From: Candidatus Methanomethylophilaceae archaeon
Lineage (GTDB): Archaea > Thermoplasmatota > Thermoplasmata > Methanomassiliicoccales > Methanomethylophilaceae
Length of the DNA: 64,000 nucleotides
Assembly: GCA_050944155.1 (NCBI GenBank)
Contig: JBMNQN010000003.1
Location: 1 to 64,000 of the forward strand
Direction of reading: 5' to 3'
Both the position numbers and the translations under genes were made by a program. Below the pieces are notes generated by a model that saw only the letters and a program-made list of their open reading frames with translations, was not told the origin of the DNA and searched no databases. This document shows positions 1 through 64,000 of the stretch, one piece after another. Numbering within the stretch: the first letter of the stretch is position 1; each line of letters begins with the position of its first letter.

Positions 1-45
1 CACGCTTATCAGCATCTCGTCGTTCTGCGTTTTTTCGGATGTCAT
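1..45 (-). CDS. 5' end of a divergently transcribed gene (MTSEKTQNDEMLISV...), truncated by the window edge
   Basis: ATG at 45 on the minus strand, open to the window edge, preceded by a TATA-like element (72-80) and an operator copy (55-71). Confidence 0.45.
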   Translation of the reverse strand, partial: MTSEKTQNDEMLISV

Positions 46-54
46 GGGACGTTA

Positions 55-71
55 TCGGATGTAATATCCAA
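55..71. promoter_or_regulatory. Palindromic operator copy 1 (TCGGAT-GTAAT-ATCCAA)
   Basis: Matches TTGGAT-N5-ATCCAA at 181-197 and 2505-2521; lies just downstream of a minus-strand TATA-like element. Confidence 0.7.
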
Positions 72-180
72 CTTATATCAGTGTCGCTCTTTTTTCCGGG
101 AATTTTTATCAGTCAGCGTTCCGCAGAAACGGTCCGGAAAGGTCATTTTTCATTGAATTTTTTATTGCATCCGGTTTGAG

Positions 181-197
181 TTGGATAAACCATCCAA
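181..197. promoter_or_regulatory. Palindromic operator copy 2 (TTGGAT-AAACC-ATCCAA) at the cbiL promoter
   Basis: Perfect 6-bp inverted arms directly upstream of TTATATAT (199-206). Confidence 0.7.
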
Positions 198-238
198 ATT
201 ATATATTCAGATTAAGGTACAGAGCCGAGAGTTGTTCC

Positions 239-961
239 ATGAAGGAAGGAAGAAAAGGGAAACTTTACGGAATCGGGGTGGGTCCCGGTGACCCGGAACT
301 TATGACGCTCAGGGCCGTGAAACTCATAGAAAAATCCGGAGTGATTGCATATCCCGTATCCAAGAGGGGAGAAGAGGGCACCGCTCTGGAAATCGTGAAA
401 GGCGCTGCGGATATCTCCGGAAAGAAAATCGTCGAACTGCTTTTCAGCATGAATCCCGACGATAACGTCAGAAAAAAATGCAGGGCCGACGCAATCGGCG
501 AACTGATATCGATTCTGGATTCCGGCACCGACGTGGCGATGATAACTCTCGGAGACGTAGCCGTTTACAGCACGTACATGTATCTGGATAAAAAAATCCG
601 CGAAGCGGGTTTCGAAACCGAAGTGGTTCCCGGAATACCGTCTTTCTGCAGCGGCGCGGCTTCCGCGAGACTTCCGCTCATGATTGGAAACGAAAGCCTT
701 GCGGTGATTTCCATGGCAAAAAATAACGACGAGATCGGAAAGGCTCTTTCCTTTTCGGACAACGTCGTGGCGATGAAAGCCAGGAATTCCATGGATAAGA
801 TTCTCGATGCCATGGAATCCGAGGGACTGGGGGCGGAAAACGCCACGGTCGTAAGCAACGTGGGCATGGACGGGGAATACATCGGTCCCATCGACAGGGA
901 AAGAAAATACGGCTATTTTACCACGGTCATAATCAAAAAGAAGGCGGGTGACGGAGAATGA
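239..961 (+). CDS. cbiL: Cobalt-precorrin-2 C20-methyltransferase
   Basis: LYGIGVGPGDPELMT, TLGD..YST and VVPGIPSF tetrapyrrole methylase motifs; likely start ATG 239 rather than TTG 176. Confidence 0.9.
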   Translation: MKEGRKGKLYGIGVGPGDPELMTLRAVKLIEKSGVIAYPVSKRGEEGTALEIVKGAADISGKKIVELLFSMNPDDNVRKKCRADAIGELISILDSGTDVAMITLGDVAVYSTYMYLDKKIREAGFETEVVPGIPSFCSGAASARLPLMIGNESLAVISMAKNNDEIGKALSFSDNVVAMKARNSMDKILDAMESEGLGAENATVVSNVGMDGEYIGPIDRERKYGYFTTVIIKKKAGDGE

Positions 962-1716
962 TAAGTTTCATAGGCGCGGGACCGGGAGACCCGGAACTGC
1001 TGACGATAAAAGGCAAAAAACTAATTGACGGAGCGGACGTCATAATTTATGCGGGATCCCTCGTGAACCCCGCCGTTCTGTCCGGCGCAAAGAAAAGTGC
1101 CAGAATATACAACAGCGCCGAGATGAACCTCGACGAAGTCATAGAGGTCATGAAGGATGCTGAATCGAAAAACCTGAAAACCGTAAGGGTGCACACAGGA
1201 GACCCGTCCATTTACGGCGCAATCAGAGAACAGATCGACCGTCTGGATAAATTGGGAATCGAAAGCGAAGTGATTCCCGGAGTATCTTCCGCGTTTGCGA
1301 CCGCCGCGGCTCTCAAAAAAGAGTACACTCTGCCCGACGTGAGCCAGACAGTTATTTTCACGAGAATGGAAGGCCGCACTCCCATGCCCGAAGGGGAGAA
1401 GCTGGAAGACCTGGCCAGGCATCACGCCACCATGGTGATTTTCCTCAGCATCGGATTTTTGGATAAAATGACGGAACAGCTCGTCGCCGGAGGATATTCG
1501 GAAGACACCCCTGCCGCCGTTGTTTACAAAGCCAGCTGGCCGGAACAGAAAATCGTTACCGGATCTCTGAAAAACATCGCCGGAAAGGTGAAAGAAGCGG
1601 GGATAACAAAAACCGCCCTCACGGTGGTGGGAGACTTCCTGGGAGACGAGTATTCTCTTTCGAAACTTTACGACAAAGCGTTTACCACCGAATTCAGAAA
1701 AGGGGTGTCCGAATGA
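958..1716 (+). CDS. cbiF: Cobalt-precorrin-4 C11-methyltransferase
   Basis: FIGAGPGDPELLT, IYAGSLV, RVHTGDPSIYGAIREQI, VVYKASWP. Confidence 0.93.
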   Translation: MISFIGAGPGDPELLTIKGKKLIDGADVIIYAGSLVNPAVLSGAKKSARIYNSAEMNLDEVIEVMKDAESKNLKTVRVHTGDPSIYGAIREQIDRLDKLGIESEVIPGVSSAFATAAALKKEYTLPDVSQTVIFTRMEGRTPMPEGEKLEDLARHHATMVIFLSIGFLDKMTEQLVAGGYSEDTPAAVVYKASWPEQKIVTGSLKNIAGKVKEAGITKTALTVVGDFLGDEYSLSKLYDKAFTTEFRKGVSE

Positions 1717-2453
1717 GCGCCAAAGGAAAACTCACGGTGGTGGGTTTCGGACCCGGGTCGAAAGGCGACATGACGTTCAGAGCCGCGGAAGCCATAGAAA
1801 ATGCAGACGTGGTGACGGGATACACGACGTACGTGGAACTTCTCAAAAAATTCTTTCCGGAAAAGCACTACAAAGCCACCGGAATGATGAAAGAAGTCGA
1901 CAGGTGCAGAACCGCCATCGAGGACGCAATGTCGGGAAAAAACGTTGCCATGGTGAGCAGCGGAGATTCTGGAATATACGGGATGGCAGGAATAATCTAT
2001 CAGCTGGCGGACGAGATGAAAGCCGGCATAGAAATAGAAACGGTGCCCGGAGTGACGGCTGCCTCTTCCGCCGCGTCGATTCTCGGTGCGCCTCTCATGC
2101 ACGATTTGGCGATAATCAGCCTTTCCGATCTCATGACTCCCATAGATCTGATAATGAAACGGGTGGACTGTGCGGGACAGGGCGATCTGATCGTATGTTT
2201 CTATAATCCGCGCAGCAAGGGCAGAAGGGACTATCTGCGCAGGGCTTCGGAAATACTGATGAAATACCGCTCTCCGGACACTCCCGTGGGAATCGTGAGA
2301 AACGCGGGAAGGGCCGACGAAAGCAAAACGGTCACTTCTCTCGGAAAAATAGATTACGAAAAAGTGGACATGTTCTGCGTAGTAATCGTAGGCAATTCGC
2401 AGACATATGTTTCGGGAGACAGAATAATCACTCCGAGAGGATACGAGGTCTGA
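1713..2453 (+). CDS. cbiH: Precorrin-3B/cobalt-factor III C17-methyltransferase
   Basis: VVGFGPG, SSGDSGIYGMAG, LGAPLMHD..ISLSDL, YNPRSK, IITPRGY. Confidence 0.92.
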   Translation: MSAKGKLTVVGFGPGSKGDMTFRAAEAIENADVVTGYTTYVELLKKFFPEKHYKATGMMKEVDRCRTAIEDAMSGKNVAMVSSGDSGIYGMAGIIYQLADEMKAGIEIETVPGVTAASSAASILGAPLMHDLAIISLSDLMTPIDLIMKRVDCAGQGDLIVCFYNPRSKGRRDYLRRASEILMKYRSPDTPVGIVRNAGRADESKTVTSLGKIDYEKVDMFCVVIVGNSQTYVSGDRIITPRGYEV

Positions 2454-2504
2454 ACGTTCCCCGGTTCGGAAAATAAAGACTTCGGCAGCAAACTATTTAA
2501 TTAG

Positions 2505-2521
2505 TTGGATGTATTATCCAA
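2505..2521. promoter_or_regulatory. Palindromic operator copy 3 (TTGGAT-GTATT-ATCCAA) at the cbiMNQO promoter
   Basis: Perfect 6-bp arms just downstream of TATTTAAT (2494-2501). Confidence 0.72.
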
Positions 2522-2572
2522 TACATCCCGGAAGCGGAACATCCGCAGATATGGATTGAAATCGGTGAAAAA

Positions 2573-3238
2573 ATGCACATAATGGAAGGATTTCTGCCGT
2601 GGCAGTGGTGTCTCGTATGGTTTGTCATCGCGATACCGTTCGTTGCGATCGGCGTCAAAAAGATAATAGAAATAATCAGAGACCACCCGGAACAGAAGAT
2701 GACCGTTGCCCTTGCGGGAGCGTTCATTTTCCTTCTCTCGTCTCTTAAGCTGCCGTCTGTTACGGGTTCCAGTTCCCACCCCACGGGAACGGGACTGTCG
2801 GCTGTACTCTACGGAGTGTTCTGCACTTCCGTACTCTCGACCATCGTCCTGATTTTCCAGGCTCTGCTTCTGGCACACGGAGGTTTCAGCACCTTGGGAG
2901 CAAACGTGTTTTCCATGGGAATCGCGGGCCCCGCCGCCGGAATTCTGGTGTGGCTCCTTCTGAGAAAAGCGAATATGAGTGTACCTGTGTCCATGTTCTT
3001 TGCGGCCATGGTCGCAAACCTGTTCACTTATGTCGTAACCGCTCTGCAGCTCACTCTGGCTTTCGGAGGCGCTGCCGGATACGGAACCGCGTTCGTGGAA
3101 TTTATGACCGTATTTGCGGTGACCCAGATCCCTCTCGCACTGATAGAAGGAGTAATTTTCGGAATGTTTGCCAAATATCTGTCCGATACCAGACCGCAGA
3201 TTTTCGGTATCGATACGGCTAATGAGGTGACTGCATGA
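2573..3238 (+). CDS. cbiM: Cobalt ECF transporter S component
   Basis: N-terminal MHIMEGFLP, GSSSHPTG, LLAHGG, FAVTQIPLALIEG. Confidence 0.95.
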   Translation: MHIMEGFLPWQWCLVWFVIAIPFVAIGVKKIIEIIRDHPEQKMTVALAGAFIFLLSSLKLPSVTGSSSHPTGTGLSAVLYGVFCTSVLSTIVLIFQALLLAHGGFSTLGANVFSMGIAGPAAGILVWLLLRKANMSVPVSMFFAAMVANLFTYVVTALQLTLAFGGAAGYGTAFVEFMTVFAVTQIPLALIEGVIFGMFAKYLSDTRPQIFGIDTANEVTA

Positions 3239-3540
3239 AAATGGAAAACAAGTGGATTTACATCATAGGCTTCGCGGTCGTTGCGATAATGGTCCTGGGA
3301 ATCCTTGCATACGGAGCGTCGAAAGATTTCGAGTTCGGAGGAGCGGACGATCAGGGCGGAGATGTAATTTCTGATCTGGATCCGGAATACGAACCCTGGT
3401 GGGACGGAATCTGGGGAGACTATGAACTTCCCGGAGAGACCGAAAGCATGCTCTTTGCCCTTCAGGCTGCCATCGGAGCCGTAATCATCGGTTACGTCAT
3501 AGGGCGCCTCCATAACCCCAATAAAAATAAAAGGGAATAA
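3235..3540 (+). CDS. cbiN: Cobalt transport protein CbiN
   Basis: FGGADD, YEPW, PGETESMLFALQAAIGA. Confidence 0.93.
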   Translation: MKMENKWIYIIGFAVVAIMVLGILAYGASKDFEFGGADDQGGDVISDLDPEYEPWWDGIWGDYELPGETESMLFALQAAIGAVIIGYVIGRLHNPNKNKRE

Positions 3541-3565
3541 TATCAGGAGATAATGAGACAGCCCT

Positions 3566-4393
3566 ATGTCCGAACAGGTGCAGATGGATGTTCTCGCATA
3601 CAGTTCGAGGATGATTGAGTGGGCACCTTTGGCAAAACTTCTTTTCACTTTTTCTCTTTTAATTTTGGGATTGGTTTCGGATAATATTCTGGTTCCGGTC
3701 ATCACTTTCTTTACGGGACTGTGTCTGATGGCATATTCCACGAACATGAAACTGCCGCCGGTAGTAGCCATCGCGATACTGGAAGCAATATTGATTCTGA
3801 TAATCGGTTGCGGAATGATTTCGATTCTCGGAGATCCGTCCGCCCCGGCGATAATGCTGAAAGATACGGAAAAAATACTCTGGCTTAAAGTGCACATAAC
3901 GGCTGAGAGTTTCAACCAGGCATGGCTGGTTATGTTCAGGGCGATTGCGGGGGTGACGCTTATGCTTTCTTTCGCCACATCCACGCCGATACCGCATATC
4001 GCGAACGCGCTGAGACAGGTGAAGGTCCCGCCGCAGCTGATAGAAATCACCGTATTGGTTTACAGGTACGCGTTCCTTCTTCTGGAAAGGGCGGAAACCA
4101 TGTGGAACGCAGCGAAATGCCGTCTCGGCTTCAACGGATACAGAAGAAGCTTTTCGACCGTCAGCGGAATAATAGTCAATTCGTTCATTACGTCGTTGGA
4201 AATCGCGGAACGTTCCCAACCCGCATTATACAGCAGGAATTTCAACGGGACGTTCCCCCTTTACAGAGAACCCAAAAAACTGAGAGCGGTTCACGTTATT
4301 TTTACGGTCGGAATATGTGCGGTTCTTTACGCGTTGGGATACTTCCTTCCGTCTCCCGATATGGCATTATTAATCATGGGGTCGGGCGCATGA
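3566..4393 (+). CDS. cbiQ: Cobalt ECF transporter T component
   Basis: Multi-TM protein with STP...L..VP, YRY, RLGF and SRNF motifs; operon context. Confidence 0.88.
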   Translation: MSEQVQMDVLAYSSRMIEWAPLAKLLFTFSLLILGLVSDNILVPVITFFTGLCLMAYSTNMKLPPVVAIAILEAILILIIGCGMISILGDPSAPAIMLKDTEKILWLKVHITAESFNQAWLVMFRAIAGVTLMLSFATSTPIPHIANALRQVKVPPQLIEITVLVYRYAFLLLERAETMWNAAKCRLGFNGYRRSFSTVSGIIVNSFITSLEIAERSQPALYSRNFNGTFPLYREPKKLRAVHVIFTVGICAVLYALGYFLPSPDMALLIMGSGA

Positions 4394-5532
4394 AATCCGT
4401 ATCGGCCGAAAAGGTCACTTACAGGTATCAGGGAGCTCCGTCGGCTGCAATCGAGTCCGTTGACTTTTATGCGGGAAGCGGAAGAAAGACGGTACTTCTG
4501 GGAGAGAACGGATGCGGGAAATCCACTCTGATTTATCATCTGAACGGAGTCTACAAACCCGAATCAGGTACCGTGTATTACGACGGAAACCCGATTTCCT
4601 ATGACCGTGATTTTCTCACCGAATTACGTTCGGAAGTGAGCGTGGTTCTTCAGAATCCCGACGACCAAATCTTTTCTTCCACCGTAGAGGAAGACGTAGC
4701 TTTCGGACCTCTGAACGCGGGATTTTCCAGAGAAGAGGTTTCGGAAAGAATATCCTGGGCCCTGGAGAAGGTGGGAATGGAAGAATATGCGGAAACCCAG
4801 GTTCAGCGTCTTTCCTACGGACAGAGAAAAAGAGTATCCATCGCCGGAGCTCTGGCACTGCGTCCGAAAGTATTGATTCTGGACGAACCAACCGCCGGAC
4901 TCGACCCTCAGATTTCCAAGGAAATCATGGAACTGGCGGACAGGTCCGCAAGCGGCGGCGTTAATGTTATTGTGTCCAGCCACGACATCAACCTTACATA
5001 TTCCTGGGCGGACGACCTGAGCGTAATGCGCAGCGGAAGAATCGTTTTTTCCGGAGACCCATCGGACTTTTTCGGAAACAGCCGGGAAGTCTACCTTTCG
5101 GGACTCGTTTCTCCGTCGGTTTTCAGCATCAATTATAACGTGGAAACAATGCGCGGCAGGAATCCGGATCCGTACCCCAAAACGATTACCCAGACCGTGG
5201 GAAAAATGTTTCCGTCAGGAGAATCCAAGGGAACCATTCACATTTACTGTCCCGATGGAGGAAAAATCGACCAGGACGCTCTGGAATGCGCCGCGGGAAG
5301 AAAAGAAATAACCGCCGCCGTGTACGGTCCTTTCGCAAGAAAAGCCGTCTCCGAATCGAAAATGAGAATCGATTACTACTACAACGGAATCGAGGGATGC
5401 ATAACCGAGGCGTTGGCAAACCGGGATTCTCTGCTGATTTGCGATAAAGAATTAAAGAAGTCCGTTCTTGATGCCGTCGACGCCATGGAAACTTTCGGCA
5501 CCGCGATAAGGACAAAGGAGATTGTATTGTGA
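4390..5532 (+). CDS. cbiO: ECF ATPase 1 with a C-terminal extension of about 140 aa
   Basis: GENGCGKST, QNPDDQ, LSYGQRKR, LDEPT; ATG 4390 overlaps the cbiQ stop. Confidence 0.88.
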   Translation: MKSVSAEKVTYRYQGAPSAAIESVDFYAGSGRKTVLLGENGCGKSTLIYHLNGVYKPESGTVYYDGNPISYDRDFLTELRSEVSVVLQNPDDQIFSSTVEEDVAFGPLNAGFSREEVSERISWALEKVGMEEYAETQVQRLSYGQRKRVSIAGALALRPKVLILDEPTAGLDPQISKEIMELADRSASGGVNVIVSSHDINLTYSWADDLSVMRSGRIVFSGDPSDFFGNSREVYLSGLVSPSVFSINYNVETMRGRNPDPYPKTITQTVGKMFPSGESKGTIHIYCPDGGKIDQDALECAAGRKEITAAVYGPFARKAVSESKMRIDYYYNGIEGCITEALANRDSLLICDKELKKSVLDAVDAMETFGTAIRTKEIVL

Positions 5533-6665
5533 GTTCTCTGTTCAGAACGGAGAATCTCTTTTACCGTTACGAACACGGAAAAGACTATGCCCTTTCCAAC
5601 CTGAACATAGAAATCGAAGAAGGAATCCGGACCGTAATACTGGGTGCGAACGGGGCGGGGAAATCCACTCTTTTCTATCATTTCAACGGAATATTCTCCC
5701 CTACCAGAGGCAGGATTTACTACAGGGGGGCGGAAATGCCCCGCAGGGGAAAGAAACTCAGAAATCTCCGTTCCGAGGTCGCCGTGGTACTTCAGAATCC
5801 CAACGATCAGCTTTTCGCTCCGAAAGTTTCCGACGATGTTGCGTTCGGACCGAAAAATCTCGGTCTGAATCAGGACGAAGTCGCTTCCAGGGTTTCCGAG
5901 GCTCTGGAAATCGCCGGACTGACGGAGATGAAGAACAGAAGCGTCATGCAGCTTTCTTACGGTCAGAGGAAGAGGGTCGTCCTGGCCGGAGCTCTGGCTA
6001 TGCGTCCCAAGGTTCTGATAATGGACGAACCGACTGCGGGACTCGACCCTCAGATGTCGAAAGAGCTGATTGAACTTACGGAAGAGCTCCATCATTCCGG
6101 AACCACTGTTATTTTCTCTACCCACGATGTGGATCTGGCATATTCCTGTGCCGACTGCATACACGTGCTCAGAAGGGGGCATCTGATTTACTCCGGAGGT
6201 CCGAACGAGTTCTTCGAAAATTTCTCGGAAGTCTACCTTTCCGGAATGGTCGAACCTTCGTTATATTCCATGAATCTCAGCATGTCCGAAATGGCAGGGT
6301 ATCCGGCAGAGCCCCATCCCAGGACGGAGTACCAACTTATTTCGAAGACGGTTCCGGCGGAAAACCCCGGAAGAATCGACATACTTCCGGTTGCGGGGGA
6401 AATTACCCAGGATTCTTTTTCCGAAATCTCCGCCGAAAGGGAATGTACGGTTACGGGAGTTTACGGAACGAAAGCCAGGAAGGCCGCGTCCGAATACAAT
6501 CTGGGAATCGATTACTATTTCGGAGCGGACGAAGAGTGCATCATACAGTCGCTGCACGGAAAGAACGTTCTGATTTACTGCGACGCGAATCTCATAGGTG
6601 TCCTGAAGAAAAAAATCGAATCCGTGTCCGCGTTCGGTATGGAAATTCCTTACTCTTTGTTGTGA
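5529..6665 (+). CDS. cbiO: ECF ATPase 2 with a paralogous C-terminal extension
   Basis: GANGAGKST, QNPNDQ, LSYGQRKR, MDEPT; GTG start overlaps the previous stop. Confidence 0.86.
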   Translation: MSSLFRTENLFYRYEHGKDYALSNLNIEIEEGIRTVILGANGAGKSTLFYHFNGIFSPTRGRIYYRGAEMPRRGKKLRNLRSEVAVVLQNPNDQLFAPKVSDDVAFGPKNLGLNQDEVASRVSEALEIAGLTEMKNRSVMQLSYGQRKRVVLAGALAMRPKVLIMDEPTAGLDPQMSKELIELTEELHHSGTTVIFSTHDVDLAYSCADCIHVLRRGHLIYSGGPNEFFENFSEVYLSGMVEPSLYSMNLSMSEMAGYPAEPHPRTEYQLISKTVPAENPGRIDILPVAGEITQDSFSEISAERECTVTGVYGTKARKAASEYNLGIDYYFGADEECIIQSLHGKNVLIYCDANLIGVLKKKIESVSAFGMEIPYSLL

Positions 6666-7741
6666 TCGGTTGTCTCGGAGGGTTCGAATCCTTCGGGTTT
6701 TCCGTCGGGATAGTATTCTCTCCCGTCCGCCGTTTTTACGAACCTGGGAGTTCCGCGGGGATGCGTCTTGTCGATTATGTTCCACGGCCACAGGGAATAT
6801 CCGTCCTTCCGTATTTCGTTGAGAGCGTCTCTTACCTCTTTGTCGTTCCTCAGAGTCACGGGGCCAAAGGAAACCATCTTCTGCTTTATGGGAACGGATT
6901 CCAGAAGCCAGAATCTCGAGGGAACGTCTCCGTTTTTTATCACCGCTTCTTCGTCGGATTTCAGTTTCATTCTGTAGCCGGAATAAGCTTGAAATACTCC
7001 CACGGATGCGTTGCTTCCGGATACGAAATAAAGATTTTTGGATACGTTTTCCGCAGACGGGGGCAAGGTATACGAAGCTCCGGGTTCCATGCGGAACTGA
7101 ACGATTCTGAATCCGTGTTCCGGATCCGCGGCCCAGGATTTCTCGTTGTGGCACTCCGCATTCAGATTTTCGTAAGAGCCCGCATAAACTTTAACGGAAG
7201 TTTTCAGACCGTTTTCGTCCTGTTTTTCCGTTCTTTTTATATTCTCCGACCACAGCATCGAAACGCCGTTTTCAGAGCCCTTTATTTCCAGTGGAAGATT
7301 TACCATGATCTGGGTAATGTCGTTGGGGTTCGGACGGTCGTCGAAAGCGAGAGGATACATTTCGCAGTGCTGGTATTTTCCGGGAGCCGTAACCCACTGG
7401 GCGTCCCCGAATCCGAAACGGGACTGGTTGCCTTCGGAATCGAAAGTATCCACGTAGCCTTCTTCGACGACAGTGAAAGTTTCGTATCCCCAATGGGCGT
7501 GCATGGGAAATCCCGGAACGACTTTACCGCGGTACATCCGGAATCCGGAATGTTTTTTGTAATCGTTTCCCAGGGGCCGCCATGCTATCATATCCAGAGG
7601 AGGGGCCTGCTGTGCGTTGCCTTTGGGATAATCGTCCCTGTGGTGGGATGCGAATATGAACGGGTCCTCGGTGTCCCAGTGCATGTCGAAGTCGCCGTAT
7701 TTCAGTACGGGACCGCGGTCTTTCTTTCTGAACAGGGCCAT
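6650..7741 (-). CDS. Pirin family (bicupin) protein
   Basis: DPF, GFPMHAHWGYETFT, QWVTAPG..HCEM, Q...NLP, and a C-terminal FGP motif. Confidence 0.85.
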   Translation of the reverse strand: MALFRKKDRGPVLKYGDFDMHWDTEDPFIFASHHRDDYPKGNAQQAPPLDMIAWRPLGNDYKKHSGFRMYRGKVVPGFPMHAHWGYETFTVVEEGYVDTFDSEGNQSRFGFGDAQWVTAPGKYQHCEMYPLAFDDRPNPNDITQIMVNLPLEIKGSENGVSMLWSENIKRTEKQDENGLKTSVKVYAGSYENLNAECHNEKSWAADPEHGFRIVQFRMEPGASYTLPPSAENVSKNLYFVSGSNASVGVFQAYSGYRMKLKSDEEAVIKNGDVPSRFWLLESVPIKQKMVSFGPVTLRNDKEVRDALNEIRKDGYSLWPWNIIDKTHPRGTPRFVKTADGREYYPDGKPEGFEPSETTDHNKE

Positions 7742-7819
7742 ATCGGAATGGGTATGGGACGAAGATAAAAAGAATGCTCCTTTCGGAAAAGAAATAATAG
7801 ACGGCAGTTATGGCATATC

Positions 7820-8539
7820 ATGGATTCCGGCGACAGAGGCATGCGTCTGAATAAATTCATCAGCGCTTCGGGAGTGGTATCAAGAAGGGCGGCCGACCGG
7901 ATGATCGAAGAGGGACGGGTTACCATAGACGGCCGCAGAGCCGTACTCGGAGACAGAGTGTTCCCGGAAAATACGGTATGCGTAGACGGAAAAAAGATTT
8001 CCGTCGAAGAAGAAGAGATTATACTGGCACTTAACAAACCCGTCGGGATAACATGCACGTCCAATCCCGAAGATCCCACGAACGTCATCGATTTCGTGAA
8101 CTATCCCAAGAGAGTGTATTCGGTGGGACGTCTGGACAGGGATTCGGAAGGACTGCTGCTTCTGACCAACAACGGAGAATTGGCCGACAGGATAATGCAT
8201 TCCAGCAGCGGGCACGAAAAAGAGTACATAGTGACGGTGGACAAAGACATAACTGATTCTTTTCTCAGGGACATGGCGTCCGGCGTTCCCATAATGAACG
8301 GAAAAAGGGTTACCAGAAAATGCGAAGTCATCGGAACCGGAAAAAGGGAATTCCGCATAATTCTGAGGCAGGGACTGAACCGTCAGATAAGAAGGATGTG
8401 CGATTCCCTCGGTTACGAGGCAGTGGGCATAAAGCGCATAAGAATCATGAACATAGAGCTGGGAAACCTCAGAACGGGAAGGTACAGAAATCTCACCAAG
8501 GAAGAAAAAGCCGAACTTTTCAGAAAGCTTGGGATGTAA
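7820..8539 (+). CDS. RsuA/RluB/E/F-family rRNA pseudouridine synthase with S4 domain (start may be ATG 7841)
   Basis: MRLNKFIS.SG..SRR.AD, LNKPVG, VGRLDRDSEGLLLLTNNG, GLNRQIRRM. Confidence 0.92.
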   Translation: MDSGDRGMRLNKFISASGVVSRRAADRMIEEGRVTIDGRRAVLGDRVFPENTVCVDGKKISVEEEEIILALNKPVGITCTSNPEDPTNVIDFVNYPKRVYSVGRLDRDSEGLLLLTNNGELADRIMHSSSGHEKEYIVTVDKDITDSFLRDMASGVPIMNGKRVTRKCEVIGTGKREFRIILRQGLNRQIRRMCDSLGYEAVGIKRIRIMNIELGNLRTGRYRNLTKEEKAELFRKLGM

Positions 8540-8599
8540 CGTCCAATTAACACGATTTCTTATGAAAGTATTATTAAAGGTGAATGAATTCACCGATTA

Positions 8600-9379
8600 T
8601 TGAGACGTATAGCTATCTACGGGAAGGGCGGCGTGGGAAAATCCACGGTATCGTCCAACGTCAGCGAAGCGCTGGCTTCGATGGGATACAGAGTTCTGCA
8701 GATCGGGTGCGATCCGAAAGCGGATTCCACCAAACTGCTGACGGGAGTGGAAGAATCAAAAACGGTTCTTAATCTGATGAAAGACGGTCCCGTAAGTCTC
8801 GACGAAGCGGTATTCGATACCGGACGGGGAATTTTCTGCGTCGAGTGCGGGGGACCCAAACCCGGAACAGGATGTGCCGGCAGAGGAATCATTGCCGCCT
8901 TCGGAGAACTGGAGTCCCAGGATGTCATCGGCGCATACAGACCGGACATAATCATTTACGATGTTCTCGGGGACGTTGTGTGCGGAGGGTTTGCGATGCC
9001 CATCCGTAACGGGTATGCGAGAAACGTTTTCGTCGTCACATCTGGAGAAATGATGTCGCTCTATGCGGCGAATAACATCAAACAGGCGGTAGACGGCTTC
9101 TCGGAAGACGGATACGCCGAATTCAGCGGTCTGATTCAGAATTCCCGCAACATAGAGAACGAAGATGCCATCGTCGATATCGCTGCGAAGGAGATGGGAG
9201 CGGACGTAATATTCAGACTCCCCAGGGACGGCATGGTTCAGAAAAGCGAGGATGTCCGCCGTACCGTGGTAAGATTCGCTCCGGAATCCGATATGGCGGA
9301 ACATTACAGGAATTTAGCCGAAAAGATACTCTCTCTTTCGGAGGACTCCGAAGGAGGAATGAAACTGGAAAAACACTGA
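8600..9379 (+). CDS. cfbC: Ni-sirohydrochlorin a,c-diamide reductive cyclase, NifH-like ATPase subunit
   Basis: [39 protein letters not shown]; first gene of the cfb cluster; TTG start. Confidence 0.88.
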
Positions 9380-9388
9380 GGAATCGAA

Positions 9389-10165
9389 ATGAAGAAAGGA
9401 ATACTTCTGATAGGTCACGGGTCTAGATACATATTCAACAAAGAAGCGATCGAGATGCAGGCTTCGGCCCTGGAGGAAAGAACAGGAATCAAAGTCTGGA
9501 CCGCATATAACGAAACGACCATGCCTCTTGTGGACATGGCGGTGGAAGATATGGTAAAAGAAGGCGTAGAGGAGATTATCGCCATGCCGTTTTTCATCGC
9601 TTCAGGACTTCACATCACGAGAGACATCCCGAGAGGTCTGGGTATTCCGGAAAACTCGTCGGGAGGGGACGTAAACGTAGGCGGGAAAAACGTAAAAATA
9701 CACTTCGAACAGCCTTTCGGTTCGGATCCCGTTCTTGCGGACATTCTGGAAAAAAGGATACAGGATTTCGGCATGCCCGATTCGTCGATTATTGTTGTTG
9801 GACACGGTTCCAGACTTCCCTACAACAAAGAGATAATCAGCTTAAACGCAGAGAGGCTTAAAGAAAAAGGCCACAAACACGTGTTTTACGGTTTCAACGA
9901 ATTCAACGAACCCACAATCGGGGACGCCATGAACGAAGCCGTGAAAACCGGAGCGGAAAACATAGTCGTTCTTCCTTTGTTCATAACATCCGGAGCACAT
10001 ATAGGCGAGGACATTCCGGAAACGCTGGGTATTCCCCCGCACAGCGACGGCGGCGTAAGCACGAAATACGGACGCAGCGTCAACATAAAGCTCGCAATGC
10101 CGGTGGGAAGAGACCCGAGACTCGTGGACGTGCTTGTCAATAAACTGGAAAAGTACGGAATATGA
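9389..10165 (+). CDS. cfbA: Sirohydrochlorin nickelochelatase (two tandem CbiX-like domains)
   Basis: Two repeats of GHGSR...P.FI.SG.H...DIP..LG; cfb context. Confidence 0.85.
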   Translation: MKKGILLIGHGSRYIFNKEAIEMQASALEERTGIKVWTAYNETTMPLVDMAVEDMVKEGVEEIIAMPFFIASGLHITRDIPRGLGIPENSSGGDVNVGGKNVKIHFEQPFGSDPVLADILEKRIQDFGMPDSSIIVVGHGSRLPYNKEIISLNAERLKEKGHKHVFYGFNEFNEPTIGDAMNEAVKTGAENIVVLPLFITSGAHIGEDIPETLGIPPHSDGGVSTKYGRSVNIKLAMPVGRDPRLVDVLVNKLEKYGI

Positions 10166-11367
10166 AAATACTCATTTTGGACACCATACACGGCGCAGGG
10201 ATCCTGGCGGACAGATACTCCGAAGGAAACGAAGTTATGTGTGTCGACGTATACGGCACGACGCCCGAAGAGGATTTGGAAAAGCTTAGAAAGAAAGGGT
10301 ACGGCGTATCGAGAAGCGTTCCTCCTGGGAATTACGATTTGGTAATCATGCCGGGGCACTGTCCCGATTCGTTTCTCGAAGACGTAACGTACGGCAGAAG
10401 GATATTTTTCAGCGAAGCCGTGAAAGAAAAAATCGACGACGGCAGATTCAGAATAGAGGTCACCGGCGTTAAGGGAAAAACAAGTTCCTGCTATTTGATG
10501 GCACATCTGCTTTCCGCAGCGGGAAAGAAAGTTTATCTCCATACCTCCCGCGGAAGGGGGCCGTGGATCGACGACAAGCACAGAATAAACGAAAAGGCGA
10601 GCATTGCTCCGATTTCTCTTCTGACGGTTCCCGAAGGGGATTACGATGCAGTGATATGCGAAGTGTCCCTGGGAGGTTCCGGAAAAGCGGATATCGCCTG
10701 CATAACCAACCTTCTTTCCGATTACGGCATAGCGAAGAACACCAGAAAAGCGTCGGATGCCAAAGCGGACATTTTTTCCGACGGTATTAACATAGTTCCA
10801 GAATCGGAAAAAGAGTTCTGGTCAAAATATTCCGGCAGACTTACGGGATACGGCGGACGCATAACGGTATCGGAATATCCCAAAGTCGGCGGAAGCCTGA
10901 AAATAAAAGTAGATTACGGAAACGGTTTCGAAATCGGAATGAAAAGCAGCTATCTTGCGGCAGAATACATCGAAGCGGCCGAACTGGCACTTCAGGTCTG
11001 TTCCGAGATGGAGATACCGGAGAAGGCCGTAAAAGAGGGACTTTCTTCTTTCGAAGGCGTGCCCGGAAGAGGCGAAATATCCGAAAAGGGAGGCAGGTAC
11101 ACCGTGACCGAAAGGAATCCTGGAGTATCGGAGCTGTCTTTCAGGCGCACTCTGGAAATTCTTAAAAAAATGGATTCTCTGGACGGTGCCCTTGCCGTCG
11201 TGGACCCGGTCAACAAAAAGGTATGCTGTAAATTGGATGCCGGAGCGATAAAAGAAGCGGCCGAGGAATTCGGAGTTCCGCTGATAATCACCGAAGGAGA
11301 AGGCGTTCCGTCTCTGCCGAAACATTCCGGACCTCTTCTGATGTTCGTCAAAGAAGGATTCGCATGA
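10162..11367 (+). CDS. cfbE: Coenzyme F430 synthase (Mur-ligase-like)
   Basis: LDTIHG, IEVTGVKGKTS, EVSLGGSG, DY.IA; cfb context. Confidence 0.88.
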   Translation: MKILILDTIHGAGILADRYSEGNEVMCVDVYGTTPEEDLEKLRKKGYGVSRSVPPGNYDLVIMPGHCPDSFLEDVTYGRRIFFSEAVKEKIDDGRFRIEVTGVKGKTSSCYLMAHLLSAAGKKVYLHTSRGRGPWIDDKHRINEKASIAPISLLTVPEGDYDAVICEVSLGGSGKADIACITNLLSDYGIAKNTRKASDAKADIFSDGINIVPESEKEFWSKYSGRLTGYGGRITVSEYPKVGGSLKIKVDYGNGFEIGMKSSYLAAEYIEAAELALQVCSEMEIPEKAVKEGLSSFEGVPGRGEISEKGGRYTVTERNPGVSELSFRRTLEILKKMDSLDGALAVVDPVNKKVCCKLDAGAIKEAAEEFGVPLIITEGEGVPSLPKHSGPLLMFVKEGFA

Positions 11368-12431
11368 AGATAATACACCCGCGCCCCAATCCGATAGTCG
11401 CCGCCATGTACACTCTGAGGGACATGGACGTAGACGTAATCGTAATCCACGGTCCGGCGGGATGCGGATTCATGGCTTCCCGTTCCCTGGAAAATGCGGG
11501 CGTTCACGTGGTGACGTCGGCAATGAAGGAAACAGATCTTATCTTCGGAGCTTCGGACCAGCTGATCGAGACTCTGAAAACCGTGAAGGAGATGTTCAAT
11601 CCCAAAACAGTCGCCGTCATAGGTACATGTGCCAGTATGATAATCGGCGAAGACATGCAGGCTTCCGTGAAGCGTGCGGGATTGGACTGTACCGTGTTTG
11701 CGGTGGAGTCTCACGGATGCATGAAAAATAACATCGAAGGTGCCGTGAAGGCTTTGGAATCGGGATGTGCGGCGGGAATAATTTCCGAAGAGGAAACCCG
11801 GCGTCAGATAAAACTGATGAGAGCAGCCTCGGAACTGGAAAAAACCAAAGGTCTCGCAAGCAAAAGCTACATGAAACCGTCCTTCGGAGCAACAAAATAC
11901 GGCGTGTGCGGGAAGATATGCGATACGCTGTCTTCCGGAGGAAAAGTCGCCGTGGTTATGATTGCAAAAAAGGAACTGGCATATCGTTTTTCCGATATGT
12001 TTTCTGCAGTGTCCGAAGCGAAAAAGAAGCTCGGCGGAGAGATATTCCTGATTGGAAATCTGGACACCGACAAGGGTCTGCCGAGAATCAGAAAGTATGC
12101 CGAAAACATTACCGAGGAACTTAACGGACTCGGAGTGGATTTCGTATCCGCTGGCGGTCTGGACGAATATGCCTTGGTCGGCGAAAAAATGAAAGAAAAA
12201 GTCGACGCCTTTTCGCCGGATCTGACCGTGGTCATGGGGATATGCCACGCATATCCCGGTCTGAAGGAAAGCGACATACTCATTACGGATCAGCCGAGAC
12301 AGCTTTCCAACTATATTTCGGCCGGATTCCCCGATTCGGTGGGAGAAATCTCGTCCCATACGATGGTTATGGGAACCGACAGCATCATTCCTCTGGAGAC
12401 CGCGGAAACCCTCAGAGAGATGATCCGATGA
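11364..12431 (+). CDS. cfbD: Reductive cyclase catalytic subunit (NifD-like)
   Basis: HPRPNPIVAAMYTLRD, HGPAGC, GTCASMIIGED, AKKE, GGLDEY. Confidence 0.93.
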   Translation: MKIIHPRPNPIVAAMYTLRDMDVDVIVIHGPAGCGFMASRSLENAGVHVVTSAMKETDLIFGASDQLIETLKTVKEMFNPKTVAVIGTCASMIIGEDMQASVKRAGLDCTVFAVESHGCMKNNIEGAVKALESGCAAGIISEEETRRQIKLMRAASELEKTKGLASKSYMKPSFGATKYGVCGKICDTLSSGGKVAVVMIAKKELAYRFSDMFSAVSEAKKKLGGEIFLIGNLDTDKGLPRIRKYAENITEELNGLGVDFVSAGGLDEYALVGEKMKEKVDAFSPDLTVVMGICHAYPGLKESDILITDQPRQLSNYISAGFPDSVGEISSHTMVMGTDSIIPLETAETLREMIR

Positions 12432-13768
12432 AAGGCGTGGTCATCGCGGGCACCGGAAGCGGAGTGGGAAAAACATCCATCACCACGGGCCTCATAGCCA
12501 GACTGTCGAAAAAATACAAAGTTCAGGCATTCAAGGCGGGACCGGATTTCATAGACCCGATGTACCATTCGGCGGCTTCCGGACGCAGAGCGGGAAATTT
12601 GGATTCATTTATGATGAGCGACGAAGCCATACGGAAATCCGTGGGCTACGCCGCTTCCGACGCGGACATATGCATCGTCGAAGGGGTGAGGGGACTGTAC
12701 GAAAGCTCCTCTCCGTACAGCGACGAAGGTTCCACCGCCCGGTTGGCCAAGATTCTGGGATTTCCGGTAATACTGACTGTGGACGTCCGTTCTCTTAACA
12801 ACAGCGCCGCCGCCATCGTGAACGGATTTCAGGCGTTCGATCCGGACGTCAGAATCGAAGGACTGATTCTGAACAGAATATCCGGGAAACAGCACGAAGA
12901 CAAAATCGACGGCGCCATGAAAAGATACTGTAAACCGGAAGTGATCGGCAAAGTAAAAAAACTGCCGGAAAAGCCCACGAAAGAAAGGTATCTGGGTCTT
13001 GTCACTCCCTCCCCCGGGAGAAATCCTGATTTCGAGCCTTTGGAGGAGATGGTTTCCGACGTGGATATCGACAGGCTGATGGCTATTGCCGCCGATGCCG
13101 AACTCCCCGACTGTCCCGAAGGTCCCTACGTAAAACGGAAAACGGGTCTGAAAGCAGCAGTACCTCTGGACGATTCTTTCTGTTTTTACTACAGAGAGAA
13201 CATCGACTGTCTGGAGGCTTCCGGCATAAATATAGAACATTTTTCTCCGACGGAGGGGGACATGCTGCCTGATGCGGACATGTATCTTCTGGGCGGAGGA
13301 TACCCCGAACTCCATGCCGAAAAGATTTCCGAAAACAAAGATTTACTTCAGGGTCTGAAAAACGTATCCGAAGAAGGAAAGCCCGTTCTCGGAGAATGCG
13401 GCGGGATGACGGCCATGTGTCGCAGTTTAAAGAACATCTCCGGAGAAGTTTTCGGCATGGCGGGAATATTCGGTGCCGAAGCGGTTATGGATGGAATCAG
13501 GCACGGTCCGACATATGTTTCCGCGATTCCCGCCGAAAGCAATCCTCTTTTCGATTCTCCCGTGCGCGCTCACGAATACCACTATTCGAAGCTGATAACC
13601 GCAGAGAAGAATTTCGGCTACAGGCTCGAACGCGGAAACGGAATTCTTCCGGGATACGACGGTCTGGTTTACAAGCGGTCCCTGGGCACGTACATGCACC
13701 AGAACGCGCTTTCTTCTGCGGACTGGGCGGGCGGATTCGTAAGAGCATGCGAGCTCGTCCGTCAGTGA
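12428..13768 (+). CDS. cfbB: Ni-sirohydrochlorin a,c-diamide synthase (CbiA/CobB-like)
   Basis: SGVGKT, FKAGPDFIDP, EGVRGLYE, GGGYPE, GECGG, HEYHYS; ATG 12428. Confidence 0.88.
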   Translation: MKGVVIAGTGSGVGKTSITTGLIARLSKKYKVQAFKAGPDFIDPMYHSAASGRRAGNLDSFMMSDEAIRKSVGYAASDADICIVEGVRGLYESSSPYSDEGSTARLAKILGFPVILTVDVRSLNNSAAAIVNGFQAFDPDVRIEGLILNRISGKQHEDKIDGAMKRYCKPEVIGKVKKLPEKPTKERYLGLVTPSPGRNPDFEPLEEMVSDVDIDRLMAIAADAELPDCPEGPYVKRKTGLKAAVPLDDSFCFYYRENIDCLEASGINIEHFSPTEGDMLPDADMYLLGGGYPELHAEKISENKDLLQGLKNVSEEGKPVLGECGGMTAMCRSLKNISGEVFGMAGIFGAEAVMDGIRHGPTYVSAIPAESNPLFDSPVRAHEYHYSKLITAEKNFGYRLERGNGILPGYDGLVYKRSLGTYMHQNALSSADWAGGFVRACELVRQ

Positions 13769-13769
13769 T

Positions 13770-15305
13770 TCAGAAACGGTTCGAAACCTTTTCCATCAGA
13801 CCTTTGGACTGTTCTATCTCCCCTTCGGTAAGGCTCAGGTCGCTGCGCAGCCGATAGTCCTTCGAAATGTCCATACATTCGATTTTTGCCGTAAGGGTTC
13901 CGTCCTCTTTGGCCCTGAACGTCACTTTTATGGGGGTTTCCCTCGTTATTCCCGAAGGAAGTTCCATTTCGAAGTTGCCTATGGGAACCCCGTCGATCAG
14001 GTCGGTTCTGATTTCGCTTTCTTTGTCCGTCGCCGCATTTTCGAATATTTCCACGAGAACCGAAGGCTGTTTCTCCTCCACCGGGTAGTAAATTTTTACG
14101 CTTTCGATGGGCAGAACGTCGTTACGGTAAATGATGTTGGAAATCATCTCTTTTCCGTTGTAGCTGACTCTGACTCCGAAGGTTTTGCTCAGGATGTTTT
14201 TGACCGAAAGCGCATCTTCTTCTTTTTCAGCATTCTCTTTCCTTGATTTGGAAAATATCGCAGCTCCTTTCGCGACGGATTGGTCTGGATCGAAAAGTCT
14301 TATAGTCATGCCGGGGAAGGCTTCGGATATTCCGTTTTTCACCTGGGGCATTCTGGACGATCCGCCGACAAGGATAATTTCGTCTATGTCTTCCGCGCCG
14401 AATCCTTTGGACGAGAGCGCCGATTTTATTACCTCGACCGTGCGGTTCATCAGGTGTGCGGTGACGTTTTCGAATTCGGTTCTTGATATCGTATAGACGG
14501 CTTTTCTCCCGTTAACGGAAAGGGTGCCTCTGGTGGATTCGGCGGTGGAAAGTCTCTTCTTTATCGCTTCGGTATCCAGATCCAGGAGGACGGATATCTC
14601 TTCGTCGTCGTCCATATCTTCCACGGGGACTCCGGTTGCCGCGGACACCTTTTCCTTGATTAAAGAAGCCAAGGCTTTGTCCCAGTCCTTTCCTCCCAGC
14701 AGACGTTCTCCGTCCGTGGCCACGGCGGTGAACGAATTTCCTTCGATTTCCAGAATAGTAACGTCGAAGGTTCCGCCTCCCAGGTCGTAGACCAGCACTC
14801 TCTTCTTTCCCCCGTCCCCCCCGTAGCCGAAAGATATGGCGGCCGCCGTCGGTTCGTTGATTATCGTCACGTCCTCGAGACCGGCGATTCTTCCCGCCAT
14901 CTTGGTCGAGTCCCTTTCGTTCTGACCGAAGTAGGCGGGACACGTAATCACGGCCTTCTTCAAATCGCAGTTATGGCTTTCGTTGAAATCGTTGATGATT
15001 TTTCTGAGAATCGCCGCGGACAGCGTGACCGGAGTGTACTTGTCCCCGTCGATAACGACGGAAAAATCGGTCCCCACCTGTCTTTTGATTCCCGTTATTA
15101 TTCTGTCCGCCGGGTACATCACGGCCATGTCTTTCGCGGGAGAGCCGACTATTATTTCGCCGTTCTCGTTGAAAAGAATCACCGACGGAGTGGTATCCTC
15201 CTGTTCGAAATTCTTTTCTACGGTAGGATTTCCGTTCCCGTCGATGTATGCCAGGCAAGAGTACGTCGTTCCCAAATCAATCCCTATGCAGTATTCGTCT
15301 TCCAT
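13770..15305 (-). CDS. Specialised Hsp70 family protein (511 aa, no alpha-helical lid)
   Basis: GIDLGTTYS, AVITCPAYF, INEPTAAA, VYDLGGGTFD, LGGKDWD, ILVGGSSRMP; divergent SBD-beta; too short for canonical DnaK. Confidence 0.9.
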   Translation of the reverse strand: MEDEYCIGIDLGTTYSCLAYIDGNGNPTVEKNFEQEDTTPSVILFNENGEIIVGSPAKDMAVMYPADRIITGIKRQVGTDFSVVIDGDKYTPVTLSAAILRKIINDFNESHNCDLKKAVITCPAYFGQNERDSTKMAGRIAGLEDVTIINEPTAAAISFGYGGDGGKKRVLVYDLGGGTFDVTILEIEGNSFTAVATDGERLLGGKDWDKALASLIKEKVSAATGVPVEDMDDDEEISVLLDLDTEAIKKRLSTAESTRGTLSVNGRKAVYTISRTEFENVTAHLMNRTVEVIKSALSSKGFGAEDIDEIILVGGSSRMPQVKNGISEAFPGMTIRLFDPDQSVAKGAAIFSKSRKENAEKEEDALSVKNILSKTFGVRVSYNGKEMISNIIYRNDVLPIESVKIYYPVEEKQPSVLVEIFENAATDKESEIRTDLIDGVPIGNFEMELPSGITRETPIKVTFRAKEDGTLTAKIECMDISKDYRLRSDLSLTEGEIEQSKGLMEKVSNRF

Positions 15306-15311
15306 TTCCCA

Positions 15312-15938
15312 TCATCTTCCGTTTTGACTCTGACTTTTTTTGTAAACGGCGACTCTTTCCTTCCAAAGCACTCTGTCGCCGTACATATAGCATTCCGAAT
15401 ACCTTTCGGCCACGGTTCCGTCTTTGGCCGAGTCCTTGTTCGGAATAACGCTTACAATCTTCTGGCACTTCGTATTTAAAATATTTTCGTCCGTGTTTTT
15501 TATGACGACGCCCGCATCCGTAAGCAGGTTCTCTATATCCACGGAATAGGCGCCGAACGAATCGATAATCTCTTCGGAACTCAGACTCCCGGCATGTTTT
15601 TTCATATCTCTGCTCAGTCTGATGAAGTCCTCTCTCATTACCGAAAGTCCTTCCAGAATTTTCATGAATTTCAGATTCTCCGTTCCGCTGTTTCCGGCGG
15701 CGGACGTTTTTACCGTATCGTCGATTTCGCGGAGCATTTTCTTTATTTCTTCCGCGTCCTCTTTGAAGGAAGAGTCGGTCTTTGCGGTTGTTTTTGTTTT
15801 CGGAGCCGCTTTTTTCCTGGTTGTCGTTCTTTTCTTCGCCGGGGCGGTGGTTTTCGGAGCGGAAGTTTTTTTCTTGGCTTCTTCCGCAGCTTCCGCGAAA
15901 TGTCCTTTTTCAGGAATGGGCTCTTTGTTTTCCGCCAT
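15312..15938 (-). CDS. GrpE-like protein with a K/A/T/P-rich N-terminal tail
   Basis: Coiled-coil middle, then a GrpE-like beta end (GTVAE....Y...RVL....V.VYK); sits next to Hsp70. Confidence 0.65.
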   Translation of the reverse strand: MAENKEPIPEKGHFAEAAEEAKKKTSAPKTTAPAKKRTTTRKKAAPKTKTTAKTDSSFKEDAEEIKKMLREIDDTVKTSAAGNSGTENLKFMKILEGLSVMREDFIRLSRDMKKHAGSLSSEEIIDSFGAYSVDIENLLTDAGVVIKNTDENILNTKCQKIVSVIPNKDSAKDGTVAERYSECYMYGDRVLWKERVAVYKKSQSQNGR

Positions 15939-15943
15939 GGTTT

Positions 15944-17200
15944 TCAGATCTCCTTTTCGTTTTTACGGTTGTTTTCGGTATTCGAGTCATAGCAGCTGAG
16001 CAGCCAAATCAGCGGGTCTTCTACCCTGAACGGGGCTATCCCCCTGTCCAGAAGACTGCCTTCCGGATTTCCGCCGATGGCGGAAACCGCGAAATAGCTG
16101 TGTTTTTCGAAATTATCTACGGCTTCTATGAAGTCCGGGGAAATTACGCGGCGCAGATATTCTTCCAGTTCTGCGTTGATCTGTTCGAAATTCTCCGAAT
16201 CGCATATGCCCCTTTCCCTGGGCATGCGCACGGAGGAACAGGCTCCCAGAAGAACCTTCTCTTCTTCGTCGTTCTCCGGAGATTTCATGAGTGTGTCGCA
16301 TTTCGTCAGAACGATTGCCACCGGCGTCGGTATTTTTGTTCCGGCGGGAATTCCCGTCTCGGAGCGTATCATTCCTATCACCGACGAAATGTAATTCAGG
16401 GCGCTGTCGGAGGGAGCGGGTTTTCCGTCCGCCTTTATCCTTTCGTTAACGTATGGGATCTGAAGGGGATCTATCAGAAATATTATGCCGGAGGCTCTGG
16501 AAACAAACAGATCGAGAGCGACTCCCATGAGCCTGTCTTTCGGTCCCTCTCCGGCGGTATCGAAAAGTGCCAGAGTCACCGTGCTTTTTGTTTCGTCTTC
16601 GGGGAATTTCAGGTAGTATATCATCGGTTCCCTGAATTCCCGGATGTTTTCGTAAGTACGCGTAGGGGGAAGTTTTCTTCCGTCTTCGTACAGCCGTTTG
16701 TAGTAGTACTTACGGTATTTCATCGTGGTTCTGTCCGATGCCGGAATCAGCACGGCGTTGAATTCCGGGGAAAAAGAATTTTTAATCTGATTCAGAAGGA
16801 CGGAAACGTAGTGGCTTTTTCCCGCGCCCTTGGCTCCGATTACGACGAAAATTCTGCTGTCTCCGTTTTCGGCTTCAGGAGGTATGGGGCTGTGGCATAC
16901 GGGACAAAGACGTTTGTAGACCGGCCTTCCGCACACGTCGCATGTTCCAGCGGAATTTCTGACTATGTGCTGTTTTACCGTTACGGCATCCGGACCGTCG
17001 GGATTTCTTCCTAGAAACAGGCTGTTTTCCACGTCTATCTCTTCGTCTTCGGATGCGGTCCTGTATCTGCGTCCGTTCGGTACCGTTCCTTCGTCGATGG
17101 ATTTCACGAACATGCGGGTGCAGGATTGGTTGGTGCATTGGTAGTGAATTCCGTTCATATCCACCGCATTGAAACAGAACGGACAGAGGTATTCGGTCAT
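15944..17200 (-). CDS. Zn-ribbon plus TRAFAC-class GTPase
   Basis: CPFC..CTNQSC..CDVC..CPVC; G1 GAKGAGKS, G3 DTAG, G4 TKCD, G5 SAIG; C-terminal PFRVEDPLIWLL. Confidence 0.8.
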   Translation of the reverse strand: MTEYLCPFCFNAVDMNGIHYQCTNQSCTRMFVKSIDEGTVPNGRRYRTASEDEEIDVENSLFLGRNPDGPDAVTVKQHIVRNSAGTCDVCGRPVYKRLCPVCHSPIPPEAENGDSRIFVVIGAKGAGKSHYVSVLLNQIKNSFSPEFNAVLIPASDRTTMKYRKYYYKRLYEDGRKLPPTRTYENIREFREPMIYYLKFPEDETKSTVTLALFDTAGEGPKDRLMGVALDLFVSRASGIIFLIDPLQIPYVNERIKADGKPAPSDSALNYISSVIGMIRSETGIPAGTKIPTPVAIVLTKCDTLMKSPENDEEEKVLLGACSSVRMPRERGICDSENFEQINAELEEYLRRVISPDFIEAVDNFEKHSYFAVSAIGGNPEGSLLDRGIAPFRVEDPLIWLLSCYDSNTENNRKNEKEI

Positions 17201-20200
17201 AATTCGGCCCTCCCTTTGAGCGGATGGACGAATCTGAAACTGTTGTAATCTTCGTCCTTCTCAAAGAACAGTCTTATTTTTTCCGTGTCGGTGCCGGGTT
17301 TGGCTTCGAAGCGGAAGACACAGCGTCCTTTGCTGATCAGCATGGGAACTTCGGACATCCATAGGACTTCTCCGTCGTTCCTGCGGAGGGGAATCCCTTC
17401 GGGAGAGAGAACGGCCATGATCGGAGGTACGAATTCCACGTTGTCCGGAGTTTTCATCGAGACTCTGATGTCGGTGCGGTCCTTTTTGGAATGATCGGCA
17501 TCTATGGTGTATCTGATTTTTCTGCAGGTTTCGGCGGAAACGTCGAAAGTCATCCCCCGGGATGCCATCTTTTTGCCCTCCACGTCGTAAACGGCAAACA
17601 GGGTGACGGTTCTCTTCGTACGGTTTCCCATGTGTATCCTTATCGTTTTGTCGGCCGAGTAGGCCTCTGCGGAAACCGTTATCCTTTCCCCGTCGAGATC
17701 GTCCGGGCCTTTGGCGGGAGCTCCCGAATCGGTGATTACGGCAACGGCGGAATCGGTTCCCCTGGGCCAGGTCATGCTGATAATGCAGTCTCCGCCGGAA
17801 ATTTTCTTTTCCACGTCCCTGAACGGTTTAAGTTCCGCGACTCTGACTTCTTTTCCTCTTACCGCGTACCTTCCCACGGGAATCATGGGGTAAAGATACT
17901 GTACCGCTCCGTCAGGCAGAGAGAATCTCATCTTTCCGGTCGTTTTTTCTATGGGAACGATTTTGGTCATCCAGGATTCCGCATCGCTCATTTTCACCAG
18001 AGTGCCGTACATACGGATGCTTTTCGGCGACGAGTACAGTTCGGCGTTTTCGTCTCCCGTCCATTCCGCGGTGAATGTTCCGTCCGACTTGTTCCACGAA
18101 ACCTTCAGATCTCTGACGGGGTCGGGAAGGACCGATGTGGCGCCGGAAAACACCGTTCCGGATGAACGTTTTATCCTGCCGTCGGGCGTATCGTATTCGG
18201 CAACGAACAGATAGTGATAGGTCTGTCCGCCAACGAGTCCCCTGTCTTCTATTTCCTGTCCGGTTACCTGCAGTTCTTTTTCGTCGGATTCGGAATCCGC
18301 GGTTTTTCTCCACACGCGGACCCTTGAGCAGTTTGCGGGTTTGACGAAACTTATGCGCAACCCGTCTTCCAGAGGGTCTATGGAAACGTTCTGCACTTCC
18401 GAATAAACGACGGCGGGTCCGCAGGTAGCTCCCTCTTCGGAAAGTACGCCCCATCTTTTGGAGAGTACCGTGTAGTAATAATCTATGCCGGGTTCGGCGG
18501 TTTCGTCGAGAAAATAACCGGTGGAAACTTCTGCAAGAGGTATATCGTCATCTTCCGTGTTGGGGCGCGTGTATCTCTCCCTGTATATGCAGAAGGTAAG
18601 GCCGTCGCGGTCTTTCGGCACCGCATATTTCACGAGAATTTTTCCTTCCTTTATTATGACGGAAGCATCGGCCGGGGGGTCTGGAGGATATTCGCTGAGG
18701 AGGGACTGTACCAGCAGATGGTCGGGACACCTTTCGGCGGCCGCAACGTAAAGTTCCATGCGGGAACTTCTGCTGTCCGCTTTTCCGGCTTTTTGATAGA
18801 GGGCTTCCGCTTCGGCGATTCTCTGTTCCGATTCTTCGTAGATTTTTTCTGTCGCAGGGTCCTCTTCGAGGAAGCGTCCGAACTGTACCAGTAAGTTTTT
18901 GGTTCTGTCGACGGCTTCACAGTATCTTCTGAAGCTGTATGATTGTTCTATCTTTCTTTTTCCCACGTAAAGCTGGGTTTTCGCAAGTCCCACTTTCTTT
19001 TCGAGAGATATTATCGCCTCGTACGTGGAATATTCGGCTTTGAGTTCGGAAAGCTCCTTTTCGGCCGCGATTACCAGTCCGGACTTCGCGAGCTCTTCCA
19101 CGTGTTTTTCGGATTCCAGAGCTTTCCCCAGTCCTTTGCGGATATCGAACCCGCATTTCACGCACGCAATGTTCAGAGAAGATTGTCTGGTTCCGCATCT
19201 GGGACATTCCATTTTTATGGTGTGTCCGCACACGGAACAGCACATTATTTCCGTACCGGTTTCGACGAACGCCTTGCATTCGGGACACCTGATCATACGG
19301 CTCTCGCCGTCGGAGAAATTGGCTATGAATTTTTTTCTTATGCAGAAATCTTCCAGAATCCTGATTGCCGTTTCCGGATTTTCGTTAGTAAGGTATATGG
19401 AAAGAAGTTCGTCGATGTAAGTTCTGTCGATGGGCCTGGTGTATTCTTCCTCGATTATGTCCTTAACCGGAGAAAGAGCCCTCTGGCACATTCCGTATTC
19501 TATTAGTTCGGAAAGTTTTTCGTCGGGGCGCATGGCCATTTTTACCGCTCTGATCGACTGTATGTACGTGTCCTGATTCGGAAGAATTTCCGGACGCACG
19601 CTGTTCACTCTTTTCTCGCAGAGGTCGAATGCGCTTCTGATCTGTTCGAAGGAAGAGGAATCGGTAAGTTTTCCGATACCCAGTTCCAAATCGGAGTTGT
19701 TTATCAGACTGTTGATCATCTCCTGCGGCGTGAACGAATCCACCGTCTGAAGGGCTTTGAAAGCGTTGGAAACGGTATCGTCGACTACGGAAGAAAAATC
19801 GTAATCGGTTACGCCCGCAAGTTTCACGAGTTCCTCCGGCCGGATGCCGTCCCACTTCATTCTTTTGGCCAGAATCTCCGCGGTTCCGGAGATTCTCACG
19901 GGAGTGCCGTCGTGAAGAATCACCGAGTCTTTTCTCAGTTTGGAAGCTTTCGCCGTAAGAAGTACGCGGCCCTCTTCGAACTCTTTTTCCCTCAGGGAAG
20001 GATCGGACATGACGCGCCGCATGTCGGGAACCATATCCAGATACGACTGGTTCCTGAACCGCATGCCCACGTCGTTCTGCCTGTTGCGGCTTTCTTCCGA
20101 CCATTTCTTCTCTTTTTTGTCGATGATGCCGGAGACGGTTTCCGCACTGTACGTTTCTTCTCTGAACGGGTCGAGTCCCAGAAGCATGCAGTAGCTGTCC

Positions 20201-20211
20201 CTTTTCGCCAT
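17197..20211 (-). CDS. 1004-aa multidomain protein: J-domain-like N-terminus, double Zn-ribbon, helical region, FN3/Ig-like repeats
   Basis: YCMLLGLDP start; CPEC/CSVC/CPRC/CVKC; FN3-like FLDETAEPGIDYYYTV, IEDRGLVGGQTYHY, PDPVRDLKVSW. Confidence 0.65.
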   Translation of the reverse strand: MAKRDSYCMLLGLDPFREETYSAETVSGIIDKKEKKWSEESRNRQNDVGMRFRNQSYLDMVPDMRRVMSDPSLREKEFEEGRVLLTAKASKLRKDSVILHDGTPVRISGTAEILAKRMKWDGIRPEELVKLAGVTDYDFSSVVDDTVSNAFKALQTVDSFTPQEMINSLINNSDLELGIGKLTDSSSFEQIRSAFDLCEKRVNSVRPEILPNQDTYIQSIRAVKMAMRPDEKLSELIEYGMCQRALSPVKDIIEEEYTRPIDRTYIDELLSIYLTNENPETAIRILEDFCIRKKFIANFSDGESRMIRCPECKAFVETGTEIMCCSVCGHTIKMECPRCGTRQSSLNIACVKCGFDIRKGLGKALESEKHVEELAKSGLVIAAEKELSELKAEYSTYEAIISLEKKVGLAKTQLYVGKRKIEQSYSFRRYCEAVDRTKNLLVQFGRFLEEDPATEKIYEESEQRIAEAEALYQKAGKADSRSSRMELYVAAAERCPDHLLVQSLLSEYPPDPPADASVIIKEGKILVKYAVPKDRDGLTFCIYRERYTRPNTEDDDIPLAEVSTGYFLDETAEPGIDYYYTVLSKRWGVLSEEGATCGPAVVYSEVQNVSIDPLEDGLRISFVKPANCSRVRVWRKTADSESDEKELQVTGQEIEDRGLVGGQTYHYLFVAEYDTPDGRIKRSSGTVFSGATSVLPDPVRDLKVSWNKSDGTFTAEWTGDENAELYSSPKSIRMYGTLVKMSDAESWMTKIVPIEKTTGKMRFSLPDGAVQYLYPMIPVGRYAVRGKEVRVAELKPFRDVEKKISGGDCIISMTWPRGTDSAVAVITDSGAPAKGPDDLDGERITVSAEAYSADKTIRIHMGNRTKRTVTLFAVYDVEGKKMASRGMTFDVSAETCRKIRYTIDADHSKKDRTDIRVSMKTPDNVEFVPPIMAVLSPEGIPLRRNDGEVLWMSEVPMLISKGRCVFRFEAKPGTDTEKIRLFFEKDEDYNSFRFVHPLKGRAEL

Positions 20212-20212
20212 A

Positions 20213-22237
20213 TCATTCTCCGGTTGTTCCGCTTTCGCGGATTCCCATGTTTCCGGAGCCGATTGCGGTGGCTATGGTTCCGAAAGTATCGCTCAGACAG
20301 TCCAGTGTGGTGTACAGTGCCCCCTCTTCCACGGTGGCTAGCTGTCTCAGGAAAGAAGTGTCGGCGTCGCCGAATCCCACGGCAACCACGGCAATACCGT
20401 CTTTCCTGCATTCCATCGCGCGGGTGACCGCGGCGTTGCGGTTTCCCCACACTCCGTCGGTGAGTATCACAATGGCGTTCGCGCCGGGAGCGTTCACGAG
20501 CATTCTGCCCGCCTCGCCGAAAGGATCCGCGTCCGTTCCCCTGCCTGCCATGCTGACTCTGAGACGGTTAATCGATGCCGTTATCGCGTAACGGTCGGAC
20601 GTCAGCTCCCTTACGGTTTTCGCTTTGTCGCCGAAAACCACCAGTCCGAATCTGGTATCGATTCCTTCCAGTTCGTTTACGAACCGTATGACGGCTTCCT
20701 TGGCCGTTTCCAGGGGTTTGTCCTTCATGCTTCTGGACAAATCGATTGCGATGACGATGTTTCTTCTGACGGGTATCTCGGAAGTTCTGTCTTCGGGAGT
20801 TTCTCCCATCCAGGAAAGGTCCTCGTCGAGTTTTTCCGATTTTACTTCGAGACTCCTTCCCTTCTGGAAGGCGGAAACGCTGACGACCCCGTTTTCGTTG
20901 TAGCTGTATTCGATTTCGACGATTTCCCCTTCACCGGAGTTGCTGATTCCCCTGACTTTCATCTTGGCCAGGGCAAAACAGTCCAGCGGATTCCGGGATT
21001 CTCCCTGCAGTGTGTACAGTTCGATGAATTCCGTAAGATTGCCGGGATTGATTTTGAAGGGTTTCCTGACCGAGGCGGGAATCTTCGAATTGCGGGGAAT
21101 CATGATTTCGTTGATGTATTTTTTACCGTCCTTCCTCACGGACAGAACTCCCAGGCTGTGGGAAGTTACGTCCGTAACGGTTCTCCTCCCCCCGGCCCTG
21201 CGGTGCACCAGGGCGGCTCCTTTGGCAACCGCAAGATCCGTATCCGCATGATTCACGATTTCCGTGCCCGAAATCCTTCTCAGTTCTTCGGGAAGTCCCG
21301 GAAGACGGGTGGAGCCCCCTACGAGCAGTATCTCGTCTATGTCTTTCCAGGTCAGTCCGGCTTCTTTCAGGGCTCTGACGCACACTTCTTCGGTTGCGGC
21401 GAAAAGAGGGCGGGAGAGTTCGACGAACTTTTCTTTCGACAGCGAATATTCGGCGGAATCCTTTCCGTATTCCAGTAAGACGGAGATGCTGTCCCTTTCG
21501 GAAAATTCTTTTTTCAGATTTTCCGCGGCTACGATGAGACTGTTCTTGGCCGCCGGATCTTCTCTGAGGTCGATTCCGAAATCGTCCGCGAACCTGTCGC
21601 AGAAATATCCCGTCAGAATCTGGTCCCAGTCCTTGCCGCCGAGAATGCGGCTGCCGTCGGTTCCAAGAACGGTGAGTGTGTTTTTCTCGATGCGTACTAT
21701 CGTTATGTCGAATGTTCCTCCGCCCAGATCGTAAACCATGACGGTTTTGTCGTTGAGGCTGCCGTAACCGTAGGATATGGCGGCCGCGGTGGGTTCGTTT
21801 ATTATTTTGTCGACCTTTATTCCGCATCTTTCTCCCGCACGGATTGTGGCGGTTCTCTGTGGGTCGTTGAAGTAAGCGGGGACGGTTATTACTGCCGAGT
21901 CAATCTTTTTTCCCAGTCTTTTTTCCGCGCCGGATATCAGGTACCCGAGGAGAATCGCGGAAAGATCTTCGGCGGAATAGGACCGTCCGCGGGCGTTCAC
22001 GGAAAAACCCGTGTCGCCCATCGCACGTTTGAAGGATGCGGCAACCGTTCCCTTTCCTTTGGCCTGCATGGTTTTGGCGGCTTCTCCGGCGTACACGCTG
22101 CCGTCGTCGCTGAAACATATGACCGACGGAGTCAGAAGATTTCCTTCCGCGTCCGGTACGACTTCCGCGGAAGACGTTTTTTCGTCGTAATAAGCCACTG
22201 CCGAGTAGGTTGTCCCCAAATCAATGCCAACCCTCAT
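20213..22237 (-). CDS. Hsp70-vWA fusion protein
   Basis: Complete Hsp70 ATPase motifs and SBD-beta, then a vWA domain with MIDAS DLSRS, GTD, ILTDG and AVGFG. Confidence 0.88.
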   Translation of the reverse strand: MRVGIDLGTTYSAVAYYDEKTSSAEVVPDAEGNLLTPSVICFSDDGSVYAGEAAKTMQAKGKGTVAASFKRAMGDTGFSVNARGRSYSAEDLSAILLGYLISGAEKRLGKKIDSAVITVPAYFNDPQRTATIRAGERCGIKVDKIINEPTAAAISYGYGSLNDKTVMVYDLGGGTFDITIVRIEKNTLTVLGTDGSRILGGKDWDQILTGYFCDRFADDFGIDLREDPAAKNSLIVAAENLKKEFSERDSISVLLEYGKDSAEYSLSKEKFVELSRPLFAATEEVCVRALKEAGLTWKDIDEILLVGGSTRLPGLPEELRRISGTEIVNHADTDLAVAKGAALVHRRAGGRRTVTDVTSHSLGVLSVRKDGKKYINEIMIPRNSKIPASVRKPFKINPGNLTEFIELYTLQGESRNPLDCFALAKMKVRGISNSGEGEIVEIEYSYNENGVVSVSAFQKGRSLEVKSEKLDEDLSWMGETPEDRTSEIPVRRNIVIAIDLSRSMKDKPLETAKEAVIRFVNELEGIDTRFGLVVFGDKAKTVRELTSDRYAITASINRLRVSMAGRGTDADPFGEAGRMLVNAPGANAIVILTDGVWGNRNAAVTRAMECRKDGIAVVAVGFGDADTSFLRQLATVEEGALYTTLDCLSDTFGTIATAIGSGNMGIRESGTTGE

Positions 22238-22436
22238 CCATGCATCCCGTTTACGCGTACGCGCTGACGATATTTAATATGTAGGAGGTGGCTGCGATTT
22301 TCGTAGCGGTGATGCTAATGCATCGGAATTCCGCGTCGTAATTTTCTCGATTACGAATTTCGTAATGTCATGCGGGAAGGCGGATTTCCGCTAAACGGGT
22401 AAGCAAATCTAATTACCGACTCCGCGATTCCGTGGC

Positions 22437-23387
22437 ATGGATAACGACGAAGCGGATGCGCTGTTCCTGAAAGCGATATCCTACATTTCGGGCGCGGGAG
22501 GTTCCGAAGTAAACCCCGCGGAAGCTTTGGCGATTTTCGAAAGCCTCGCGGAAAACGGACACGGAAACGGAATGTTCGGCCTCGCGGAAATGCTGATGGT
22601 GGGGGCCGGAACCGAACGGAACGCAGAGAGGGCAAAGGAGCTTTATACGAAAGCCGCCGAAGCGGGACACATCGAATCTAAGTTCAGACTGGGTATGATT
22701 CACACCGGAAATTTCGGATTCCCCGCCGATCCGAAAAAATCTTTCGAAAATTTCCTCGAAGCCGCCGAAGCCGGATTGCCGGAAGCGTTCGCTCCCGCTG
22801 GAGACTGTTATTTCTACGGTTCCGGAACCGAACAGAATTTTACGGAAGCCTTCCGCTGGTTTTCCAAAGCTGCGGAATTCAAAGATCCCGTTGCGATGTT
22901 CAAGTGTGCGTACATGTACGAATCGGGAACCGGAACGGAAGCCGACGAAGAGAAATCCGTATCGCTTTTCCGCGAATCCGCGGAAGCCGGATTGCCGGAA
23001 GCACAGATGAAAATGGCCGATTTGGCACATTCGGGAAAGACGGAAGGCGGTGCGGAAAAGGCCGCGGAATGGTACCGCAGGGCATCGGAAGCGGGAATGA
23101 CCGCGGCGACGGTAAGTCTCGGCACCCTATACTACGAAGGAAAAGGGGTTCCCAAGGATTACGCGAAAGCGTACGGGCTCTACTCCGAAGCGGAGAAACA
23201 GGGAGATTCCGATGCGGCGATGCTCAAGGGCATTATGGAGATGAAAGGTCTCGGAACAGAAAAAGATCCGGAAAAAGCCATGAAATCCATATCCAGAGCA
23301 GCGGAGCTGGGAAATCAGGAAGCAAAGGCGTTCCTGGAAAATATGCGCAGGGCGCAGAACACCCAGTTCGTCAGAATAGACGGATAA
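22437..23387 (+). CDS. Sel1-like repeat protein
   Basis: Repeated A..LG..Y..G.G...D...A..W...AAE.G units; no signal peptide. Confidence 0.9.
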   Translation: MDNDEADALFLKAISYISGAGGSEVNPAEALAIFESLAENGHGNGMFGLAEMLMVGAGTERNAERAKELYTKAAEAGHIESKFRLGMIHTGNFGFPADPKKSFENFLEAAEAGLPEAFAPAGDCYFYGSGTEQNFTEAFRWFSKAAEFKDPVAMFKCAYMYESGTGTEADEEKSVSLFRESAEAGLPEAQMKMADLAHSGKTEGGAEKAAEWYRRASEAGMTAATVSLGTLYYEGKGVPKDYAKAYGLYSEAEKQGDSDAAMLKGIMEMKGLGTEKDPEKAMKSISRAAELGNQEAKAFLENMRRAQNTQFVRIDG

Positions 23388-23389
23388 AT

Positions 23390-23524
23390 TCACTCCGAGG
23401 GTTCGAAACAGTCCTTCGACGCACCGCAATCGGGACAGCTCCAATCGTCGGGCAGGTCGCTGAAGGGAACCCCCTCGGCTTCTTCGTCGTAGACGTGGCC
23501 GCAGAGTATGCAGACGTACTTCAT
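23390..23524 (-). CDS. Rubredoxin (44 aa; below the ORF-track cutoff)
   Basis: Own translation: [44 protein letters not shown] (two CxxCG motifs, LPDDW). Confidence 0.92.
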
Positions 23525-23548
23525 GGGACGTAATCTCATCCGATATAT

Positions 23549-24964
23549 TTAGTCAATCTCGAGCTGTTTTCCCGATTTTTCCGAATCGGGGACCGCCGCA
23601 GCTATAACGACCGTAACGGCGGAAAGAAGAGCGGCAAGAATTATTGCGGCGCGGAAACCCGACGAAAATTCTCCCGCAGTAAGGAGATCGAAGCCCGTTC
23701 CCGGCACTCCGGTGAATATGGAAAAGAAGGCGGCAAACACTGCCGTTCCGATGCCCATCCCCAGATAAATCGCCAAAGACGACAGGGACGAACCCATTTT
23801 TTCGTGTCCCGAGGGAGAGTGTTCGACGATACGGGCGGCCATGGGCCCTCCGCAGAGACCCCAGGAAGTCCCCATCATGATTACGACGGGAACAAGAATC
23901 AGAGAGCCGTTTTCCGCGTTCGCAAACAGAAGCAGTATCGTGGACACAAGCAGTATGGAAATACCCAGTACGGAAATCCGTCTTCTTCCGTATCTGTCCG
24001 AATATCTTCCGGCGGGGAGACAGATTATCGCGGTCATGAGGGACGACACAAAAAGATACACACCTATGGCCGCATAGGAGAATTCCAGGCAGAGGGCCAT
24101 ATAAAACGGAATCAGGTAGAACGGTCCCATGTAAGAAAGATTGAAAAGGGTGAAAGAAAGAAGGGACGAGGAGAATTTTCCCGACTTGAAAATACGCACG
24201 TCTATGACGGGTTTGTCGAAAGACAGTTCCCTCAATATGAAAAGAATAAGGAATATCACACACAGAACTGCCGAAACAATAACGGTTTTCAGGGCGTCCG
24301 GGTCGCTTAATCTTTCCAGAGAAAGTATGCCGGACGCTATGGCCGCGAACATGAAGGCCGAACCCATGAGATCCAGGGGTCTTTTTTCCGTGGGTCCGTC
24401 CTTCGGAATCGCCTTTACGGCAAAGGGAACCGCCAGAATTCCGATGGGGATATTTATCAAAAATATCCAGTGCCAGGATAGGAATTCCGTAAGGATTCCT
24501 CCCAGTACCGGACCTACTGCGTAACCCACAGAACTTCCCAGAGTCAGGGTGCTCAGGGCAAAACCCAATTTCTTCGGGGAAACGTATTTCACGCACAGCA
24601 TCGGCGCGGATGCGGCAATCATGGCGCCCCCAGTTCCCTGAAGAATTCTGGAAGCGAAAAGCATCGGCAGAGAATAGGAAATTCCGCAGAGAAGGGAAGC
24701 GACGGTGAATATGCCGAAACCGTAAACGAAAACTTTCTTCAGTGCTCCCCGGTCGGCGATTCTGCCGAAAACCAATATCAGTCCGGCAAGGGTCATGAAA
24801 TAAAGTACGATAACCCAGGATACCGAAGACGTGTCCGTTCCGAAGGCGGACGCAATCGCAGGCATGGCGACGTTTACGACGCTCCCGTCCATTCCGTCCA
24901 TGAAAATTGCCACTGCGACTGCCGCCAGCAGAAGTTTTTCTGAATAAACGGGAGATTTTGCCAT
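23549..24964 (-). CDS. MFS transporter, DHA2/EmrB-like
   Basis: D.SVVNVAMP, FGRIADRG, RILQG.GG, GPVLGG, WHWIFLINIPIG. Confidence 0.88.
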   Translation of the reverse strand: MAKSPVYSEKLLLAAVAVAIFMDGMDGSVVNVAMPAIASAFGTDTSSVSWVIVLYFMTLAGLILVFGRIADRGALKKVFVYGFGIFTVASLLCGISYSLPMLFASRILQGTGGAMIAASAPMLCVKYVSPKKLGFALSTLTLGSSVGYAVGPVLGGILTEFLSWHWIFLINIPIGILAVPFAVKAIPKDGPTEKRPLDLMGSAFMFAAIASGILSLERLSDPDALKTVIVSAVLCVIFLILFILRELSFDKPVIDVRIFKSGKFSSSLLSFTLFNLSYMGPFYLIPFYMALCLEFSYAAIGVYLFVSSLMTAIICLPAGRYSDRYGRRRISVLGISILLVSTILLLFANAENGSLILVPVVIMMGTSWGLCGGPMAARIVEHSPSGHEKMGSSLSSLAIYLGMGIGTAVFAAFFSIFTGVPGTGFDLLTAGEFSSGFRAAIILAALLSAVTVVIAAAVPDSEKSGKQLEID

Positions 24965-25036
24965 GGTGCGGATTATCCTGCTTTTTCTATAAGTATGCCT
25001 GGGACGGACGGAAAAATCATTTCCGTCACCGACATA

Positions 25037-25654
25037 TCAGATCAGTCCTCTCAGCGTTTCGATTTCGTAAGTGGGTTCCTGTTCTATGCTTTCTCCGGTG
25101 CGGTTCACGTAAACGCTGTCCATTCCGATGGCGGCAGCTGCAACAATGTCCGTTTCCCCGTCTCCCACGAAGACCGCTTCGTCTTTCGGAACCGGGAATT
25201 TTTCCAGACATTTTTCCAGACATTCGGGGTCGGGCTTCTGTCTGGAAACGTCGTCCCTTCCCACTATGAAATCTATGTACTCGGTAAGGTTGTGAAGAGC
25301 CAGTACGTTTTTCGTTCTGCCGTGGGAGCTCCTGGTCGCTATGCAAATTTCGGTTCCCTTGCCGTTTATTTCGCGGAGAACGTGTTCAGTTTCGGGATAA
25401 GGCGTACTCCGGCCGTCCAGAAACAGGCTGAATTCTTCGATTGCGGTATTCTCGAATTCTTCGAAAGACACCGGAGGCGACGTGAAGCGGCCGTACGTGT
25501 CAACGAAAGATTCGTTGATGAAATAATCCAGATCAGACGGATCGTACGCGAATCCCAGTCTGTCCATTATTTTCCCGTAACAGAGTTTCAGTCCGCCGGA
25601 AGAATCGACCAGGGTTCCGTCGAGGTCGAAGATATAAAGGGAGTACTTTCTCAT
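25037..25654 (-). CDS. HAD-superfamily hydrolase (phosphoglycolate phosphatase-like)
   Basis: FDLDGTLVDS, KPDPE, FVGD..TDI. Confidence 0.88.
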   Translation of the reverse strand: MRKYSLYIFDLDGTLVDSSGGLKLCYGKIMDRLGFAYDPSDLDYFINESFVDTYGRFTSPPVSFEEFENTAIEEFSLFLDGRSTPYPETEHVLREINGKGTEICIATRSSHGRTKNVLALHNLTEYIDFIVGRDDVSRQKPDPECLEKCLEKFPVPKDEAVFVGDGETDIVAAAAIGMDSVYVNRTGESIEQEPTYEIETLRGLI

Positions 25655-25761
25655 TGCGGCGTAAATACGTGAAGGTATTATTCATGGTTTACGTGCCCGT
25701 TCCGCATATTCCCGGAAAGGGGGACGGCAACGGTTGTCCGCGGTTCCGTTCATTCAGTGGT

Positions 25762-26244
25762 ATGTTCGGCAGAAAGAAACCCGCCGAGAGCGCTGAGCTG
25801 ACACCCGAACAGAAGATGTTCATGTATACGGGGATGGCCGTAAAGAATATGCAGGCGCTGGAAGCCAATCTGGGACTCATGATGTGGTACCATACCGTTC
25901 TTAACGGTCTCAGGTCCGGATCCGGAAGGGAGAACTACGAAAAGTATGCGGAAAAGGCCGACAGACTCGCCGAAGAAATTTCCGCCATGACCATGGGAGA
26001 CGTTCTGCGCACGGTGAGGGGAACGGATTTGATGAAAAAATCCGACCTGAGAGACCTGAGTTCTCTGCTGGGCGACAGAAACACAATCGTTCACAGAATG
26101 TACAGAACCGAAATCGGAGAGTCGGAAATCGAAGAAAAAATCGCTTTCCTTTCGAAAACGATAGAATCGGCGGACAGGATTAATTCTATACTTGTTTCCA
26201 TAATTTCGGATTTGGAAAACATTTACGAAAACACGGAAATCTGA
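25762..26244 (+). CDS. Hypothetical helical protein
   Basis: Host-like codon usage from ATG 25762 (MFGRKK...); TMG...RN..VH motif; no confident family. Confidence 0.6.
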   Translation: MFGRKKPAESAELTPEQKMFMYTGMAVKNMQALEANLGLMMWYHTVLNGLRSGSGRENYEKYAEKADRLAEEISAMTMGDVLRTVRGTDLMKKSDLRDLSSLLGDRNTIVHRMYRTEIGESEIEEKIAFLSKTIESADRINSILVSIISDLENIYENTEI

Positions 26245-26290
26245 TTTCCGACGTGATGTCTTTTAAAATCCGACGGTGTTCCGATTCTTT

Positions 26291-27961
26291 ATGAAAACCG
26301 ATATCGAAATCGCTTACGGTACCGAGGCGAAGCCCATTGCCGATATAGCATCCGGCCTGGGACTCGGTCCGGACGAAATCCTGCCTTACGGAAAATACAC
26401 GGCGAAAGTTCCTCTGGAGGTTCTGGAAAAATTCGAGAACGGACCGGACGGTAAACTGATCATGGTTACCGCCATAACTCCCACTCCCGCCGGAGAAGGA
26501 AAAACCGTTACGACGATAGGCCTCATCCAGGGATTGGGAAAGATGGGGAAGAAAGTGGTGGGCGCACTGAGAGAACCGTCCCTGGGCCCCGTGTTCGGAA
26601 TAAAAGGCGGGGCTACCGGAGGGGGAATGTCCCAGGTGTACCCAATGTGGGACATCAATCTCCATTTCACCGGAGACATACATGCGGTTTCCGCCGCACA
26701 TAACCTTCTTTCCGCGGTTACCGAAAACCATCTGGTCAAAGGAAACGCGCTGAATATCGATCCGACCAGAGTCGTTTTCAAAAAAGCCATGGACATGAAC
26801 GCCAGGGAACTCAGGAATACGATTGTGGGCCTGGGAGGCCGCAGTTCGGGAGGAATTCCCCACGAAAGCGGGTTCCTTATAACATCCGCATCCGAAATAT
26901 CCGCGATACTGGCACTTTCTTCCGGCTACGAAGATCTTAAGAAACGTCTCGGAAGAATCGTCGTCGCCTATACCGTCGGCGGAGAACCGGTAACCGCCGG
27001 CGACCTGGGATGCGTGGGCGGGATGATGGTTCTTCTCAGGGATGCGCTGCATCCGAATCTCGTTCAGACTCTGGAAGGACAGCCCGTTTTCATACACGGG
27101 TTCCCCTTCGCCAACATAGCCCACGGGGCAAACAGCATAATCGCAACCCGTTCGGCGCTGAAACTGGGGGATTATGCGGTGACCGAAGCGGGTTTCGCTT
27201 CCGACCTCGGCGGAGAGAAATTCATGGATATCGTATGCAGGCAGTCCGGATTCTCTCCCGACTGCGTGGTGATAGTCGCGTCGGTCCGCGCACTCATGAT
27301 GCACGGCGGAGCCGACCTGAAGGACGATTCCACCATGACTCTCGCCAATCTGGAAAAAGGACTGGAGAATCTTGACAAACACGTGGAAAACATTAGTCTC
27401 TACGGAGTTCCTTCCGTGGTGTGCATAAACAGGTTCGAAACCGACACGGAAGAATGCATAGAAGCCATACGTGCCAGATGCAGAAAACTCAACGTAAGGT
27501 GTGTGGAAAGCGAAGCCTTCGCTAAAGGCGGAGAAGGGGCCGTAGAACTGGCAAAGGCGGTTACCGAAGAATGTTCGAAGAAGAAGGATTTCGGATACCT
27601 TTACGACACGGAACTTTCTCTGAAGGAAAAAATAGAGACCGTGGCTTCGAAGATTTACGGCGCGGACTACGTTTCCTATTCGGAGGCGGCGGAAAAGACT
27701 CTTGCCGATCTGGAAAAACGCGGATTCGGAAAACTTCCGGTTTGCATAGCAAAGACCCAGGCATCTCTTTCCGACAATCCGTCTCTCAAAGGAGCACCGA
27801 AAGGGTGGAGCCTTAACGTCAGAGAAGTGCAGCTTTCCGCCGGAGCGGGATTCGTGGTTCCCGTGTGCGGCGCGATGACGCTTATGCCCGGACTTCCGGC
27901 AGTGCCGGCTGCGATGAAAATGGATCTGACCCCCGAGGGAAAGATAATCGGACTGAAGTGA
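26291..27961 (+). CDS. fhs: Formate-tetrahydrofolate ligase
   Basis: TAITPTPAGEGKT, REPSLGPVFGIKGGATGGG, NLHFTGD, PFANIAHG, VTEAGF, MPGL. Confidence 0.96.
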   Translation: MKTDIEIAYGTEAKPIADIASGLGLGPDEILPYGKYTAKVPLEVLEKFENGPDGKLIMVTAITPTPAGEGKTVTTIGLIQGLGKMGKKVVGALREPSLGPVFGIKGGATGGGMSQVYPMWDINLHFTGDIHAVSAAHNLLSAVTENHLVKGNALNIDPTRVVFKKAMDMNARELRNTIVGLGGRSSGGIPHESGFLITSASEISAILALSSGYEDLKKRLGRIVVAYTVGGEPVTAGDLGCVGGMMVLLRDALHPNLVQTLEGQPVFIHGFPFANIAHGANSIIATRSALKLGDYAVTEAGFASDLGGEKFMDIVCRQSGFSPDCVVIVASVRALMMHGGADLKDDSTMTLANLEKGLENLDKHVENISLYGVPSVVCINRFETDTEECIEAIRARCRKLNVRCVESEAFAKGGEGAVELAKAVTEECSKKKDFGYLYDTELSLKEKIETVASKIYGADYVSYSEAAEKTLADLEKRGFGKLPVCIAKTQASLSDNPSLKGAPKGWSLNVREVQLSAGAGFVVPVCGAMTLMPGLPAVPAAMKMDLTPEGKIIGLK

Positions 27962-27962
27962 T

Positions 27963-28631
27963 TCAGTTTCCGTCGGCCATGTCGTACCACCGGTCGGCTT
28001 CGTCCCGATCCGCGCGGACTCCGTCGCCGGTTGCGTACATATTGCCCAGAAGAATGCGAGCGCTTTTGCTGCCTCCCATTGCGGCGGAGACAAGCCAGTC
28101 GACAGCCGTATCTATGTCTTTTTCGACTCCGCATCCTGTTTTGTAAAACTGGCCGAGAACGAACTGGGCATCAGAGTGGCCTCTTTCGGCGGCCATGGCG
28201 ACCCATTTCGCAGCTTCCTCGAAATCTCTGCCGACCGTGTCCCCTTCGAAATATACGAGTCCCAGGGAGTACTGGGCGCGGGCATCCCCTTCGTTTGCGG
28301 GGACGGAAAACAGTTCGACGGCCTTGTCAATATCTTTTTTTACGCCGTATCCGCGGAAATACATCTTTCCCAGGTAGTACATGGCGCTGCGGCTACCGCC
28401 TTCCGAAGCACGGGCGAACCACTCGGCCGCCGCGTTAAGGTCCCGGGATATTCCCTGACCCCTCGCGTACATGAGACCCAGACAGAATTCTCCGTCGGCA
28501 TATCCCGCATCCGTGGCTCTAATCACGGCGGAATATGCGGCGGCATAGTCTTTTTCCGATCTGCTTCTCAGTACGGCTTTGGCCCATTCGAGAGACTCGA
28601 GAACGTCTGTGTCTCTTCCGGCACCCTCCAT
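27963..28631 (-). CDS. Sel1-like repeat protein
   Basis: About 5 Sel1 repeats (AQY.LG..Y..G...D...A.W). Confidence 0.9.
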   Translation of the reverse strand: MEGAGRDTDVLESLEWAKAVLRSRSEKDYAAAYSAVIRATDAGYADGEFCLGLMYARGQGISRDLNAAAEWFARASEGGSRSAMYYLGKMYFRGYGVKKDIDKAVELFSVPANEGDARAQYSLGLVYFEGDTVGRDFEEAAKWVAMAAERGHSDAQFVLGQFYKTGCGVEKDIDTAVDWLVSAAMGGSKSARILLGNMYATGDGVRADRDEADRWYDMADGN

Positions 28632-28826
28632 AGTTCCGGTAAAACGGCTTACGGTATATTTGTTATTTGACGGCAGAAGGGGTTTCGGGAAATCCGGCGG
28701 GATTCGGAACGGTGTTTTTCTCAGGGGTACCGCGAATAATCATGCCTTTCGATTATCCGAAACAGCCGGTGCGGAAATTTTTTCTTACGGGTAAAAGATA
28801 AAAAATCCGTATGCATAGGGTAGACC

Positions 28827-29921
28827 GTGAAAGAACAGATTTTAAAGGACGCCGAAAACGGAGATCCCTATGCGGGGCTCGGAGTGGCGTACATGTATCA
28901 CCACGGAAAAGGGCTGGAACTGGACCGAGACAAGGCTTTGAGGTGGTACAGAATTTCCGCCGAAGAAGGGTGCACCAGGTCCCAGTGGGAGCTTGCCAAA
29001 CTGTACCGGGACGGCGTAATGGTCGAAGCCGATACGGAAAAATACATCTATCACCTGAAAAAAGCGTCCAGAATGGGAAACCCCGAAGCGCAGATGAGTC
29101 TGGCCGGCGAATACTACAAGGGAGAACTGCTTCCGAAGGATGACGAAGAAGCTTTCCGCTGGATGTCTCTGTCGGCCAAACAGGGGGTTCCCACCGCCCA
29201 GTTCAATCTCGGCTACATGTACAAACACGGCATAGGCACCGAAAGGAACCGTACCGAATCGGAGTCCTGTTTTTCCAGCGCCGTAATCGCCGGAAATGCG
29301 GATCTGTTCCTGGATTTCGGCATGAGGTACGAATTCGGACTCAAAGGCATTTCCAGAAACGAAGTCGAAGCCGGAAGATGGTACAAATCCGGCGCCGATA
29401 TGGGGCACGAGGGATGCATTCTCTGCTGGAACAGAGTCATGCAGAGCCTTTCCGGGTCTCCGAAAGACACGTTCGAATCGAGAATGGATATGCTCGCCAG
29501 AACCGCAACGGCCATGGAACGCAACGAAAGAGATACCGCATTCTACCTGGCGAACGATTACTTCGATAAGGACGACCTTTACGAGGCTTTCAAACATTTC
29601 GAGAAGGCTGCAGATCTGGGAAGTCCCGACGCGATGTTTTTCCTGTCCATGATGTACAGGGACGGCCTTTACGCAAAAAGGAATTCGGGAAAATCCCTGA
29701 TACTTCTGGCAAGAGCCGCTGACGCGGGTTCCGCCGACGCACAGTTCATGCTTGCGAGACTGTACGATTCGGGCGGAGGACTGGCCGAAAGCGAAGTCGA
29801 CGCCATAAAATACTACACGATGGCGGCAGCCGGAGGATATCTTGCCGCACTGTACTATCTTGGAAAGTACATGGAACACCCGGAAATCCATGTCAGACGT
29901 TCGGTGGGCAAATACAGGTGA
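28827..29921 (+). CDS. Sel1-like repeat protein
   Basis: Multiple Sel1 repeats; GTG start. Confidence 0.88.
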   Translation: MKEQILKDAENGDPYAGLGVAYMYHHGKGLELDRDKALRWYRISAEEGCTRSQWELAKLYRDGVMVEADTEKYIYHLKKASRMGNPEAQMSLAGEYYKGELLPKDDEEAFRWMSLSAKQGVPTAQFNLGYMYKHGIGTERNRTESESCFSSAVIAGNADLFLDFGMRYEFGLKGISRNEVEAGRWYKSGADMGHEGCILCWNRVMQSLSGSPKDTFESRMDMLARTATAMERNERDTAFYLANDYFDKDDLYEAFKHFEKAADLGSPDAMFFLSMMYRDGLYAKRNSGKSLILLARAADAGSADAQFMLARLYDSGGGLAESEVDAIKYYTMAAAGGYLAALYYLGKYMEHPEIHVRRSVGKYR

Positions 29922-29924
29922 AAA

Positions 29925-30662
29925 ATGGGATTCAAAGAACAGCTTGAAGCCGCAAACGCCGGAGATGCCAACGCCCAGGTAGCCATGGGATACATGTTCT
30001 TCACCGGAGACGGCGTAGTCAGAGACAGAGTCGAGGCGGGGAGATGGTTCGAATTCGCGGCCGAGAATGGCAATGCCGAAGCCATGTGCAACCTGGGTTA
30101 CATGAAGGTGCACGGGGAAGGGGTTCCCTGCGATCCCGAAGGAGGTTTCGATCTTTACAGAAAATCGGCCGAAGCTGGATATGCCAGAGCAATGTTCAAC
30201 CTGGCGGATTTGTATTCCGAAGGATTCGGAACGGAACAGAATTGGGATTCGGCGCGTTACTGGTACAAAAGGGCGGCCGAACAGGGGTCGATTCCCGCAT
30301 GCTACCGTCTCGGAGTCATATACGAAACAGGGAGGGGAACCGAACCCGATTACGGAAAATCCGTCAGAATATATACGAAATGTTTCGACGAAGGCTACTC
30401 GAAAGCGGGATTCAGGCTGGGAATGATGTATTTCGAAGGAAGAGGATTTCCGAAAAATCCGGACAAAGCCGCCGAGATTTTAATAAAAGCGGCTGAAATG
30501 CGGTCTGCAGACGCAATGTGCCAGCTTGGAAAAATGTCCATGTCCGGAGAGGGCATGGCGAAGAGTCTAAGAAACGCCAGGTCCTGGTTTTCCAAAGCTG
30601 CCGCCAGGGGAAACAAAGAGGCGAAAACGATTTTAGAATCCAATACTTTCGACGGCTTATGA
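29925..30662 (+). CDS. Sel1-like repeat protein
   Basis: About 6 Sel1 repeats. Confidence 0.9.
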   Translation: MGFKEQLEAANAGDANAQVAMGYMFFTGDGVVRDRVEAGRWFEFAAENGNAEAMCNLGYMKVHGEGVPCDPEGGFDLYRKSAEAGYARAMFNLADLYSEGFGTEQNWDSARYWYKRAAEQGSIPACYRLGVIYETGRGTEPDYGKSVRIYTKCFDEGYSKAGFRLGMMYFEGRGFPKNPDKAAEILIKAAEMRSADAMCQLGKMSMSGEGMAKSLRNARSWFSKAAARGNKEAKTILESNTFDGL

Positions 30663-31018
30663 GCCATAAGAATACGGGACTCCGTTTTTCTTCCGACGGT
30701 CTCTGGATTGGAATTTCCGACGGAAAAGCAAAGATAGGGATTACCGACGGAGCTCAGGAGGAGATGGGCGAGGTGGTCTACGTCCAGCCTCCTGTGCCGG
30801 GAAGAAAAGTATCCAAAGGGGATGAAATCGGAGCCATAGAGAGTTTCAAGTCGGTTTCTCCGATAATATCTCCCGTATCCGGAACCGTGGTTTCGGTAAA
30901 TTCCCTTCTGGAGGAAAATCCTTCTCTCATGAATTCGGATCCTTACGGCGAAGGGTGGCTTGCCGAAATAGAACTGGATAACGCCGAAGAGCTTTCGGAA
31001 CTTTCGGAAACGGAATGA
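30659..31018 (+). CDS. gcvH: Glycine cleavage H protein / lipoyl carrier
   Basis: IGITD.AQ..MG.VVYV, IESFKSVS.I.SPVSG.V..VN, NSDPYGEGW; ATG 30659 overlaps the Sel1 stop. Confidence 0.88.
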   Translation: MSHKNTGLRFSSDGLWIGISDGKAKIGITDGAQEEMGEVVYVQPPVPGRKVSKGDEIGAIESFKSVSPIISPVSGTVVSVNSLLEENPSLMNSDPYGEGWLAEIELDNAEELSELSETE

Positions 31019-31024
31019 AAAGTT

Positions 31025-31984
31025 TCAGCGTTTACTTCCGCCTATCATCACCAGATAGGCGAGGAGGGCTTCCAGCTGTATCCTTTCGTTGCTGCCTTCG
31101 ACAATGCGGAATTCTATCTCTCCGGTTTTATCCACCAGTCTGACCTTTTCCGCATCGGAGATACTGAGTTCGAAGAACATGGAGTGAATCTGTTTTATTA
31201 TATCCTGTCCGGACAGACCGAATTCTATCATAACAGTGTCCAGCATGTCTCTGGCGCGGACGAAGTTCCCGCTCAATGCGGTTTCAAGCATGGTGCGGAC
31301 CTCTTTGGGATTGGCCATGCCCGTTGTTTTATAAACGGTGTCCAAATCGATTTTTCGTCCGAGCGATGCGGCCACCTGCATGGAGTTGACCGCGCGTCTC
31401 ATGTCTCCGCGTGCTACATGCACAAGACCTTTGAGGGCATCTTCGTCGATGTCCACGTTTTCTTTTTCCGCAATCATTCTGAGGAATTTTTCAACGTCTT
31501 CGGAAGTCAGGGACCTGAATCTGAACACGGCGCATCTGGACTGAATCGGATCGATGATTTTCGACGAATAGTTGCAGGACAGGATGAAACGGCAGATTTT
31601 CGAATACCTTTCCATGGTTCTTCTGAGTGCGGCCTGCGCATCGTTCGTCAGTGCGTCGGCTTCGTCCAGAAATATTATTTTGAAATCGGCACCCCCGAGA
31701 GGCGCGGTTCTGGCAAACTCCTTTATTTTTCCTCTGACAACGTCGATTCCTCTTTCGTCGGAAGCGTTCAGTTCGAGGAAGTTGCCCTTCCATCCTTCTC
31801 CGTACATCTCCTTGGCGAGAGCCAGGGCGCACGTGGTCTTCCCCGTCCCTGCGGGACCGGTGAAAAGAAGATGAGGCATGTTTCCGGACTTAACGTAGGA
31901 AGAAAGTCTTTCGGTAATGCTGTCCTGGCCTACGACTTCGCTCAGATTCTTGGGTCTGTATCTTTCCGTCCAGATTTCGCTCAT
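31025..31984 (-). CDS. rfcS: Replication factor C small subunit
   Basis: WTERYRP, GPAGTGKT, ELNASDERGID, LDEAD, IQSRC. Confidence 0.96.
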   Translation of the reverse strand: MSEIWTERYRPKNLSEVVGQDSITERLSSYVKSGNMPHLLFTGPAGTGKTTCALALAKEMYGEGWKGNFLELNASDERGIDVVRGKIKEFARTAPLGGADFKIIFLDEADALTNDAQAALRRTMERYSKICRFILSCNYSSKIIDPIQSRCAVFRFRSLTSEDVEKFLRMIAEKENVDIDEDALKGLVHVARGDMRRAVNSMQVAASLGRKIDLDTVYKTTGMANPKEVRTMLETALSGNFVRARDMLDTVMIEFGLSGQDIIKQIHSMFFELSISDAEKVRLVDKTGEIEFRIVEGSNERIQLEALLAYLVMIGGSKR

Positions 31985-32151
31985 CTTATCGCACGGTCTA
32001 TCGTTTCAACCTATGATAAGTTTATCCCGCACGGAATACGCGACTATACGCACACGAATGTACTCCCTGCCTTCCCCGTATTTCTTTTTGTACACCCGAT
32101 TGCGGAAAAAATCCAGAATAGATTATACGTTGGTTTGCCGTTCGGCCCCTT

Positions 32152-33114
32152 ATGAAAATATACGAGGCATACAGACTGGCAATCGAAACAGGTATGAAAA
32201 ACGACCCCCGCCCGCAGGAGGAAGTCGAGGCAGTCCTTGCCGAAGAGAAGGAAAATTACGAAAAACTTTCAGACGAGAAAAAAGTATTTTTCGACAAGGA
32301 AAGACTGTGGAACCCTTACACGGATTCCAGATTTTCCGCTCTCATCGAAGAGTCCAAGGAACTGGAGGCCGAGAGGTTCATGTGGGGCATCGACATCGGA
32401 ACGGGCGAGATGCTTCTTGCCGACCGTCTGAGGGAAAAAGGACAGAACATTTCTGCCGTTGTGGCACATCATCCAACAGGCAGATCCAAAGTTCCGTTTC
32501 CCGAAGTTATGCGCATGCAGACCGAGATGTACTACGGAGACGGAGTTCCCATAAACGTGGCGGAAGCGCTTATGAGGCCGAGAGAGGAAGAAGTCATCAG
32601 GAACGTCATGGGCGCCAACTTCAACCAATCCTCTGACGCGGCCGAACTGCTGGGTATTCCCATGTTCAACGTTCATTCTCCGGCGGACAACATGGTTCAG
32701 AAATACATGGACGATATGCTGAAAGAACTCGAACCCAAATACCTGGGAGACATCATCGACCGTCTGCTTCAGGAGCCGGAAATGATTCAGGCGGCGAAGT
32801 ACAACAACCCGCCTACGATAATCGTGGGAAACAGGAAGAGCAGGTGCGGAAAAGCCATAGCCAAAATGACCGGAGGAACTTCCGGCCCCAAGGAAATCTA
32901 CGAGAAATTCTCCCAGGCAGGAATCGGTACCGTGGTAGGGATGCATTTCCCCGAATCCCACGTGGAAGAGGCCAAAAAAGCGGGAATCAATCTTATCGTT
33001 TCGGGACATATGGCGTCCGACTCAATGGGAATCAACCTGATCTGTGACGTATGGGAGAAGAAAGGGATCGAAGTATTCGGATGCTCCGGATTCATCCGCT
33101 GCAGCAGGAACTGA
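32152..33114 (+). CDS. NIF3-like (NGG1p-interacting factor) dinuclear metal protein
   Basis: NPY.DSR, GID, AHHP.G, H.PADN, MTGGT.G, GH..SDS.G.N. Confidence 0.72.
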   Translation: MKIYEAYRLAIETGMKNDPRPQEEVEAVLAEEKENYEKLSDEKKVFFDKERLWNPYTDSRFSALIEESKELEAERFMWGIDIGTGEMLLADRLREKGQNISAVVAHHPTGRSKVPFPEVMRMQTEMYYGDGVPINVAEALMRPREEEVIRNVMGANFNQSSDAAELLGIPMFNVHSPADNMVQKYMDDMLKELEPKYLGDIIDRLLQEPEMIQAAKYNNPPTIIVGNRKSRCGKAIAKMTGGTSGPKEIYEKFSQAGIGTVVGMHFPESHVEEAKKAGINLIVSGHMASDSMGINLICDVWEKKGIEVFGCSGFIRCSRN

Positions 33115-33115
33115 C

Positions 33116-34300
33116 ATGTTCGAGAGAGCCTCCGCCGTTATCCGGAACCCGGAGAAGCTTTCTTTCGGTTACGTACCGGAGAAACTGGTTCACAGAGAAG
33201 AACAGATGAGTCTTCTGGAAAGGTATTTCCGTCCTCTGGCGGAGAGCGGAAAACCCTGTTACGCGTTTCTTACGGGAAGCGTGGGGACAGGTAAAACCGC
33301 AACGGCAACCAGATTCTGCGAGAATATGAGCGCGCACTGTGCCAGATCCGGAAAACCCGTAAACTATGTGATAGTCAACTGCCGGAACAGGAACACCGAA
33401 TCCGGCATTCTTCTCGAACTGGTGAGATATTTTGACAAAGGTTTCCCCGACAGGGGATTCTCTCCCGACGAGATGCTCCGGAACCTGGGAAGGCACATTC
33501 AGAATTCTTCTTCTCTCGTGGTGGTTCTCGACGAGGCGGACATGCTTCTCAGAAAGAACGGAATAAACCTGATTTACCAGCTCACCCGTTTCCCTGAAAC
33601 TCCCAACGGGCGCGGGGTTTCTCTGATTCTGATATCCCAGTATCCCATTTACGGTATGATGGACGAAGCTTCGGTTTCCACGTTCGGAAGGGGAAACAGC
33701 ATCACATTCAACAAATACACCAGAGGAGAACTCCGTTCCATCGCCGCCGCAAGAGCGGAAGAGGCTCTTATTCCCGGAAGATACACCGAGGAGGCTCTGG
33801 AACTCATTGCCGACGTTTCTTCCGAATACGGCGATGCGAGAATGGCAATAGAAATTCTCGGGACGGCGGCTGCCATCGCCGAGGAGCGTCCCGAAGGTTA
33901 CGTTACCACGGAAGACGTGAGGGAAGCCAAAGCTAACATCAACAGCGTGGTCACCGAAAGCAAGATTTCGGATTTGGACATAAACAGGAAGCTGGCACTT
34001 CTCGCGGTCGCCCGTGCTATGAAGAGCAATCTGTATATCAGCACCGGAACCGCGTACAAAACATACGGAGTCGTGTGCGAAGAATTCAACCATGTGGCAA
34101 GAAAACAGACGCAGTTCTGGACTTACATACAGGACCTCGACCGTCAGAATCTTCTGCAGACCGTCGTACGCAACGACAAAGACGGGGGAAGAACAACCCA
34201 CATCTCCCTTCCGGACATTCCTTCCAGGGTTCTGAAAAACAAATTGGAAGAAATGTTGGAATCTTACGAACCGTCGTCCACCGACTATGCGGGATATTGA
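33116..34300 (+). CDS. cdc6: Orc1/Cdc6 replication initiator
   Basis: YVPEKLVHREEQ, G.VGTGKT, VNC, VLDEAD, GDAR.AI, winged-helix C-terminus. Confidence 0.9.
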   Translation: MFERASAVIRNPEKLSFGYVPEKLVHREEQMSLLERYFRPLAESGKPCYAFLTGSVGTGKTATATRFCENMSAHCARSGKPVNYVIVNCRNRNTESGILLELVRYFDKGFPDRGFSPDEMLRNLGRHIQNSSSLVVVLDEADMLLRKNGINLIYQLTRFPETPNGRGVSLILISQYPIYGMMDEASVSTFGRGNSITFNKYTRGELRSIAAARAEEALIPGRYTEEALELIADVSSEYGDARMAIEILGTAAAIAEERPEGYVTTEDVREAKANINSVVTESKISDLDINRKLALLAVARAMKSNLYISTGTAYKTYGVVCEEFNHVARKQTQFWTYIQDLDRQNLLQTVVRNDKDGGRTTHISLPDIPSRVLKNKLEEMLESYEPSSTDYAGY

Positions 34301-34304
34301 TATC

Positions 34305-35225
34305 ATGAAATGCGATCTGTGCGGTTCCGAAGCCGTTGCGTTCATACGTTACAACGGGTCGCATCTCTGTTCGGAGCATTTCGTAAAGTACGTCGAAAAA
34401 CGGGTAAAAAGGGAGATAAGAAAACAGATAAACGTCCGTTCCGGAGACACGATCGGGGTTGCCGTTTCCGGAGGCAAGGACAGCATGGTAACCCTGGAAC
34501 TCATAAGAAAAACCTTCGGCATGCGTCCCGACGTAAAAATACACGCGATTACGATAGACGAGGGAATAGCGGGATACCGTCCTTCCAGCGTGGAAATCGT
34601 TAAAAAATACTGTTCAGAAAAGGAAATACCGCTGAGCATACGCAGTTTTTCCGAACTGGGACTTACGATGGACGAAATAGCGCCCGTTTCCGGAGAAAAC
34701 AGTCCGTGCACGTACTGCGGCGTATTCCGCCGCAGACTGATAAACGACGAATCTCGCAGGGTCGGAGCGAGATTCCTGGCCACCGGCCATAATCTCGACG
34801 ACATGGCTCAGTCCGTCATGATGAATTTCGTGCGTGGCGACGTGGAACGGCTGGCAAGACTCGGTCCTCACAAAAGGGTGCTTCCGGGAATGATACCCAG
34901 ATTCCATCCCCTGAGGACGGTTACCGAAGAAGAATCCCTTCTTTACGCCATTGTTTCCGGTATCCCATTCTGGGACGGAGAGTGTCCCTACTGGAGAGAG
35001 GCTCTCAGAAATCAGTACCGCGACGTCATCGACGAACTGGAATTCCGCACTCCCGGGATAAAATTCAGCATAATCTCGTCTTACGACGAAATAAAGCCCC
35101 TGCTTTACGATAAATATCCGCCTGTGGAGATGAACGTCTGCGAATGCGGAGAACCTTCCGTCGGAACCAGGTGCAAAGCGTGCGAGTACGGCGAAATTCT
35201 GAAAGAACGTATCAGAAATCTCTGA
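34305..35225 (+). CDS. tRNA 2-thiouridine synthase-like PP-loop ATPase (TtuA/NcsA family)
   Basis: CxxC..C..HF, AVSGGKDS, IDEGI.GYR, CTYCGVFRR, ATGHNLDD, C-terminal Zn motif. Confidence 0.88.
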   Translation: MKCDLCGSEAVAFIRYNGSHLCSEHFVKYVEKRVKREIRKQINVRSGDTIGVAVSGGKDSMVTLELIRKTFGMRPDVKIHAITIDEGIAGYRPSSVEIVKKYCSEKEIPLSIRSFSELGLTMDEIAPVSGENSPCTYCGVFRRRLINDESRRVGARFLATGHNLDDMAQSVMMNFVRGDVERLARLGPHKRVLPGMIPRFHPLRTVTEEESLLYAIVSGIPFWDGECPYWREALRNQYRDVIDELEFRTPGIKFSIISSYDEIKPLLYDKYPPVEMNVCECGEPSVGTRCKACEYGEILKERIRNL

Positions 35226-36246
35226 ACGGAACGATATCGCAGCAACGGCATTCGCAACACATGGTCCTGCATCCGACCGTGGTCAGTCCGTATTTTTCCA
35301 TGATTTTTTTCTGTTCGGAAGCAATGCGGAGAGAACGTTTCGCATCGTTGGGAACGATACGGCCCAGTGCCCTTTCCAGATTTTTCCTGTTGGCTTCTCC
35401 GGTTCTGAGTGCTCTCATTACAGGAATGATTCCGGCGGAACAGAGTTTTTCCGCAATCCCGTACAGTTCTTCGTCGGTTTCTCCCATTCCGAATATGACG
35501 TTGGAGTAAACCTTTCCTTTTCCGAATACCGAAACGCAGGTCTTCAGATTTTCAAAAATCAGATCGTAATCCAGGCCGGGACAGACTTTCGAGAAGATGT
35601 CCCTGTCGGGAGTTTCAAGATTCAGTTTTATCTCTTCGGCCCCGGCTTCGTAAAGTGCCAGTATATCGTTTTCATCCGAAACGTAAGGTTCGACTCCCAC
35701 GGGCATATCAGGAAAAGCTTTCTTCACGGCTTTGACGCAGGATGCCATTTTTTCCACGGTATCCCTGACGTCGGAGGCAACTCCGTTGGTCAGGGAAACG
35801 GCTTTAACGGTAAGTCCGCCGTCCATTGCTTTTCGGATCATTTCGACTATTTTTTCTTCCGTAAGATTCTTTGTCAGATTCTTTTCCAGTCCGGGCGAAG
35901 AGCAGAAAGCACACCCGAATATGCACCGCTGGTCGAGATTGAAAAATGCCTGCTCGGGACAGTGGTAAACCACCGGTTCGAAGGAAACGTTTTCAAGAAA
36001 CGGGAGCCCTCCGCGGGTCATCGACAGTTTTCCGTTTTCTTCCCTTAGTTCGAATTCTCCCTCTTCCCGGGAAATCGTTTTTTTGACGCGGAGACCGCCG
36101 AAAGAAAAAACCGCAGAAGACAGTCCCGCACCGGGTCCGGCCGTGGAGCGGGATATTCTGTAAGGTATCCGGAATCCGTCGGGAATCTTCACCGCTCCGC
36201 CGAGTGCCAGTTCCGCCTTTCTGCGCAGAATCAGATTCTCTTCCAT
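35212..36246 (-). CDS. Radical SAM protein (biotin-synthase-related, function unknown)
   Basis: CIFGCAFC motif, FGMGET, C-terminal CCECRCCD. Confidence 0.8.
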   Translation of the reverse strand: MEENLILRRKAELALGGAVKIPDGFRIPYRISRSTAGPGAGLSSAVFSFGGLRVKKTISREEGEFELREENGKLSMTRGGLPFLENVSFEPVVYHCPEQAFFNLDQRCIFGCAFCSSPGLEKNLTKNLTEEKIVEMIRKAMDGGLTVKAVSLTNGVASDVRDTVEKMASCVKAVKKAFPDMPVGVEPYVSDENDILALYEAGAEEIKLNLETPDRDIFSKVCPGLDYDLIFENLKTCVSVFGKGKVYSNVIFGMGETDEELYGIAEKLCSAGIIPVMRALRTGEANRKNLERALGRIVPNDAKRSLRIASEQKKIMEKYGLTTVGCRTMCCECRCCDIVPFRDF

Positions 36247-37628
36247 TTCGCGCCGTCACCGGAATCCTCCAAGCGGATTCCCACATCTTTAAGCCTGTCG
36301 CGGATCATGTCGGAAAGGTCGTACGCTTTGCGTTTTCTCAGCTCCGCGCGGAGGTCGATCAGAATGTCCATAATCGGACCGATGTCTCCTTCCGATTCCT
36401 CTTCTCCGAAAATACCCAGTATTTCGTTGAAGCCGTCCAGTACTTCCAAGGCGGCTTTTGCGCCGTCGCTTCCCAGAGTGCCCTCCGCCATAGCCTTGTT
36501 GGTAAATCTGGCCAGACGGAATATTTCCTCGATTGCCGCTCTGGTGTTGAAATCGTCGTTCATCGCATCGGCGAATCCTTTTTTGCATTCGGCAAGAACG
36601 GATGCATAGTCCGTACTGCTTTCGGAAGGTTTTTCCGCATACGATTTCAGCTCGGCGTAGTTGTTGGCAAGTCTTTCCAGCGAAACCCGGGCTTCTTCCA
36701 TGGTCTCTTCGCTGTAAAGCAGCGGACTGGAATAGTGTGTGTTCAGGAAATAGAATCTAATGACCCGGCCGCTGTATTTTTCGGCCACGTCCCTTACTCT
36801 GAAGAAGTTGCCAAGAGACTTGGACATCTTTTCTCCGCTGACCTGAAGCATCCCGTTATGCATCCAATATTTCGAAAGCATTTTTCCGGTGACCGCTTCG
36901 GTCTGAAGGATTTCGTCCTCGTGATGGGGGAAAACAAGATCGTTGCCTCCTCCGTGTATGTCTATTTCGTCTCCCAGATATCTCCGTATCATGGCGGAAC
37001 ATTCGATGTGCCAGCCGGGACGGCCTTTGCCCCAGGGAGAATCCCAGGAAATCTCTCCGGGTTTGGCTGCTTTCCAGAGAGCGAAGTCCATCGGATTCTT
37101 CTTTTGTCCGTCGTGGACTATCCTGCCGGACGATTCCATGTCTTCGAGTCTGCGTTTGGTGAGTTTTCCGTAATCTTTCACCTTCTCCACGGAGAAATAA
37201 ACGCTTCCGTCTTCGGTGGCGTATCCGAAACCGTTGGAGATTATTTCCGAAATCATTTCGATTATGGAAGGCATCTCTTCGCTTGCTTTGGGATATATGT
37301 CGGCTTTCTTTACGCCCAGTTTTTTAACGTCTTCGAAGTACCGTTCTATGTATTCGGCGGAAAGTGCCAGAGGTTCCTTTCCCTCTTCGTTGGCACGGTT
37401 GATTATTTTGTCGTCCACGTCGGTGAAATTGGTTACGTGGGTCACCTGGTACCCCAGGCTTCTGAGGTACCTTACGAAAGAATCGAACACTATGATGCTG
37501 CGGGCGTGGCCCATGTGTATGTCGTCGTAAACCGTTACGCCGCAGACGTAGATCTTTACCTTTCCGTCTTCGAGAGGTCTGAATTCTTCTTTTTCCCCCG
37601 AAAGAGTGTTGCGGATTCTGAGAGACAT
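36231..37628 (-). CDS. cysS: Cysteinyl-tRNA synthetase
   Basis: YVCGVTVYD..HMGH, DFALWK, GRPGWHIECS, HGGG.DL.FPHH, KMSKS. Confidence 0.97.
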   Translation of the reverse strand: MSLRIRNTLSGEKEEFRPLEDGKVKIYVCGVTVYDDIHMGHARSIIVFDSFVRYLRSLGYQVTHVTNFTDVDDKIINRANEEGKEPLALSAEYIERYFEDVKKLGVKKADIYPKASEEMPSIIEMISEIISNGFGYATEDGSVYFSVEKVKDYGKLTKRRLEDMESSGRIVHDGQKKNPMDFALWKAAKPGEISWDSPWGKGRPGWHIECSAMIRRYLGDEIDIHGGGNDLVFPHHEDEILQTEAVTGKMLSKYWMHNGMLQVSGEKMSKSLGNFFRVRDVAEKYSGRVIRFYFLNTHYSSPLLYSEETMEEARVSLERLANNYAELKSYAEKPSESSTDYASVLAECKKGFADAMNDDFNTRAAIEEIFRLARFTNKAMAEGTLGSDGAKAALEVLDGFNEILGIFGEEESEGDIGPIMDILIDLRAELRKRKAYDLSDMIRDRLKDVGIRLEDSGDGAKWKRI

Positions 37629-37672
37629 TGTTTCGGAACCCTATCAACCAGGTTATAAATAAATCGGTTTGT

Positions 37673-38320
37673 TTATTTTTTGACGAGTTCTTTCAGTTCC
37701 TCGATTTCTTTCCTGAGGGACACGATTTCTTTTTCCAGATTGTTGAACCGGTCTTTCACGGGGTCTGGAAGTTCGTTGTGTCTTAGTTCGTCTTCGCTGC
37801 CGAAGACTCCCGCCTTTTTGATTATTTTTCCCGGAATTCCCACAACGGTACATCCGTCGGGAACATCTTTCAGAACCACGGAACCTGCGCCTATGCGGAC
37901 TCTGTCCCCGATTTTTATGTCTCCCAGGACCGTGGCGTTCGCTCCCACGACAACCCTGTTGCCGAGGGTGGGATGTCTTTTCCCTTTGGAGCCGGAAACT
38001 CCTCCCAGCGTTACGCCCTGGTACAGGACGACGTCGTCTCCTATGACCGCGGTTTCCCCGATGACCACGCCCGTTGCGTGATCGATGAAGAATCTTCTGC
38101 CTATTTCGGCTCCCGGGTGGATGTCGCATCCCGTAAGCTTATGGGCTTCGTAATTGATTTTGCGGGCTTCTTTGTATTTGCCCTGAAGCCACAGTTCGTG
38201 GCTTTCGCGGTACATGGATACCGCGTGGAGTCCCGTGTGGAACCTGACGGCATCGTCTTCGTCTATGAGAGCGGGGTCCAATTCCATTGCTGCCGCAAGG
38301 TCTTCGGGGTCGATTTTCAT
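37673..38320 (-). CDS. cysE: Serine O-acetyltransferase
   Basis: TG.DIHPGA.IG..FFIDH.TGVVIGET, YQGVTLGG, KRHPTLG. Confidence 0.93.
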   Translation of the reverse strand: MKIDPEDLAAAMELDPALIDEDDAVRFHTGLHAVSMYRESHELWLQGKYKEARKINYEAHKLTGCDIHPGAEIGRRFFIDHATGVVIGETAVIGDDVVLYQGVTLGGVSGSKGKRHPTLGNRVVVGANATVLGDIKIGDRVRIGAGSVVLKDVPDGCTVVGIPGKIIKKAGVFGSEDELRHNELPDPVKDRFNNLEKEIVSLRKEIEELKELVKK

Positions 38321-38425
38321 AATTCTTGATTCTCCTAAGTCTTAATTAACGTTACCAGACGGATTCGGGTCCGAGTATGCCCGATACGCTCTCCAGGTCG
38401 TTTCCGGAAATCCGAAAGACCGGAA

Positions 38426-40354
38426 TCACTGTTCGTACTCTCTGTCGTCTTCGTCGGAAAAGTCCGCCGAAGGACAGGGTCCGTAGCATTCTCTGCAGAA
38501 TATGCACTCGTCCTCGTCGATGTGCACCTTTCCGTCTTCCATATACAGGGCGCCGGGGTTGCACCGGGCCGCGCACAGTCCGCATCCGATGCACTGTTCG
38601 GCTCTCACCACGCACTGCCAGGCCTGGTTCATCTTGTTGCGGGCGTCGTTGATGTTGTTGGATTTCGAAGTGATTGCGCCTTCGCGGTATATCGTGACAT
38701 AATCGGCGGAAACGTATTCTCCGTCCGGGTCTTCGTCCAGAACCCAGCCCAGCGCACGGCAGAACGGTTTTATTTTTTTGATGTCCACGGGTCTGGAAAG
38801 CGCCGCTTCTATGCTGTACCCCATGGAACACGGGGAGTATCCGTCCTGTACTTTGATCCTCAGGGGACCGTTTCCGTCCGATTTTTTCAGAGTAAGGTCC
38901 GACAGTTTCTTTCCGGTCACTCTTTCCACCTCTTCCCTTATGGACGCCGGAGTCTTTTTCCACCTCCAAAGTCCGAATTTTTTCCATTCCGGAGGCAGTC
39001 CGTGCTCCTTCGCGTAATCATCGAGGTAATCGTCCCAAAGGGTATATCTTTTGCTTTTTCCCTCCATGGCTCCGAATTCCGACAGATCGGAAGCGGGGCA
39101 CAGGAAACAGCCTATGCGGTCGAGACCCTTCGAGTACCACGGGTTGAACGGCTCCTTTTTTCCGAATATGTAAAGCCACACGTGCATGGCCGACCAGTTC
39201 TGTATGGGTGCGGCGCCCAGCTGTCCGGGGGTCCAGGGATTTCTCCACACACGGGGTTTGGCGTTTCTCGCCTCCGATTCGTATTTTCTCTGGCCGATGA
39301 ACGAAAGAACCCCGCCGGGGAAGTTTTTGTTTATTGCGGAAACCGTGGGGGCGAGTTTGTTGGTTTTGCAGCACCATCTGTAGTCTTTGGCGGGAGGTCC
39401 GAAGTATACCAGGTTTCCGAAGAAAGCGTCGTCGGGAGCTTTCTCTTCGATCAGATGCAGGCCGTGTCTTTCCGCCGTTTCCCGTACGTAATCCACGGTT
39501 TCGTCGAATTCCAGTCCCGTGTTGACGAAAAGAACCGGAAGTTTCATTCCCGCGTCCAGGGTCAGAAGCAGGCAGGCAAGGCTGTCCTTTCCTCCGGAGA
39601 ACGAAACCACGGCGGGAAGGTCGTTCCTTTCCGTTGTGCGTTTTATGAAACCGACGGCTTCGCTCACTCTTTTTTCCATGATTTTTTTATTGGCTTCGGC
39701 GGCTTCTTCCCAGGTGTGTGTTTTCGAACCCGTTATCCTTTCTTCGGGTTTGTACCATCTGGGTTTTACAGCAACCCCTCTTCCGCCGACCATCTCCGAA
39801 GCGTTCGCTTTGGCGTTTCCGGCAGCTATGATTTTGAAGTCGGAAGTTACGATTACCACTTCGTCTCCCGATTTGACGTCAGGATGAACTCCGGTCACCC
39901 CGGGAGCCATCAGGTTTTTGCTTTCTCTGACGTACTTCACGGCGCTGTCGTCGCATATTACGTACCCTTTGCTCAGAACGCCCTCCAGTCTCATGGCGCC
40001 CTGCATTCTCAGGAGGCATTTCCATCCCGCCCCCAGGTCGTATTTCATGGATGCGACAACGGTTCCGTCGCAGACGACTTCGTCCATACGGTCGAGACCC
40101 GGGCATTTGTTCATAATCACGAGATGTCCGTCCGGGAGAACCGCACGGCCGGAACCTTCGCCGTAAGCCGAATCCAGAGTTTCTCTCACCAAATTTATAT
40201 CGTATTCGAATGCGGGACGGGAATCGGCGGGAGGCGTAAGAACAACCTCTTCAGTTCCGGATTCGCATACGGGGCAGGAACGCTCTTCGAGAATCGGCAG
40301 GTTGCACTCTCTGCACCATCTCAGGTGATTCTTCCCCAGTCTTACGGCGGCCAT
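38426..40354 (-). CDS. PAPS-reductase-family protein with N-terminal Zn motif, PUA domain and C-terminal 2x[4Fe-4S]
   Basis: WC..CN.P..C..C; MAPGV (PUA); SFSGGKDS; RWCCK..K; RIGC..CP; CIGCGLC..C and CIFCREC..C; alternative GTG start at 40402. Confidence 0.85.
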   Translation of the reverse strand: MAAVRLGKNHLRWCRECNLPILEERSCPVCESGTEEVVLTPPADSRPAFEYDINLVRETLDSAYGEGSGRAVLPDGHLVIMNKCPGLDRMDEVVCDGTVVASMKYDLGAGWKCLLRMQGAMRLEGVLSKGYVICDDSAVKYVRESKNLMAPGVTGVHPDVKSGDEVVIVTSDFKIIAAGNAKANASEMVGGRGVAVKPRWYKPEERITGSKTHTWEEAAEANKKIMEKRVSEAVGFIKRTTERNDLPAVVSFSGGKDSLACLLLTLDAGMKLPVLFVNTGLEFDETVDYVRETAERHGLHLIEEKAPDDAFFGNLVYFGPPAKDYRWCCKTNKLAPTVSAINKNFPGGVLSFIGQRKYESEARNAKPRVWRNPWTPGQLGAAPIQNWSAMHVWLYIFGKKEPFNPWYSKGLDRIGCFLCPASDLSEFGAMEGKSKRYTLWDDYLDDYAKEHGLPPEWKKFGLWRWKKTPASIREEVERVTGKKLSDLTLKKSDGNGPLRIKVQDGYSPCSMGYSIEAALSRPVDIKKIKPFCRALGWVLDEDPDGEYVSADYVTIYREGAITSKSNNINDARNKMNQAWQCVVRAEQCIGCGLCAARCNPGALYMEDGKVHIDEDECIFCRECYGPCPSADFSDEDDREYEQ

Positions 40355-40484
40355 GTCCCGGTTCAGCGTTTCGGTTGTATTAAGTTGCTTTGACCGTGTC
40401 ACGCCGTTGCGTAAAGACGTTATTCCGCCCCGGTCCGGAGCATCTTTTATTTATTTCCATGTCAGTGGGCCGGAGGGGATACCC

Positions 40485-41690
40485 TTGAGAAAGAAAATCA
40501 GAGCTTCGAGAAGATCGATGGGAATGGATTACGCCATACGCGAGGTCAACGTTCCCGCCGAAGAGGCCGCCAAAAACGGAAAAGACATCATAGGCCTCAA
40601 CATTGGAGACCCCAACAAATGGGATTTCAAAACTCCGGAATACTTCAAAGAAACTCTGAGAAGGGCCGTCGACGAAACGGACAACGGATACGGGAATTCC
40701 CAGGGAAATCCCGATTTCAGGGAAGCGATTGCTCAGCGCGAATATGAAAAACACGGCGTAAGGATAACCGCCGAAGATGTTTACGTGTGTTCCGGGGTCA
40801 GCGAAGGAATAAGCACCCTTATGGGAACTCTTCTGGAACCCGGGGACGAAGTTCTGGTTCCCGGTCCCGGCTACCCGTCGTATGCCCAATACATAGGATT
40901 TTTCGAAGGACGTACGGTGCCTTACAGGCAGATAGAGGAAGAAGACTGGGCTCCGGACGTGGACATGATCCGTAAAAGGATCACCAACAGAACCAAAGCC
41001 CTCGTCATGATAAATCCCAACAATCCGACGGGAGCCGAATACGAGGAGAAGGACATTAAAGAGATAGGAAACATCTGTGCCGAATACCAGATTCCTCTGA
41101 TTTCCGACGAAATTTACGATAAACTCGCTTTCGACGGGGATTTCTTCTCGGCTTCCAGACTGGGAAGCGATGTTCCCAGAATAATTATGAACGGATTCTC
41201 CAAAGTCAACCTCATGCCCGGCTGGAGAGTCGGATATTTCTACCTAATGGACGAAAACGGACTCATGGACGAGATAAGGGAAGGCGTGATGAAACAGTTC
41301 AGGGCACGCATATGCCCGAACGTTCCCTGTCAGGAGGCCGCCAAGGCGTCCCTCCAGGGACCTCAGGATTATATAGACGACATGAACAGAAAACTGAAGG
41401 AACGCGCCGATTTCTCGTACAAAAGACTGAACGAGATAGACGGAATCGAAACCCGCAGGGCTCACGGGGCGCTGTACATGTTCCCGAGCATAGATCTGAG
41501 GGGGCGTCCCTGGAAGACGGACAAAGAATTCGTTCTGGATCTGATCAAAGAAGAGGGGGTGGTCCTCGTCCACGGTTCCGGTTTCTGCAAAGAATTCGGA
41601 AACGACCATTTCAGAACCATTCTGCTTCCTCCCATGGAAAGACTGGAAGAAGCCTACGACCGTCTCGAAAGATTCATGGACAGGCACTGA
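40485..41690 (+). CDS. Class I/II PLP aminotransferase (alanine aminotransferase-like)
   Basis: YAIR, LNIGDP, INPNNPTG, SDEIYD, NGFSK...PGWR.G; TTG 40485 follows a GGAGGGG Shine-Dalgarno. Confidence 0.9.
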   Translation: MRKKIRASRRSMGMDYAIREVNVPAEEAAKNGKDIIGLNIGDPNKWDFKTPEYFKETLRRAVDETDNGYGNSQGNPDFREAIAQREYEKHGVRITAEDVYVCSGVSEGISTLMGTLLEPGDEVLVPGPGYPSYAQYIGFFEGRTVPYRQIEEEDWAPDVDMIRKRITNRTKALVMINPNNPTGAEYEEKDIKEIGNICAEYQIPLISDEIYDKLAFDGDFFSASRLGSDVPRIIMNGFSKVNLMPGWRVGYFYLMDENGLMDEIREGVMKQFRARICPNVPCQEAAKASLQGPQDYIDDMNRKLKERADFSYKRLNEIDGIETRRAHGALYMFPSIDLRGRPWKTDKEFVLDLIKEEGVVLVHGSGFCKEFGNDHFRTILLPPMERLEEAYDRLERFMDRH

Positions 41691-41737
41691 CGGAATTCCG
41701 TCGTAAATATGAATAAAAGGTACGCTCATTCCCGACC

Positions 41738-42262
41738 ATGAACTTCAGGGAAATATGCGAAAAGAGACAGAGTTGCCGTTCCTTCGACCCTTCCAGAACC
41801 GTCGAAAAAGAGAAACTAGACGCCTGTCTCGAAGCGGCGAGACTCGCTCCGTCGGCGTACAACTCGCAGCCTTACAGAATGTGGGCGGTTACCGGAGAAA
41901 AAGCGAAACTCATCGCCGATTACGGATATTCGGGAGTGGGAAAGTTCTGCGGGGACTGTTTTACTTACGTGGTTTTCACGGAGGACGATTACAGCCCGGC
42001 GGCGAAAGCGGGTTCCGAAGCCAAGGGAATGGATTTCAGATCCATCGATTTGGGCATAGCTTCCGCATACCTCACGGCGGAAGCGACGGAAAAAGGACTG
42101 GATTCCTGTATAATGGTGTCTTTCAACGATGAAAACGTCCGGAAAATCATAGGCTCCGACAGGAGAGTACTGATGGTGGTTGCTCTGGGATACCGCAGAC
42201 CGGACGATTCACAGAGGATAAAAAAGAGAAAATCCTCCGACGAAATAATCGTCAGAGTTTAA
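41738..42262 (+). CDS. Nitroreductase family protein
   Basis: R.S.R.F, AARLAPSA.N.QP, D.GIA, GL.SC. Confidence 0.88.
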   Translation: MNFREICEKRQSCRSFDPSRTVEKEKLDACLEAARLAPSAYNSQPYRMWAVTGEKAKLIADYGYSGVGKFCGDCFTYVVFTEDDYSPAAKAGSEAKGMDFRSIDLGIASAYLTAEATEKGLDSCIMVSFNDENVRKIIGSDRRVLMVVALGYRRPDDSQRIKKRKSSDEIIVRV

Positions 42263-42266
42263 GGGT

Positions 42267-42683
42267 TTAAAGTTTTTCGAATCTCTGGAGCATCTTGACG
42301 ACCGCGTCCACCGCGTCCCGTCCTTTCTCGATGCGGTCCATCGCCTGCAGCTGGGTCTCTCCGGGCCCGGTTATTCCCAGCGCCACGGGCTTGTTGTATT
42401 CCAGCGAAAGGTCCGTAATTTTCCTTGCGGCCTGCGCCATTATGACCTGGTCGTGGTCGGTTTCCCCTTTGATTACGGCGCCGATGGTGATAACGGCGTC
42501 CAAATCGTCCATTTCCAGAAGTTTCTTCACGGCCAGGGGTATGTCGTATACGCCGGGTACGAAAACTTTTTTGGTTATTTTCACTCCGAGGAATTCGGCT
42601 TCGGCCTCGGCCCTCTGGATCATCATAGACGTTACGTCGAAGTTGAATTCGGCCGCAACCATTCCTATTCTGTATTCTTTCAT
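42267..42683 (-). CDS. ribH: 6,7-dimethyl-8-ribityllumazine synthase
   Basis: AEFN, VPG.YD.P, GAVIKGET.H, KPV.LGI.GPG. Confidence 0.94.
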   Translation of the reverse strand: MKEYRIGMVAAEFNFDVTSMMIQRAEAEAEFLGVKITKKVFVPGVYDIPLAVKKLLEMDDLDAVITIGAVIKGETDHDQVIMAQAARKITDLSLEYNKPVALGITGPGETQLQAMDRIEKGRDAVDAVVKMLQRFEKL

Positions 42684-42687
42684 TTTT

Positions 42688-43582
<895 letters not shown>

Positions 43583-43584
43583 TT

Positions 43585-44295
43585 TCAGAGATCAGCTCCG
43601 GTTTTCTGTTTGAATTCTTCCCATTTCTCTATCACTTCGTTTCCGGTGACGAACTGGAATCCGTTTTCTTCGGCGAAGGAAAGGGCTTCCTTTTTGGACT
43701 TGGCGTTTCCGTCGTCCCCCATCATCTCGCATATGGTCGCAGACGGCCTGACGCCCGCCATGTACATCAGTGCGGTGCAGAGTTCGGTGTGGCCTTTTCT
43801 CCCGGTGAGCAGTCTTTCGCTAGCGTTGAGAAGATGTACGTGCCCCGGAGACCTGAATTCCCTGCCCATCTGTTCCGCGATTTCCGACGGAGATTTGTCT
43901 TGGAAAATGACCTCCGCATATCTGGATATCGTAAGGGCTCTGTCCCTGTCGGTGATCCCGGTGTAGGTTTTGCGGTGGTTTATGGTCACTCCGAAGGACG
44001 ATTTCGTTCTGTCGTAAGGAATGTCGTTCGGCGCCATGGCTTTGAGAACGGGGAATCTTCCGGAGTCGTCGTAGTAAACGTCGGCCATGAACGGAAGTCC
44101 GATGTCTTTCGCGATTTTGTGGGGGGTGGTCGTGCAGACGAGTCCGCCTGCTTCTTTTCTCAGAAGGCGGACCGTCTCGTAAGTGACGAATTCGGAGGCG
44201 ACGGTTATGTCCGTCTCGCCCTCGCGGTCGTCGAAATCGTAAACAAGAACGGGTTTGCCCGTTCTGATATCCGCCAGAACTTTTTCGAAATTCAT
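43585..44295 (-). CDS. ribB: 3,4-dihydroxy-2-butanone 4-phosphate synthase (archaeal type)
   Basis: YD.D.REGETD, TGITD.DRA.T, FRSPGHV, R.GHTE, ICEM; start ATG 44295. Confidence 0.93.
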   Translation of the reverse strand: MNFEKVLADIRTGKPVLVYDFDDREGETDITVASEFVTYETVRLLRKEAGGLVCTTTPHKIAKDIGLPFMADVYYDDSGRFPVLKAMAPNDIPYDRTKSSFGVTINHRKTYTGITDRDRALTISRYAEVIFQDKSPSEIAEQMGREFRSPGHVHLLNASERLLTGRKGHTELCTALMYMAGVRPSATICEMMGDDGNAKSKKEALSFAEENGFQFVTGNEVIEKWEEFKQKTGADL

Positions 44296-44632
44296 ACTAC
44301 CGGGACTGTTCGGACGCTGTGATATAAAAAATTTTTTGCCCATCTACCCAAAATGCGGTAGGTAAAACCGTACGTTGTTTAACGCATCTTATCTTATGCG
44401 GGACAAATGTCCGATGCGCGGTGTGACGGAGCATAATTCCGGAAGACATCGGCAGTTATGGAATATGGTTTGCCGAAACCGAATATGCAATGATTCTATT
44501 ATAATTCGAAGACTTGAAAAACATCGGAACACGAATTTATGCGTTCGCCGCAGTGCAATCATCTAATATCGGGACTCCGGAACGTCTCCGACCAAGGTAA
44601 TCGTTTAATACGCACAGGGAATCGCATCCCCG

Positions 44633-45649
44633 ATGTCCAACGGAAAGAGCATTCAGGGCTCTCTCTTTTTCAAACAGACCGTCGAGTTCCCGGAACAGAT
44701 AGAGGCGGCTCTGGGCACGGAAGTTCCGAAACTTCCCAAAGCGAAGAAAGTGTGCATAAGCGGAATGGGAGCATCCGCGCTTGCCGGGGACATTCTTTCG
44801 GATTTCGCCGACGAAAGCTCCAAGACTCCTCTGTATGTGGTGAGAGGCGCCGAATTCCCCCGCTGGGTGAAGGAAGACACCTGGGTCATTCTGGTAAGCT
44901 ATTCCGGAAACACGAAGGAGACTCTTGCGGCCTACGACGAAGCAACCAAACGCAAATGCAAAGTCGTGTGCGTAACGTCCGGAGGAGAACTTTATTCCAA
45001 ATGTCTCAGCCGCAAGGATCCCGTGGTGAGCATGTACGGCAGTATGCAGTCCCGCACGGCACTCGGAATTCTGCTGGGAACCCTGGCGTCCGTTCTGGAA
45101 GCCATGGGAGTTTCCAAAGCAAAAACCGAACTGGAAAAAATCGTTCCCGCGCTCAAAGAGGAAAGGGACAGAATACTTTCCGACGACTGCCGCGAAGCCA
45201 TGGAAATAGCGGAGAAACTGAACGACAGAATACCCGTTATTTACAGTCTCGCCAACATGAGGTCTTCCGCCATACGCTGGAAGACCCAGATAAACGAAAA
45301 TTCCAAAAACATTTCTTTCTGCGGTTCAATCCCGGAGTTCAACCACAACGAAATCGTGGGATGGACGGACGACAGAAACAACAACCGCAACTTCGTCCCC
45401 GTCGTGCTTTACGACGACGGCGCTTCCGGTATGATTAAGGGAATGACCGACACTCTGATAGAGATTCTTTCGGACAGCAACCTTCAGATAATCACCCACC
45501 ACGTTAACGGTTCCAGCAACCTGGAAAAGAACCTGAAAAGCATAATTCTCGGAGACATAGTTTCCATCCTTCTTGCGGACCTTCTGAGCACGGATCCCGT
45601 AACGGAAAAACCTCTCAGGGAAGCCAGGGAAAGAGCGGAATCCAGCTGA
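44633..45649 (+). CDS. Bifunctional phosphoglucose/phosphomannose isomerase (SIS domains)
   Basis: GMG.S...G, SYSGNT.ET, TSGG.L, RWKTQINEN.K, PE.NHNE. Confidence 0.88.
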   Translation: MSNGKSIQGSLFFKQTVEFPEQIEAALGTEVPKLPKAKKVCISGMGASALAGDILSDFADESSKTPLYVVRGAEFPRWVKEDTWVILVSYSGNTKETLAAYDEATKRKCKVVCVTSGGELYSKCLSRKDPVVSMYGSMQSRTALGILLGTLASVLEAMGVSKAKTELEKIVPALKEERDRILSDDCREAMEIAEKLNDRIPVIYSLANMRSSAIRWKTQINENSKNISFCGSIPEFNHNEIVGWTDDRNNNRNFVPVVLYDDGASGMIKGMTDTLIEILSDSNLQIITHHVNGSSNLEKNLKSIILGDIVSILLADLLSTDPVTEKPLREARERAESS

Positions 45650-45698
45650 GCGCCTGCCAACTCTTTTTTATCGATTAGCAGTTACAGGGTATGATATC

Positions 45699-46982
45699 AT
45701 GACCCGCGAGGACGCACAGTACATCAGAGAACAGGTGATGAACCACAACAAATGGTTCGAAGAAAGCATCCCCATGATTGCTTCCGAGAACCTTATGAGC
45801 CCCTTGGCCAAAGAGATGCTCATTTCCGATTTCGCCGACAGGTACGCGGAAGGACTTCCCGGAAAACGTTACTATCAGGGAAATATTTTCGTCGACAAAG
45901 TCGAAACCAAAGCGATGGAACTCGCCAAAGACCTTTTCAAGGCCGATTTCGCCGACGTAAGACCGATTTCCGGAACCGTAGCGAACATGGCCGTTCTTTT
46001 CGCTTTCGCTCAGCCCGGAGACACCATAACCACATGCGCCCTCGCACAGGGAGCCCACATTTCCACGTGCGAATTCGGTGCCTTCGGACAGAGGGGAGTA
46101 AATTCCGTTAACTATCCCTTCAACGAGGAGGACATGAACATCGACGTGGACAAAACCGCTAAGATGCTCCGCGAAGTGAAACCGAAAGTCGCGCAGTTCG
46201 GTCTTTCGGTTTTCCTCTTCCCGCCCCCGCTCAAAGAACTCAATGATGTGTTCCAGGAAGTAGGATGTCTCGTATGGGAGGACTGCGCCCACGTTCTGGG
46301 TCTTATCGCCGGAGGTCAGTTCCACGACCCGCTCAGAGAGGGCGTGAACATCGTTTCCGCGTCCACCCACAAAACTTTCCCGGGTCCGAACCACGGAATG
46401 CTTCTGGGAACCAATCTCACGGAAGATCAGGAAAAGAAGCTCAGGAAGGCGGTTTTCCCCGGAGTAACTTCCAGCCACCACCTTCACGCCATGGCCGCAC
46501 TTGCCGTGACTCTTGCCGAAATGCAGGTGTTCGCCGAAGATTATGCGGCGCAGACCTGCAAAAACGCCCGCAAGCTCGGTGAATCCCTTTACGAATTGGG
46601 AATTCCGGTGCTGTGTCCCGATCTGGGATTCACCAGATCCCACGCAATAGCCGTTGACGTTTCCGAATTCGGCGGAGGCAAAGACTGCGCCAAGCTTCTC
46701 GAAGATGCCAACATCATATGCAACAAAAACATGCTTCCCAGGGATATAAGTTCGGTGCGTCCTTCCGGTCTCAGGCTGGGGGCCCAGGAACTCACCCGCA
46801 TAGGCATGAAAGAGAGCGAGATGAAAGAAGTGGCCGAGTTAATAGCCAGAGTCGTCAAAAAGAAGGAAGACCCCGCAAAGGTCAAAGAAGACGTGAAGGC
46901 TCTGAAGAAACAGTTCACCGAAGTAAGGTACTGTTTCAACGAAGGATACCCGGCCTACGGATACCGCAAACTCGTGGATTAA
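45699..46982 (+). CDS. glyA: Serine hydroxymethyltransferase (archaeal type)
   Basis: IASEN, YAEG.PG.RYY.G, AH.LGLIAG, STHKTFPGP, PSGLRLG. Confidence 0.95.
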   Translation: MTREDAQYIREQVMNHNKWFEESIPMIASENLMSPLAKEMLISDFADRYAEGLPGKRYYQGNIFVDKVETKAMELAKDLFKADFADVRPISGTVANMAVLFAFAQPGDTITTCALAQGAHISTCEFGAFGQRGVNSVNYPFNEEDMNIDVDKTAKMLREVKPKVAQFGLSVFLFPPPLKELNDVFQEVGCLVWEDCAHVLGLIAGGQFHDPLREGVNIVSASTHKTFPGPNHGMLLGTNLTEDQEKKLRKAVFPGVTSSHHLHAMAALAVTLAEMQVFAEDYAAQTCKNARKLGESLYELGIPVLCPDLGFTRSHAIAVDVSEFGGGKDCAKLLEDANIICNKNMLPRDISSVRPSGLRLGAQELTRIGMKESEMKEVAELIARVVKKKEDPAKVKEDVKALKKQFTEVRYCFNEGYPAYGYRKLVD

Positions 46983-46990
46983 ACCGCAAA

Positions 46991-47020
46991 AGAGACGCCG
47001 TACCCGTGTACGGCGTTTCT
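46991..47020. terminator. Hairpin between convergent glyA and the membrane-protein pair
   Basis: AGAGACGCCGTAC-ccgt-GTACGGCGTTTCT, a 13-bp stem flanked by A/T runs. Confidence 0.55.
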
Positions 47021-47151
47021 TTAACCGCGTCGCGGCGCATCGTTATGGAGAACGTTCTTAATCGGAACGGGAAACAAAAAAGAAAATTTAAGAGGTTTAA
47101 CCGAAAAGTCCTTCAAGGTGGCAGGTGGAGGCAATTACCTGTCCGTCCGCT

Positions 47152-47487
47152 TCAGGACGAAACGGCTTTTTCGGATGCTGCGTTCCCGACATAGCGGTTG
47201 CTTATGAACACCATAATCGCCCATACGGCGAAAATTGCGAGAACCATGCCGACGCCTATCGTTCCCATTTCGTACAGCATAGCCGATGTATCCGCGGGAT
47301 CCGACATGGCGGTAAGGAACGGGAACCAGGGCACGATTTCGCCGTGCCATATGTGTTCCACCGCCAGGGCTATGACGGTTGCCCAAAGCATGATGTTGAG
47401 CCATTCCATGTGATATTTTTCGGGTGCCCTCTTTGCAATCGGCAGGGTCGCGATTCCGACTCCCGCCGCAACCAGGAAACATGCCAT
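47152..47487 (-). CDS. Small 3-TM membrane protein (MACFL...)
   Basis: ATG 47487; MLW...LAVEHIWHGEIVPWFPFLTAM. Confidence 0.8.
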   Translation of the reverse strand: MACFLVAAGVGIATLPIAKRAPEKYHMEWLNIMLWATVIALAVEHIWHGEIVPWFPFLTAMSDPADTSAMLYEMGTIGVGMVLAIFAVWAIMVFISNRYVGNAASEKAVSS

Positions 47488-47489
47488 TT

Positions 47490-47810
47490 TTACACACTCT
47501 CCTTTGCAGTTTTTTTGTTCGTTACGGAAATTTTGCCGGTTTTGAGGTTTTTGAAGAAAACATACGCTTCCCATATCGCGAATACCGGAATGAGCATCGC
47601 GATGCTGAGAACGAACGCTTCCGAACTGATTTCAAAAAATTCGCCGCCTTCCATCAGAAATCCTCCGACGTGGTCGACGAAAATACAAACCGCCAGACCC
47701 CACAGGGCAATCGCAAGGGGTCCGAATCTGTATTTCTCGGAAGAAAACAGACATCCGGCTGTCACCAGCATTGCCGCAACAGTTGTCACAATCAGCCACA
47801 TTCTTTTCAC
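47490..47810 (-). CDS. Small 3-TM membrane protein, probable paralogue of the downstream gene
   Basis: KY..L...LWG....FVDH parallels KY..L...LW....AVEH of its neighbour; 2-nt spacing. Confidence 0.75.
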   Translation of the reverse strand: MKRMWLIVTTVAAMLVTAGCLFSSEKYRFGPLAIALWGLAVCIFVDHVGGFLMEGGEFFEISSEAFVLSIAMLIPVFAIWEAYVFFKNLKTGKISVTNKKTAKESV

Positions 47811-47811
47811 C

Positions 47812-47839
47812 GTAATACTATTATGTATTACAGTAACAC
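47812..47839. promoter_or_regulatory. Candidate NikR-geometry operator GTAATA-N16-TAACAC, containing the palindrome GTAATAC-N6-GTATTAC
   Basis: Lies between the AT-rich promoter (47850-47875) and the GTG start at 47810. Confidence 0.5.
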
Positions 47840-47948
47840 GTTAAGTATACGAATTATTTATATTTATGTAATAAAACCGACGGGAAACGGGGAACAGCGG
47901 GCGAATCATATTTATTTATCAGCCTGACGATACGGATACGGCGATATC

Positions 47949-48266
47949 ATGGGTTTTATGGACAAGGTATCCGCAGGTCTGAAAAATGCAGACAGCAAGC
48001 TGGGTCAGGAAGTCGACGAAAGCAGGTACAACAGCAAAATCCGCTCTCTCGAAAAAGATATTTCGGATCTGAAGGCCAAACTCGGAGAAAAAGTATACGA
48101 AGCCTTCGAAAAGAACGAAGAATTCGATACGAAACCCTGCTGCGAGAAGATTAAATCCATATATGAAGAAATTGCAGCGGTCGAGGCGGAAAAAGAAGAG
48201 ATGATTGCGTCGGCCAAAGCCGAACGCGAGAAGAACCGCAAAGAAGCTTCCGATAAGAAAGAGTAA
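47949..48266 (+). CDS. Hypothetical coiled-coil protein
   Basis: MGFMDKV... charged helical protein with an LG..VY motif. Confidence 0.75.
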   Translation: MGFMDKVSAGLKNADSKLGQEVDESRYNSKIRSLEKDISDLKAKLGEKVYEAFEKNEEFDTKPCCEKIKSIYEEIAAVEAEKEEMIASAKAEREKNRKEASDKKE

Positions 48267-48370
48267 ACCCGTTTCACACGCGGAGAAACACTCCGCATTT
48301 TCTCTTTTTTGAATATATTACTATTACATTCGGTATCCGGAACGCCACTAGTTTCTGCCGACGGTAAATT

Positions 48371-48386
48371 GTTAGGCAAGCCTAAC
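48371..48386. promoter_or_regulatory. DtxR/IdeR/MntR-type operator GTTAGGC-AA-GCCTAAC
   Basis: 7-bp perfect arms with the TTAGG...CCTAA core, abutting TTTATTAA upstream of the DtxR-family gene. Confidence 0.75.
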
Positions 48387-48416
48387 TTTATTAACCAGAT
48401 GCGCATTCGTCTGATT

Positions 48417-49070
48417 ATGATTACCGATAATCGCGAAGATTATCTGATAGAGATACTCAGGCTGACAAAGGACGGTTCTCCTGCGAAAACCAGCGATCTC
48501 GCCAAAATACTCGGAGTCTCGCCTGCCAGTGTTTCCGGAATGATAAAGACGCTTTCCAAAGAGAATCTCGTGAAGTACAAAAAATACCACGGCGTAATTC
48601 TCACGGAAGAGGGAATGCAATACGCGAAACAGCTTCACAGCAAGCACCACATCATCGAACGGTTTTTCACGGGTGTTTTGGGCATGAGTCCGGACGAGGC
48701 CCACGACGAAGCTCACAGAATGGAACACATAATCTCGGACGATTCGGCGATACGCATATGCAGAATCATGGGAGTTCCGGACGAAAAATGCGACCTCTGC
48801 ACCGAATCCTGCGCCAACGACTCTCCCGTAAAAACCGTAACGGTTCTCGGGGATCTCAAACAGGGGCAGAAGGGGAGGATATCCCATATCAAAGGCGGAG
48901 ATCCGGCGTCTGTCAGGAAACTCATATCCATGGGGTTTGTTCCGGGCAGGGAAATAGAGATAGACTGCAACGTATCCAAAAGCTCTCCGAAAGTTGTAAC
49001 CGTAGGAAGTTCGACGATTGCGCTCGATGCCGAAACGGCGTCTTCGATTTACGTAGAGGTTGATGCCTGA
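48417..49070 (+). CDS. DtxR-family metal-dependent regulator with a C-terminal FeoA domain
   Basis: REDYL, LA..LGVSPASVS.M, H...E.F, A...AH.MEH; FeoA-like L..MG..PG..I. Confidence 0.9.
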   Translation: MITDNREDYLIEILRLTKDGSPAKTSDLAKILGVSPASVSGMIKTLSKENLVKYKKYHGVILTEEGMQYAKQLHSKHHIIERFFTGVLGMSPDEAHDEAHRMEHIISDDSAIRICRIMGVPDEKCDLCTESCANDSPVKTVTVLGDLKQGQKGRISHIKGGDPASVRKLISMGFVPGREIEIDCNVSKSSPKVVTVGSSTIALDAETASSIYVEVDA

Positions 49071-50995
49071 TGCAGGGCGGAATGTTTACCGTCGCACTGG
49101 TCGGGCAGCCCAACGTGGGCAAGTCTTCGATGTTTACGAGACTTACCGGCGTAGGCGTCATTTCGTCCAACTACGCAGGCACAACCGTAGAATTCAAAGA
49201 AGCCGTGATAGCCAGAAAAGAGAACACGGTCCGCGTTTACGACCTTCCCGGAACGTACGGAATGTCCGGAAATTCCGACGACGAAGAAGTCGTACTGAAC
49301 ATGGTGAAAGATCCCACTATAGATTCGGTCGTGGTCATAGCCGACGAGACAAACCTTGTAAGCAGTCTCGTGCTGTGTTTCGAAGTCATCGAACTCGGTC
49401 TTCCCGTAATACTGGCACTTAACAAAACCGATGAAGCGAGAAAGAGATACGTTACCGATTACGAGGCTTTGGGAAACATCATCGGCGTGCCCGTCGTTCC
49501 GGTTTCCGCAAAAACTTCCGAAGGGGTGAACAATCTCGCGGACGTCATATGCGGCGGATTCCAGAAAATATCCCCGTTCAGAGTCGGATATTCGGACGGA
49601 ATAGAAAAAGCCGTATCCGATCTGGAGCGCAGACTGGAAGAATCCAGATTCAGCCGTCGCGGCGCGGCCGTAAAGCTTATGGAAGGCACCGAATCGTTTA
49701 TAGCGGATGTTTCTCCGGAGACGGCCGCTCTTGCGGCAGAATACCGATACGGTTTGGAATCCGAAGAGGGAATGTTCCCGGCAGTTTCCATAGGAAAGAG
49801 CAGGTACGAAGCGTCCGAAGAAGTCGTAAAAAAAGTACAGACGAAAATCGACGCACCCCTCAGCAGAAAGGAACGCATTTCAGAGATACTGATTACTCCG
49901 TCCACGGGAATTCCAATATTTCTGGCTATATGTTTCTCGCTGTTCGTCATAATGCTTTTCGGAGGTGCGAAACTGGACGAAGGCGTGATGTACCTTTACG
50001 ATGCGGCCGTAGGAAACGCAATCCCCGAATTCGGCTTTAAAGTGGGAGGGGACATAGGCGAAGCGATTGCCAAAGGAATCGACGGCAGCATACGGGCGAT
50101 TCTTTCCTTGGTGATTCCTTACATAATGCTGTTCTACATTATGCTGGGTCTTTTGGAAGATACGGGATATCTTCCCCGTGCCGTGGTTCTGATCGACAGA
50201 ACAATGCACAGATTCGGTCTGCACGGAGGAGCGTTTATTCCCATGATTGTGGGGCTCGGATGCAACGTACCGGCAGTGATGGCCGCCCGTACAATACGGT
50301 CCAGACGCGAAAGACTGATTCTTACAACTCTGATCGTGGTGTGCGTACCCTGTTCGGCACAGTTGGCAATCATAATGGGAGTGGTGGGAAAATATTCGGG
50401 AATCCTTTACGCGTTTGCGATACTTCTGATATTGCTGGCACTTATGGTTCTGCTCGGTTATGCCATGAACCGTCTGCTTAAGTACGAGCCGTCGGCGCTG
50501 ACCATGGAGCTTCCCGAACTTACCGTACCCTCCGGAAAAAACATTGCCTACAAAACATGGGAGAGAATGAAAGATTTCTTCACCATAGCCTTCCCGCTTC
50601 TGGTCGTGGGAAGCATCATCGTGGAGATTGCTCTGAAATACAATCTTCTGGACTTTTTGGTGGAGCCCACCAGTTTCATAACCGCGGGCATGCTGGGTCT
50701 TCCCGCCGTGCTGATAGTGGCGTTCATCGTGGGAATTCTCAGAAAAGAGATGGCCGTGGGTATGCTTATCGTGATAGCGGCAAGTGAGGGATTTACGGAT
50801 CTGACGATGTTCATGACTCCGGAACAGTTCTTCGTTTTCGGAATCGTCATGGCGATTTACATGCCGTGCATCGCGACCATAGCCACCATGTGGAAAGAAT
50901 TGGGGCTGAAAGAAACCGTTGCGGTATCCCTGTTTTCCATCGCCGTGGCCATAGCCGTAGGGACCGTTGCCAACCAGATACTTATGATAGTCTGA
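49070..50995 (+). CDS. feoB: Ferrous iron transporter B
   Basis: GQPNVGKS, NYAGTT, DLPG.Y, NKTD, LEDTGY, GCNVPA, PCSA, MELP, PCIAT. Confidence 0.94.
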   Translation: MQGGMFTVALVGQPNVGKSSMFTRLTGVGVISSNYAGTTVEFKEAVIARKENTVRVYDLPGTYGMSGNSDDEEVVLNMVKDPTIDSVVVIADETNLVSSLVLCFEVIELGLPVILALNKTDEARKRYVTDYEALGNIIGVPVVPVSAKTSEGVNNLADVICGGFQKISPFRVGYSDGIEKAVSDLERRLEESRFSRRGAAVKLMEGTESFIADVSPETAALAAEYRYGLESEEGMFPAVSIGKSRYEASEEVVKKVQTKIDAPLSRKERISEILITPSTGIPIFLAICFSLFVIMLFGGAKLDEGVMYLYDAAVGNAIPEFGFKVGGDIGEAIAKGIDGSIRAILSLVIPYIMLFYIMLGLLEDTGYLPRAVVLIDRTMHRFGLHGGAFIPMIVGLGCNVPAVMAARTIRSRRERLILTTLIVVCVPCSAQLAIIMGVVGKYSGILYAFAILLILLALMVLLGYAMNRLLKYEPSALTMELPELTVPSGKNIAYKTWERMKDFFTIAFPLLVVGSIIVEIALKYNLLDFLVEPTSFITAGMLGLPAVLIVAFIVGILRKEMAVGMLIVIAASEGFTDLTMFMTPEQFFVFGIVMAIYMPCIATIATMWKELGLKETVAVSLFSIAVAIAVGTVANQILMIV

Positions 50996-52675
50996 TCAGC
51001 GGTGGGTGTAGACCGCCTTTATCAGAGAGGGCGAAACCTCTTCCAATCTTACGAATCCGAATCTTTCGAACTGAACGGTATCGCTCTTTTCTTTCAGAAT
51101 TGCGTTTTCGGTCAGACCCTCGGCCGTAGTGCCGTCGGGCATGAGCACCCTGGTTTCGATGCTGTCTCTGGAAACCCACTGTACGGCGTGCACCCCTTCT
51201 CTGAGAACGGAAATGTCGTTTCCGTCGTACACGGCGGGAAGTCCGAATTTAATGTTGCACAGATCCTTCAGTCTCATGCGTCCCGTTTCGGAAAATTCCT
51301 CGGAATCGGTATCGGAAACGAAGACCGTTCTGCTTCCCGCAAGCAGGTAATGTTTGGTTCCCCTCTCAGGATGATCCGGATGCAGAGGCGCCTCGCCCTC
51401 TACGGAATCGATTCCGTCTATGTCGTAACGCACCGGATTCTTCACGAAGAAATATCTGTTAGAAACATCGTCGATGATATCGCGGTTCATTCCGTAGAGG
51501 TTGTCCCAGCTGAACTGAATATCCACGGATTTCATTCCCGCTTCCACCCAGTAACGCCTTATCGCTTCGGGGCGGATCCCTCTCTTTTTCAGCGCTATCA
51601 CCGTACCGGTGCGCACATCGTCCCATCCGGTGTATTCTCCGCTGAGTATGCTCTGTTTTATAAGGGAGGTTTTGAGAACCGTGTCGGGAATGTTTACGAG
51701 CCCGTAATGATAGTACACGGGTTTTTTCCATCCGAAGTAATCGAAAATGTACTCCTGTCTGAGAGTGTTGTTGAGGTGGTCCTTTCCGCGGATCACATGG
51801 GTCATTCCCATATCGTGGTCGTCCACCGCCACTGACAGATTCATCATGGGATATGCCGAATATCTGTCTCCGGTAAGAGGGTGGGGATGGGAAACAATCC
51901 TCAATGCCACGAAATCCCTGACTGCGGGATTGGGATGTGCCAGATCGGTTTTTACTACGGTGACCGCTTCCCCTTCTCCGTATTCTCCGGAAAGGAATTT
52001 TTCGTATCTTTCCATCTGCGTTTCCACGGGCAGATTTCTGCAGGGACAGGGAAGAGACCGTTCTTTCAGGCTGCGCCATTCGTCCCCGTCGCATGTGCAC
52101 ACGTAAGCGTGTCCCTCTTCGATGAGCTTCTTTACGCGTTCGTAATAAAGTTCGAAACGTTCGGACTGAATGTATGTTTTATCTGTTTTGACTCCCAGCC
52201 ACTCCAGGTCTTCCGGAATCATGTCGTAGGCTTCCCGGTTTATTTTTTCGGGGTTGGTGTCTTCCAGACGGAGAATCAGTTTTCCTCCGTATCTTTTGAG
52301 ATATTCGTCGTTGAGGATGGCAACCCTTGTGTGGCCTATGTGCAGGGGGCCCGAAGGACCCGGGGCAATGCGCATGACGACTCCATTTTCGACTCCTTCC
52401 AAATCGGGAAGTCTGTACACGCGTTCTTTTTTCTCTTTCACAAGCAGGGAAGAATCCAGTTCCGCAAGTTTTTCGGACTGGGCTTCCGGGGACATGGAAT
52501 TGACTTCTTCCACAATCCCGTTCACCGTTTCCCCGATTTCTCCGGCTTTGGCCCTGTATTCGGGGAATCCCGAAAGAATTTTTCCGAGAACCGCCTTGGG
52601 GTTCGCTTTTCCTTTAAAGAATACGGCGTTCTGGAGTGCATATTTTCTGATTTCTTCCTCGAGATTCGGAGCCAT
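50996..52675 (-). CDS. gltX: Glutamyl-tRNA synthetase (archaeal type)
   Basis: RIAP.PSGPLHIGH, R.EDT.P, DDH..G.THVIRGKD, QFERFGF. Confidence 0.96.
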   Translation of the reverse strand: MAPNLEEEIRKYALQNAVFFKGKANPKAVLGKILSGFPEYRAKAGEIGETVNGIVEEVNSMSPEAQSEKLAELDSSLLVKEKKERVYRLPDLEGVENGVVMRIAPGPSGPLHIGHTRVAILNDEYLKRYGGKLILRLEDTNPEKINREAYDMIPEDLEWLGVKTDKTYIQSERFELYYERVKKLIEEGHAYVCTCDGDEWRSLKERSLPCPCRNLPVETQMERYEKFLSGEYGEGEAVTVVKTDLAHPNPAVRDFVALRIVSHPHPLTGDRYSAYPMMNLSVAVDDHDMGMTHVIRGKDHLNNTLRQEYIFDYFGWKKPVYYHYGLVNIPDTVLKTSLIKQSILSGEYTGWDDVRTGTVIALKKRGIRPEAIRRYWVEAGMKSVDIQFSWDNLYGMNRDIIDDVSNRYFFVKNPVRYDIDGIDSVEGEAPLHPDHPERGTKHYLLAGSRTVFVSDTDSEEFSETGRMRLKDLCNIKFGLPAVYDGNDISVLREGVHAVQWVSRDSIETRVLMPDGTTAEGLTENAILKEKSDTVQFERFGFVRLEEVSPSLIKAVYTHR

Positions 52676-52814
52676 CGGCAACGGATTCGGGTGCCCGTAT
52701 AAATCGTTGACCTTTCGCCTGCTCTTTTGCGCTTTTCCCGGGGGAAGATTAAAGTTTGCCGTATTTTTACTGAAACACCGTTTTTCTGTTTTTTATGCTA
52801 TACGCACACACCTC

Positions 52815-53000
52815 TTTCGGACTTTCCGATATTTGTTTCCTCATATAGGCATAAATTCTGTCGCGCCGCACAAATGGCCGGACGGCAAAAAAACAGCCAC
52901 AAAGAAAAACTGGTAAAATCGATCCGCAGTTGTAATCAAAATCTTCTGCGGGGCGGGCACTCTTTCCGGGGATATGCATTCAAAATTGCCGAAAATGCAA
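52815..53000 (+). repeat. Left arm of an imperfect inverted repeat flanking the adhesin gene
   Basis: 52850-52890 matches the reverse complement of 55721-55761 at 35/41 nt, including 17 identical nt (TTCTGTCGCGCCGCACA); gapped similarity extends over 150-200 nt. Confidence 0.8.
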
Positions 53001-53256
53001 CTGCATTTCCGTCAGGTCTGCATTCGGAAACTCCAGCTCATCCGTAGCAAGGTAAGGGGCAACGGTATAGAGTGCCTTACTTCGCCCCGAAAAGGACGGG
53101 GGAACAGGGGTGCTTGCGAAATTTTTCCTTCACAACATTCCGAGAGTGATTGTGTTACCTGCCCGAATCGATAATTTCCGCAGATTTACGGATGTGCATA
53201 TCTTTTTAAGCGGAAAAGTGCTGATTTAATCATAAGTCGGTACAGCACGTCGAATA

Positions 53257-55447
53257 ATGCGCATAAGAACAGCCTTTTCACTAAACGCAATCTGATTTTG
53301 TCCGCGGCCGTTTTCTTTTTGGCGGTCGCATCGTTCGGGGTTCTGACGGGTTTTGCCGATGATGCGGATGCGGTCCTGTTTGATAAGGACGGACTCAAAT
53401 ACGAAACCACCTCCGTCGACGAAGTTACGGTTACCGGCACTACATTGAGCTCCGGGGATTTGGTAATTCCCCCCTCAGTTATTTACGGCGGGACGAATTA
53501 CACAGTCACCTCCATCGGGAATAACGCATTCTACGGCTGTTCCGGGTTCACTGATTCTCTGACCATACCCAATAGCGTAAGACCATCGAGTATTCCGCAT
53601 TCCAGGGTTGTTCCGGGTTCAAAGGTAACCTCGTCATACCGGACAGCGTCACTTCCATAGGGGATTATGCATTCTATGAGTGTTCCGGGTTTGACGGCAA
53701 CCTTACGATACCCGGCACCGTCAAGTCCATCGGTAGGTCCGCATTCTTTGGCTGTTCCAAGTTAACCGGCGACCTCACCATACCCGATGGCGTCGAGTCC
53801 ATCGGGATTAACGCATTCTGTGGATGTTCCAGGTTCGACGGTACCCTCAAGATATCCAGCGATGTCACATCCATCGGGCATTCCGTATTCTCTCACTGTT
53901 CCATGTTAACCGGTAACCTCACCATACCCGGCTCCGTCAAGTCCATCGGTGATTCCGCATTCTATGGGTGTTCCAAGTTAACCGGCCCCCTCACCATACC
54001 CGGCTCCGTCGAGTCCATCGGGGATTACGCGTTTCAGGATTGTTCCGAGTTAACTGGTAACCTCGTCATACCGGACAGCGTCACAACCATCGGGGAATCA
54101 GCATTCTACGGGGCGGAGTCTTTTAAGGGCCTAACCTTTGCCGGAGAAAGTTTTCCCGCAATCGGAAGCAATGCATTTAATTTCAACACGACTTCGAAGG
54201 AAAAACGCTACGATCTTAAATTCCAGTCCAACAGGCCGTTGCCCGACACAATGAAGTACGATCACACGAAATTCCAATGCGAAATAATCTGGAACTTTGG
54301 TGAAATCTCTTATTCACAGGACTGTCTCTACGGAACCCTTCCGGAATATGAAGGAACCGTACCCGCCGGAAATTTCTTTGAATGGCCGGCTGTCGAAGAG
54401 GTAACCGGTCCGAAGGAATATACCGTCGCGTACAAAGAAATCACCGTGGATTTCGGCGAAGACAATTACTACTACACGGGTTCCCCAGTAGTTCCGGAAG
54501 TAACCGTTAAAATCGGTTCCGATATACTCGAAAAAGACACGGACTACGAGATTTCTTATTCGGAAACCTATGTTGGCTCCGCCGCCGTCACCATCACGGG
54601 CATCGGCAAGTACGGAGGAACCGTCGAAAAAGGATTTGAGATCCTCAAGGCGAAGCTGACGGTCACCGCCGAAGACAAGACGGTCACCTTCTCCGAAGCA
54701 GCTCCCGAGTTTACCGCGAAGTACGAAGGGTTTGTGAACGACGAGAACGAAAGCGTTCTCGGCGGAACTCTGGAATTCGACTGCGGTTACGACGGATCCG
54801 TTTACGCGGAGACCTTCGACATAATACCCAATGGATTAACATCGGACAACTACAACATAACGTTCGTTAAGGGCACCCTTACCGTCTCGAAGGCGGAGAT
54901 CGGCATACCGACCGCCGTATCCGGACTTACCTACAACGGTGCGGAACAGACCGGCGTCCCCGTGGGCGAGGGCTACACAATAACCGGGAATACCGGCATT
55001 AATGCCGGCGGTTACACAGCAACAGCAACCCTCGATGACGGTTATGCCTGGTCCGACGGTTCCGTCGATAACAAGACGATTGAATGGTCCATAGCCAAGG
55101 CGATACTTACCGCCGCTTACTCTGGAGAGACCGTAACTTACGGCGACAGCCCTGAACTGAATGTCACGGTGACGGGCTTCGTCAACGGAGAGACGGCCGA
55201 AACTGCGGCCGGCTACGTTGCACCGACGGTGATTAACGAAAACACTGACGCGGGTACCTACACCCTGGTGCCGGCAGGCGGCTCCGCTCTCAACTACGAC
55301 TTCGAATACGTATCCGGCACCCTAACCATAGAGGCAAACGCACCTGCCGAGAATACGGGCGTCTCCCTGGGCGCGATTGCTGCCACCGTTGCGGTTCTGG
55401 CAGTCGCCGCCGCTGCCGTTGCGTTCTGGCTGCTGAGACGTAAGTGA
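53257..55447 (+). pseudogene. BspA/LRR_5 plus MBG-domain surface adhesin with a C-terminal TM anchor, frameshifted
   Basis: Signal-peptide-like N-terminus, 24-aa LRRs, MBG-like LTVTAEDKT...YEGFVN...NY.I.FV.GTLTV, TM plus RRK; frame switch at about 53579; ATG 53257 is out of frame with the signal peptide. Confidence 0.8.
53505..54135 (+). repeat. Tandem 72-bp (24-aa) leucine-rich-repeat units, about 8-9 copies
   Basis: TIPxSVxSIGxxAFxGCSxLTGxL units; ACCATACC at 53921 and 53993 is 72 bp apart. Confidence 0.88.
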
Positions 55448-55449
55448 GT

Positions 55450-55478
55450 CCGGGATGCCCGCTCTGTGGGCGTCCCGG
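55450..55478 (+). terminator. GC-rich hairpin immediately after the adhesin stop
   Basis: CCGGGATGCCCGC-tct-GTGGGCGTCCCGG, a 13-bp stem with 2 G-U pairs. Confidence 0.5.
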
Positions 55479-55584
55479 GCCAAACCTCTTACCGCACACT
55501 CGCGGCGGATTATCGTAAATTCTGCCCCCAGGGCGCGCAATAAACCTATTAACTCCCGAATCAGCGTTCACTTACTTCGTCGGG

Positions 55585-55800
55585 CAATCCGTTACGGCAC
55601 TGTCTTTTGAACGGAATCCCGCCGTAGGGAGTATGGCTTTCAGACCGGAGTCACCCCGAAGAAGATTTCCATTGTGAATGCGGAGCAATCTTACCCGTTT
55701 TCTTCATTTATGACTTTTCCTTTTGCCGTCTGGATATGTGTGCGGCGCGACAGAACGTATGTTAATATTTACCGAAAAAACAAACAGCAGAAAGTCCAAA
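55585..55800 (-). repeat. Right arm of the imperfect inverted repeat flanking the adhesin gene
   Basis: Reverse complement aligns to 52815-53000 (GGACTTT..TTTGTTT, TTCTGTCGCGCCGCACA, GACGGCAAAA, AAAAC.GGTAA, TCCGCA, AAATCTTCT.CGGGG, TTCAAAA). Confidence 0.8.
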
Positions 55801-55887
55801 ATGCAGCAATCTTCGGTATTACCAGGAATTATTCAGCAGAGTACTTTTTGATGGTCAGATTATATATTATCGAACCAATCATCGTTT

Positions 55888-57147
55888 ATGACAGTCAGAG
55901 ATTCCATAGCGGGCGGTTTCGTCTCCGTAAAGGAAGAGACGGACAGAGATTCGGGTAAAATCACCGAAATACTGTCCGGTGACCAATCCTCGACGTTTCT
56001 TTTCGAGAACATCAACGGAAGGAAAGCCGCCGGCAACTGCTTTTCCACCAGAAAGAAGATTGCGGACGCTCTCGGCATAAAACCCGAAGAAATCATAAAC
56101 GCAATGTCCGCGGCCGCTGCTTCCCCGCAGCCCGTGACCGAAACAAAGAAACCCGCATTCAGGGAAAAAGCCGTAAAAACGGATCTGACCGAACTCCCCA
56201 TACCGAAATACTATCCCGAAGACGGAGGACGCTACATCTCCTCCGGCGTAATCGTTGCGGAATGGGGAGGCAAGAAAAACGTTTCTTTCCACAGAATGAT
56301 GATTATGGGTCCGGACAAGATGGCCGTAAGACTGGTTCCCAGACACCTGTACACAATGTACAACGCGGCCAAAAAAGCAGGGGAGGAACTGAAGATAGCC
56401 GTATGCGTGGGAGTTCCCGCGGAAGTTCTTCTGGGAGCCGCAACGTCCACGGATTACGAAACGGACGAACTGGAAGTAGCGTCCGCTCTGAGAGTCAACG
56501 CCGGAAAGAAACCTCTGGAAGTGGGAAAGTGCGATAACGGTCTGTACGTTCCGGCCGATACCGACTACGTCTTCGAAGGACGCATAACCTTCGAAGAAAC
56601 GGCCGAAGGACCGTTCGTGGATATCACGAACACTTACGATACGGTGAGACAGCAGCCCGTAATAAAAATCGATAAAATCTGGAGCTGCAAAGACCCGATA
56701 TTCCATCTGCTTCTGCCCGGAGGATGGGAACACTATCTTCTCATGGGCCTTCCCAGGGAACCCATGATTCTCAAATCCGTAAGACAGGCTGTACCCAGAG
56801 TCAAAGCGGTGCGTTTGACCGAAGGGGGATGTTGCTGGCTAAACGGAGTCGTATCTGTTGCCAAAAACAAGGAAGGCGACGGCGTAAACGCAATAATGGC
56901 CGCGTTTACCGGACACACGTCCATGAAACAGGTAATCGTTGTCGACGACGACATAGACATATTCGACGACAGGGAAGTGGAATGGGCGGTGGCCACGAGA
57001 ATGCAGGGAGACGGAATAATCAGAATACCGGGAGCGGCCGGATCGTCTCTGGATCCGAGCGCGGGAAAGGTAACGTGGAAAATCGGGTACGACGCCACTC
57101 TGCCTCTGGACGCGGATCTGAAGGTATTCAGAAAGGTTTCCTTATGA
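55888..57147 (+). CDS. UbiD-family prFMN-dependent decarboxylase (possibly anhydromevalonate-phosphate decarboxylase)
   Basis: LP.P.Y..EDGG.YI.SG, N.S.HR, EGPFVD.T..YD, VVD.DID.FD...VEWA.ATR. Confidence 0.85.
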   Translation: MTVRDSIAGGFVSVKEETDRDSGKITEILSGDQSSTFLFENINGRKAAGNCFSTRKKIADALGIKPEEIINAMSAAAASPQPVTETKKPAFREKAVKTDLTELPIPKYYPEDGGRYISSGVIVAEWGGKKNVSFHRMMIMGPDKMAVRLVPRHLYTMYNAAKKAGEELKIAVCVGVPAEVLLGAATSTDYETDELEVASALRVNAGKKPLEVGKCDNGLYVPADTDYVFEGRITFEETAEGPFVDITNTYDTVRQQPVIKIDKIWSCKDPIFHLLLPGGWEHYLLMGLPREPMILKSVRQAVPRVKAVRLTEGGCCWLNGVVSVAKNKEGDGVNAIMAAFTGHTSMKQVIVVDDDIDIFDDREVEWAVATRMQGDGIIRIPGAAGSSLDPSAGKVTWKIGYDATLPLDADLKVFRKVSL

Positions 57148-57219
57148 TGTCTTTTGCAAAGGTCTTATAATAAGAATATGCATATGCGGTTAAGAACCCC
57201 GTAAGGGAATGGTGAACAA

Positions 57220-57333
57220 ATGGCAGACGAGAACGCAATGGAAGAGAAGAGGAAGCGCAACAACAAAATCATCGCCACGGTCATGTTTCTTTCCGTGCTC
57301 GCCGCGACGGTGTTTGCTTACTGCTACTTCTGA
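57220..57333 (+). CDS. 37-aa single-pass membrane protein
   Basis: Own translation: MADENAMEEKRKRNNKIIATVMFLSVLAATVFAYCYF; GGTGA Shine-Dalgarno at 57211; TATA-like element near 57165. Confidence 0.65.
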   Translation: MADENAMEEKRKRNNKIIATVMFLSVLAATVFAYCYF

Positions 57334-57410
57334 TCGGCCGTAAACCGTATTCCGGGTGCCCGCCCGGTTATTTTTAACACTGATACAAGGTACGCGCGGT
57401 ACCTTCCGTT

Positions 57411-58733
<1,323 letters not shown>

Positions 58734-58758
58734 TTAATGCGTCCGCCTATAAAATGAC

Positions 58759-59862
58759 TCATCGTTTTCCGTCGGGACTGACAGAAGAATAAACGGAAAT
58801 TATCTCGTTCAGATTCAGATCGGTTTTGAACGAAGTGGGGGAAACATGGGTTTTGGACGCTCTGCCGTAAAGACGGAGTTCTTCGATCATGCGGTCTATT
58901 TTCGGCGGGGACAGTTTCGTATGGGAAGAAAGTTCGCTCAGGTCGTAAACGAAAACGGAATCCAGTTCTTCTTTCCAAATATCCAGCATTTTGCCGCAGC
59001 GTTTCTCCTCCGCGGTTCCTTCCGGACTCATGGAATCAAGAATATCCCTGTCGTGAAGGGGACCCGCCCAAAGGGGACCGAGACGGTGTTCCGAATCCGA
59101 ATGCTCCGACAGAGATCTTTCCATGGTACTCCTGTCGTAATGCATGTAATTCAATTGTGCCAGCATCTTATCCGCTTCGACCGAGCCCTCGGTGATTCTT
59201 ACATAGGTGCGGTAATAGTGGTCTGCGGAAAAAGAGAGCATGGGAACCATTCCCCTGTCGAATTTGGCAAGTTCTCTGGCAACCGCACTCATAAGAATGC
59301 GCAGTCCGCCTTCGTGGCACATGTATCCTCTCACGGGTTCGGACTGGTACCGTCTGCGGCATTTGGCCGCGTGGGCTCCCGCGAGGGGTGCGGTGTCCGT
59401 TGCCGTAACGGCGAGTATTCCTTTTCTGGAACATCCTCTTATCGCGGACTGAATGAACGGAACCGGGGAACCGAAAGGATCCAGATCCACGTATCCGAAC
59501 GCATGTTCGGAAAAAAGAACGTGAAGATTTTTTATCGACGGTTCGCAGTTTTCCAGATTGTTCTGCGCTATGTTTTTTTCTATGAACGGCAGAGAATCCG
59601 GATTGACGTCGTTTGCGGTGACTTCGGTGTTTTTCGCTTCGTTGGCTATCCGTACCGCCCGTGCGCCGGTGGCGGTCATGGCGTCTGCAACCGTTATGTT
59701 GCGTTCGAGAGAACGCAGGAGCATCACGCTCACGTCACGGTTGAAGGCCATCTGACTGTTGAAAAAAACACCGCCGGTCTTTTTACCGGGACCGCCGGAG
59801 GAATGTTCTTCGGGAACCGTCAGAAGCGTGTTTCCTTCCTTTACCGCGACTGTTCGGGGCAT
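58759..59862 (-). CDS. trm1: tRNA (guanine-26 N2)-dimethyltransferase
   Basis: VFFN..M.FNRD, ATG.R..R, DLDPFGSP, TATD...L.G, GPLW.GPL. Confidence 0.92.
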   Translation of the reverse strand: MPRTVAVKEGNTLLTVPEEHSSGGPGKKTGGVFFNSQMAFNRDVSVMLLRSLERNITVADAMTATGARAVRIANEAKNTEVTANDVNPDSLPFIEKNIAQNNLENCEPSIKNLHVLFSEHAFGYVDLDPFGSPVPFIQSAIRGCSRKGILAVTATDTAPLAGAHAAKCRRRYQSEPVRGYMCHEGGLRILMSAVARELAKFDRGMVPMLSFSADHYYRTYVRITEGSVEADKMLAQLNYMHYDRSTMERSLSEHSDSEHRLGPLWAGPLHDRDILDSMSPEGTAEEKRCGKMLDIWKEELDSVFVYDLSELSSHTKLSPPKIDRMIEELRLYGRASKTHVSPTSFKTDLNLNEIISVYSSVSPDGKR

Positions 59863-60407
59863 CAGACATTTTCACCGCTCATCAGGCGTATGATTTTGTA
59901 CGGGAGAATGTTGCGATTGGTAGGCGTCACTTCGAGTATGCGGACGTCGTCGCGTCTTCTTATGTCCTGCAGAAGAGGGTTTCTGGATTTTTTGTGCAGA
60001 GTTATAATCATGGGTTTCCCCACTTCGAGGGCCTCTTTTACGGATTCGATGAACGCGGGGCATTCGACTTCCAGCCTCCCGACTTCGTCGATTACGATGA
60101 TGTCGCACTCTTCGCATGCTCGTTTTATGGCGGCCACACCGATTTTTTCCAGTGCTTCAACGTCCAATCCGAGTTTTCCCACGGTTATACGGCTGTCTAT
60201 GTCCACACTGGCGAAAACCTCGGTTTCTCCGGTGACTAAATCCCTTACGGTACACCCGGTCTTCCGGCGGCCGTCGTCAACGGGTTCGTTAATCATGCCC
60301 CCGATTTTCATGTCGCTGTCGCCCAGCATTTCCAGTACTTTCAGTAATACGTAGGTCTTTCCGGACCCAGGAAGACCGGTTATGCCGATTTTGAGATTAG
60401 AAGCCAT
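59862..60407 (-). CDS. THEP1-type nucleoside triphosphatase
   Basis: ITG.PG.GKT, VGK..., IVIDEVG..E; start ATG 60407. Confidence 0.88.
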   Translation of the reverse strand: MASNLKIGITGLPGSGKTYVLLKVLEMLGDSDMKIGGMINEPVDDGRRKTGCTVRDLVTGETEVFASVDIDSRITVGKLGLDVEALEKIGVAAIKRACEECDIIVIDEVGRLEVECPAFIESVKEALEVGKPMIITLHKKSRNPLLQDIRRRDDVRILEVTPTNRNILPYKIIRLMSGENV

Positions 60408-60457
60408 AATTCCGTATCCAGGTTGTACCTGTATGGTTTTTCTGATATATAGACTGT

Positions 60458-60850
60458 TCACGGTTTTGGAGGCTGCGAAACCTCCGATACGAACATGAGA
60501 GGATATCCCAGCTCCGAATCGAATCGCATCTCGGCGGTGACCGAAACGTCTTCTATTTTTATCCGCACCACGACATCTATTTTCTCTCCGGTGAGGGAAA
60601 AATAGGAGTAGCGATCCCTGGCTTTGGAGAAAACGCTGCGGTCTATACGTATCCTGACGGATTCCACGTATGGCTGGGCTCCGACGCATTTTTCCATGGC
60701 TCTTTCCAGGTCTTCGACGCCGTTCAGGTTCACGGGGGTTCCCACGAATTGGTGGTAAACCGTTCCCATTTTTATTCCGGCTTCGAACAGTGCGCGCTCT
60801 CTCACCGTGCAGCTGAATCTTTCGGCGGCCAAGGTTTCACGGTCTGTCAT
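60458..60850 (-). CDS. mptD: Archaeal dihydroneopterin aldolase-like protein
   Basis: RERALFEAGIK.G..YHQF.GTPV, QPY, L.YPLM; start ATG 60850. Confidence 0.82.
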   Translation of the reverse strand: MTDRETLAAERFSCTVRERALFEAGIKMGTVYHQFVGTPVNLNGVEDLERAMEKCVGAQPYVESVRIRIDRSVFSKARDRYSYFSLTGEKIDVVVRIKIEDVSVTAEMRFDSELGYPLMFVSEVSQPPKP

Positions 60851-60954
60851 CCGGAACGCGATGAGGTTCCGATTATTTTGATATGACGCATGTTTTTCGG
60901 AAAACGACCCGAAACGGCGGGAACAATTTATTAACACGATTGCATGAGGGTCCG

Positions 60955-61857
60955 ATGGAAAACATCGGGGAAAAAATCCTCAGACTGAAGGAAGAGAAGA
61001 ACGCCGTAATCATGGCACACAATTACACGATGCCGGACGTTCAGGAAGTTTCCGATTACACGGGAGACTCTCTGGGTCTTTCCCGCGCAGCCGCGAAGAC
61101 GGATGCGGACGTCATCGTGTTCTGCGGCGTCAATTTCATGGGAGAGACCGCAAAAATTCTGAATCCGGAAAAGAAGGTTCTGCTTCCCGAACCCTCGGCG
61201 GGATGTTCCATGGCGTCCATGTGCACAGGATACCAGATACGCGGACTGAGAAAAGAATACCCGGGAGCGGCGGTTGTCGCTTACGTGAATTCCACGGCGG
61301 ACGTAAAGGCGGAAGCTGACATATGCTGCACCTCGTCCAATTCCGTGGAAGTGGTTTCGTCTCTTGACGAAGAGGAAGTCATTTTCGTCCCCGATGCGAA
61401 TCTGGCACATTATACCGCGGAGCATGTTCCCGACAAGAAAATAATTCCCTTCCACGGATACTGTTCGGTGCATCACGGAATAACCGTAAGACAGATAGAG
61501 GATCTTCTGGCGGCCCATCCGGGTTCCAAGGTGATAAGCCATCCCGAATGCAGGAAGGATGTGCTGGATATTTCCGATTTCGTAGGTTCCACGGAAAAAA
61601 TGATCCGTTACGTAAAGGAATCTCCCGTTCCGCAGTTTATTGTCGCTACAGACAGGAACATGGCCCACAGGATAATGAAAGAACGGGGGGACGCGGAGCT
61701 ATTCTTCCCTCCCAACGCAATATGCCACACCATGAGAATGATGGATTCCCGTTCCGTTCTGGAGTCTCTGGAAGAAGAAAAATACGAAGTGGTTTTAGAT
61801 CCCGTAATAGCGGAGAAGGCCCGCAGGCCCGTGGAAAGAATGCTTTCCGTCCGCTGA
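60955..61857 (+). CDS. nadA: Quinolinate synthase
   Basis: AHNY, GDSL.L, FCGV.FMGETAK, AGCSMA, YVNS, CTSSN, C.VH, HPEC. Confidence 0.95.
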   Translation: MENIGEKILRLKEEKNAVIMAHNYTMPDVQEVSDYTGDSLGLSRAAAKTDADVIVFCGVNFMGETAKILNPEKKVLLPEPSAGCSMASMCTGYQIRGLRKEYPGAAVVAYVNSTADVKAEADICCTSSNSVEVVSSLDEEEVIFVPDANLAHYTAEHVPDKKIIPFHGYCSVHHGITVRQIEDLLAAHPGSKVISHPECRKDVLDISDFVGSTEKMIRYVKESPVPQFIVATDRNMAHRIMKERGDAELFFPPNAICHTMRMMDSRSVLESLEEEKYEVVLDPVIAEKARRPVERMLSVR

Positions 61858-62316
61858 TCAGCGGTACATCATTTCCCTGGCGTCTTCGGGAATCATGTTC
61901 TTGAGTTCCCCGTCGTGAAGGTCCGCCGTGTGCAGGGAAATCAGTATCAGGTGTTTAATCAGATCCTGAGACGGAACTCCGTCCCTGTAGCTCTGGATTA
62001 TTTTGAACGTGATGTACCCGTCTTCCGCGTCAAGGTGGAAGCTGCCGTTGTTTATCGTGTTGTTGATATTGTTCAGTTCCACCGCAAGTTCTTTTCTTCT
62101 GCTGGGAGGCACTTCGAACATGAGGCGGCAGTAGATGTTGAGAGTTTTGTGTTCCTCGTCCGCAGCAAGAATCATTCCCAGGGGAAGGTCGCCGCCTCCG
62201 GCGGTAAGGTAAACGGCCTCTCCTTCTTCGGCGACTTCGTAATCGTAATCAAAGCTGTCCAACGCTCTGCAGACCGCATTTTTGACGGATTTGGCTTTAC
62301 CCTTTCTCTTGAACAT
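61858..62316 (-). CDS. YbjN-like / type III chaperone-fold protein
   Basis: V..LN.IN.....GSF.LD..DG.I.F pattern; start ATG 62316. Confidence 0.6.
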   Translation of the reverse strand: MFKRKGKAKSVKNAVCRALDSFDYDYEVAEEGEAVYLTAGGGDLPLGMILAADEEHKTLNIYCRLMFEVPPSRRKELAVELNNINNTINNGSFHLDAEDGYITFKIIQSYRDGVPSQDLIKHLILISLHTADLHDGELKNMIPEDAREMMYR

Positions 62317-62453
62317 GTTTATCGCAACTGCATGGTTTTGCAGATATTTGATGTTTGATATCTTATTTTTTAACACAGTTAATATTGCACTGTACGTAAA
62401 ACGCAGGGTTCGGTTTCGGGAAATTCTTATTTCTCCGAACCCTTAGTGCGTGC

Positions 62454-62520
62454 GAGGGAAGCCGGATGAAGATATTCTGCGCTGATCCGTGATGAGCCCT
62501 ATGAGTGCCGACGGCCCCTC
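62454..62520 (+). ncRNA. Box C/D guide sRNA (sR-tMet-like)
   Basis: Terminal stems GAGGG/CCCTC and GCCG/CGGC; box C ATGAAGA 62466-72, D' CTGA 62482-85, C' GTGATGA 62489-95, D CCGA 62508-11; D-guide GCCCTATGAGTG. Confidence 0.82.
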
Positions 62521-63055
62521 AGTCGTTTTCGAAGTCGGACATGCCGATATACATGAGCAGGTCGCTCAGTTTCATTCCGTTATCCCATTTCATTATGTAA
62601 TTTCCGTTTCCGGAAACCTCCATATCGGGAATGCGTCTTCCGAGAAGTCTGCTGCGTCCTCTGAGTTCTTCGCATCCTGGCAGAGTAAATACTCTCCACG
62701 GGTCTCCTCTCACTCCTTTAAGTCTGAAGGCGTATATGGGCACCAGGTGGGATTTCCGGCATTCTTGGCTCATGTGCTGGGCCTGCTCGGTCAGACGGGG
62801 ATTTCTGCTGAAATGAAGAACTCCGTCCGCGGTGCTTTTGACTTCTATGGGAAAAGAAAAGTCCCAGCGCAGAGCCACAAGATCCACTCCCAGCGAACCC
62901 GCCGCTCTAACCACGAGAAACGGTTCTTCGAGCATGGACTCGTAAGCCTTCTTTTCGGACTCGCCGCAGGTTTTGACCATCTTCGCTACGGTTTTGGGGT
63001 CCCCGGTCAGAAGGGACTTCAGTTCTCTTTCGTAAATGTCTCCGGCGACTGCCAT
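62519..63055 (-). CDS. hjc: Holliday junction resolvase (Hjc family)
   Basis: G..YEREL, VVRAAGS..DLVA, IEVKS; start ATG 63055. Confidence 0.8.
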   Translation of the reverse strand: MAVAGDIYERELKSLLTGDPKTVAKMVKTCGESEKKAYESMLEEPFLVVRAAGSLGVDLVALRWDFSFPIEVKSTADGVLHFSRNPRLTEQAQHMSQECRKSHLVPIYAFRLKGVRGDPWRVFTLPGCEELRGRSRLLGRRIPDMEVSGNGNYIMKWDNGMKLSDLLMYIGMSDFEND

Positions 63056-63119
63056 GTCTGAAGAAAAGGGTAAGCGGTTTATAAACAGGCACACGGGGTG
63101 GCCGAAAGTACCGAAAGTG

Positions 63120-63998
63120 TCAGGGGGACAGTCTTGCGGGGTCTCTCGGGAAGAGAATGGCTTCCCTGATGTTGGGCAGATCCAGCATTTTTGTCAGCAG
63201 TCTTTCGGTTCCGATGCCCCATCCTCCGTGAGGCGGCATTCCGAATCTGAAGGCTTCCAGGTAGAATTCGAAATCTTTCGGATCGAGTCCTTTCTTTTCC
63301 ATCCTTTCCGTAAGACGGCCGATTCTGTGTTCTCTCTGTCCTCCGGAAGAGATTTCCTGCCCTTTGTAATCCAGGTCGAAAGAGTACGAGAAGGGAGTTC
63401 CGTCCTTCTCCATGATGTAGAAGGGTTTCGCTTCTTCGGGGTATTCGCATATGAAGTAGAGCTCGTAACCTTTCGAGCTCATATAGTCTCCGATTATTTT
63501 CTCGCCCTCGGTTCCGAGGTCGTCTCCGTCCTTAAGTGCCAGACCGTTTTTTCTGACTATATCTAGGCACTCGCTGTAAGTGATGCGGGGATACGGAACC
63601 GCCGGAACGTTAACGGTTTTTCCCAGAACCGAAAGCTGTTTCTTTCCCCTTTCGGAGATGCCGGAAAGAACCCTGTTTATGATGGTTTCCAGCATGTTCA
63701 TCACGTCTTCCTGGGAATCTATCCAGGATATTTCTCCGTCGAAGGAAACGAATTCGGTCACGTGGCGGTTGGTGTTGGAATGTTCCGCGCGGAAGGCGGG
63801 GGATATTTCGAAAACCCGGTCGAGACCGGAAGACATGAGCATCTGTTTGTACAGCTGGGGGCTCTGTGCCAGATACGCTTCTCTGCCGAAATAGTCCACC
63901 TTGAAAAGGGTGGCGCCGCCCTCGGCTCCGGAGGAGTTTATTTTCGGAGTGGCGACCTGAGTGAACCCGTACTCGCAGCACACTTCCGTTATTATACG
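63120..63998 (-). CDS. aspS: Aspartyl-tRNA synthetase, archaeal type (5' end outside the window)
   Basis: EGGA.LF...YF...AYLAQSPQLYKQ, FRAE.S.T.RH..EF, EISSG.QR.H, GMPPHGG.G.G.ER, FPRD. Confidence 0.94.
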   Translation of the reverse strand, partial: RIITEVCCEYGFTQVATPKINSSGAEGGATLFKVDYFGREAYLAQSPQLYKQMLMSSGLDRVFEISPAFRAEHSNTNRHVTEFVSFDGEISWIDSQEDVMNMLETIINRVLSGISERGKKQLSVLGKTVNVPAVPYPRITYSECLDIVRKNGLALKDGDDLGTEGEKIIGDYMSSKGYELYFICEYPEEAKPFYIMEKDGTPFSYSFDLDYKGQEISSGGQREHRIGRLTERMEKKGLDPKDFEFYLEAFRFGMPPHGGWGIGTERLLTKMLDLPNIREAILFPRDPARLSP

Positions 63999-64000
63999 GT

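Follow-up and report, generated by a model that had tools for sequence, protein, structure and literature searches.

A probable soluble, GAP1-less derivative of the DO-GTPase/GAP1-N2 "HSP70-GrpE" systems in methanogenic archaea

Our data show that a methanogenic archaeon of the family Methanomethylophilaceae carries a five-gene operon encoding two Hsp70s, a large scaffold protein, a zinc-ribbon GTPase and a GrpE-like protein. We consider it likely that this operon derives from the DO-GTPase/GAP1-N2 "HSP70-GrpE" systems as a fully soluble form with a single GTPase and no GAP1, vertically fixed in part of the family, and that it encodes a self-contained Hsp70 remodelling machine gated by GTP. 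DO-GTPase systems of the GAP1-N2 type were predicted in silico with an HSP70/GrpE/DnaJ-FNIII theme (Kaur, Burroughs, Iyer and Aravind, eLife 2020; PMC7159879). In the sections of that article consulted here, GAP1 counts among the two core components that define the system, GTPase-centric systems are said to occur "in a few archaea", and the class is proposed to comprise conflict systems, with stress on a mobile, diversifying pattern.

A five-gene operon with two specialised Hsp70s

We analysed 64,000 nucleotides of contig JBMNQN010000003.1 (assembly GCA_050944155.1), hereafter the window. A first-pass annotation had described five packed minus-strand genes there, and the ORF list agrees, with spacings of 1, -4, 5 and 6 nt and all five frames intact; its gene-by-gene reading was likewise upheld (Table 1). 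A TATA-box-like sequence, ATATTAAATA, is a candidate archaeal promoter for the operon.

Table 1 Features of the operon and its upstream flank, in window coordinates.
Feature	Coordinates	Strand	Length	Basis
Gene 1, Hsp70-vWA fusion	20213..22237	-	674 aa	Pfam HSP70 1.1e-104, VWA 2e-19
Gene 2, scaffold (J-like/zinc-ribbon/FN3)	17197..20211	-	1004 aa	Alignment, profile matches, AlphaFold2, Foldseek
Gene 3, DO-GTPase2-type zinc-ribbon TRAFAC GTPase	15944..17200	-	418 aa	PF19993 28.1 bits, cut-off 27 (marginal)
Gene 4, GrpE-like	15312..15938	-	208 aa	Pfam PF01025 5e-07, 30 bits, cut-off 25.8
Gene 5, lidless Hsp70	13770..15305	-	511 aa	Pfam HSP70 2e-96
Sel1-repeat protein, divergent	22437..23387	+	316 aa	Sel1 4.3e-49; no membrane-helix-like segment
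TATA-box-like ATATTAAATA	22271..22280	-		34-43 nt upstream of gene 1 start codon; read from sequence

Gene 1 encodes a nucleotide-binding domain (~1-345), a beta substrate-binding domain (~355-465) and, where the helical lid would be, a vWA domain (493-641) whose MIDAS DxSxS motif reads AIDLSRS. Gene 5 is lidless, since its match covers positions 2-510 of the 599 in the HSP70 profile: it comprises the nucleotide-binding and beta substrate-binding domains and stops soon after the start of the lid. Both keep the ATPase motifs, as annotated, and all nucleotide-binding motifs invariant across a nine-sequence alignment that included bacterial orthologues and the genome's own DnaK are present. The annotation also correctly set the operon apart from the housekeeping locus: a separate canonical grpE-dnaK-dnaJ sits on contig C4 of the same genome (GrpE 3.5e-41; HSP70 1.1e-224; DnaJ with J, CXXCXGXG and C-terminal domains). 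The two operon Hsp70s are 28% and 33% identical to this DnaK, and score 342 (gene 1) and 314 bits with the NCBIfam DnaK model (cut-off 648) and 297 (gene 1) and 281 bits with the HscA model (cut-off 708).

The scaffold contains two J-like domains (~5-75 and ~174-240), both missing the HPD motif, followed by a double zinc ribbon (309-353) whose eight cysteines are invariant in a 37-sequence alignment, a helical region (357-505) and about five beta-sandwich FN3-like domains (~512-998). Pfam returned only weak zinc-ribbon matches for the window protein, with no match to DnaJ or fn3. The FN3 domains are clear from an AlphaFold2 model (pLDDT 87.5), with which Foldseek matched four-domain fibronectin III fragments (FnIII 7-10, E 3e-12). 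Two stretches of a family profile matched J domains of solved structure, residues 170-235 with E 1.1e-4 and residues 6-70 with E 1.3e-3, and hhalign against 29 canonical J domains gave probabilities of 81% (E 1.2e-5) and 49% (E 1.8e-4), with three control regions at 0.1-1.4%. Searched with a model of the N-terminal 300 residues, Foldseek found nothing at E <= 0.001, and a wide structure search placed the HscB J-domain 50th (Z 6.0), amid generic helical hairpins. Such HPD-less domains may not stimulate ATPase activity at all.

The start of the GTPase gene overlaps the scaffold stop by 4 nt. The GTPase has two N-terminal zinc ribbons, a Walker A motif (GAKGAGKS), a Walker B motif with the family's glutamate (DTAGE) and a specificity motif (TKCD). 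Across 31 GTPase sequences, C6, C9, C22, C27, C87, C90, C99, C102, G122, G127, D214, K300 and D302 are invariant, and K128, S129 and E218 are at least 90% conserved. Gene 4 begins with a basic low-complexity stretch (~1-60) ahead of its GrpE homology, and its orthologues of 283-285 aa also match GrpE. As the annotation had proposed, all five proteins appear soluble, none containing a hydrophobic stretch of 19 residues such as a membrane helix would show; hydrophobicity exceeds 1.6 only once, at 1.79 within the GTPase core.

Orthologous bacterial systems carry GAP1 and a second GTPase

The annotation had raised a tie to NTP-dependent conflict systems, correctly: the operon matches the consulted text of Kaur and colleagues gene for gene, section 29 of which brings together two HSP70s, GrpE, a zinc-ribbon DO-GTPase and an FNIII protein fused to DnaJ (PMC7159879). 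We found orthologues of all five proteins in bacterial loci, usually in the order GrpE, Hsp70, Hsp70-vWA, J/FN3, GTPase, GAP1, GTPase2. Among the best 80 of at least 586 such loci, retrieved with a bacterial query, 34 have an Hsp70, 22 have both Hsp70 types and 70 have GAP1. Pfam upheld GAP1-N2 and GAP1-M in all three bacterial-locus proteins examined, and the bacterial second GTPase has strongly hydrophobic segments.

GAP1 did not turn up alongside the archaeal operon. PF20013 scored above its cut-off in none of 61 family genomes. A custom GAP1 profile (852 positions, built from 78 sequences), which recovers 72 ORFs in bacterial loci, gave a best match of E 0.65 against six-frame translations of the operon's own genome and ten archaeal loci with all filters off. 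No second GTPase was found, PF19993 matching once in the whole genome. Three genomes from another genus of the same family hold a second, divergent system in which the custom profile detects GAP1 in every case; of two of its proteins run against Pfam, L107 matched GAP1-N2 (7.5e-18) with GAP1-M and L106 matched GAP1-M only. Because GAP1 is visible in this divergent system of the same family, its absence from the operon is not a detection failure. In a GTPase tree, the archaeal GTPases form one clade (support 100), within which the GAP1-less group (support 99) is sister to the GAP1-bearing archaeal pair; the tree is unrooted, with a midpoint root for drawing only, so that a loss of GAP1 rests on parsimony. 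A GAP1-less, single-GTPase, all-soluble form vertically fixed in an archaeal family was not found in the consulted sections of PMC7159879, and is possibly unreported.

The operon is inherited vertically under purifying selection

The scaffold gene is present in 97 of 150 sampled Methanomethylophilaceae genomes, comprising nearly all members of seven genera (g1 11/15, g3 16/18, g7 2/2, g8 20/21, g22 6/6, g23 2/2, g24 39/39); 11 further genera yielded one marginal match. The operon GTPase turned up in none of 16 genomes sampled from other families of the order. The gene order is shared by all ten Methanomethylophilaceae loci examined. The GrpE-like gene was detected in 86 of 150 other family genomes, but in none of 15 other members of the window's genus. 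Within that genus the window carries five genes of the set, most relatives carry four, and G002 and G008 carry one; these two near-complete methanogen genomes have lost genes 1-3, retain the lidless Hsp70 alone and constitute natural "knock-outs" for those three genes. The set is therefore dispensable within the genus.

Omega is 0.04-0.14 for each operon gene and domain, against 0.05-0.10 for the neighbouring cfbB, so purifying selection on the operon is as strong as on cfbB. The scaffold FN3 region (0.04-0.13) gives no diversifying signal. The operon is inherited vertically and evolves like an ordinary conserved gene set.

A GTP-gated remodelling model and its alternatives

In the model we favour, the five FN3 domains and helical region of the scaffold would hold a protein target, and its two degenerate J-like domains would serve as docking sites for the two lidless Hsp70 paralogues. 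In one of these Hsp70s, the vWA/MIDAS domain in place of the lid could grip an acidic motif on the target or a partner, and the private GrpE-like factor would reset both Hsp70s. The GTPase, translationally coupled to the scaffold, may license the cycle by acting as a switch or timer that depends on GTP. As output, the bound protein would be remodelled, sequestered or assembled at the expense of ATP, with no enzymatic effector. Synteny, near-universal presence in seven genera and strong purifying selection make it probable that the target in this lineage is invariant, whether a client within the cell or a conserved feature of an invader, and less likely that it is a fast-changing partner in an arms race.

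A possible but doubtful alternative is that the operon is an active antiviral or conflict system, in which an invader protein is detected by the FN3 array, the GTPase sets a threshold, and the Hsp70s form or drive an effector state, with infection halted or the cell killed as a result. The operon is homologous to a class predicted as such (PMC7159879, in the sections consulted), in bacteria that class has a patchy distribution across phyla, and near-identical GTPases occur in different families, as with a Bacteroidota locus within a Bacillota clade; the operon's dispensability within the genus and the second, divergent copy in some family genomes point the same way. Against this, the operon proteins contain no recognisable effector: no nuclease or toxin domain was matched by Pfam, NCBIfam or PADLOC, as annotated, and the PADLOC defence models gave no match. 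Nor did the defence-island linkage that the first-pass annotation had raised appear, the neighbouring genes serving F430 biosynthesis or encoding a Sel1-repeat protein and an MFS transporter. Position is fixed within the genus, the FN3 omega argues against diversification, and scaffold length is held near 1000 aa among full-length matches in the best 150 of 1048 related clusters. Phage records gave no match, and the only hits of this kind were two Rhodococcus megaplasmids at 26% identity. A defence role is compatible with strong conservation.

The Sel1-repeat protein may be a sixth component, though this is uncertain: nine of ten archaeal loci carry a homologue at their Hsp70-vWA end, the tenth locus beginning at a contig end, and at L111 the gene is directly upstream and co-oriented. 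This neighbourhood could be plain synteny.

We think it very improbable that the operon encodes a dedicated chaperone for one methanogen client, possibly linked to the neighbouring F430 or methyl-coenzyme M reductase pathway. The operon evolves like housekeeping genes and meets cfbB tail to tail in the window, 1 nt apart, with cfbB adjoining it in all seven same-genus loci. However, cfbB was not found in the 20-kb stretches around the operon at three other-genus loci, so that the adjacency is genus-specific synteny; moreover, the genes converge, with no co-transcription, and orthologous bacterial systems occur in non-methanogens.

That the system is categorically new is equally hard to credit. 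NCBIfam and PADLOC offer no name for it, and we found no experimental study of any DO-GTPase system of this class in the literature searched. However, Pfam already has GTPase and GAP1 families, bacterial loci of the described type hold all five orthologues, and section 29 of PMC7159879 gives the component set; at the level of architecture, novelty is refuted by that text. The first-pass headline of an undescribed system is thus unsupported, because the architecture matches a described one, an outcome that the annotation had itself counted against the claim.

It is also most unlikely that the operon is a decaying, functionless relic of an acquired bacterial system, as the stepwise gene loss in the genus and the small lineage genomes (0.9-1.3 Mb) might suggest, given the intact frames, omega of about 0.1, conserved catalytic motifs and the presence on the operon of RNA-library contigs from three studies, occupying 29 of 30 bins in run X1, which may stem from carried-over DNA. 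Of these metatranscriptome contigs, the longest (20110-22236) reaches as far as the gene 1 start codon, contig ends being weak evidence.

Comparison with known systems

Like the housekeeping GrpE-DnaK-DnaJ system, the operon combines an Hsp70 ATPase core, a GrpE-fold exchange factor and a J-type partner, but its Hsp70s lack the lid and its J-like domains the HPD motif. In E. coli HscA/HscB and HscC/DjlB-DjlC, a specialised paralogous Hsp70 is teamed with a dedicated J-type partner, an arrangement the operon shares outside any Fe-S context. We know of no GTPase, vWA or FN3 component in either of these systems.

The operon resembles the MoxR-vWA ternary systems described in the consulted text (PMC7159879) in pairing an NTPase chaperone with a vWA domain of the peptide-binding kind and in having a third component that is sensor-like; its chaperone is an Hsp70 rather than a MoxR AAA+ ATPase, and its vWA domain is fused to the chaperone itself. 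The GAP1-N2-type DO-GTPase systems, as given in the same sections, have in common with it a zinc-ribbon TRAFAC GTPase with the Walker B glutamate (PF19993), an HSP70 with its own GrpE plus a second HSP70, an FNIII-repeat protein with a J-type domain, and a vWA domain. All five window proteins can be aligned over their full length with proteins from bacterial loci of this type. In contrast to these systems, the archaeal operon lacks GAP1, a second, membrane-anchored GTPase and any predicted membrane component, and its order is rearranged to Hsp70-vWA, J/FN3, GTPase, GrpE, Hsp70. It is further set apart by its archaeal host and by vertical inheritance under purifying selection.

The operon encodes a DO-GTPase and two Hsp70s

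The locus is a GAP1-less, single-GTPase, soluble and vertically fixed archaeal variant of a kind of system known from computational work. Its five packed minus-strand ORFs are spaced by 1, -4, 5 and 6 nt in the ORF listing, with coordinates and spacings exactly as the first-pass annotation had written them. That annotation also saw no membrane segments, and a simple hydropathy scan agreed, finding no membrane-helix-like stretch in any of the five proteins. Upstream of the operon's first start codon, at a distance of 34-43 nt, is a TATA-like ATATTAAATA; a scan for sigma-70 promoters and terminators, which is unsuited to archaea, returned no more sites than in shuffles. Scans of the whole window (1-64000) turned up neither a tRNA gene nor an Rfam family at the gathering threshold. 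PADLOC, run on the five proteins, reported nothing except a HerA P-loop match at 0.049.

Genes of the operon and their Pfam domain matches
Gene product	Position	Strand	Domain matches
Hsp70-vWA, 674 aa	20213-22237	-	HSP70 + VWA
Scaffold, 1004 aa	17197-20211	-	Weak zinc-ribbon matches only
GTPase, 418 aa	15944-17200	-	DO-GTPase2 PF19993, 28.1 bits, cut-off 27
GrpE-like, 208 aa	15312-15938	-	GrpE, 30 bits, cut-off 25.8
Lidless Hsp70, 511 aa	13770-15305	-	HSP70, profile positions 2-510 of 599

The GTPase also passes the PF19993 cut-off in a genome search (29.6 bits), and most of its homologues carry precomputed PF19993 matches. Its Walker B motif reads DTAGE, with the glutamate (E218) conserved in at least 90% of 31 homologues, and eight invariant cysteines in two CxxC...CxxC-type groups (C6, C9, C22, C27 and C87, C90, C99, C102) make up its two zinc ribbons. 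Walker A and TKCD are also kept. PF19993 matches once in the genome by profile search.

The operon Hsp70s are distinct from the housekeeping chaperones

The names of its close homologues in public sources assign the organism to Methanomethylophilaceae, order Methanomassiliicoccales. Its genome of 1.04 Mb (27 contigs, 92% complete) carries a canonical grpE-dnaK-dnaJ set on another contig, C4 (Pfam GrpE 3.5e-41, HSP70 1.1e-224, full DnaJ), so the separate dnaK locus that the first-pass annotation expected does exist. Against the NCBIfam DnaK model the operon Hsp70s score 342 and 314 bits, far under the cut-off of 648, and both are far under the HscA cut-off too. The operon therefore falls below the equivalog cut-offs for housekeeping DnaK/DnaJ/GrpE and is not the genome's sole such locus. 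In alignment, neither Hsp70 has lost the invariant nucleotide-binding motifs or the beta substrate-binding domain; in one of them a vWA domain, with its DxSxS kept, takes the place of the lid. Pfam "NAD-GH" matches (PF10712, "NAD-specific glutamate dehydrogenase") on fetched loci L110:12931-14466 (-) and L106:1618-3270 (+) were rejected as spurious; they lie antisense to Hsp70 genes and are a trap for automatic annotation.

The scaffold combines J-like regions with five FnIII-like domains

In an AlphaFold2 model of the scaffold, built on a 37-sequence alignment (pLDDT 87.5), the first 300 residues are helical; a double zinc ribbon follows, then further helices at residues 357-505 and five beta-sandwich domains at ~512-998. 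The double zinc ribbon has eight cysteines that are invariant in the alignment. The C-terminal half resembles multi-domain fibronectin III (FnIII) fragments (Foldseek E 3e-12); Pfam fn3 has no match in the window scaffold and weak matches in bacterial orthologues (E 1.7e-5 to 9.5e-3).

When a family profile was compared with solved J domains, it matched at residues 170-235 (DNAJB8, E 1.1e-4) and at residues 6-70 (E 1.3e-3). An hhalign comparison with 29 canonical J domains of the order gave probabilities of 81% and 49%, against 0.1-1.4% for three control regions. The HPD tripeptide is replaced in both J-like regions, and Pfam DnaJ does not match the window scaffold; with E allowed up to 1, it matches only three of 36 family members (best 8e-4). 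We modeled the N-terminal 300 residues separately (pLDDT 93.1): Foldseek found no match in the PDB at E <= 0.001, and a wide VIA-align search returned only generic helical hairpins (Z 6-7.7), the HscB J-domain ranking 50th. Fold searches with this predicted structure neither show nor exclude a J fold. Relatives of the scaffold are numerous (1048 at E <= 0.001 among 1.84 billion cluster representatives), and among the best 150 of the 1048 the full-length matches are of ~1000 aa, mostly aligned end to end.

Most sampled bacterial relatives carry GAP1, and many a second GTPase

Kaur, Burroughs, Iyer and Aravind (eLife 2020; PMC7159879) define GTPase-centric systems by two conserved components. 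The DO-GTPase belongs to the TRAFAC GTPases, has a glutamate in Walker B and in most cases carries zinc ribbons at its N-terminus; the GAP1 protein consists of GAP1-N2, GAP1-M and GAP1-C, and its gene usually lies just downstream of the GTPase gene. GAP1-N2-type systems also carry an FNIII-repeat protein, and ~14% of them, mainly in actinobacteria and firmicutes, form a "second theme" with HSP70 and GrpE and sometimes a second HSP70; in this theme the FNIII protein has a DnaJ domain or TPR repeats fused to it. The lead given by the first-pass annotation, to NTP-dependent conflict systems, was correct, as the operon matches these GTPase-centric systems; its headline of an undescribed system did not survive, since the architecture is already in this comparative-genomics account. 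That the locus is homologous to the DO-GTPase/Hsp70 systems is, in our judgment, very likely. The literature searched yielded no experimental study of this class, and a DO-GTPase clade figures in a 2026 preprint as a citation only. The Hsp70-like proteins of CoCoNuT systems (PMC11090510), described there in McrBC-type systems, were set aside as unrelated in architecture.

We scanned species-representative bacterial genomes with an alignment of GTPase homologues, found at least 586 loci, and annotated the best 80 with our own ORF caller, phmmer and a jackhmmer-built GAP1 set. Among these best 80 of at least 586 loci, Hsp70 is present in 34, both Hsp70 types in 22, Hsp70 with a GrpE-like protein in 17, a scaffold homologue in 49, GAP1 in 70 and at least two GTPases in 37. 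A recurrent order is GrpE, Hsp70, Hsp70-vWA, J/ZnR/FN3, GTPase, GAP1 (~860 aa) and GTPase2 (~465 aa). Pfam recognized GAP1-N2 and GAP1-M in all three GAP1 proteins submitted and DO-GTPase2 in second GTPases, which have strongly hydrophobic segments. GAP1 accompanies 30 of the 34 Hsp70-bearing loci in this best-80 set. Three of the others (L031, L075 and L081) are short contigs of 6-8 kb, with L031 and L075 ending at or just past the GTPase, so that L043 may be the sole Hsp70-bearing locus of the 34 truly without GAP1. The bacterial relatives do look mobile in the GTPase tree described below.

Many Clostridium DO-GTPase/GAP1 loci (L047-L078, L086) are without Hsp70. They have a different fixed set of ORFs after GAP1 (~470, 580 and 1135 aa), which may be the tubulin theme outlined in the 2020 paper (PMC7159879), and a short relative of the scaffold's N-terminus (330-360 aa).

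The archaeal operon lacks GAP1

None of the five operon proteins has a GAP1 Pfam match, and PF20013 exceeded its cut-off in none of 61 sampled family genomes, the window's own included; its one sub-threshold match among the 61 has a stop codon inside. A custom GAP1 profile (852 positions) picked up 72 ORFs in the bacterial loci, and its best E on six-frame translations of the window's genome and 10 archaeal loci, with filters off, was 0.65. This absence is not a failure of sensitivity, because GAP1 was detected in the same family: three genomes of genus g24 carry a second, divergent system in the order GTPase, GAP1, Hsp70-vWA, J/FN3, with a scaffold 24-27% identical; in this system L107 has Pfam matches to GAP1-N2 (7.5e-18) and GAP1-M, and L106 to GAP1-M only. 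L107 (genome G156) also encodes, at 487-2253 (+), a 588-aa protein with GrpE fused behind NUDIX (GrpE 6.4e-11, NUDIX 2.8e-12).

In a GTPase tree of 66 sequences, unrooted and with a partial bacterial sample, the nine archaeal sequences group in a single clade (support 100), within which the seven without GAP1 (support 99) are sister to the two with GAP1. As every other branch has GAP1, the parsimonious reading of the tree is that GAP1 and the membrane GTPase were lost along the stem leading to the conserved archaeal operon. An apparent "GTPase-less" archaeal variant (L109-L111) was discarded, as tblastn found the GTPase in all three; the ORFs first picked were antisense frames.

The operon is vertically inherited in part of the Methanomethylophilaceae

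One flank of the operon is an F430-biosynthesis set: NifH-like, CbiX, Mur-ligase-like, nitrogenase-like and CobB/CobQ-like genes, the last of which we take to be cfbB. Beyond the other end lie a Sel1-repeat gene in divergent orientation and an MFS transporter gene; this is no defence island. The operon adjoins cfbB in all seven same-genus loci, and cfbB is absent from the 20 kb fetched in each of three other genera; a functional link to F430 biosynthesis was rejected, as the adjacency is limited to the window's genus.

The genes do co-occur as a conserved unit: the order Hsp70-vWA, scaffold, GTPase, (GrpE-like), Hsp70 is kept in 10 of 10 fetched family loci. The scaffold gene is present in 97 of 150 sampled family genomes, grouped by genus (g1 11/15, g3 16/18, g7 2/2, g8 20/21, g22 6/6, g23 2/2, g24 39/39), and among these 150 the 11 other genera have none save one marginal match. 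Several complete genomes of the family are among the carriers. The GTPase was found in none of 16 genomes from other families of the order. By the Nei-Gojobori method on six same-genus pairs, omega is 0.04-0.14 for every gene and domain, and 0.04-0.13 for the FN3 array against 0.05-0.10 for cfbB. Searches of phage records gave no match, and plasmid matches were to two Rhodococcus megaplasmids at 26% identity. Given the fixed position within the genus, the genus-clustered presence, these omega values and the non-defence neighbours, the hallmarks of a conflict system (mobility, patchiness, a variable effector or sensor, a defence island) are not seen within the archaeal family.

The GrpE-like gene accompanies the system everywhere in the family except in the window's genus, where it was found in none of the 15 other genomes; the window therefore keeps the ancestral five-gene state. 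Two near-complete same-genus genomes (99% and 95%) have lost Hsp70-vWA, scaffold and GTPase and keep the lidless Hsp70 alone beside cfbB. These reduced loci are L115 (genome G002) and L116 (genome G008); the neighbours retained in G002 include a P-type ATPase that shares 66% identity with the one in L018, as well as an ArsR-sized ORF, Sel1 and MFS.

Of the words sampled from the operon, 78% and 41% occurred in metatranscriptome contigs from biogas and anaerobic-digester samples, although such RNA-library contigs are no proof of transcription and may include carried-over DNA. One run (X1) covered 29 of 30 bins of 11500-24500 at >=99% identity, two others (X4, X5) covered little of it (8-12 of 30 bins), and one contig of 2127 nt begins within the scaffold gene and extends to the start codon of Hsp70-vWA.

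Elsewhere in the window, a 225-aa ORF with no Pfam family (24995-25672, +) precedes a 196-aa ORF (25654-26244, +) whose RiboL-PSP HEPN match (2.2e-4) stays below threshold, at 21.6 bits for a cut-off of 28.4. A 635-aa minus-strand ORF (26186-28093), without a Pfam match, overlaps a 561-aa plus-strand ORF (26276-27961).

Discussion

In the mechanism we propose, the scaffold would present its FN3 surface to a protein target, while its degenerate J-like domains would dock the two lidless Hsp70s and the MIDAS site would serve as a second, metal-dependent grip. The private GrpE-like factor would recycle the Hsp70s, and the translationally coupled GTPase would gate their cycle. Lacking an enzymatic effector, the system would act by remodelling, sequestering or assembling its target.

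A fixed cellular role in this lineage is a serious possibility, at a little under even chances, and a role in defence here is somewhat less likely. We also consider, tentatively and as less likely than not, that a bacterial conflict module was domesticated in digester and gut methanogens to become a constitutive, cytosolic, GTP-gated dual-Hsp70 machine. Under domestication, the FN3 scaffold with its two HPD-less J-like docks would set the two lidless Hsp70s, one carrying a MIDAS "hand", on a conserved cellular target, and GAP1 and the membrane GTPase would no longer be needed. No earlier Hsp70 system would then have had its cycle licensed by a dedicated GTPase rather than by a canonical J-domain, and if HPD-less J-like domains and a GTPase do control the Hsp70 cycle, they would represent a new mode of Hsp70 regulation.

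The archaeal operon is the smallest version seen here, and its five soluble proteins, without GAP1 or membrane parts, make it tractable for biochemistry and cryo-EM. The five-gene, four-gene and one-gene states offer natural comparison strains. Its vertical, syntenic and purifying pattern, with stepwise losses in one genus, challenges the assumption that all such systems are arms-race weapons.

The whole DO-GTPase/Hsp70 class is founded on a single comparative-genomics paper (PMC7159879), and the operon shares much with what is described there. Gene 3 is a TRAFAC GTPase with the Walker B glutamate of a DO-GTPase and has N-terminal zinc ribbons, two as in GAP1-N2 systems; the scaffold's five domains are the counterpart of the FNIII-repeat protein; and the HSP70 and GrpE neighbourhood is present, with the second HSP70 of that theme. 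Unlike a GAP1-N2-type system so defined, the operon has no GAP1. The same paper reports a subset whose second HSP70 is without a peptide-binding domain, whereas both Hsp70s here have a beta substrate-binding domain, and it stresses a mobile, fast-diversifying pattern from which that of the archaeal operon differs.
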